DNA of 27,854 nt, taken from NCBI GenBank assembly GCA_039714075.1, contig JBDLKA010000042.1, positions 1 through 27,854 of the forward strand, given 5' to 3'. Both the position numbers and the translations under genes were made by a program. The stretch is from Candidatus Krumholzibacteriota bacterium. Its GTDB lineage: Bacteria; Krumholzibacteriota; Krumholzibacteriia; LZORAL124-64-63. The notes beneath the pieces were generated by a model that was not told where the DNA came from, made no database searches, and saw only the letters and a list, made by a program, of their open reading frames with translations. Shown here one piece after another: positions 1 through 27,854 of this stretch (positions are counted from its first letter, which is position 1; each line of letters begins with the position of its first letter).

Positions 1-1178
1 AATCTGTTCGCCGCGAAGCCGGAGGCCTCATCCCAGCCGATGCCCCAATCACCGAACGCAGCCAGCTGCAACCCGCCCCGGTACTTGATGCCCAGGGGCA
101 GGTCCCAGCCCCGGACCTTCAACAGGGTGTAGCGGTACTCGAGGGTGTTGAGCATCTGGTTGCGGCCCTTGCGGGCGGCAAAGTTCCAGCCGCGGACCGT
201 GTTGGTGCCGCCGATGCCGAACTGCTCCCAGGGCGCGACATCGACGCCGACCGTTCCTGATCGCAGGGTGGTCAGGGAAAATCCGGCCAGAGTGTGCCGG
301 TCCGCAAGGGGGTGGTAACGCCGCAGATCCACATCCGCCTGGACGAAGTTGCTGGAATTCTCGAACAACTCAATGGCCCTGGTCAGCACGATTTCGTTCC
401 ACCACCCCCGGGAGGTCCCGATGAAGGCGTCCAGACTGTCGTAACCCAGGTACAGTCCCAGCCGGGTGGCCTTGTCATGGTTGTCCGGGGCAAGAGTCAC
501 TCCGTCGATGTCGCTGCGGACGGACAGGAACGAGAAGATGCCCCCGACCCTGCCGTACCTGCCGATATTGGGGCCCGAGGCCAGATGAAACTCGTCGGAA
601 GACTCGAAAAAGTATTCCACCTGGTTTTCCTTTTCCCGGTGGTAGTATTCGACCTTGTAACCCCAGCGGTTGCCCCACACCCAGGGGTTTTCCAGGATCA
701 ATTCGATTTCGGTGTAGCCGCCGGCAAGGAAACGGGCGGACAGGTAGACATCCTTGCCCCACATGTTGGGGACCTTGATCCCCGCACCTGCGGAAACACC
801 TGTCTCATCGGAGAACCGGATGCCCACCGAAGGAAGGAACGGCACCAGTTCGACAAAGCGGTAGTGGACGATGACCCCTTCGGGGCCTGTTTCCGCTTTA
901 ATCTCGAGGCTGGAAAAAATGTCCAGTTGGTGAAGGTTCTGTTCATCCCGGGCGAGATTTTCGCGCAGACAGGGTTCGCCGACTTTGGAAACCAGTTCCC
1001 GGGTGACGACATGTTCGCGGGTCCTGTTCAAGCCTTCAAACCGCAGTTCGGCGATGATGGCGCCCCATGGGTCCACCACGGTGACGGAATCCTGCGCCCG
1101 CGCCGGAGTCTGGAAAAACCCCGCCACCAACAGGACAAGAGCGAGCATCAGCTCCGGATACCTTTTAAAACCCTCCAT
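1..1178 (-). CDS. Omp85/BamA/TamA-family outer-membrane protein (POTRA + surface-antigen barrel); 3' end lies beyond the window edge
   Basis: Not in the ORF track. Manual translation from ATG 1178 gives MEGFKRYPELMLALVLLVAGFFQTPARAQ (signal peptide), a POTRA-like stretch IAELRFEGLNRTREHVVTRELVSKVGEP...LHQLDIFS, and the barrel motif FGIGGTNTVRGW...NTLEYRY. The frame stays open to position 1. Confidence 0.85.
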   Translation of the reverse strand, partial: MEGFKRYPELMLALVLLVAGFFQTPARAQDSVTVVDPWGAIIAELRFEGLNRTREHVVTRELVSKVGEPCLRENLARDEQNLHQLDIFSSLEIKAETGPEGVIVHYRFVELVPFLPSVGIRFSDETGVSAGAGIKVPNMWGKDVYLSARFLAGGYTEIELILENPWVWGNRWGYKVEYYHREKENQVEYFFESSDEFHLASGPNIGRYGRVGGIFSFLSVRSDIDGVTLAPDNHDKATRLGLYLGYDSLDAFIGTSRGWWNEIVLTRAIELFENSSNFVQADVDLRRYHPLADRHTLAGFSLTTLRSGTVGVDVAPWEQFGIGGTNTVRGWNFAARKGRNQMLNTLEYRYTLLKVRGWDLPLGIKYRGGLQLAAFGDWGIGWDEASGFAANR

Positions 1179-1260
1179 GCACCCCCATCATGCCGCATGA
1201 ATGCGGCTCCCGACATTTGGACGGCCTCGCACCTTATCACATCCCTGGCATGAGCCAGAC

Positions 1261-2247
1261 TCAGAATTTCACCGAAATCGTGATGGACCCGAAGTGATCG
1301 GGACTGTGCTGCCCCTTGAACTCGGGCGTTCTGTTCACATAGACCAGGCCGACCCGCATTCCCAGTCCGGAAACCGCCAAACCGCCCACCAGGTCGCCGA
1401 CCAGGGGATTCTTGTCCACGCTGTGGCTGGTGGAGAACATGTTCCCGTCCAGGAAGAGGTTGCGCAGCATGAGACGGCCGTCCACGCCGCCGAACAGGTA
1501 CCAACCGAAGCCCTTGCCGGACACCATGCAGCCCGAACCCGGCGGTGCGGGCTGAATGCGGGGCGGACCGAAATCGCGTTCCAGACCATGCCCGAGGCGG
1601 ATCGTCCCGCCCACGCCCCCATAGGTGAAGACGTTGCCGAGAGCCACCGACCCGTGCGGCGACAGATCGACTTCCAGCCCCAGCAATCCGGTTTCGGAAA
1701 TGTTCCGCCACTTCTGTTCGAAGACCAGCATCAGGGTCAGCTCGTTGTTCAACTGGTTGTGCCAACCCCTGGGATCGGGCGAGTCGATGATCTTGTGAAA
1801 CCACTTCTGCAGTTCCTTGCCGCCGGCGGCGGGACCCACGACGCCGAATGACAGCTCCATCGTGCGCAGGATATCTCCGGTCGATCCCGTCAGACCAAGG
1901 TCCGCATGGAGCCAGGCGGCATAGGGACGATCGTCGGCCACCAGTTCGGTGGTGTCGATATCCTCCGGCGTGTAGAGATTCTGACCCAGCGCCATGCCGG
2001 CGTGCAGTTTGACATCGGGTTCCAGGAAATAGTGGCGCCGGGCCCAGCCGTCCAGCCACCCCCAGACCCGGTTCTCCCCGGTCCGGTAGGATAGCTGCAG
2101 GCCGTTGGTGTAGTGGCGGTCCGAATCGTCGGTGCCCAGGACGTCGTTTTCGAAATGGAGGGTGAAGGTGCCCTTGGGCGGATCACCCTGCGAGGCCTCG
2201 ACATTGGGCGCAGCCAGCATCAACAGGGCCGACATAAGCAGGACCAT
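1261..2247 (-). CDS. lpxR: Lipid A 3'-O-deacylase LpxR family (DUF2219) outer-membrane barrel
   Basis: Motifs FENDV..DRHYTNG, GQNLYTP, DRPYAAWL, LQKWFH, GWHNQL; C-terminal Phe (ITISVKF). Start moved to ATG 2247 (signal peptide MVLLMSALLMLAAPNVEA) to avoid overlap with the upstream gene; start uncertain. Confidence 0.85.
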   Translation of the reverse strand: MVLLMSALLMLAAPNVEASQGDPPKGTFTLHFENDVLGTDDSDRHYTNGLQLSYRTGENRVWGWLDGWARRHYFLEPDVKLHAGMALGQNLYTPEDIDTTELVADDRPYAAWLHADLGLTGSTGDILRTMELSFGVVGPAAGGKELQKWFHKIIDSPDPRGWHNQLNNELTLMLVFEQKWRNISETGLLGLEVDLSPHGSVALGNVFTYGGVGGTIRLGHGLERDFGPPRIQPAPPGSGCMVSGKGFGWYLFGGVDGRLMLRNLFLDGNMFSTSHSVDKNPLVGDLVGGLAVSGLGMRVGLVYVNRTPEFKGQHSPDHFGSITISVKF

Positions 2248-2300
2248 GCCCGCGAGCGGCCCCGCCGGAATCAAGGTGCCTCGTGTGGAGATCCCGGGTG

Positions 2301-3806
2301 TCAAAAGACCCTGCGCGAGATAAAGGTCCAGTCGCCGGCCCAAACCTCGACCCCGGGAACGATCTGGGTGGAAAGGATTTCCCCGTCACGACCCAGCAGT
2401 TCCACCTGCAGGTCGTAGATTCCCGGCGGCAGGGAGAGCCGCGCCAGGTTGACGTGCTCCGGCAACGTCATCCAGCTGCGGGTATCTGCGCTTTCGGTTA
2501 CCGCGCCGAAGATGTTGGCCGCGAGCCCGGCCCAACTCCCTCCTGCCTCCTCGGCCCCGCGCGTGGCCAGGTACTTGGTCAATCCCCGCAGAATTGTCTT
2601 GAAGAAGATGCTGGGTTTTTCGGCGTCGAAGGTGATCCGTGCCTGCCGGGTGCAGTTTTCAATGCGGGTGGTCACCGTGTGGTCGCCCGCCAGTCCGGCG
2701 GTGACGCGCGCCCCGCCGACGGGGCCGGGCAGTTGGTCGTCCAGTTGGGGGGCTGCCACCGTCGCCCAGTATTCGACCTTCCGCCCCGCGACCAGCGCCT
2801 GCATGTTGCCCATGCCCGCCCAGATCTGCCAGGACCAGTAGTCGGGATCGTTATAGGCTTCACCTTCGAAAATGGGGATGTCGAACCTGACCTGGCTTTT
2901 CTGGGCCACGAAACCCGACTCCAGCAACAGGACCACTTCACCGTTGCCCCGGCGCCAGGCGGCGGCCTTCTCGTAGTCTTCGCGGGTGCGGGGCAGGCTG
3001 TCCTCGTCAGCGCCGAAGGCAAACACATCGGGACAGGTCTTGTGCAGATGATCCAACTCGCCCCGGAAACCGATGCGCCCGGCGACCCGGGTCAGGTCCG
3101 GGCCCAGGGAAGGCGGGATATCGACCTCCAGCAGGCCGTGGTTCTGCTGATAGGCCACCGCGGCGTTGCGATAGGCGATAAAGGCGTCGTTGAGTTCGCC
3201 GTCCCAGTCGTAGAGCATGCCGCTGTAGTACAGCAGGAAGGCGTTGTTGCGGACCTTTTCGAAGTCGCCCTTGTCCTCGTCCCGCAATCCGTCCAAGGTC
3301 GCGTCGACGTATTTGGACAACTGCAGGCTGGCCCGCCGGGCTTCGACCTGGGCCTCGTTCCGCTGCCCCAGGTAGATATAGTTCAATCCCTTGTAGTAGG
3401 GCACCATCGCCATCTCGAAGGGGCGGGCCCGGTAGCTGATCGCGTTGTCGTTGGAGAACAGGGAAAAGGCGCCTTCGGAAATGGATTTGGTGTACAACTC
3501 GTCCGCGGTGCGCTCGGCGGCGGCGAAGGCCTCGTTGCTTTCGGCGAAGCGGTCGGCGTAGTGCAGGATGAGCCCGCGCTCGAGGTAGTACAGCAGGCGG
3601 TCCTTGCTGCCGCTTTCATCCTCGACGGTCGCCAGGGCCTTGTCGAATTCGCCGTTGGCAAGCTGGGGCTTCAGGTTCTTCAACTTGGCGCTGTAGGTGG
3701 CGCACCCGGTGGACAGAAGCAGCAGCGGCAGCAGGATCACCAGAACGGCCGCCGTGCGGGCGGCCGTCCCGGAGAACCGAAAAAACGGGGATTCAGGATA
3801 AACCAT
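2301..3806 (-). CDS. COG3014-like TPR-containing lipoprotein
   Basis: Lipobox LLSTGC, TPR-like LLYYLERGLILHY, EAQVEARRA, and C-terminal TESADTRSWMTLP typical of this family; adjacent to an LpoB-like gene as in other bacteria. Confidence 0.75.
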   Translation of the reverse strand: MVYPESPFFRFSGTAARTAAVLVILLPLLLLSTGCATYSAKLKNLKPQLANGEFDKALATVEDESGSKDRLLYYLERGLILHYADRFAESNEAFAAAERTADELYTKSISEGAFSLFSNDNAISYRARPFEMAMVPYYKGLNYIYLGQRNEAQVEARRASLQLSKYVDATLDGLRDEDKGDFEKVRNNAFLLYYSGMLYDWDGELNDAFIAYRNAAVAYQQNHGLLEVDIPPSLGPDLTRVAGRIGFRGELDHLHKTCPDVFAFGADEDSLPRTREDYEKAAAWRRGNGEVVLLLESGFVAQKSQVRFDIPIFEGEAYNDPDYWSWQIWAGMGNMQALVAGRKVEYWATVAAPQLDDQLPGPVGGARVTAGLAGDHTVTTRIENCTRQARITFDAEKPSIFFKTILRGLTKYLATRGAEEAGGSWAGLAANIFGAVTESADTRSWMTLPEHVNLARLSLPPGIYDLQVELLGRDGEILSTQIVPGVEVWAGDWTFISRRVF

Positions 3807-3812
3807 GGTTCA

Positions 3813-4427
3813 TCAGGGCTTGTATTTGCCCTTGCCGACGAACTTCTTGATCTTCTCGAAACCCGCCCAGACCTTCGTATTGTCCTCGAGATCGGCCAGG
3901 TAGGCATCCACCTGGTAATACTTCACCGCGTCGCCGCCTTCCTGGTCGACGATCATGTTGATCTCGCCGATCAACATGTAGTCGGCGCCCTTCTCCCGGC
4001 CCCACTGTTTCATGGTTTCGGCGGAGGAGAACTCCTGCTGGTCGGCTCGCTCACCGCGGATTTCATCCCGTTCCTCGGCGCTGGCAACCACCCGGACCCG
4101 GCCACCGTTGATGAAATTACGCTCCAGGTCGGCGATGAAGGTCTTGACCGCGATGTGTTCGGAGGTCTTGTTCCGGACCGTGCCGACGATCAGGTAGGGC
4201 TTTTTCCCCTTCTCGGCGCGGAAGTCCTCCACCCAGGGGCTCATGGTGATCTGGGTCGTCAGGGCGGAGGACACCATCTGGCTGTCGGTGTCGTTCCACT
4301 CACCCGACAGGTCGATCTGTTCCTCCACTTCCACGCGGGTGACCTGCTTGCCGCCACAACCGGTCAGGGCGAAAAGGGCCAGCACGGCGACCCCGACAAG
4401 GGCGATACGAGCAAAATTCCTGATCAT
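3813..4427 (-). CDS. LpoB-like lipoprotein (penicillin-binding protein activator family)
   Basis: AGGAGG RBS, ATGA overlap with the Mo-subunit stop, lipobox ALTGC, motifs DLSGEWNDTD, VRNKTSEHI, GADYMLIGEI, KVWAGFEKIKK. Confidence 0.8.
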   Translation of the reverse strand: MIRNFARIALVGVAVLALFALTGCGGKQVTRVEVEEQIDLSGEWNDTDSQMVSSALTTQITMSPWVEDFRAEKGKKPYLIVGTVRNKTSEHIAVKTFIADLERNFINGGRVRVVASAEERDEIRGERADQQEFSSAETMKQWGREKGADYMLIGEINMIVDQEGGDAVKYYQVDAYLADLEDNTKVWAGFEKIKKFVGKGKYKP

Positions 4428-6715
4428 CGGGTTTCCTCCTTTAATCCCCGCCAAACACGTTCACTGGTGGCGGGAATCCGGTACATGCGGACTCCCACCG
4501 CGTCGCGGATGGCGTTCACGATGGCCGGCGCGGGCCCGTCGATGGGCACCTCCCCGGCCGCTTTGGCTCCGTAGGGTCCGGTCGGTTCGTCGGTCGAAAC
4601 CAGGATCGTGACCATGTCGGGCACGTCCAGGGACGACGCGATCTTGTAATCCAGGAAATTGGGGTTCAAGACCCTCCCCGTCCTGTCCAGCAGGACCTCC
4701 TCGAAAAGAGCGTAGCCCAAACCCTGGGCCACTGCACCTTCTATTTGGCCTTCGGCCAACCGGGGATGGATGGGCGTCCCGCAATCCACCGCCGACACGA
4801 AACGGCGCAGATGGACCTGTCCCGTTTCCGTATCGACTTCCACTTCCGCGAATTGAGCGGCGAAAGGCGGCGGGGAATCGTCGGACATGTGGCTGGCCGT
4901 GGCCATGGGCTGGATCTTGGCCTCGTACAGGGCAAAAAGGGCGACGTCACCCATGGTCATGCTCTGTTCCCGGGGACCGGTGACCCGGCCGTCGGAAAAA
5001 ACGATCTCCTCCGGCCCGCACTCCCAGTGCGCGCCCAGGACACCGGCCAACTGCCCGCGCACCTCGGCGGCCGCCTTGACCACCGCGCCGCCCGAAACGT
5101 AGGTCGTGCTGGAAGCGTAGGCGCCCACGTCGAAAGGCGTCAGGTCGGTGTCCGAACTCAGGATGATCACCTTGTCATAGGGGATGCCAAGTTCCTCGGC
5201 ACACATCTGGGCCAGCACCGTGTCCGAACCCTGGCCGATATCCGTGGCTCCGACCGAAAGGTTCACGCTGCCGTCGTCGTTCAGTTTGACGGTGGCCCCG
5301 CCCCAGTCGACCCCCGCGATGCCCGACCCCTGCATGGCCAGCGCCATGCCGAGGCCGCGTTTCAGATGGGGCGCCGAAGGCTCGCTCTTTTTCCCCCAGC
5401 CGATGGCCTCGCACCCGAGTTCGATGGCCTTGTCCAGTCCGGTGCTGTTGACCACCCGCACCAGCCCTTCCTTGCCCTCCCCCAGCTTGGCCGACAGCGG
5501 ATCGGTGTCCCCCAGCTTGATGTGGTTTTTCTTCCTCAGTTCGAGCCGGTCCATTCCCAGTTCGAGCGCAACTTCATCAATGTGGCTTTCCAGGGCGAAA
5601 CAGCCCTGGGGCGCCCCGTACCCGCGGAAAGCCCCGCTGATGGGGTTGTTGGTGTAGACGCAATCCACCTGGAAATGGATGTTGGCCGCGGGATACATGG
5701 GCAGAACCTTCTGCCCCGTGTTGCCCTGCACGGTCAGGGCGTGGCTGCCGTAGGCCCCGGTGTCGGCCAGCACGTGCATCCGGTTGGCCACGATGGTGCC
5801 GTCATTCATCACCCCGGTGGTCATGGTGATCCTCTGGGGATGCCGGTAGCGGGCGGCGGTCAGTTCCTCCTCGCGCGTGAACTCCAGCCGCACCGGCCGG
5901 CCCGTGCGCAAAGCCAGGACGCTGACCAGATCCTCGATCACCAGCTCCTGCTTGTCCCCGAAGCCGCCGCCGACCCGGGGCTTGATCACCCGGATCCGCG
6001 CTTCGGGAATCTCCAGGATGCGCGCCAGCATGCGCCGCAGATGGAACGGAACCTGGGTGCTGGTGCGCACGATCAGGCGGTCGTCCTCGTCGATCCAGGC
6101 AATGGAAACATGCGGTTCGATATGACTGGCCTGCACCCGGGGCAGATAGTAGGTCCGGGTCACGACCAGGTCGCAGTCCTTCAGCGCGGCGTCGACATCG
6201 CCGACCTGCTTGTCGATGCGCGCAGCGACGTTGGTGGCGCCGGCCTCGCTGATGCCCCGCGGATCGGGCTCCTCGTGGATGAGAACCTCGGTTTCGGCCA
6301 GGGCCTCGTCCATGTCCGTCAAGGCGGGCAGCTCTTCGTATTCAACTTCGAGGCGCGCCAACGCGGCGGTGGCCTGAGCCGCCGATTCGGCGACCACGAC
6401 GGCCACCCGGTCGCCGATGAAACGCGCCTTGGGCGGCAGGACCAGCGTGTCGTAGGGAGACGGCTCGGGGTGGCTCTGGCCCGCCCGCGTGTGGGGAATG
6501 GCCTTGACGTCCCGGTGCCAGATGACGTCCACCACGCCGTCGAGTTCCAGGGCCGCGGAGGCGTTCACGTTCAGGATTTTCGCATGCGGATGGGGTGACC
6601 GCAGGACCTTGGCGTACAACATGCCCTCGCGGTGGAAATCGTCCGTGAAGACCGGTTCGCCACGAGCCAGTTTGAAGGCGTCGATCTTGGTCACGTTCCT
6701 GCCGACGACCTTCAT
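4424..6715 (-). CDS. Xanthine dehydrogenase family molybdopterin-binding subunit, XdhD-like
   Basis: RSPHPHA, STQVPF, VGGGFGDK, AFRGYGAPQG, DIGQGSDT, EGQIEG, GAKAAGEVP (catalytic Glu). AGQSHPEPSPYD resembles the corresponding segment of E. coli XdhD as I recall it. Start at ATG 6715 (ATGA overlap). Confidence 0.92.
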   Translation of the reverse strand: MKVVGRNVTKIDAFKLARGEPVFTDDFHREGMLYAKVLRSPHPHAKILNVNASAALELDGVVDVIWHRDVKAIPHTRAGQSHPEPSPYDTLVLPPKARFIGDRVAVVVAESAAQATAALARLEVEYEELPALTDMDEALAETEVLIHEEPDPRGISEAGATNVAARIDKQVGDVDAALKDCDLVVTRTYYLPRVQASHIEPHVSIAWIDEDDRLIVRTSTQVPFHLRRMLARILEIPEARIRVIKPRVGGGFGDKQELVIEDLVSVLALRTGRPVRLEFTREEELTAARYRHPQRITMTTGVMNDGTIVANRMHVLADTGAYGSHALTVQGNTGQKVLPMYPAANIHFQVDCVYTNNPISGAFRGYGAPQGCFALESHIDEVALELGMDRLELRKKNHIKLGDTDPLSAKLGEGKEGLVRVVNSTGLDKAIELGCEAIGWGKKSEPSAPHLKRGLGMALAMQGSGIAGVDWGGATVKLNDDGSVNLSVGATDIGQGSDTVLAQMCAEELGIPYDKVIILSSDTDLTPFDVGAYASSTTYVSGGAVVKAAAEVRGQLAGVLGAHWECGPEEIVFSDGRVTGPREQSMTMGDVALFALYEAKIQPMATASHMSDDSPPPFAAQFAEVEVDTETGQVHLRRFVSAVDCGTPIHPRLAEGQIEGAVAQGLGYALFEEVLLDRTGRVLNPNFLDYKIASSLDVPDMVTILVSTDEPTGPYGAKAAGEVPIDGPAPAIVNAIRDAVGVRMYRIPATSERVWRGLKEETR

Positions 6716-7191
6716 TTCGGCACCTCCATGGCCGCCGCCACAGCGCGAGCGGCCTCCACCGGTTTGACGTATCCGGTGCAGCGGCAAAGATTCCCCGTCA
6801 GGGCGTGGCGGATCGTCTTTTCATCGATATCTTCGCCCGCTGGCAGGCCCTGCTTCATCAGGGCGTAAAGGCTGATCAGCAGGCCCGGAATGCAGTACCC
6901 GCACTGGACCGCCCCGTGCTCCACCAGTTCGGTCTGCAGGCGGACCATCAGGTCGTCGCCCAACAGCCCCTCCATGGTGGTCACCCGGTGCCCGTCGGCC
7001 CGGGCCGCGACCACCATGCAGGAGTTGACCGGTTGCCCGTCCAGCAGAACCGTGCACGATCCGCAGTCGCCGGTTTCACAGCCCAGCTTGGGAGAAAAAA
7101 CCTTCGCCGCACGCAGGGCCTGGAGCAATGTCTCGCCCGGCGCCACTTCCAGGTCGGTCGCGGTCCCGTTGAGGTTGAATGAGATGTTCAC
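6712..7191 (-). CDS. Xanthine dehydrogenase family (2Fe-2S)-binding small subunit
   Basis: GCETGDCGSC...SC and QCGYC...NLCRCTGY two-cluster motifs; GTGA overlap with the FAD subunit. Confidence 0.95.
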   Translation of the reverse strand: MNISFNLNGTATDLEVAPGETLLQALRAAKVFSPKLGCETGDCGSCTVLLDGQPVNSCMVVAARADGHRVTTMEGLLGDDLMVRLQTELVEHGAVQCGYCIPGLLISLYALMKQGLPAGEDIDEKTIRHALTGNLCRCTGYVKPVEAARAVAAAMEVPK

Positions 7192-8069
7192 GCTGCTCCG
7201 CCCTCCCTGTTTTCCCCGCCGCTGTTGAGAATCCGGGTCACCAGCCTGCGGGTCAGCACATTGACCATGTCCCGCCGGTAATCGGCCGACGCCCGGTGGT
7301 CGTCCAGCGGATCACATTCCCCCGCGGCGATATTCGCCACGTCACGCATGACATCGGGCGTTACCGCCGCGACCTCCTGGCCCATCAACATCGTTTCGGC
7401 CAGGGTGGCCCGCATGGGGACCGGAGAGACGGCACCCAGGGCGATCCGGGCTTCCTGGATCCGGTCGTCCTTTATCCCCAAGGCGACGGCGACCTGCACC
7501 AGGGAGATGTCCTCGGCGGTCCGGGTCAGCTTGTGCGAAGCGCAACGCCAGCCGGCGCAATCCCCCGGCAGGGCCACGCCCACCAGAAGACGGTCCTCCA
7601 GAACGGTCAGCCGCGGGCCCACGAAAAAATCGGTCAGCGGCAGGCTTTCCTGGCTGTCTTCATCGGCAATGTAGCAGGTGGCGTCCAGGGCCAGCAGGAC
7701 GGGCGCCATATCGGCCGAAGGCAGGGCGTTGCAGAGATTGCCGCCCATGGTGGCCGTCGAGCGGACAGGCCGGTTGCCGCACTGGGAAGCCGCCAGGCTG
7801 ACGGCTCCGCCGGCGAAATCCCGGACAAAATCGTGGTCCGCGAGCCCCTGCAAGGTGGCCGCCGCGCCGATGAAAAGATCCTCCCCGGGAGTCCGGGCGA
7901 TATCCCCGATGCCGGCATTATTGATATCGACTACAAAATCGCAGGCCGGATGCTCCAGCAGCATATCGGTGCCCCCGGCTATGTAGGCCCCTTTGCCCGG
8001 TCCCTTGCGCAACAGGGCCACCGCCTCGGCGGGACTCGAGGCGATCCTGTACTCCTGCAGGTTCCACAT
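7188..8069 (-). CDS. Xanthine dehydrogenase family FAD-binding subunit
   Basis: IAGGTD, ATMGGNLCNALPSAD, RIALGAV, DHRASADYRR; AAGGAG RBS before ATG 8069. Confidence 0.93.
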   Translation of the reverse strand: MWNLQEYRIASSPAEAVALLRKGPGKGAYIAGGTDMLLEHPACDFVVDINNAGIGDIARTPGEDLFIGAAATLQGLADHDFVRDFAGGAVSLAASQCGNRPVRSTATMGGNLCNALPSADMAPVLLALDATCYIADEDSQESLPLTDFFVGPRLTVLEDRLLVGVALPGDCAGWRCASHKLTRTAEDISLVQVAVALGIKDDRIQEARIALGAVSPVPMRATLAETMLMGQEVAAVTPDVMRDVANIAAGECDPLDDHRASADYRRDMVNVLTRRLVTRILNSGGENREGGAA

Positions 8070-8107
8070 GGGAATACTCCTTTCCATGCAGCCATTCCGT
8101 TGGCCCG

Positions 8108-8135
8108 AGTATACCGGGACAAGATAATCAGGCAA
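8108..8135 (-). promoter_or_regulatory. Putative sigma70 promoter for the xdh-like operon
   Basis: Minus strand TTGCCT-16 bp-TATACT, about 40 bp upstream of ATG 8069. Confidence 0.5.
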
Positions 8136-8180
8136 GATTTTACCGGCCTTCACCGCGATCGGCCGCGAAAGGAAATTTCA

Positions 8181-8209
8181 TCGACACTTCCGGAATTCGG
8201 GTGTAGTTT
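8181..8209 (+). promoter_or_regulatory. Putative sigma70 promoter for the beta-barrel gene
   Basis: TCGACA-17 bp-TAGTTT. Confidence 0.35.
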
Positions 8210-8235
8210 GGCCGGGGGATTCAGACAGCAATCAG

Positions 8236-8260
8236 CTCTTTCCAAAGACTCTTTCCAAAG
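8236..8260 (+). repeat. Tandem direct repeat CTCTTTCCAAAG x2
   Basis: Exact 12-mer at 8236-8247 and 8249-8260, abutting the RBS of the gene at 8270. Confidence 0.85.
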
Positions 8261-8269
8261 GATGTACCG

Positions 8270-8998
8270 ATGAGGGGATTGAAATGGTTCACGATGCTCG
8301 GAGTGATGGCCGTTCTGCTGACCGCCGTTGCGGACGATGCCCTGGCCCAGCGCCGCGGCAGAGGCGGTCCGGCTCGCCAGGCCCCGGCGGGATTCAAACC
8401 ATTTCTTGAAGTCAGCGGCACCTACGGGTCCATGTGGGGCGGCCATGTCGATCTGACCTATGGCTTCAATTCCCGGAAAATCCGTACCGGCACCGGGTCC
8501 AGTGTCGGCTTCGCCCTGGACTACAACATCCATCCCATGCAGGCGTTCGAGATCAGTTATACACGGCAGGCAGGCAGTCTGGATTTCGATCACCAGGGTG
8601 TCAGGACCCTGACCGACATGTCGGTCAACGTGTGGCAAATCGGCTCGGTCCGGAAGCTGGCGCCGGGAAAGGTCCAGCCCTTCGTGCTGGCCAGCCTGGG
8701 CGTGACCTACTTCAGCCCTTCGCTCTCCTCGTTCCTTCTGGATCCCGACGACCCGGATTCGGAAGTTTTCACCCAGGGGACCACCAAGTTCTCCATGAAC
8801 TTCGGCCTGGGGTTCAAGGCCTACTTCGGGAAAGCGGAGAAGATCGGCATCCGGGCCACCTTCAAGGCCATGCCCACCCTGTATAATACGGGCGCCGGGC
8901 TCTGGTTCGGTTCCGGGGGAGCCGGAGTCACCGTGACCGGCAACGCCATCTGGCAGTGGGAAGTTGCCGGAGGTGTGACCGTCAAATTCGGGACCTGA
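8270..8998 (+). CDS. Outer-membrane beta-barrel protein (OmpA/OmpW-like small barrel)
   Basis: Signal peptide, alternating amphipathic strands (VQPFVLASLGVTYF, KFSMNFGLGFKAYF, QWEVAGGVTVKF). Confidence 0.8.
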   Translation: MRGLKWFTMLGVMAVLLTAVADDALAQRRGRGGPARQAPAGFKPFLEVSGTYGSMWGGHVDLTYGFNSRKIRTGTGSSVGFALDYNIHPMQAFEISYTRQAGSLDFDHQGVRTLTDMSVNVWQIGSVRKLAPGKVQPFVLASLGVTYFSPSLSSFLLDPDDPDSEVFTQGTTKFSMNFGLGFKAYFGKAEKIGIRATFKAMPTLYNTGAGLWFGSGGAGVTVTGNAIWQWEVAGGVTVKFGT

Positions 8999-9037
8999 TC
9001 ACCATATTATCCGGCTCCGCATGAATTCGAGACCATG

Positions 9038-9065
9038 GCCCGGGCTCTTCAGCCCGGGCATTTTT
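9038..9065 (+). terminator. Rho-independent terminator
   Basis: GCCCGGGCT-cttc-AGCCCGGGC followed by ATTTTT. Confidence 0.85.
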
Positions 9066-9264
9066 CAAAGTGCCCCCGGGGACACTTTTCTGCTCTATTT
9101 AGTTTGTTTTCAATGGGTTAAAATATTGGGACGAGCTTCTTGGGTATTTTGACAGCATATCTATTGTCAGTCTCATAAAAAAGTAAATAAAAATGTTGTC
9201 AAACTTTCAGCTTTGACTAGGGAGGCGATTTTCACAATAACCCACAATTTAACCACCAAGTAGT

Positions 9265-9283
9265 GGCAACGATTATCATTTTC
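9265..9283. promoter_or_regulatory. Fur-family box-like site
   Basis: Reverse complement GAAAATGATAATCGTTGCC matches the Fur consensus GATAATGATAATCATTATC at 15/19 positions; 53 bp upstream of GTG 9337. Confidence 0.45.
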
Positions 9284-9336
9284 AAGTACACTGCCTCCCA
9301 GCCATCCCTCACCAAAACCCCTGACGGAGGACGCGC

Positions 9337-10650
9337 GTGCGCTTTCTAACTGCCGTGATCATCACCTTGTTGCCCGCCCTGGCCCTAGCGGAAACCACCG
9401 CGTTCGTCGGCGCCCATCTTATTCCGGTCGAGGGCCCCGAAATGGAAAACGGCGCCCTGGTCGTCGAGGACGGCCGGATCGTGGCGGTCGGACCGGCCGG
9501 CGAGATCTCGATCCCCGCCGAAGCATCAGTCATCGACTGCGCCGGCAAGGTCATCATGCCCGGACTGGTCGACACCCACAGCCACCTGGGCGGTTTTCGC
9601 GCCGCCGACGACAGCGGCCCCATCCAACCGGGGGTGCGCATTCTCGACGCGGTCAACGTCTTCGACGCGGGCTACCGGCGGGCGGTGGCCGGCGGATTGA
9701 CCACCCTGAACGTGATGCCCGGTTCGGGCTACCTCAGCAGCGGCCAGACCATCTATCTGAAGATGCGCCGGGTGGGCGGCGAAGACGGCGTCTACACCCC
9801 CGAAGGCCTGGCCTATCTCCGTGAAGACGGCCGGGTGCAGGGCGGCCTCAAGATGGCCAACGGGACCAACAGCCAGCGCAAGCCTCCCTTTCCGGGGACC
9901 CGCGGGAAATCGGCCTACCTGGTGCGGCAGAAATTCATCCAGGCCCGGGAATACCGGGACAAGATCGCGGCCGCCGGCGACGACATCGCCAAACGCCCCC
10001 CCCGCGACCTCGATCTCGAAACGCTGGCCGAAGTGCTGGCGGGCGAGCGGGTCGTGCATCACCACACCCACCGGGCCGACGACATCATGACCGTGCTGCG
10101 CCTGCGCGAGGAATTCGGGTTCAAGGTCGTGCTCCACCATATCAGCGAAGGCTGGAAGGTGGCCGACCAGATCGCCGCCGCCGACGTGCCCTGTTCCGTG
10201 ATCATGATCGACTCGCCGGGCGGCAAGCACGAAGCTGTCGGACTGCGTTTCGAAACCGGGGCCGTGCTGGCCGCCGCCGGCGTGAAGATGGCCTACCATA
10301 CCGACGACTGGATCACCGACAGCCGGCTGTTCTTCCGCTCGGCCGCCCTGGGCATGCGGGAGGGGCTGTCGCGCGCCGACGCCCTGGAATCCCTGACCAT
10401 CAACGGGGCCGAGATGCTCGATCTGCAGGATCGGATCGGCACCCTGACAAAGGGCAAGGACGCCGACTTCATCATCCTGGACGGCGACCCCCTGAGCGTG
10501 TACACGAAAGTCCTGGAAACCTGGGTCGAGGGCCGCCGGGTCTTCGACCGCACCGATCCCGCCGACCGCCTGCACGCCGAGGGCGGGCAAGGCGCCGGCA
10601 AGGACCAGGAACCCTTCTTCTGCTGCTACGACCACGGAGGTGAGTCATGA
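9337..10650 (+). CDS. Exported amidohydrolase-superfamily protein with intact metal ligands
   Basis: GGAGG RBS, signal peptide, PGLVDTHSH (HxH), KMANG (Lys), HTHRADD, LHHISE, YHTDD, GKDADFIILDGDP. Confidence 0.9.
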   Translation: MRFLTAVIITLLPALALAETTAFVGAHLIPVEGPEMENGALVVEDGRIVAVGPAGEISIPAEASVIDCAGKVIMPGLVDTHSHLGGFRAADDSGPIQPGVRILDAVNVFDAGYRRAVAGGLTTLNVMPGSGYLSSGQTIYLKMRRVGGEDGVYTPEGLAYLREDGRVQGGLKMANGTNSQRKPPFPGTRGKSAYLVRQKFIQAREYRDKIAAAGDDIAKRPPRDLDLETLAEVLAGERVVHHHTHRADDIMTVLRLREEFGFKVVLHHISEGWKVADQIAAADVPCSVIMIDSPGGKHEAVGLRFETGAVLAAAGVKMAYHTDDWITDSRLFFRSAALGMREGLSRADALESLTINGAEMLDLQDRIGTLTKGKDADFIILDGDPLSVYTKVLETWVEGRRVFDRTDPADRLHAEGGQGAGKDQEPFFCCYDHGGES

Positions 10651-11870
10651 AAAGGACGCTGCTGATAATCGCGGTCCTGTCGGTGACCGCCACCGCGGGC
10701 CGGGCCCAGATCGCCGTGCGCGGCGGGGTGGTTCATACCATGGCGGGCGAATCCATCACCAACGGCGTGGTGGTCATCGAAGGCGGAAAAATCGCCCGGG
10801 TGGGCCCCGCCGATGAAGTTACCATTCCCGCGGACATCAAGGTTTTCGAGGCGGCCGTGGTCACCCCCGGCCTGGTGGATGTCCATACGACGGTGGGGCT
10901 GTCGGGCATCTACAACGTGCCCCACGACCAGGACCAGTTGGAGAAATCGGCGCCCCTCCAGCCCGAACTGCGCGCCCTGGACGCCTACAATCCCCTCGAG
11001 CAGCTGGTCGGGTGGGTCCGCTCGTTCGGGGTGACGACCATGCACACCGGACACGGCCCCGGCGCGCCGGTTTCCGGACAGACCATGATCGTCAAGACGC
11101 GCGGAACAAGCGTGGACGAGGCGGTGGTCCAGGAGGCGACGGCCGTGGCCGTGACCATCACCAGATCCTCCGATATATTCAACCGGAACAAACTGCTGAC
11201 CACCCGGGCCAAGACCATCGCGCTGCTGCGGCAGGATCTCATCAAGGCCGGGGAATACCGGGCCAAACTCGACGCGGCCCGCAACGACGACGATGTTGGG
11301 GCGCCCGACCGCGACCTGCACGTCGAGACCATGGTCCGGGTCCTGGAAGGGGAACTGGCCCTGATGGTCACCGCCCACCGGGTGCGGGACATCATGGGCG
11401 CCCTGCGTCTGGCCGATGAATTCGGGGTGCGCCTGTGGCTGGACGGGGCCGCCGAAGCCCACCAGGTCCTGCCGACGATCAAGGAAGCGGGCGTGCCGGT
11501 GCTGCTGCATCCGACCATGATGCGCGCCTTCGGGGAAACCGAAAACGCCAGCTTCGAAACCGCCTCGCTGCTGCGGGACGCCGGCGTTCCCTTCGCCATC
11601 CAGAGCGGGTACGAAATCTACGTTCCCAAGACCCGGGTCATTCTTTTCGAGGCGGGTGTCGCGGCCAGCCACGGGCTCGGCTTCGACGACGCGCTGGCCG
11701 CCATTACCCTGGGAGCCGCCAGGATCCTGGGTATTGACGACCGGGTGGGTTCATTGGAAGTGGGCAAGGATGGGGACTTGGCGCTCTATGACGGCGATCC
11801 CTTCGAATACGCGACCCATTGCGTCGGGACAATAATCGAAGGCGAAGTGGTGTCAGACCTGAGGCGGTGA
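10647..11870 (+). CDS. Exported amidohydrolase-superfamily protein with degenerate metal ligands
   Basis: ATGA-coupled to the previous gene; signal peptide; PGLVDVHTT, AITLGAARILG, GSLEVGKDGDL. Confidence 0.88.
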   Translation: MKRTLLIIAVLSVTATAGRAQIAVRGGVVHTMAGESITNGVVVIEGGKIARVGPADEVTIPADIKVFEAAVVTPGLVDVHTTVGLSGIYNVPHDQDQLEKSAPLQPELRALDAYNPLEQLVGWVRSFGVTTMHTGHGPGAPVSGQTMIVKTRGTSVDEAVVQEATAVAVTITRSSDIFNRNKLLTTRAKTIALLRQDLIKAGEYRAKLDAARNDDDVGAPDRDLHVETMVRVLEGELALMVTAHRVRDIMGALRLADEFGVRLWLDGAAEAHQVLPTIKEAGVPVLLHPTMMRAFGETENASFETASLLRDAGVPFAIQSGYEIYVPKTRVILFEAGVAASHGLGFDDALAAITLGAARILGIDDRVGSLEVGKDGDLALYDGDPFEYATHCVGTIIEGEVVSDLRR

Positions 11871-12935
11871 CGGCCAGGACTTGATGTGCAGGTCCCGTTG
11901 CGGGAAGGGAATTTCCAGGCCCTCGACCGCGAGGGCCTTGTAGACCCGGGTGTTGATCTCGTCACGGACACGCCCCCGGAAAACAGGGTGCTTGACCCAC
12001 ACCAGAATCTGGAAATCGAGGCTCGACTCTCCCATGGTGATGAAACGCACAACCGGGGATTGTTCGTCGCTGGTGTGGGAAACTTCCCGGACGCATTCGA
12101 GCAGGATCTCCTTCACCCGGTCCACGTCGCTGCCGTAAGCCACGCTGGTATTCACCCGCACCCGCATCCGGGGTGAGGGACCGCTGGACTCGTTGACGAT
12201 CTTGGCGTTACCGATCACAGCGTTGGGCACGGTGACCTCGACGTTGTCGCGTGTCAGCAGGCGCGTGGAGCGCATGCCGATCTCGGTGACCACCCCCCGC
12301 GACTCGCCGTCGATGATGATATACTGGCCCACCTTGTAGGGCGCGTCCACCAGGATAAAAACTCCGGAGATGAAGTTGGCCAGGGTGTCCTTGGCGGCGA
12401 ATCCGACCGCAATGCCCAGGACCCCCGCGCTGGCCAGCCAACTGGTCAGATTGATGTTCCACGCCGACATGATCATGTAGGTCATGACCCCGAACACGAT
12501 GACCTTGTATGCGAACTGGACCAGGGGCAGCGTCTGGGGCTGGATCCACTTGTACTTTTCCACGTTTTTGCTCAGGCGCTTGAAAACCATGGCACCGGTG
12601 ACGGAGAAAAACCGGACCCAGATCAGGATCACCAGGGTGGTGGTGATGCTGGTTACAACCGTGTCGATCCGTTCATTCGGAATGAAATCCAGGGTGGCGA
12701 TGTGGATACCCTGCAGGACCACCGTCCGCGTGAGGGCCAGCACCAGCAGGCTCACGGCCTTGTCGTCGATGTCCGTTGAAGATTTGCGGGTCAGGCGCTG
12801 CAGCAGCGGCAGCAGGAAAATCCGCAGGGTCAGTGCGGTTACGATCGCCAACCCGACGATGATCGCCAGGCGTGTGTACGGGTTCTGCATATGGCCATCA
12901 AGCCAGAGGTTGATCTGTGCAATGGTCTGATCCAC
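11853..12935 (-). CDS. mscS: Small-conductance mechanosensitive channel, MscS family
   Basis: ASAGVLGIAVGFAAKDTLANFISG, APYKVGQYI, GVVTEIGMRSTRL, VPNA, VAYGSD, GLEIPFPQRDLH. Confidence 0.93.
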   Translation of the reverse strand: MDQTIAQINLWLDGHMQNPYTRLAIIVGLAIVTALTLRIFLLPLLQRLTRKSSTDIDDKAVSLLVLALTRTVVLQGIHIATLDFIPNERIDTVVTSITTTLVILIWVRFFSVTGAMVFKRLSKNVEKYKWIQPQTLPLVQFAYKVIVFGVMTYMIMSAWNINLTSWLASAGVLGIAVGFAAKDTLANFISGVFILVDAPYKVGQYIIIDGESRGVVTEIGMRSTRLLTRDNVEVTVPNAVIGNAKIVNESSGPSPRMRVRVNTSVAYGSDVDRVKEILLECVREVSHTSDEQSPVVRFITMGESSLDFQILVWVKHPVFRGRVRDEINTRVYKALAVEGLEIPFPQRDLHIKSWPSPPQV

Positions 12936-13336
12936 TAGTATCCATCCTCCGGAATGGCCGGCCGAACCTTGAGTACCTTGTCCTTGCGGATTTCCACCGT
13001 GCCCGGCTTGGCTCCGCGGGGTTTGGTCACATAGCGGGCCCGGGTGCAGCTGACGGCCACCTGCTTCGCCTCCCTTTTCCTGCTGTGCCAGGCCGCCACC
13101 GCGGCGGCGGCCTTGACGGTGCCGTTGTCCGGTTCTTCACCGGCCGGCACCCGCAGCAGAACATGGCTGCCCGGCAACCCCTTCACATGGAACCAGTAGT
13201 CGTTGGCCTTGGCCATCTTCAACGACAGGTGATCGTTGTCCTGGTCGTTTTTTCCGGCCAGAACGATCCACCCGCCCGGAAGTTCATACTCCCAGAGCCT
13301 GGGCTCGAAGCGTTCATGAGGCGCCGGTCTGCTCAT
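12935..13336 (-). CDS. Stand-alone NFACT-R (DUF814) RNA-binding domain protein
   Basis: VLAGKNDQDNDHLS, DYWFHVKGLPGSHVLL, AAAVAAWHS, YVTKPRGAKPGTV. Confidence 0.9.
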   Translation of the reverse strand: MSRPAPHERFEPRLWEYELPGGWIVLAGKNDQDNDHLSLKMAKANDYWFHVKGLPGSHVLLRVPAGEEPDNGTVKAAAAVAAWHSRKREAKQVAVSCTRARYVTKPRGAKPGTVEIRKDKVLKVRPAIPEDGY

Positions 13337-14131
13337 CTATTCTTTGTAGCCCACCACGGTGATGCTGTAAATGCCGAAACCGCTGCTCTTGAGTGAAGCG
13401 GCCCCATCGGCACCCAGTATCTCGGTCAGCAGCGGGTCCGGAAGGTGAACCTGCCGGGTGGACCGGATCGCCGCGTCCTGGAATCCCGCGGCCTTGATGG
13501 TGGCCATGTATTCATCCTGGCTCTGGGCCCCCGCCACGCAGCCGGCATAGGCGATGGCGGCCTCGGCCAGTTCCTGGGGCAGATCCCCCTCCAGCACGAT
13601 GTCGGACACGCAGAAGTGGCCGCCCGGCTTGAGCACACGGTGGATTTCCTTGAAAGCGCGCTGCTTGTCCGGCACCAAGTTCAGCACGCAGTTGCTGACC
13701 AGGACATCGGCGATGCCGCCGCCGAGGGGCATGTCCTCGATTTCACCCAGGTGGAACTCGACGTTGTCGAAACCCAGCTTGGCGGCGTTGGTTTTGGCCT
13801 TTTCCACCATGTCGGGCACCATGTCCAGGCCGATGGCCCGGCCCTGTTCCCCCACGATGGCCCGGACCACGAAAACGTCGTTGCCCGCGCCGCTGCCCAG
13901 GTCGATCACGGTCTGGCCCTCTTCGATACCCGCATATTCGGTCGGGATGCCGCAGCCGAGACCAAGGTCGGCCTCGGGAAAATAACCGTCCAGACCCTGG
14001 TAGCTCTCCGCGAAATTGGTGCCGCCCAGCGTGTCGCCGCAGCCGGTCGGGCCGCAGCAGGTGCCGCCCTGCCGGGCGATTTCCCCGTATTTGGTCTTGA
14101 CGATGTCCTTGAGTTCATCCGCATTTTTCAT
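13337..14131 (-). CDS. arsM: Arsenite S-adenosylmethionine methyltransferase
   Basis: [51 protein letters not shown]; catalytic cysteines present. Confidence 0.93.
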
Positions 14132-14462
14132 CTGTCTCTCCTTCTCGGTTGCAGCAGTCGATGCCGTCGAACAGTCGGGTAAAATCCCGTTTGGCTTCTG
14201 CCACCACGTCCATATCCAGGCAATAGCAGATCCGCGGCCCTTCGATTTCGCCCCGGATCAGGCCCACTTTCTTCAGTTCCTTCAGATGCTGGGAAACGGT
14301 CGACTGGGACAAGGGCATGCGGTCCACGATGTCACCGCAGATGCAGGCCCGCCCGGCGAGGATCCGCAGGATCTCCAACCGGCCGGGGTGCCCCAGGGCC
14401 TTGGCCACGTCAGCCAGGGCCACCAGGTCGCTGCTGAATTCCTCGGTCTTTCTTTCCGCCAT
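14115..14462 (-). CDS. arsR: ArsR/SmtB-family metalloregulator
   Basis: [38 protein letters not shown]-terminal CC; AAGGAGG RBS before ATG 14462. Confidence 0.92.
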
Positions 14463-14473
14463 GGCCGCCTCCT

Positions 14474-14500
14474 TTATCGTTGATCGCCAATTTACGATAA
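14474..14500. promoter_or_regulatory. Putative ArsR operator (inverted repeat)
   Basis: TTATCGT-N13-ACGATAA immediately upstream of the arsR RBS; overlaps a plausible minus-strand TTGCGG-16-TAAATT promoter. Confidence 0.65.
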
Positions 14501-14556
14501 TTATTACAGACCGCAAGGGAAAAAACCCGGATTTTCTCCGGAACCTTTCTGGCATA

Positions 14557-14586
14557 TTGCAGTTTCACGTGAGTTGCGCTTATATT
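14557..14586 (+). promoter_or_regulatory. Putative sigma70 promoter for the ABC operon
   Basis: TTGCAG-18 bp-TATATT, about 60 bp before ATG 14647. Confidence 0.35.
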
Positions 14587-14646
14587 TGGCGCCAATTTGT
14601 ACGCAATTAACCCTGCATTACCGCCAACCCCTGAGGAGTCTTCGCG

Positions 14647-15603
14647 ATGATCGAAGTTCGTGGTATCACCAAGAGCTTCGGGACCATGCGCGCGCTCGAC
14701 GACGTTTCCTTCAGTCTGGGACGGGGAGAAATCCTCGGTTTCCTGGGCCCGAACGGCGCCGGCAAGAGCACGACCATGAAGATCATCACCACCTTCCTGG
14801 CCGCCGATCAAGGTCAGGTCACCGTGGATGGGATCGAAGTCCTGGAGCGACCGCTCGATGTGCGACGGCGCATCGGCTACCTGCCCGAGAATGTTCCCCT
14901 GTATCCCGACATGAACATCCAGGAATACCTGACCTTCGTCGGCCAGGCCCGCGGCCTGTCCGGCGGACGCCTGCGCGAACGGCTCGACTGGTGTGTCGAG
15001 GCCTGCGGCCTGGTCACCGAATACAGGAAGAACATCGGGGACCTCTCCAAGGGTTACAAACAGCGGACCGGGCTGGCCCAGGCGCTCATCCACGATCCGG
15101 AAATCCTGATCCTGGACGAACCCACCAGCGGCCTGGATCCCCTGCAGATCCTGGGCATCCGCGAACTGATCAAGAACCTGGCCGGAGAAAAGACGATCAT
15201 CTTCTCGACCCACATTCTCCAGGAAGTCAGCCCGGTGACCGACCGCGTGGTGATCATCAACGAGGGCCGGATCATCGCCGACGGCAACGTGGGCGACCTG
15301 TCCCGCGACGCCATGGGGACCAACCGGGTCTTCGTGGGCATCCGCGAGGACGGCGCCACGGTCGAATCCGCCCTGAGGGAACTGGTCGAAGTGTCCGAAG
15401 TACGTCCCCTGCCCGCCGACGGAGGCTGCCGCTTCGAGGTGCGGGGGGCCTTCGACTCCGACCTGGTCGGCGCCGTGGACCGGTTGGCCCGCGGCCGCGG
15501 CTGGGATCTGACCCAGCTCCACGAGGCCACCTTCAGCCTCGAAGACACCTTCATCTCACTGACCAAACGCGCCGCCGGCAGCGGTCTGAAGGGGGTGGCG
15601 TAG
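14647..15603 (+). CDS. ABC-2 type ATP-binding protein, GldA-like
   Basis: Walker A GPNGAGKST, signature LSKGYKQR, Walker B LILDEPTSGLDP, STHILQEV. Confidence 0.95.
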   Translation: MIEVRGITKSFGTMRALDDVSFSLGRGEILGFLGPNGAGKSTTMKIITTFLAADQGQVTVDGIEVLERPLDVRRRIGYLPENVPLYPDMNIQEYLTFVGQARGLSGGRLRERLDWCVEACGLVTEYRKNIGDLSKGYKQRTGLAQALIHDPEILILDEPTSGLDPLQILGIRELIKNLAGEKTIIFSTHILQEVSPVTDRVVIINEGRIIADGNVGDLSRDAMGTNRVFVGIREDGATVESALRELVEVSEVRPLPADGGCRFEVRGAFDSDLVGAVDRLARGRGWDLTQLHEATFSLEDTFISLTKRAAGSGLKGVA

Positions 15604-16329
15604 ATGCAGAACACGCTGACCATCTTCAGGCGTGAATTCGCCTCCTATTTCAACAGCCCCATCGCCTACATCTTCATCATCGCTTTTCTGGTGTTGAATT
15701 CAGGGCTGTTCATGACCGGGTTCTTCCTTAACGGCGCCGCGGATCTGCGGGCGTTTTTCGGGAACCTCCCGTTCTTTCTGATTTTCTTCATCCCCGCGGT
15801 GAGCATGAGGCTGTGGGCCGAGGACAAACGCACCGGCACCTTCGAGCTGCTGATGACCCTGCCCATGCGCGCCCGCGAAGTGATGATGGGCAAGTACCTG
15901 GCCGCCCTGGCCTTCTACCTGGTCTCGCTGGCGGGCACCCTGCCGTTGCCGATCATGGTCTCGGCCCTGGGTAATCCCGACATGGGCGCCATCTGGAGCG
16001 GCTACATCGGCGCCGCGCTGCTGGGCGGCCTGTACCTGGCCGTCGGCACGTTCACCAGCGGGCTGATGCGCGACCAGATCTCCGCCGTGATCCTGGGGAT
16101 CATGGCCTGCTTTTTGATCTTCATCGTCGGCGTCCCCGGCGTGGCGGCCACCATCGACGGCTGGCTTCCCGGCTTCGGTTCCTTCCTCCAGCACTACCTC
16201 GGTCTTTCGGACCATTTCGAGATGATGCTGCGGGGCGTGATCACCCTGGGCGACCTGGCCTACTTCCTGGGCCTGACGGCCGTGTTCCTCTCCCTTAACA
16301 CGCTGTGGCTGAAAGGGAGGAAGTACTAA
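15604..16329 (+). CDS. ABC-2 type permease, GldF-like
   Basis: FRREFASYFNSPIAY, MRLWAEDKRTGTFELLMTLP, GKYLA; about six TM segments. Confidence 0.92.
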   Translation: MQNTLTIFRREFASYFNSPIAYIFIIAFLVLNSGLFMTGFFLNGAADLRAFFGNLPFFLIFFIPAVSMRLWAEDKRTGTFELLMTLPMRAREVMMGKYLAALAFYLVSLAGTLPLPIMVSALGNPDMGAIWSGYIGAALLGGLYLAVGTFTSGLMRDQISAVILGIMACFLIFIVGVPGVAATIDGWLPGFGSFLQHYLGLSDHFEMMLRGVITLGDLAYFLGLTAVFLSLNTLWLKGRKY

Positions 16330-18092
16330 TGAACAGCAAACGCAGAAACTTCCGCATCACGTTCGCGGTGGCGGCCCTGCTGCTGACCGCGATCGCCTTT
16401 TTCCTGGTCTCGGTGCTGGACAACATGCCCGGAGCCCGGGTCGACATGACCAGCGACCGCCTGTTCACCATGTCGCCGGCGGCGGCCAAGATCCTCAAGG
16501 GACTGGAAGTGCCGGTGCAGGTGAAGCTGTACATCACCCCTGCGGACAAGATGCCGACACAGCTGCGCACCCTCGAACGCGACATCAATGAACAGATGCG
16601 CAACTTCGAGCAGGTGGCCGACGGCATGCTCGAGTTCCAGGTCTTCAATCCCCAGGACGACGAACAGATGCAGCAGACCCTCGGCGCCAAGGGCATCCGG
16701 CCGTTCCAGGTGCAGTCCATCGAAAAGGACGAGATGGGCATCAAGCTGATCTGGAGCGCGCTGACCATTGCCTACAAGGACAAGCCCGAAGAGGTGCTGC
16801 CCCAGGTGCTGCCGCAGAACCTGGCCGCGCTGGAGCAGGACATCATCGGTCCGGTCTACCGCCTGACCCGGGAAAAGGCGCCCAAGATCGCCATTTTCGG
16901 GCCCAAGAAACAGGTCGACCAGCAACTGGCCATGATGTACCTGCAGCAGGGCATGCAGCCGCCCGAACCCACCGAGCAGTACGCTCAGCTGGCCCAGTTG
17001 ATGAGCCAGGGACACTACGAGGCGGTGCCCATCGAACTGACCGAGGCTTCCGGCGTGCCCGCGGACGCCGACGCCCTGATCGTGATGGCCATCAGCCCGC
17101 TGAACGAACGGCAGGTCTACGAGATCAACCGCACCCTGCGCCGTGGTGTGCCGGTGGTCATGGGTCTGCAGGCCCACGAGTACGGGTACAGCCCCGCCCA
17201 GAGCGGCGGCTGGACCATCAGCGGACAGCCCGTGGAAACGGGACTGGAACCCATGCTGGCGGAATTCGGCCTGACGGTATCGGAGGACCATTTCATGGAC
17301 ACCTCCTCGGAGACCATCAATCTGCCGCGTGAAGTTAATCTGGGCGGCCTGCGTATGCAGACCCAGGAACCGGTCCGCCTGCCGATCCAGATCCGGGTGA
17401 CCGAGGCCCAGATGGATCAGGACTCGCCCCTGGTCAACCGCATCGGAGCGGTTTTCTACCTGTGGGGGACGCCCGTCCTCAGTGACCTGGACAAGACCGC
17501 GGCGCACGGCCTGCAGGTCACCGACCTGATCCGCAGCAGCGACCACGTCTGGTCCGAAACCTGGACCGAAGGTCCCGTGACCTCGGCCATGCTCAATCCC
17601 GAAGGCCGGAGCCTGGACGGGGCCCAGCCTTTGGCGGTCATGGTCCAGGGCACTTTCCCGGACACCTTCGAAGGCAGGGACGTTCCCGCCTGGCCCGCGG
17701 CGGGCAACCCCGAAGCAGTGGATGATCCCCTGGCCCAGGGTCCGGCCGCCCCCGCGCCAGTGGATCCCCAGCCGGGCCGGCTGTTCCTCATCGGCAGCGC
17801 CAAGATGTTCGACGACAACATCCTGGCCGCCGGACAGAACGCCCTGCTGCTGCTCAACGCGGTGGATTATCTGGCCGGGTCCCAGGACCTGCTGAACATC
17901 CGCAGCAAGACCCTGACCCAGCGCGTCATCAAACCCGTGGAAGCCAGGGAGAAGCTGATCTGGCGCATCAGCGGGGTGCTGCTGGTGCCTGTCCTGCTGG
18001 CGGTCTTCGGCATCCTGCGCGCGGGGATGCGGCGCAAGGAAGCCGCCCGCTACCGCGAAACCATCAGACACACAACCGGCGCAGCCAGTTAA
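16329..18092 (+). CDS. GldG-like ABC auxiliary component
   Basis: TAATG overlap; N-terminal TM, RVDMTSDRLFTMS, NAVDYL..DLLNIRSK, C-terminal TM. Confidence 0.88.
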   Translation: MNSKRRNFRITFAVAALLLTAIAFFLVSVLDNMPGARVDMTSDRLFTMSPAAAKILKGLEVPVQVKLYITPADKMPTQLRTLERDINEQMRNFEQVADGMLEFQVFNPQDDEQMQQTLGAKGIRPFQVQSIEKDEMGIKLIWSALTIAYKDKPEEVLPQVLPQNLAALEQDIIGPVYRLTREKAPKIAIFGPKKQVDQQLAMMYLQQGMQPPEPTEQYAQLAQLMSQGHYEAVPIELTEASGVPADADALIVMAISPLNERQVYEINRTLRRGVPVVMGLQAHEYGYSPAQSGGWTISGQPVETGLEPMLAEFGLTVSEDHFMDTSSETINLPREVNLGGLRMQTQEPVRLPIQIRVTEAQMDQDSPLVNRIGAVFYLWGTPVLSDLDKTAAHGLQVTDLIRSSDHVWSETWTEGPVTSAMLNPEGRSLDGAQPLAVMVQGTFPDTFEGRDVPAWPAAGNPEAVDDPLAQGPAAPAPVDPQPGRLFLIGSAKMFDDNILAAGQNALLLLNAVDYLAGSQDLLNIRSKTLTQRVIKPVEAREKLIWRISGVLLVPVLLAVFGILRAGMRRKEAARYRETIRHTTGAAS

Positions 18093-18104
18093 AGGAGGAT
18101 ATCC

Positions 18105-19163
18105 ATGCTCAAGAACAGAAACATCCTGATCCTGGCCGCGGTCCTCGTGGTGCTGCTCGGAATCAGTCTGGTCCAGAAGTCCAGCTACAGGAAGAGCACC
18201 AGCCGGACCTCCACCGACACCGTCGTCGCCGGCGTGTTCACCGCCGACCAGTTGGACCGCATCACGCTGGGCCATGGTCAGGACAAGGAAGCCGTGGTGC
18301 TGGTGTCCACCCCCACCGGTTGGGTCACGGCCAGCGCCTGGGACGCCCCGGCGAACATGGCGCGCATCGACGCGCTGCTGAGCAGCGTGAGCGACCTGAG
18401 CGGGGAGTTCCGTTCCGACAGCCAAGCGGTGCTGGACGACTACGGCCTTTCCGACGACACCGCCGTGACGGTCCGCGGCTACGGCAAGGACGGCGAACTC
18501 GCCTTCGGGTTGGATATCGGGAACAAGCCCGAACGGGTCCCCGGCAACTTCGTCCGCAGCCCCGGCGCCACCGCTGTCTACCTGACCCAGACCAACCTGC
18601 TGGCCCAGCTGGGCCTGTACGAAGGTCCCGCCAGGCCGGGCAGCAAGCACTTCCTGGATCTGGAAGCGGTGAAGGAAGAACGTCTGGCGGTCGACCGGAT
18701 CATCCTGGACGACGGTGGCCTGAGGCTGGAAATGGCCAAGGAGTTCTCTCCGGCCCACCCCGTTCCAGGCTCGGGACCGGAGGCCACGGCCGCCGACGAT
18801 TCCGTGGAACTGGACCGCACGACGTGGGAATGGAAGTTGACCGCCCCCCAGGCCAAGGCCCTGGCCAAGACCAAGGCCGACGGGGTGCTGGGTTCCCTGG
18901 TCAACATCCGCGCCGTTGATGTGGACGACCCTGCGGCCGACCCCGCCGCCTTCGGTCTGGCCGAACCCGCCCGCACCGCCACGGTGGTCCGGGAAGACGG
19001 TTCGGAACTGACCCTTGAATTCGGCAACCAGAAGGAAGCCGAAGGTGACGGCCAGGCCGGGATCTGGATGAGGGTCCGCGGCAAACCCGCGGTCTGGGTC
19101 GTGACCGATTACACGGTCAAAAACATTTTCAAGACGGTGGAGGACCTTTTGCCCGAGGAATAG
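18105..19163 (+). CDS. DUF4340-domain membrane-anchored protein
   Basis: AAGGAGG RBS; N-terminal TM; two internal repeats (LDDYGL / PAAFGL); usual fourth gene after GldG-like genes. Confidence 0.8.
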   Translation: MLKNRNILILAAVLVVLLGISLVQKSSYRKSTSRTSTDTVVAGVFTADQLDRITLGHGQDKEAVVLVSTPTGWVTASAWDAPANMARIDALLSSVSDLSGEFRSDSQAVLDDYGLSDDTAVTVRGYGKDGELAFGLDIGNKPERVPGNFVRSPGATAVYLTQTNLLAQLGLYEGPARPGSKHFLDLEAVKEERLAVDRIILDDGGLRLEMAKEFSPAHPVPGSGPEATAADDSVELDRTTWEWKLTAPQAKALAKTKADGVLGSLVNIRAVDVDDPAADPAAFGLAEPARTATVVREDGSELTLEFGNQKEAEGDGQAGIWMRVRGKPAVWVVTDYTVKNIFKTVEDLLPEE

Positions 19164-19185
19164 TTTCCACCTGCAAGCCCGATGA

Positions 19186-19213
19186 CAAAGAGGCCCCACC
19201 CGGGGCCTCTTTG
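19186..19213. terminator. Stem-loop terminator after the ABC operon
   Basis: CAAAGAGGCCCC-accc-GGGGCCTCTTTG, perfect 12-bp stem. Confidence 0.8.
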
Positions 19214-19345
19214 CCATTCTCGAGGTTCTGCCCCCATCCGGCGACGGCGAGGTTTCCCTCCTGCGGACCCATGTGTTAGATTTCAACCCTCTGCCCGCTT
19301 TTCCGGGCGGGCCCCGAGGACAATCCCACTGGCAGGAGGAAAGCG

Positions 19346-20683
19346 GTGAGTGGACTGCTTCTGAAAAACGGAACCGTGCTCGACTACTTCCCGGTGGCCC
19401 TGGACGCCGAAGCCGCGCCCCGGGTCGAAACCATGGACCTGAGGGTTTCCGCCGACCGGATCACCGAACGCGGAACCGGGCTGCAGGCGACCGGACAGGA
19501 AGAGGTCATCGACCTGCAGGGCCGGGTGGTCATGCCCGGGAACGTCAACGCCCACGGCCATCTTTACGCCTCCCTGGCCGCCGGCATGCCCCAGCCCAAG
19601 GCCAGCCTGGAAACCTTCACCGACATCCTGACGGAAATCTGGTGGCCGCTGGACCGGGCCCTCGACGCGGACGCCATCTACCTGAGCGCCCTGGCGGGCA
19701 GCTGGGACGCCGTCCGGTGCGGCACCACCCTCATTTTCGACCACCACGCCAGCCTGGCCTGTGTGGGAGGATCGCTGGACCGGGTGGAAAAAGGCATCCG
19801 GGAGGTCGGCCTGCGGGGCTGCCTCTGTTACGAGGTGACCGACCGCGGCGGCAAGGGCCAGCGCGACATCACCCTCGAGGAAAATGAACGCTACCTGCAG
19901 AAGATCATGGATGCCCCCCAGTCGGGCGTGCCGTGGTTCCGGGGCATGGTCGGCGCCCACGCCAGCTTTACCCTGGAGGAGCGAACCCTGGCCTTGCTGG
20001 AGAGCATCTGCAGCCGCATGGGCGCGGGTCTGCACATCCACCTCGGTGAAGGCACCACCGACCGTGAGGTAAGCCACGACCGCGGCTGGAAGGATCCGTT
20101 GGACCGGCTGGAGGATTTCGGCCTGGTCCGGCCCGGCAGCATATTCGCCCACGGGGTGGACCTGTCCCCCATCGACATGCAGACCCTGGAGGAAAAGGGG
20201 GTCTGGCTGATCCATTGCGGTCGCTCCAACATGAACAACGGCGTGGGCCGGGCCCCGGTGGACCGTTTTCCCACCAACTGCGGGATCGGCTCCGACGGGC
20301 TGGACGACAACATGTGGGGCGAACTGCGCACCACCTATTTCCGGGGCAACGAAGGCGGGCGCGGCCCCCTGAGCCACGCCGACGCCGCCCGTTTCTGGCT
20401 GGGCAATTTCCGCCTCGCCCGCGAAATCTTCGGTGAGCCGTTCGGCAGCCTGGACAAAGGCGCTCCGGCCGACTTCATCCTGCTGGACAATTTCCAGAAG
20501 ACTCCCCTTACCACGGGCACGTGGCTTGGACACCTGCTGTTCGATTTCCACCCCTGGGACATCCACGCCGTCTACGCCGGCGGCCGCCGCGTCTATCTGA
20601 ACGGCGACAGTCCGCCCGTGGATGCGGGGCTGCTGCAGGAAACCGCGGCCCGCATCTGGAAAGCGATGGGACTGGGCGCATGA
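19346..20683 (+). CDS. ssnA: SsnA-like amidohydrolase (chlorohydrolase/deaminase family)
   Basis: NAHGHLYASLA.GM, FTDILTEIWWPLDRALD, GTTLIFDHHAS, CYEVTDRGG, GAHASFTL, HIHLGE, RSNMNNGVG, GSDG; adjacent to ygeY. Confidence 0.8.
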   Translation: MSGLLLKNGTVLDYFPVALDAEAAPRVETMDLRVSADRITERGTGLQATGQEEVIDLQGRVVMPGNVNAHGHLYASLAAGMPQPKASLETFTDILTEIWWPLDRALDADAIYLSALAGSWDAVRCGTTLIFDHHASLACVGGSLDRVEKGIREVGLRGCLCYEVTDRGGKGQRDITLEENERYLQKIMDAPQSGVPWFRGMVGAHASFTLEERTLALLESICSRMGAGLHIHLGEGTTDREVSHDRGWKDPLDRLEDFGLVRPGSIFAHGVDLSPIDMQTLEEKGVWLIHCGRSNMNNGVGRAPVDRFPTNCGIGSDGLDDNMWGELRTTYFRGNEGGRGPLSHADAARFWLGNFRLAREIFGEPFGSLDKGAPADFILLDNFQKTPLTTGTWLGHLLFDFHPWDIHAVYAGGRRVYLNGDSPPVDAGLLQETAARIWKAMGLGA

Positions 20684-21912
20684 CGGGAATGAACAACAGC
20701 GACCTGATCCGGACCCGCGTCCGTGACCGGGAAAAGGAAATCATCTCCTTCCTGAGGGACATCGTCGCGATACCCAGCCTGTCCGGACAGGAGGAAGCCG
20801 TGGTCCGGCGCATCGCCGCCGAGATGGAGAAAGTCGGCTTCGACGAAGTGGTCATCGATCCTTTGGGCAACGTCCTGGGCCGGGTGGGCGACGGCCCCCG
20901 CGTGATCGCTTTCGACGCCCACATCGACACCGTCGACGTCACCGACCACGCCCAGTGGGACTGCGACCCCTACCTTGGCAAGATCGAGGACGGCAAGGTT
21001 TTCGGACGGGGCGCGGTGGACCAGAAGGCGGGCATGGCCGGCATGGTCCATGCCGGAGCCGTCATGAAGGAACTGGGGCTGCTGGAGGGCGTGCAGGTCT
21101 GGATGGTCGGCTCGGTCATGGAAGAGGATTGCGACGGATTGTGCTGGCACCACATCCTGGCCGAAAAAACCCTCGCCCCCGAACTGGTCGTATCCACCGA
21201 GCCGACGGGGCTGCGGATCAACCGCGGCCAAAGGGGCCGGATGGAGATACGGGTCCGGGTCAAGGGCCGCTCCTGCCACGGCAGCATGCCGCACCTGGGC
21301 GACAACGCGATCTACAGGATCGCGCCCGCCGTCCAGGCCATCGAAAAGCTCAACGGGAACCTGAAAGACGATCCTTTCCTGGGCAAGGGAACCTGCACGG
21401 TGACCTGGATCGGCAGCCAGGGACCGAGCCTCTGCGCCGTGCCCGACGAGGCGGAGTTCCATATCGACCGCCGCTTGACCGTCGGGGAAACACGCCAGTC
21501 CGCCCTCGCCGAAGTGGAAGCCGCACTGGCAGCTGCGGGAGTCGAGGCCGAAGTTTTCACCCTCGTCTACGAGGAGGAAGCCTGGACCGGACTGGTCTAC
21601 CCCATGGATAAATATTATCCTACCTGGGTGCTGGACGAGGGGCATCCCGCCCTGGCCGCCGCCGGCCGGGCCTTCACGCGGGTGACCGGACATGAACCGG
21701 AGGTTTCCCGGTGGACCTTCAGCACCAATGGGGTGGCCATCATGGGCCTGCACGGCGTCCCTTGTTTCGGTTTCGGACCGGGCCGGGAAGACGTCGCCCA
21801 TTCGGCCAACGAACACGTGCCCACCGAGGATGTCCTGACCGCCTGCGCCTTTTACGCGGCCTTTCCCGGGGAAATGGTCGCTGATTCGCTTCCTTCAATC
21901 GAGGACGCCTAG
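20680..21912 (+). CDS. ygeY: YgeY-family M20 metallohydrolase
   Basis: ATGA overlap; FDAHIDTV, GRGAVDQK, VMEEDCDGLCW, EPT, RGQRGRMEI, DRRLT.GE, WTFSTNGV, GFGPG.E..AH. Confidence 0.9.
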   Translation: MTGMNNSDLIRTRVRDREKEIISFLRDIVAIPSLSGQEEAVVRRIAAEMEKVGFDEVVIDPLGNVLGRVGDGPRVIAFDAHIDTVDVTDHAQWDCDPYLGKIEDGKVFGRGAVDQKAGMAGMVHAGAVMKELGLLEGVQVWMVGSVMEEDCDGLCWHHILAEKTLAPELVVSTEPTGLRINRGQRGRMEIRVRVKGRSCHGSMPHLGDNAIYRIAPAVQAIEKLNGNLKDDPFLGKGTCTVTWIGSQGPSLCAVPDEAEFHIDRRLTVGETRQSALAEVEAALAAAGVEAEVFTLVYEEEAWTGLVYPMDKYYPTWVLDEGHPALAAAGRAFTRVTGHEPEVSRWTFSTNGVAIMGLHGVPCFGFGPGREDVAHSANEHVPTEDVLTACAFYAAFPGEMVADSLPSIEDA

Positions 21913-21985
21913 GCTTGTTGCCAAGGCCAACCGACGGAATCTATTGATTTTACTTGGTTTTCCGCACTTTGGCGGCGAAATTGGT

Positions 21986-22015
21986 TTGACAATTATGTGG
22001 GTGTTTTGATATAAT
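21986..22015 (+). promoter_or_regulatory. Consensus sigma70 promoter with extended -10
   Basis: TTGACA (21986-21991), 18 bp spacer, TATAAT (22010-22015) preceded by TGn. Confidence 0.8.
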
Positions 22016-22095
22016 ATCAGAATCGCCCAAGGTTCTCCGGGACCCTTCCCCGCGGTCCACGAACCTTGTCAAAACCCTCTCGGAACGGGAGCTGT

Positions 22096-22725
22096 ATGAT
22101 GAACAAGTTAATGATTCTTGTGTCCGTGTTCTGCCTGATGGCCGGTGTCGCTTCCGCCCAGACAGATGATCTTCTGATTACCGAGTATCTGGAAGGGTCG
22201 GGCAACAACAAGGCCCTCGAGATCTTCAACGGCACCGAGGACTTCATCGATCTGGGCGCCTACACCATCGAGCGCTATTCCAACGGCAGCACCACGTCGA
22301 CCAGTATCCCCCTGCCCACCGTGGACCTCCAGCCCGGTGACACCTGGGTCGTCGTCCACAACCTGGCCGAAGCGTCCCTGCTGGCCCTGGCCGACCAGAC
22401 CGACGCCAACCTCAATTTCAACGGTGACGACGCCCTGGTCCTGATGTACGCCGGCACCCAGCCCGTGGACAGTTTCGGCCGCGTCGGCGAGGATCCCGGC
22501 GACTACTGGGCCTGTTCCGGCGGCAACACCCAGAACCACACCCTGCGCCGGTTGAGCAGCATCTGCCACGGCGACACGGTCGTCGATGACGTCTTCGACG
22601 CCTGTCTTGAATTCTCATTTTTCCCCAGCGACACGTTTTCCGGCATCGGCACCCACATCGCCGACTGCGGCGCCGTGGGCGACACCGACCCCAGCTGGGG
22701 ATCCCTTAAGGCGAGTTTCAGGTAA
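22096..22725 (+). CDS. Secreted stand-alone lamin-tail-domain (LTD) protein with C-terminal SWGSLKASFR tag
   Basis: Signal peptide, LLITEYLEGSGNNKALEIFNG, NFNGDDALVL, VDSFGRVGEDPG, NHTLRR, resembling the LTD of ExeM/NucH-type nucleases; no catalytic domain. Confidence 0.85.
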   Translation: MMNKLMILVSVFCLMAGVASAQTDDLLITEYLEGSGNNKALEIFNGTEDFIDLGAYTIERYSNGSTTSTSIPLPTVDLQPGDTWVVVHNLAEASLLALADQTDANLNFNGDDALVLMYAGTQPVDSFGRVGEDPGDYWACSGGNTQNHTLRRLSSICHGDTVVDDVFDACLEFSFFPSDTFSGIGTHIADCGAVGDTDPSWGSLKASFR

Positions 22726-22748
22726 ACGGCCGGCCTGTTTTTCCGCTC

Positions 22749-22780
22749 AACCGCCCGCCCTCCCGGCGGGCGGTTTTTTT
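22749..22780 (+). terminator. Rho-independent terminator
   Basis: AACCGCCCGCC-ctccc-GGCGGGCGGTT plus a T-run. Confidence 0.9.
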
Positions 22781-22869
22781 ATACCGGCAACCGACTTGCG
22801 GGTTTGCCTTGGGTCCGGGCCTTGGGGTATTGTTCGGCTGAATAATCAAGACCACCGAAAGGGATAGAA

Positions 22870-23847
22870 ATGGCCAAGGATCTTCGCGGCAGGCACTTCA
22901 TCACCACCCAGGAATGGACCGACGATGAAATCGAGCTTGTCCTGGCGACCAGCACGGAACTGAAGGAAAAATTCGCCACCGGCGAACCGCACCGGCTGCT
23001 GCCGGACAAGACCCTGTTCATGATGTTCTACGAACAGAGCACCCGGACCCGGAACTCGTTCGAAGCCGGCATGACCCAGCTGGGTGGCCACGCCCACGAC
23101 CTGACCCCCGACAAACTGCAGGTCAGCCACGGCGAGACGGCCGAAGACACCGCCCGCGTCTTGAGTCGGTTCGGGCACGGCATCAGCATCCGCAACTGCG
23201 ACTGGGGCGTGGGCAACCGGTTCATCCGCACGGTGGCGGAAATGAGCACGGTCCCGGTCATCAACATGCAGTGCGACCTGTACCATCCCTGCCAGGCGCT
23301 GGCGGACCTGATGACCATCCGTGAAAAATTTCCCGACGGCATCCGCGGCCGCAAGATGGTCGTCAGTTGGACCTACGCGCCCAGTTACGTTCGACCTATT
23401 TCGGTTCCTCAGTCAGAGATTTTGCTGATGACCCGGTTCGGGCTGGATGTGACCCTGGCCCACCCGCCCGAGTTCAAGCTCCTGCCTGAGATGGTGGCCC
23501 AGGCCAAGGCCAACGCCGCGGCGTCGGGATCGAAATTCGAGATGGTCGACGACATGGACGCCGCCTTCGAGGGCGCCCACGTGGTCTATCCCAAGAGTTG
23601 GGGATGTCTGGTTCACGAACCCGATCGCGAAGCCGCCGTGCAGCACATCGAAAAATATCCCGGCTGGGTGTGCAACGAAGAGAGGATGGCGCTCACGCAG
23701 TCAGACTCCATCTACATGCACCCGCTGCCGGCCAGCCGCGGCGCCGAGGTCACCGACGCGGTGATCGACGGGCCGCACTCGGTGGTCTGGGACGAGGCCG
23801 AAAACCGGCTGCACACCGCCAAGGCCCTGATGGGCCTGACCATGTAG
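22870..23847 (+). CDS. YgeW-like (knotted-type) carbamoyltransferase
   Basis: STRT, HPCQ, HPLP, EAENRLH. SWTYAPSYVRPISVPQS and YPKSW resemble YgeW/AOTCase-type loops rather than the anabolic OTCase DxxxSMG motif. Confidence 0.82.
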   Translation: MAKDLRGRHFITTQEWTDDEIELVLATSTELKEKFATGEPHRLLPDKTLFMMFYEQSTRTRNSFEAGMTQLGGHAHDLTPDKLQVSHGETAEDTARVLSRFGHGISIRNCDWGVGNRFIRTVAEMSTVPVINMQCDLYHPCQALADLMTIREKFPDGIRGRKMVVSWTYAPSYVRPISVPQSEILLMTRFGLDVTLAHPPEFKLLPEMVAQAKANAAASGSKFEMVDDMDAAFEGAHVVYPKSWGCLVHEPDREAAVQHIEKYPGWVCNEERMALTQSDSIYMHPLPASRGAEVTDAVIDGPHSVVWDEAENRLHTAKALMGLTM

Positions 23848-23855
23848 GAGGATCG

Positions 23856-25160
23856 ATGAGCGGCCCGCTGGACAGTTTACCCGCCGTCGCCTGCAATCCC
23901 CACTGGATTGGATACCGGTGCGTGGTCTGCGACCGGGAATACGAAGCCGGATACGACGGCTTCGTGTGCGCAGACTGCGGCGTGGACGGGATTCTTGACG
24001 TGGTATACGACTATTCCGCCATCAGGAATGCCGGGCCGGTCACGGATCCCGGCCTGGGCGGGCTGTGGGGTTTCGCACCGCTGCTTCCGGTCCGACCCCA
24101 GGCAGATCATCATGCCTGGAACCTGGGTCGAACTCCGGCCCACAGGGCTGACCGTCTGGCTGCTCATCTGGGCCTTCATTCGCTGGTGCTCAAGGACGAC
24201 ACCTGCTTGCCTTCGGCCAGCCTCAAGGACCGGGCCGCGGCCGTGGCGATAGCCCGCGCACGGCAGTTGGGCATCGACCATCTGGCTTGCGCATCGACCG
24301 GCAACGCCGCGACCAGCCTGGCGGTCCTGGCCGCCAGGGCAGGAATGACCTCCACCATTTTCGTCCCCGCCTCGGCTCCACGTGCAAAGCTGGCCCAGTT
24401 GGTCCTGCACGGCGCCACGGTCATTCCGGTGGACGGTTCCTATGATCAGGCCTTCGATCTGTCGCTGAAGGAAATTACCAAATACGGCTGGTACAGCCGC
24501 AACTGCGCCCACAATCCCCTACTGGTCGAAGGGAAAAAAACCGCGGCGCTGGAACTGGCATGGTCACTGACCGGTGGGTTCACCGGGAACGACCGGGATC
24601 TACCCGATGCCGTAATGGTCCCGGTGGGTGACGGTTGCATCATATCCTCGGTGTGCAAAGCCTTCAGGGAATTGCACGAGGTCGGCATGATAGGCAAGAT
24701 CCCCCGGGTTATCGGGGTCCAGGCGGCCGGGGCCTCGCCTTTGGCCCGGGCCTGGGCTGCCGCCGGAAAATCGCCGGCTGAACTTTCCGGGCCCGAAATC
24801 CTGACCGCCGTCCGCCCGGTGGTTGCGCAGACCATCGCCGATTCCATCCAGGTCGGCACCCCTCGCAACCGGGTCAAGGCCTGGAAAAACATTACCGCCT
24901 GCGGCGGGGCCTTCCTGGCGGTCGAAGATGAATCCATCGTGGAAGCCATCAGTATGTTGGCGCGTTTGGCGGGTATCTTTGCCGAACCCTCGGGTGCGGC
25001 CGGACTGGCAGGGATTATCACGGCGCTGGATCAGGGTCTGGTCAACAACAAGGAAAATATCGCCGTGCTGGTAACCGGCCACGGCCTGAAGGACCCGGGT
25101 GCCGGTTTGACCGGAATGACCATGCCTGACCCCGTTCCACCCCTCCCGGCGGGGGATTGA
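23856..25160 (+). CDS. Threonine-synthase-like fold-type II PLP enzyme with N-terminal zinc ribbon
   Basis: AGGAGG RBS; CVVC..CADC; SASLKDR (PLP lysine), ACASTGNA, VEGKKT, PVGDG, FAEPSGAA, VTGHGLKD. Confidence 0.85.
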   Translation: MSGPLDSLPAVACNPHWIGYRCVVCDREYEAGYDGFVCADCGVDGILDVVYDYSAIRNAGPVTDPGLGGLWGFAPLLPVRPQADHHAWNLGRTPAHRADRLAAHLGLHSLVLKDDTCLPSASLKDRAAAVAIARARQLGIDHLACASTGNAATSLAVLAARAGMTSTIFVPASAPRAKLAQLVLHGATVIPVDGSYDQAFDLSLKEITKYGWYSRNCAHNPLLVEGKKTAALELAWSLTGGFTGNDRDLPDAVMVPVGDGCIISSVCKAFRELHEVGMIGKIPRVIGVQAAGASPLARAWAAAGKSPAELSGPEILTAVRPVVAQTIADSIQVGTPRNRVKAWKNITACGGAFLAVEDESIVEAISMLARLAGIFAEPSGAAGLAGIITALDQGLVNNKENIAVLVTGHGLKDPGAGLTGMTMPDPVPPLPAGD

Positions 25161-25402
25161 ATCACCGCCCCTGGCCCGGGGTGGGTCCCTCCTCCAACAC
25201 CCTCCAATTAAAAGACTTCGAAATCCCTGGGTGCCGGAAAATAGAGGCATTTCCTGAACCGGTTTTCCCGCGATAATTGGCAGAATTTAAAAAAGACAAT
25301 TAAGGTATGGTTTGACCACCAAACGTGTATGACGCGGTGGGGTTGGGTGAGGCGCTGTGGACCGTCGGCATAGACGTGAATCACAAAATGAAAGGACTCA
25401 CC

Positions 25403-27496
25403 ATGGTACCCCTGATTTCCGTGACCAGGTCCCGTTGTCCCTATTCGATTGCAATTGCCCTGGCCATATTCCTGCTTCTTTTACCCGCCTTCGCCGACGC
25501 GACCATCGATCCGGAACGGATCGAGGACGCCCAGACCGGCTGGTACTACCTTTCCAACGTGACCGAAGCCCAGATCACGAATCTCGTCAACACCGAGGGT
25601 GCACGCCTGATCGACATCGAAATATTCAGCACCTCGCCCCTGCGGTTCACCGCGGCCTTCGTCAGAAACTCCGGAGTCTACGCCTCGGGCTGGTGGTGGT
25701 ACTATGGCCAGACAATCGCCGACATCAACCTCCATCTGGCCGAGAACAACGCCCGCCTGATCGACATCGAACGCTACACCTTCGATGGTGTCGAACGCTT
25801 CGCAGCGGTCATGGTGCCCAACACGGGAGCCCAGGCCAAGGCCTGGTGGTGGTATGTCGGAATAACCACCGCGGACATCACAGCCTTCATCAACACCAAC
25901 GGCGGCCGTCTCGTGGACATCGAATCGTACGATGTCGGGGGCGTCCAGCGCTACGCCGTGATCATGTTGAAGAACACGGGCGAAGATGCCGCCGGCTGGG
26001 CCTGGTTCTTCAACACGGATCTCCCCACCCTGCAGAACTACATGACCGACAATAACATGAGATTACTCGAGTTCGAGGTCCGCGACCCGGCGGCCCCCCG
26101 CTTCGACGCCGTACTCATCTCCAACACGTACCAACCCCCCAAGACCTGGTGGTGGTACTACAACGTCCCGTTCAGTGAACTGATCGAACTGGCGAACCAG
26201 GCGGGGTCGCGCATCGTCGACATCGACCACTACCAGATCGACGGCCAGGACCGGTACAACATCGTGATGCTGAACAATTCGTCGGACCTGACGGTGGAGA
26301 TGGCCCAGATCCTCGAGTGGGGAAGTGACGGCGACACCGGAGTGTACCTGCGGGAAATCAGCGGCCCGACCCTGGCTTCCCTGCAACCGGACTTCCAGTT
26401 CAAGGCCGCCAGCACGATGAAGGCGGTGTATCACCTGCACACGATGCGCGATGTGATGGCCGGCAACATCAACCTCGCAGCTCCGATCAACTATTCGATC
26501 AACTACAGTGGGAGTTGCCCCATCGGCGGCGCCCCGACCACGACCCAGTCGCTGCAGGAGGTGTTGCGGCGCATGATGGTCAATTCGGACAACGCGGCGA
26601 CCAAAGCCATCTCGGATATGTACGGATTCCCGGCCATCACCAACACGGCCCAGAATATCGCCGGGATGAGCAGTACCAGCGCCAACCACACCCTCGGTTG
26701 CGGGGCGGATGCCATCGCCAATCCAAACACCCTGACCCTGCGGGATGCCGGTGAGTTGTACGATCGCATCGAAACCCTGCAGGTCCTGAATCAGCCCATG
26801 CGTGAAACCTACTACAGCCTGATGCAGAACCAGGACACCCCTGGCCCATGGTGGTTCACGACCGACCTGGAAGCCACCATAGGCGATGTCGCCGTCAACC
26901 TGGGCTTCCCCAATGCCGCAGATAGTTTCTGGGCAGCCACCCGGACGGCCTGGAAGCCGGGCGGGTACACCCTCATTTTTGACGGAACCAACCACGAATA
27001 TATTTCGGTGGCCGGAATCGTCAGCCTGCCCACATGCCCGACGGGTAGGGGAATCATCTACCGTGATTTCGTTTTCGGCGTCTTCGTCCACGACGCCAGC
27101 AACAACGCGGACGCCTTCGATCGCGTGCGCACGACGGCCAGGGAACTGTTTCGCGGCATCATCGCCGAAACGATGCGGACCTGCCCCTCCTCGGTGGAAG
27201 ACGGTCTGCCCCTGGTTGCCGACATGATGATGCAGCAGATCTATCCCAACCCGTTCAACCCGAGCACCAGGCTTGTTTTCAGCCTGGAGCGGCCCCAGCG
27301 GGTGACCCTTGCCGTATACGACACGGCCGGCCGTCGTGTGGCCGTACTCGCCGACGGACAATTTCAGCCGGGCAGTCACGAGGAGATGTGGAACGGTCGT
27401 GACGAAACAGGGCGCCTGGTACCGGCGGGCGTCTATTTCGCCCGTTTGAAGGCGGGTGAAAGGGTCGAATCCATGAAGATGGCCCTGATAAAGTGA
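25403..27496 (+). CDS. Secreted protein: five ~51-aa repeats (BTRD1/polyglycine-hydrolase-like), class A beta-lactamase-fold serine hydrolase, FlgD-Ig/T9SS-CTD-like tail
   Basis: AAAGGA RBS, signal peptide, repeats W(W)WY...RL(I/V)DIE.Y...RF/Y, ASTMK (SxxK), SDN, KPG, YPNPFNPST...YDTAGRRV...WNGRD..G...AGVYF. Confidence 0.82.
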   Translation: MVPLISVTRSRCPYSIAIALAIFLLLLPAFADATIDPERIEDAQTGWYYLSNVTEAQITNLVNTEGARLIDIEIFSTSPLRFTAAFVRNSGVYASGWWWYYGQTIADINLHLAENNARLIDIERYTFDGVERFAAVMVPNTGAQAKAWWWYVGITTADITAFINTNGGRLVDIESYDVGGVQRYAVIMLKNTGEDAAGWAWFFNTDLPTLQNYMTDNNMRLLEFEVRDPAAPRFDAVLISNTYQPPKTWWWYYNVPFSELIELANQAGSRIVDIDHYQIDGQDRYNIVMLNNSSDLTVEMAQILEWGSDGDTGVYLREISGPTLASLQPDFQFKAASTMKAVYHLHTMRDVMAGNINLAAPINYSINYSGSCPIGGAPTTTQSLQEVLRRMMVNSDNAATKAISDMYGFPAITNTAQNIAGMSSTSANHTLGCGADAIANPNTLTLRDAGELYDRIETLQVLNQPMRETYYSLMQNQDTPGPWWFTTDLEATIGDVAVNLGFPNAADSFWAATRTAWKPGGYTLIFDGTNHEYISVAGIVSLPTCPTGRGIIYRDFVFGVFVHDASNNADAFDRVRTTARELFRGIIAETMRTCPSSVEDGLPLVADMMMQQIYPNPFNPSTRLVFSLERPQRVTLAVYDTAGRRVAVLADGQFQPGSHEEMWNGRDETGRLVPAGVYFARLKAGERVESMKMALIK
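25535..26281 (+). repeat. Five tandem protein-level repeats of about 51 aa
   Basis: Repeats begin TGWYY, SGWWWYY, KAWWWYV, AGWAWFF, KTWWWYY; each contains an R(L/I)xD/ExE/D strand. Confidence 0.85.
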
Positions 27497-27523
27497 TATG
27501 GAACGGCTTCAAGCGATAGCATC

Positions 27524-27552
27524 GGCCCCGGGCATATGCCCGGGGCCATTTT
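27524..27552. terminator. Palindromic, probably bidirectional terminator between convergent genes
   Basis: GGCCCCGGGC-atat-GCCCGGGGCC followed by ATTTT. Confidence 0.8.
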
Positions 27553-27598
27553 CGTGGTCAATGGTCTGGGACCGAGTCGGGCCACCAGAAGACCCGAC

Positions 27599-27854
27599 TC
27601 AATTTCCGGAACCCGCTGCGACCGTTGCCACAGCCCCGTTCCGGTGATTCTGCTCCTGCAGTGATGCGATGAGCACGGGGATCAAGGCCATGTATTCCAC
27701 GCTCAGGCTCTTCTGCGCGTCATCCACCTCGCTCACCACTTCCGGCACGATCTGCTGCAGATCCTGCGCTATCAGGCCCAACTGCCTCCCTTTTTCCGGA
27801 TGCTCCTTCCACTGATAGCTGACCGGCCTCATCTTCATGAGTTCCTCCAGACCG
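27599..27854 (-). CDS. C-terminal Peptidase S74 (intramolecular chaperone) domain of a tail-fibre-like protein; 5' part lies beyond the window edge
   Basis: GLEELMKMRPVSYQWK...LGLIAQDLQQIVPEVV...LSVEYMALIPVLIASLQEQ; frame open to the edge. Confidence 0.85.
   Translation of the reverse strand, partial: GLEELMKMRPVSYQWKEHPEKGRQLGLIAQDLQQIVPEVVSEVDDAQKSLSVEYMALIPVLIASLQEQNHRNGAVATVAAGSGN

Follow-up and report, generated by a model that had tools for sequence, protein, structure and literature searches.

The open reading frame at positions 23856..25160 of the window (by which we mean the whole stretch of 27,854 nucleotides analysed here) encodes a PLP enzyme of 434 aa, which judging by its sequence is not a genuine threonine synthase (ThrC). 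We propose that the gene is a neofunctionalised ThrC-fold member of a large family, which we term "GDG-type" after its PVGDG loop (working name: putative GDG-type ThrC-like lyase). Motifs and gene neighbourhoods give, in our estimate, an even chance that the GDG-type enzyme is the terminal PLP lyase of the reductive urate/purine (2,8-dioxopurine) pathway, in which it would replace YgeX (diaminopropionate ammonia-lyase, DpaL). It is from the same kind of evidence that we infer its substrate, its reaction and the roles of its individual residues. We found no publication on the GDG-type family.

Gene, fold and conserved core

All features described here are on the forward strand unless stated otherwise. 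The reading frame is uninterrupted, and the TAG stop of the upstream carbamoyltransferase gene (23845-23847) overlaps an AGGAGG Shine-Dalgarno sequence close to the ATG at 23856. As AGGAGG lies directly upstream and the homologues share the same start site, we consider this start to be sound. The product matches the Pfam PALP family (231.6 bits) and its AF2 model has a pLDDT of 91.9. The top Foldseek matches are ThrCs (TM 0.82–0.88, 29–34% identity), with no DAPAL among the matches listed (to rank 49), and ThrCs are also the best solved relatives in HMMER searches (E 1e-52 to 1e-43). A pseudogene or an annotation artefact was ruled out: the frame is intact, the motifs are invariant, and at least 120 homologues exist at 59% identity or more.

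The N-terminus carries a predicted four-Cys zinc ribbon (C22/C25/C38/C41; 23919..23978) that presumably binds zinc; among 40 homologues C25, C38 and C41 never vary, and C22 is kept in at least 90%. The core motifs SxKDR (with the PLP lysine), STGN, QAxGA and TGxGLKD are all retained from ThrC. The SLKDR motif (24219..24233), with the PLP-binding Lys124, aligns to SFKDR of the solved ThrCs, and Lys124 is kept in 81/81 sequences (the window protein and those of 80 related loci). Equally invariant in the family (81/81) is Thr148 of the STGN loop (24294..24305), which we take to be the substrate-carboxylate loop of fold-type II enzymes.

Remodelled active-site loops

As a reference we used four solved bacterial ThrCs, from M. 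tuberculosis (2d1f), Aquifex (2zsj), B. subtilis (6cgq) and T. thermophilus (1uim). HMMER alignments reveal the motifs NSVNPxR[I/L]EGQKT, PVGNAGN and ATAI[R/K]IG in all four, so that the ThrC equivalents NSVNPxRxEGQKT and PVGNAGN, quoted in the initial annotation of this DNA, are borne out. We presume that the Ser and Arg of NSxNPxR and the Asn of PVGN bind the phosphate of the substrate. The corresponding loops of the window protein are NCAHNPLLVEGKKT, PVGDGCI and ADSIQVG. The two segments singled out in the initial annotation are indeed located where it placed them, RNCAHNPLLVEGKKT at residues 215–229 (nt 24498–24542) and PVGDG at residues 256–260 (nt 24621–24635).

In the first remodelled loop, YSRNCAHNPLLVEGKKT (24492..24542), Leu223 takes the place of the ThrC Arg, and Arg215 is new. 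The loop also contains an insertion of one residue, on which the exact residue equivalence hinges: the substitutions originally noted (Ser to Cys, Arg to Leu, Asn to Asp) are recovered by MAFFT, whereas in the ungapped HMMER alignment of this loop the ThrC Asn, Ser and Arg stand opposite Cys, Ala and Leu, respectively. The Gly-rich loop PVGDGC (24621..24638) has Asp259 at the position of the ThrC Asn, followed by Cys261. The third loop, ADSIQVGTPRN (24837..24869; ThrC counterpart ATAIRIGNPAS), contains the new residues Asp329 and Arg337.

Asp259, Leu223 (in place of Arg) and Cys261 are found in 81/81 sequences, and D329 and R337 in 79/79 of those rows in which the respective column is filled; the whole family signature (R215, L223, K227, D259, C261, D329 and R337) is present in 79–81 of 81 sequences. 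Since Asp259 and Leu223 are shared by all 81, the replacement of the motifs is not a matter of chance. Cys217 is conserved in the close clade (46/46), but in the distant relatives its place is taken by Ser (22), Cys (8), Ala (3) or Thr (2). Of the ThrC pocket residues reported as missing in the initial annotation, the loss of Arg and the change of Asn to Asp are therefore family-wide, but the Ser to Cys change is specific to the clade. The suggested loss of the phosphate site holds as far as the ThrC Arg and Asn are concerned, but the new, invariant Arg215 makes it less certain that anion binding as such is lost; the new invariant residues Arg215, Lys227 and Arg337 could still bind an anionic or ureido group.

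Gene neighbourhood in the window

The ThrC-like gene, the sole PALP-fold ORF in the window, is the last of a series comprising genes for an SsnA-like amidohydrolase (19346..20683; NF005540 335.2 bits, below the cutoff of 444 but by far the best family), a YgeY-family M20 hydrolase (20521..21912; NF009555 520.8 bits against a cutoff of 321, with a match from residue 61, the true start probably being near 20700), a lamin-tail-domain protein (22066..22725; Pfam LTD) and an OTC-like carbamoyltransferase (22870..23847; Pfam OTCace_N and OTCace), the last of which is directly upstream of and translationally coupled to the ThrC-like gene. The LTD gene occupies the same position in many of the closely related loci. 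Thus, an SsnA-like protein, YgeY and a ureido-cleaving carbamoyltransferase are encoded beside a PLP enzyme, as in clusters of the pathway. The carbamoyltransferase stands in for YgeW, but scores under both cutoffs (OTC 273.8 bits vs 306; YgeW 215 vs 453). Hence the ThrC-like gene does lie where ygeX had been expected, directly 3' of a carbamoyltransferase gene in an SsnA-YgeY cluster, with the qualification that the carbamoyltransferase is OTC-like rather than YgeW.

Some 11 kb away, on the reverse strand, are XdhA/B/C-like genes for the Mo, Fe-S and FAD subunits of a xanthine-dehydrogenase-like enzyme (4424..8153, comprising 4424-6787, 6712-7191 and 7188-8153; Pfam and NCBIfam; XdhA 693 bits vs cutoff 780), which may belong to the same pathway. 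Pfam and NCBIfam profile searches recognised no YgfK/UacX, HyuA or carbamate kinase (YqeA) in the window; upper-pathway genes of the YgfK, HyuA and YqeA type do occur in distant loci and on haloarchaeal plasmids. Two unannotated ORFs of the window gave no match in a relaxed Pfam search.

Related bacterial loci

The loci were picked by similarity to the window protein, and clusters with neither YgeX nor the GDG-type family are outside this sample. The close set includes 45 loci (at least 59% identity, mostly MAGs labelled Krumholzibacteriota), and the distant set 35 loci (42–49% identity) from about ten phyla: Bacteroidota, Ignavibacteriota, Chlorobiota, Chloroflexota, Acidobacteriota, Planctomycetota, Bacillota, Synergistota, Gemmatimonadota and Actinomycetota. 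Cluster genes accompany the ThrC-like gene in 42/45 close loci (carbamoyltransferase in 42, YgeY in 39, SsnA in 37), and at least one pathway gene (Xdh, SsnA, YgfK, HyuA, YgeW or YgeY) does so in 31/35 distant loci, the individual counts being XdhA/D 22, SsnA 21, YgfK 13, carbamoyltransferase 8, YgeY 8, HyuA 4 and YqeA 2. In the distant loci the SsnA gene is often no more than 100 bp from the ThrC-like gene. The latter overlaps or abuts a gene for an M20 hydrolase in three loci (L059, L065 and L073) and in Haloprofundus, as would suit an enzyme that takes over what the hydrolase releases. In three loci (L037, L057 and L069) the ThrC-like gene resides in unrelated neighbourhoods.

YgeX is the best match of no protein in the window, in the 80 loci or in three haloarchaeal loci searched by sequence, and it is not annotated in four further haloarchaeal loci; at the level of clusters, the co-occurrence with a genuine YgeX that would speak against a replacement was thus not encountered. 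A second, cysteine-synthase-like PLP enzyme is present in 11/35 distant loci (ten proteins of ~480 aa and one of CysK type), for which the ESM Atlas gave automatic names only. Its gene is directly downstream of the ThrC-like gene in five loci (L059, L064, L067, L073 and L079). In L063 it occupies the ygeX slot, between the genes of YgeW and YgeY, and in L066 it follows the gene of YgeW. In these loci it may be this enzyme, rather than the ThrC-like protein, that substitutes for YgeX. The replacement of YgeX proposed in the initial annotation is consequently supported by the missing YgeX but complicated by the second enzyme. In clusters of the Bacteroidota type, the ThrC-like gene adjoins those of SsnA and Xdh, not of YgeW/YgeY.

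Haloarchaeal megaplasmids

A complete analogous cluster, in which the family member is annotated as thrC, was found on four of the seven haloarchaeal megaplasmids inspected, those of Haloarcula marismortui (pNG700), H. hispanica, Haloterrigena turkmenica and Natrinema caseinilyticum. It comprises genes for SsnA-like and hydantoinase-like proteins, the GDG-type "ThrC", an F420-type LLM oxidoreductase, two Xdh proteins, a D-aminoacylase (UacY-like) and a carbamoylase-type Zn hydrolase, to which H. marismortui adds a xanthine/urate-type permease and H. turkmenica yqeB, selD and yqeC. No second PALP ORF was detected within 41 kb in the two full clusters searched by sequence (L082 and L083), and no further PALP gene is annotated within 29 kb in the other two. 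Two of the remaining plasmids differ: in Haladaptatus the ThrC-like gene is found with D-aminoacylases, peptidases and a peptide transporter, in a module that includes a Thr/Ser-dehydratase gene and lacks Xdh and SsnA, and in Salinigranum the ThrC-like gene has no cluster. A tblastn search of plasmids with YgeX had no haloarchaeon among the matches listed (60 of 249) or among the ten commonest organism names.

Comparison with YgeX

The window protein shares 22% identity with YgeX in a seven-sequence MAFFT alignment. Among the YgeX/DpaL models (TIGR01747, TIGR03528 and NF006058), with which E. coli YgeX itself scores 637–697 bits, it does not reach the cutoff of NF006058 (48.4 bits vs 276). Hhalign aligns the family with E. 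coli YgeX over residues 91–213 only, i.e. in the N-terminal half, and loop equivalences past this region rest on the MAFFT alignment. In both alignments Asp120 of YgeX (TTDGN loop) is opposite Thr148 (ASTGN), and the family has no equivalent of this Asp, which we take to be the second catalytic base of YgeX, acting on the D-isomer. The available text of two reports proposes an R/D configuration for the intermediates of the reductive urate pathway (10.1101/2025.04.24.650524; PMC12990295). The linear alignment indicates no convergence between the two enzymes, as YgeX has Val at the position of Asp259.

Alternative explanations

The family could comprise genuine threonine synthases that lie beside purine-degradation genes by accident. 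In favour of this, the nearest solved relatives and the top HMMs are those of ThrC, distant members exceed the TIGR00260 cutoff of 167.1 bits (L063 with 225 bits, Haloarcula with 231 bits), and a few members are found in housekeeping-like settings, e.g. next to CysRS in L057. Homologues are named "threonine synthase" by JGI and NCBI and haloarchaeal copies are annotated "thrC", exactly as the initial annotation had anticipated of automated pipelines. The window protein itself, however, passes none of six NCBIfam ThrC models: NF006050 (244.9 bits vs cutoff 303), NF004170 (186.1 vs 421), TIGR00260 (160.6 vs 167.1), NF004996 (133.4 vs 266), NF006205 (125.2 vs 358) and NF005035 (114.4 vs 301). Moreover, three active-site loops that are invariant in the solved ThrCs are replaced in all 81 family members compared, the GDG clade (155 rows, SH-like support 99) is separated from true ThrC in a FastTree phylogeny of 177 sequences, the cluster association is repeated over many phyla, and profile searches with Pfam and NCBIfam found neither hom nor thrB in the window. 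We therefore consider a genuine ThrC very improbable, in agreement with the initial annotation. Cysteate synthase was tried as another candidate and rejected (TIGR03844 86.2 bits vs cutoff 324.9).

A PLP enzyme with a metabolic role outside the pathway, for instance a general serine/threonine or D-amino-acid dehydratase, with a neighbourhood that merely reflects lineage synteny, is improbable, if less so. The whole block is syntenic in the close clade, and because even an unrelated GldA/F/G-type ABC transporter travels with it, synteny alone is weak evidence there; the Haladaptatus setting also suits this explanation. Against it, differently arranged clusters in about ten bacterial phyla and in haloarchaea show the same link to SsnA, Xdh, YgfK and YgeY, a recurrence that inherited gene order cannot account for. 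We regard as possible, though on balance rather doubtful, that the enzyme belongs to the same pathway but catalyses another PLP reaction: urea elimination from albizziin (2-amino-3-ureidopropionate), racemisation of diaminopropionate, or a beta-replacement yielding serine or cysteine. In that case the cysteine-synthase-like enzyme, in those loci that encode one, would be the true substitute for YgeX, and the ThrC-like enzyme could act in sequence or jointly with it. The frequency and placement of that second enzyme, the SsnA/Xdh setting in Bacteroidota-type clusters and the missing counterpart of Asp120 all argue in this direction; in addition, the conserved Arg215 and Asp259 could recognise a neutral ureido group, and the available text of PMC12990295 describes as still unsettled both the stereochemistry and the sequence in which the ureido groups are cleaved. 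On the other hand, the ThrC-like gene is the sole PALP-fold ORF not only in the window but also in the 45 close loci and the three sequence-searched haloarchaeal loci, and on the four haloarchaeal plasmids that have the purine cluster in full, no further PLP gene was detected or is annotated. The close loci and the full haloarchaeal clusters also encode two ureido-removing enzymes, which would lead to diaminopropionate, so that a lyase would still be needed; if the enzyme released urea from albizziin, one of the two would be redundant.

Proposed role and implications

According to the available text of three reports, it was not until 2025 that the reductive uric-acid pathway was elucidated; its final enzyme is YgeX, which converts diaminopropionate to pyruvate (10.1101/2025.04.24.650524; PMC12507026; PMC12990295). 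The GDG-type family lacks the Arg and Asn that ThrC has in its distal substrate pocket, and in the proposed replacement of YgeX it would have been recruited to reductive uric-acid/purine clusters. There SsnA and hydantoinase would open the rings, and the carbamoyltransferase and YgeY would then remove the two ureido groups. The resulting 2,3-diaminopropionate would be bound as an external aldimine on Lys124 and its beta-amino group eliminated, Asp259 (at the position of the ThrC Asn) pairing with the leaving ammonium rather than with a phosphate; the released aminoacrylate would hydrolyse to pyruvate and ammonia. Such a replacement of YgeX/DpaL would be paralogous and non-orthologous. It is rather unlikely, but conceivable, that the family performs a reaction new to purine catabolism, either urea elimination from (D-)albizziin or a stereospecific conversion of diaminopropionate that needs the 480-aa cysteine-synthase-like partner; in both cases the reductive urate pathway would have a separate lower branch, common among environmental bacteria and haloarchaea.

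Should the replacement of YgeX be confirmed, the pathway would reach well past gut Bacillota and Proteobacteria, its range being extended to Krumholzibacteriota, other FCB-group lineages, Bacteroidota, Ignavibacteriota, Acidobacteriota, Planctomycetota and haloarchaea. In the available text of the published surveys, one requires a YgeX homologue at ≥50% identity (10.1101/2025.04.24.650524), and the other scores a neighbourhood "YgeX" by Pfam PF00291, which is blind to the difference between YgeX and ThrC-like or CysK-like proteins (PMC12507026). Surveys of the former kind would undercount the pathway, and those that accept any PF00291 protein would mask the YgeX swap. Many "thrC" annotations with a threonine-biosynthesis GO term would probably be wrong, and the family would provide a clean case of a phosphate-eliminating synthase turned into a lyase via three remodelled loops. 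The presence of the GDG-type gene in cultured haloarchaea makes its role directly testable.

Comparison with known systems

YgeX and the GDG-type protein are both fold-type II PLP enzymes, and their genes occupy equivalent places in the cluster, following that of the carbamoyltransferase and next to those of YgeY and SsnA; if our proposal is correct, they share their reaction too. The exchanges known in the urate pathway, namely UacX for YgfK, UacY for YgeW and an F420 "luciferase-family" enzyme in Chloroflexota, follow a like pattern, with one step filled by an unrelated or distant enzyme in some lineages; the available text of the report describes none at the YgeX step (PMC12507026). The haloarchaeal clusters join an F420-type LLM oxidoreductase and a UacY-like D-aminoacylase, comparable to these exchanges (PMC12507026), with the ThrC-like gene.

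ThrC, of which further solved examples include 6nmx from B. subtilis and 1v7c from T. thermophilus, has a common fold with the GDG-type family, and the zinc-ribbon region is within reach of the long ThrC models NF006050 and NF004170. The differences are family-wide and concern the three loops, NSxNPxRxEGQKT in ThrC vs RN..xNPxLxEGKKT, PVGNAGN vs PVGDGC and ATAIRIGNP vs ADSIxVGxPRN, and the genomic setting, which is purine degradation rather than hom/thrB. A precedent for the recruitment of the ThrC fold to another reaction is cysteate synthase (TIGR03844), which has a similar zinc-ribbon architecture; its substrate is phosphorylated, whereas the GDG-type family has lost the Arg and Asn of ThrC.

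Fold and annotation of the ThrC-like protein

Translation of the window yields an uninterrupted frame of 434 aa at nt 23856-25160 (+), whose start ATG at 23856 is preceded by an AGGAGG Shine-Dalgarno sequence overlapped by the stop codon of the upstream gene (TAG, 23845-23847). Forty homologues share the same start position, and this start codon is credible. The protein retains the PLP lysine K124 in SLKDR, the STGN loop and TGHGLKD, and carries a four-cysteine ribbon at its N-terminus. It scores 231.6 bits with Pfam PALP, and its best solved relatives are threonine synthases (ThrCs; HMMER E 1.3e-52 to 9e-43). The confident AlphaFold2 model (pLDDT 91.9, pTM 0.91) likewise has ThrCs as its best Foldseek matches (target TM 0.82-0.88), and no diaminopropionate ammonia-lyase appears among the Foldseek matches listed (to rank 49). 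The protein is a fold-type II PLP enzyme with the ThrC fold. It scores below the cutoff of all six curated NCBIfam ThrC models (NF006050: 244.9 vs 303; TIGR00260: 160.6 vs 167.1; the four others also failed), and the model of the diaminopropionate ammonia-lyase YgeX (NF006058) fails as well, with 48.4 vs 276. By the criteria tested, annotation of the gene as ThrC is rejected.

Genomic context

Published accounts of the reductive urate pathway (10.1101/2025.04.24.650524; PMC12507026; PMC12990295) give the order urate, 2,8-dioxopurine, reduced purine, and ring opening by SsnA and HyuA to 2,3-diureidopropionate, after which two ureido groups are lost (YgeW/UacY, YgeY) and the resulting 2,3-diaminopropionate is converted to pyruvate and ammonia, with YgeX acting last. 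Genes of the window were called by codon-position GC and family scans. They include XdhA/C/B-like Mo-hydroxylase subunits (4424-8153, minus), two amidohydrolases (9337-11870), mscS, an NFACT-domain gene, arsM, arsR, and an SsnA-like amidohydrolase (19346-20683), YgeY (20521-21912; 520.8 bits vs cutoff 321) and an OTC-like carbamoyltransferase (22870-23847, +; under cutoff for OTC and for YgeW), after which comes just one PLP enzyme, the ThrC-like protein, the sole PALP-fold ORF of the window. Genes for YgfK/UacX, HyuA and carbamate kinase were not recognised by family scans of the window. The longest YgeY ORF shares 163 nt (20521-20683) with SsnA; because the YgeY HMM aligns from residue 61 only and homologues begin directly after SsnA, the true start is probably near 20700.

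Several other genes of the window deserve mention. A GldA/GldF/GldG-like ABC system with a DUF4340 protein (14647-19163, +) lies directly upstream of SsnA; its synteny with the cluster extends over the whole close clade (to 59% identity) and may stem either from function or from inherited gene order. A 219-aa lamin-tail-domain protein with an ExeM-like N-terminal region (22066-22725, +) stands between YgeY and the carbamoyltransferase in many close loci, which is odd for a catabolic operon. In the 723-aa product of 25325-27496 (+), a polyglycine-hydrolase-like repeat occurs together with a class-A beta-lactamase-fold domain and a C-terminal sorting domain of the T9SS; instead of conferring resistance, this protein may act as a secreted protease with a beta-lactamase fold. 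Even at E = 1, Pfam and NCBIfam gave no match for 8270-8998 (+; 242 aa, divergent from the Xdh-like operon) and 2301-3806 (-; 501 aa), two ORFs whose GC3 is of the coding type. At the window end, the partial ORF 27599-27853 (-) encodes a domain of the endosialidase chaperone family Peptidase_S74, which is known from the C-termini of tailspike- or fibre-like proteins.

Related bacterial loci

One scan of GTDB species genomes provided 80 loci, whose ORFs were compared with the window proteins and the E. coli K-12 XdhA-UacT proteins. A close group of 45 loci (at least 59% identity), with records labelled Krumholzibacteriota/Krumholzibacteriia, 'Fibrobacteraceae', Latescibacterota, Gemmatimonas sp. 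or without taxon, has carbamoyltransferase in 42, YgeY in 39 and SsnA in 37; carbamoyltransferase is missing from L006 and L021, where the gene is at the contig edge, and from L037, with a different neighbourhood. The distant group (35 loci, 42-49% identity, about ten phyla) has at least one pathway gene in 31 loci: XdhA/D in 22, SsnA in 21 (often <100 bp away on the same strand), YgfK in 13, carbamoyltransferase and YgeY in 8 each, HyuA in 4 and YqeA in 2. Its four exceptions are two short contigs (L053, L079) and two loci with unrelated neighbours (L057, L069). For L060 and L063, hydantoinase, two Xdh sets, YgfK-like, YgeW-like and YgeY proteins were confirmed by Pfam and NCBIfam. In none of the 80 loci is YgeX the best match of any ORF, in agreement with a phmmer screen with five PALP queries, and the only YgeX matches are the ThrC-like proteins themselves (25 ORFs, 21-27% identity); the loci were picked by similarity to the ThrC-like protein, and this absence applies to the loci themselves.

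Variant arrangements were also seen. The carbamoyltransferase that stands with YgeY in the window and in L073 (13985-14965) is OTC/AOTC-like and not of the knotted YgeW kind. The Gemmatimonadota locus L080 has two carbamoyltransferases (6061-7101, 7114-8130) and carbamate kinase but no YgeY, which suggests that both ureido groups would be removed there by phosphorolysis. At the Chloroflexota locus L056 (8360-12499) the ThrC-like gene occurs with Xdh subunits, an arylmalonate-decarboxylase-family protein, DUF6282 and a family III CoA-transferase, and SsnA and YgeY are absent; this may be a different N-heterocycle pathway.

Haloarchaeal plasmids

A tblastn search of PLSDB matched 146 plasmid records, the best 19 of which are haloarchaeal (38-42% identity), 14 annotated 'thrC: threonine synthase' and five unannotated at the match. 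The Haloarcula marismortui pNG700 protein carries the GDG signature (YNRNAAINPFQVEGKRT, MGDGC, ADSIAVGRPRN). Four of seven records inspected (H. marismortui, H. hispanica, Haloterrigena turkmenica, Natrinema caseinilyticum) contain a full cluster, with an SsnA-like protein (285.7 bits, best family), a hydantoinase/allantoinase-like enzyme, 'thrC', an F420-type LLM oxidoreductase, a D-aminoacylase-family amidohydrolase, two Mo-hydroxylases and a carbamoylase-type Zn hydrolase (TIGR01879, 426 bits); H. marismortui adds a xanthine/urate-type permease, and H. turkmenica yqeB, selD and yqeC. L082 (pNG700 249738-290910), L083, L085 and L086 look like complete selenium-dependent reductive purine-degradation clusters, in which every E. 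coli step has an analogue (the LLM oxidoreductase, the UacY-like D-aminoacylase and the carbamoylase-type hydrolase among the enzymes used) and the ThrC-like enzyme occupies the position expected for YgeX. The accessible parts of the published accounts describe the pathway for bacteria only (10.1101/2025.04.24.650524; PMC12507026; PMC12990295). Elsewhere, the Haladaptatus 'thrC' neighbours two D-aminoacylases, a Zn hydrolase and a Thr/Ser-dehydratase-like gene, that of Haloprofundus overlaps an M20 peptidase gene, and the Salinigranum record has no such neighbours beside 'thrC'.

Predicted function

Fold, motifs and genomic context of the family are direct observations, and its assignment to the purine/urate pathway is well supported, as such clusters recur in varying arrangements in both bacteria and archaea. 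The initial annotation regarded this 'thrC' as a non-orthologous replacement of YgeX; that it is not ThrC and belongs to the pathway context stood up, as did its lack of a genuine YgeX companion in the 80 loci, while diaminopropionate-lyase function is only plausible and is complicated by a second PLP enzyme. We infer substrate, chemistry and residue roles from the most economical reading, to which we give an even chance: the ThrC-like enzyme would bind diaminopropionate on PLP, eliminate the beta-amino group and release aminoacrylate, which would decay to pyruvate and ammonia, with Asp259, at the position of a ThrC Asn, pairing with the leaving group. Like the window, the full haloarchaeal clusters have a single PLP enzyme, but different ureido-removing enzymes, and a sequence search found no second PALP ORF in L082-L084. 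The idea is directly testable in cultured haloarchaea.

A different reaction in the same pathway (albizziin lyase, racemase, beta-replacement or a two-enzyme system) is possible, though we consider it the less probable explanation. In its favour, Asp120 of YgeX is matched by Thr148, invariant in the ThrC-like family, and 11 of the 35 distant loci encode a second PLP enzyme, which is of CysK type in L080 and a cysteine-synthase-like protein of about 480 aa (PALP only) in ten: L063:18901-20352, L066:12595-13581, L073:11250-12722, L059:11232-12635, L061:10197-11645, L064:11342-12745, L065:12567-14027, L067:7028-8398, L079:4323-5168 and L051:10606-11601. It directly follows the ThrC-like gene in L059, L064, L067, L073 and L079, lies between YgeW and YgeY in L063, and follows YgeW in L066. 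Its best NCBIfam match is cysK (90-98 bits vs cutoff 351), its best PDB match is cysteine synthase (E 5.5e-17), and its Atlas name is 'putative cysteine synthase'. In these lineages it could fill the YgeX role just as well, or both proteins may act together; it may be a second new enzyme of the pathway. Pathway intermediates are proposed to be R-configured, with their stereochemistry left open in 10.1101/2025.04.24.650524 and PMC12990295.

A literature search found no relevant publication joining threonine synthase (or threonine synthase-like) with ssnA, ygeY or pathway terms. Term searches found neither 'threonine synthase' nor 'ThrC' in 10.1101/2025.04.24.650524 and PMC12507026, nor 'threonine synthase' in PMC2276186 and PMC4016543, and the accessible part of the commentary PMC12990295 mentions no such enzyme. 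PMC12507026 scored neighbourhood 'YgeX' by PF00291, which cannot separate YgeX from ThrC-like or CysK-like families. Within the literature searched, the ThrC-like family and its pathway link are undescribed.

Family signature and comparison with threonine synthases

Among 1.84 billion cluster representatives, 942 proteins match at E 1e-30 or better, and most of the best 150 have GDG. A FastTree phylogeny of 177 sequences places a GDG-bearing clade (155 rows) apart from the true ThrCs P0223 and P0255, which read LNSxNPxRIEGQKT and VGNxGN (SH-like support 99); the window's clade is monophyletic (support 100), and the internal order of the GDG subclades is poorly resolved. In forty homologues at 59-82% identity, YSRNCAHNPLLVEGKKT, VPVGDGCI and ADSIxVGxPRNR are almost invariant. 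Over the window and the 80 GTDB loci, R215 occurs in 80/81, L223, K227, D259 and C261 in 81/81 each, and D329 and R337 in 79/79 where the column is filled; Cys217 is fixed only in the close clade (46/46), distant members having Ser in 22, Cys in 8, Ala in 3 and Thr in 2. These counts point to a family-wide signature in which the ThrC Arg is gone, the Gly-rich loop has Asp instead of Asn, and Arg215, Lys227, Asp329 and Arg337 are new.

Both segments singled out initially were located exactly, RNCAHNPLLVEGKKT at nt 24498-24542 and PVGDG at nt 24621-24635. The substitutions read from them, Ser to Cys, Arg to Leu and Asn to Asp, hold with the MAFFT placement of a one-residue insertion, but the first two are shifted in the ungapped HMMER alignment. 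In ThrC, the Ser, Arg and Asn of these loops presumably hold the phosphate of O-phosphohomoserine; with its newly acquired conserved Arg and Lys residues, the family may still be able to bind an anion. In HMMER alignments all four solved bacterial ThrCs read NSVNPxR[I/L]EGQKT, PVGNAGN and ATAI[R/K]IG, whereas the window protein has NCAHNPLLVEGKKT, PVGDGCI and ADSIQVG at the equivalent loops.
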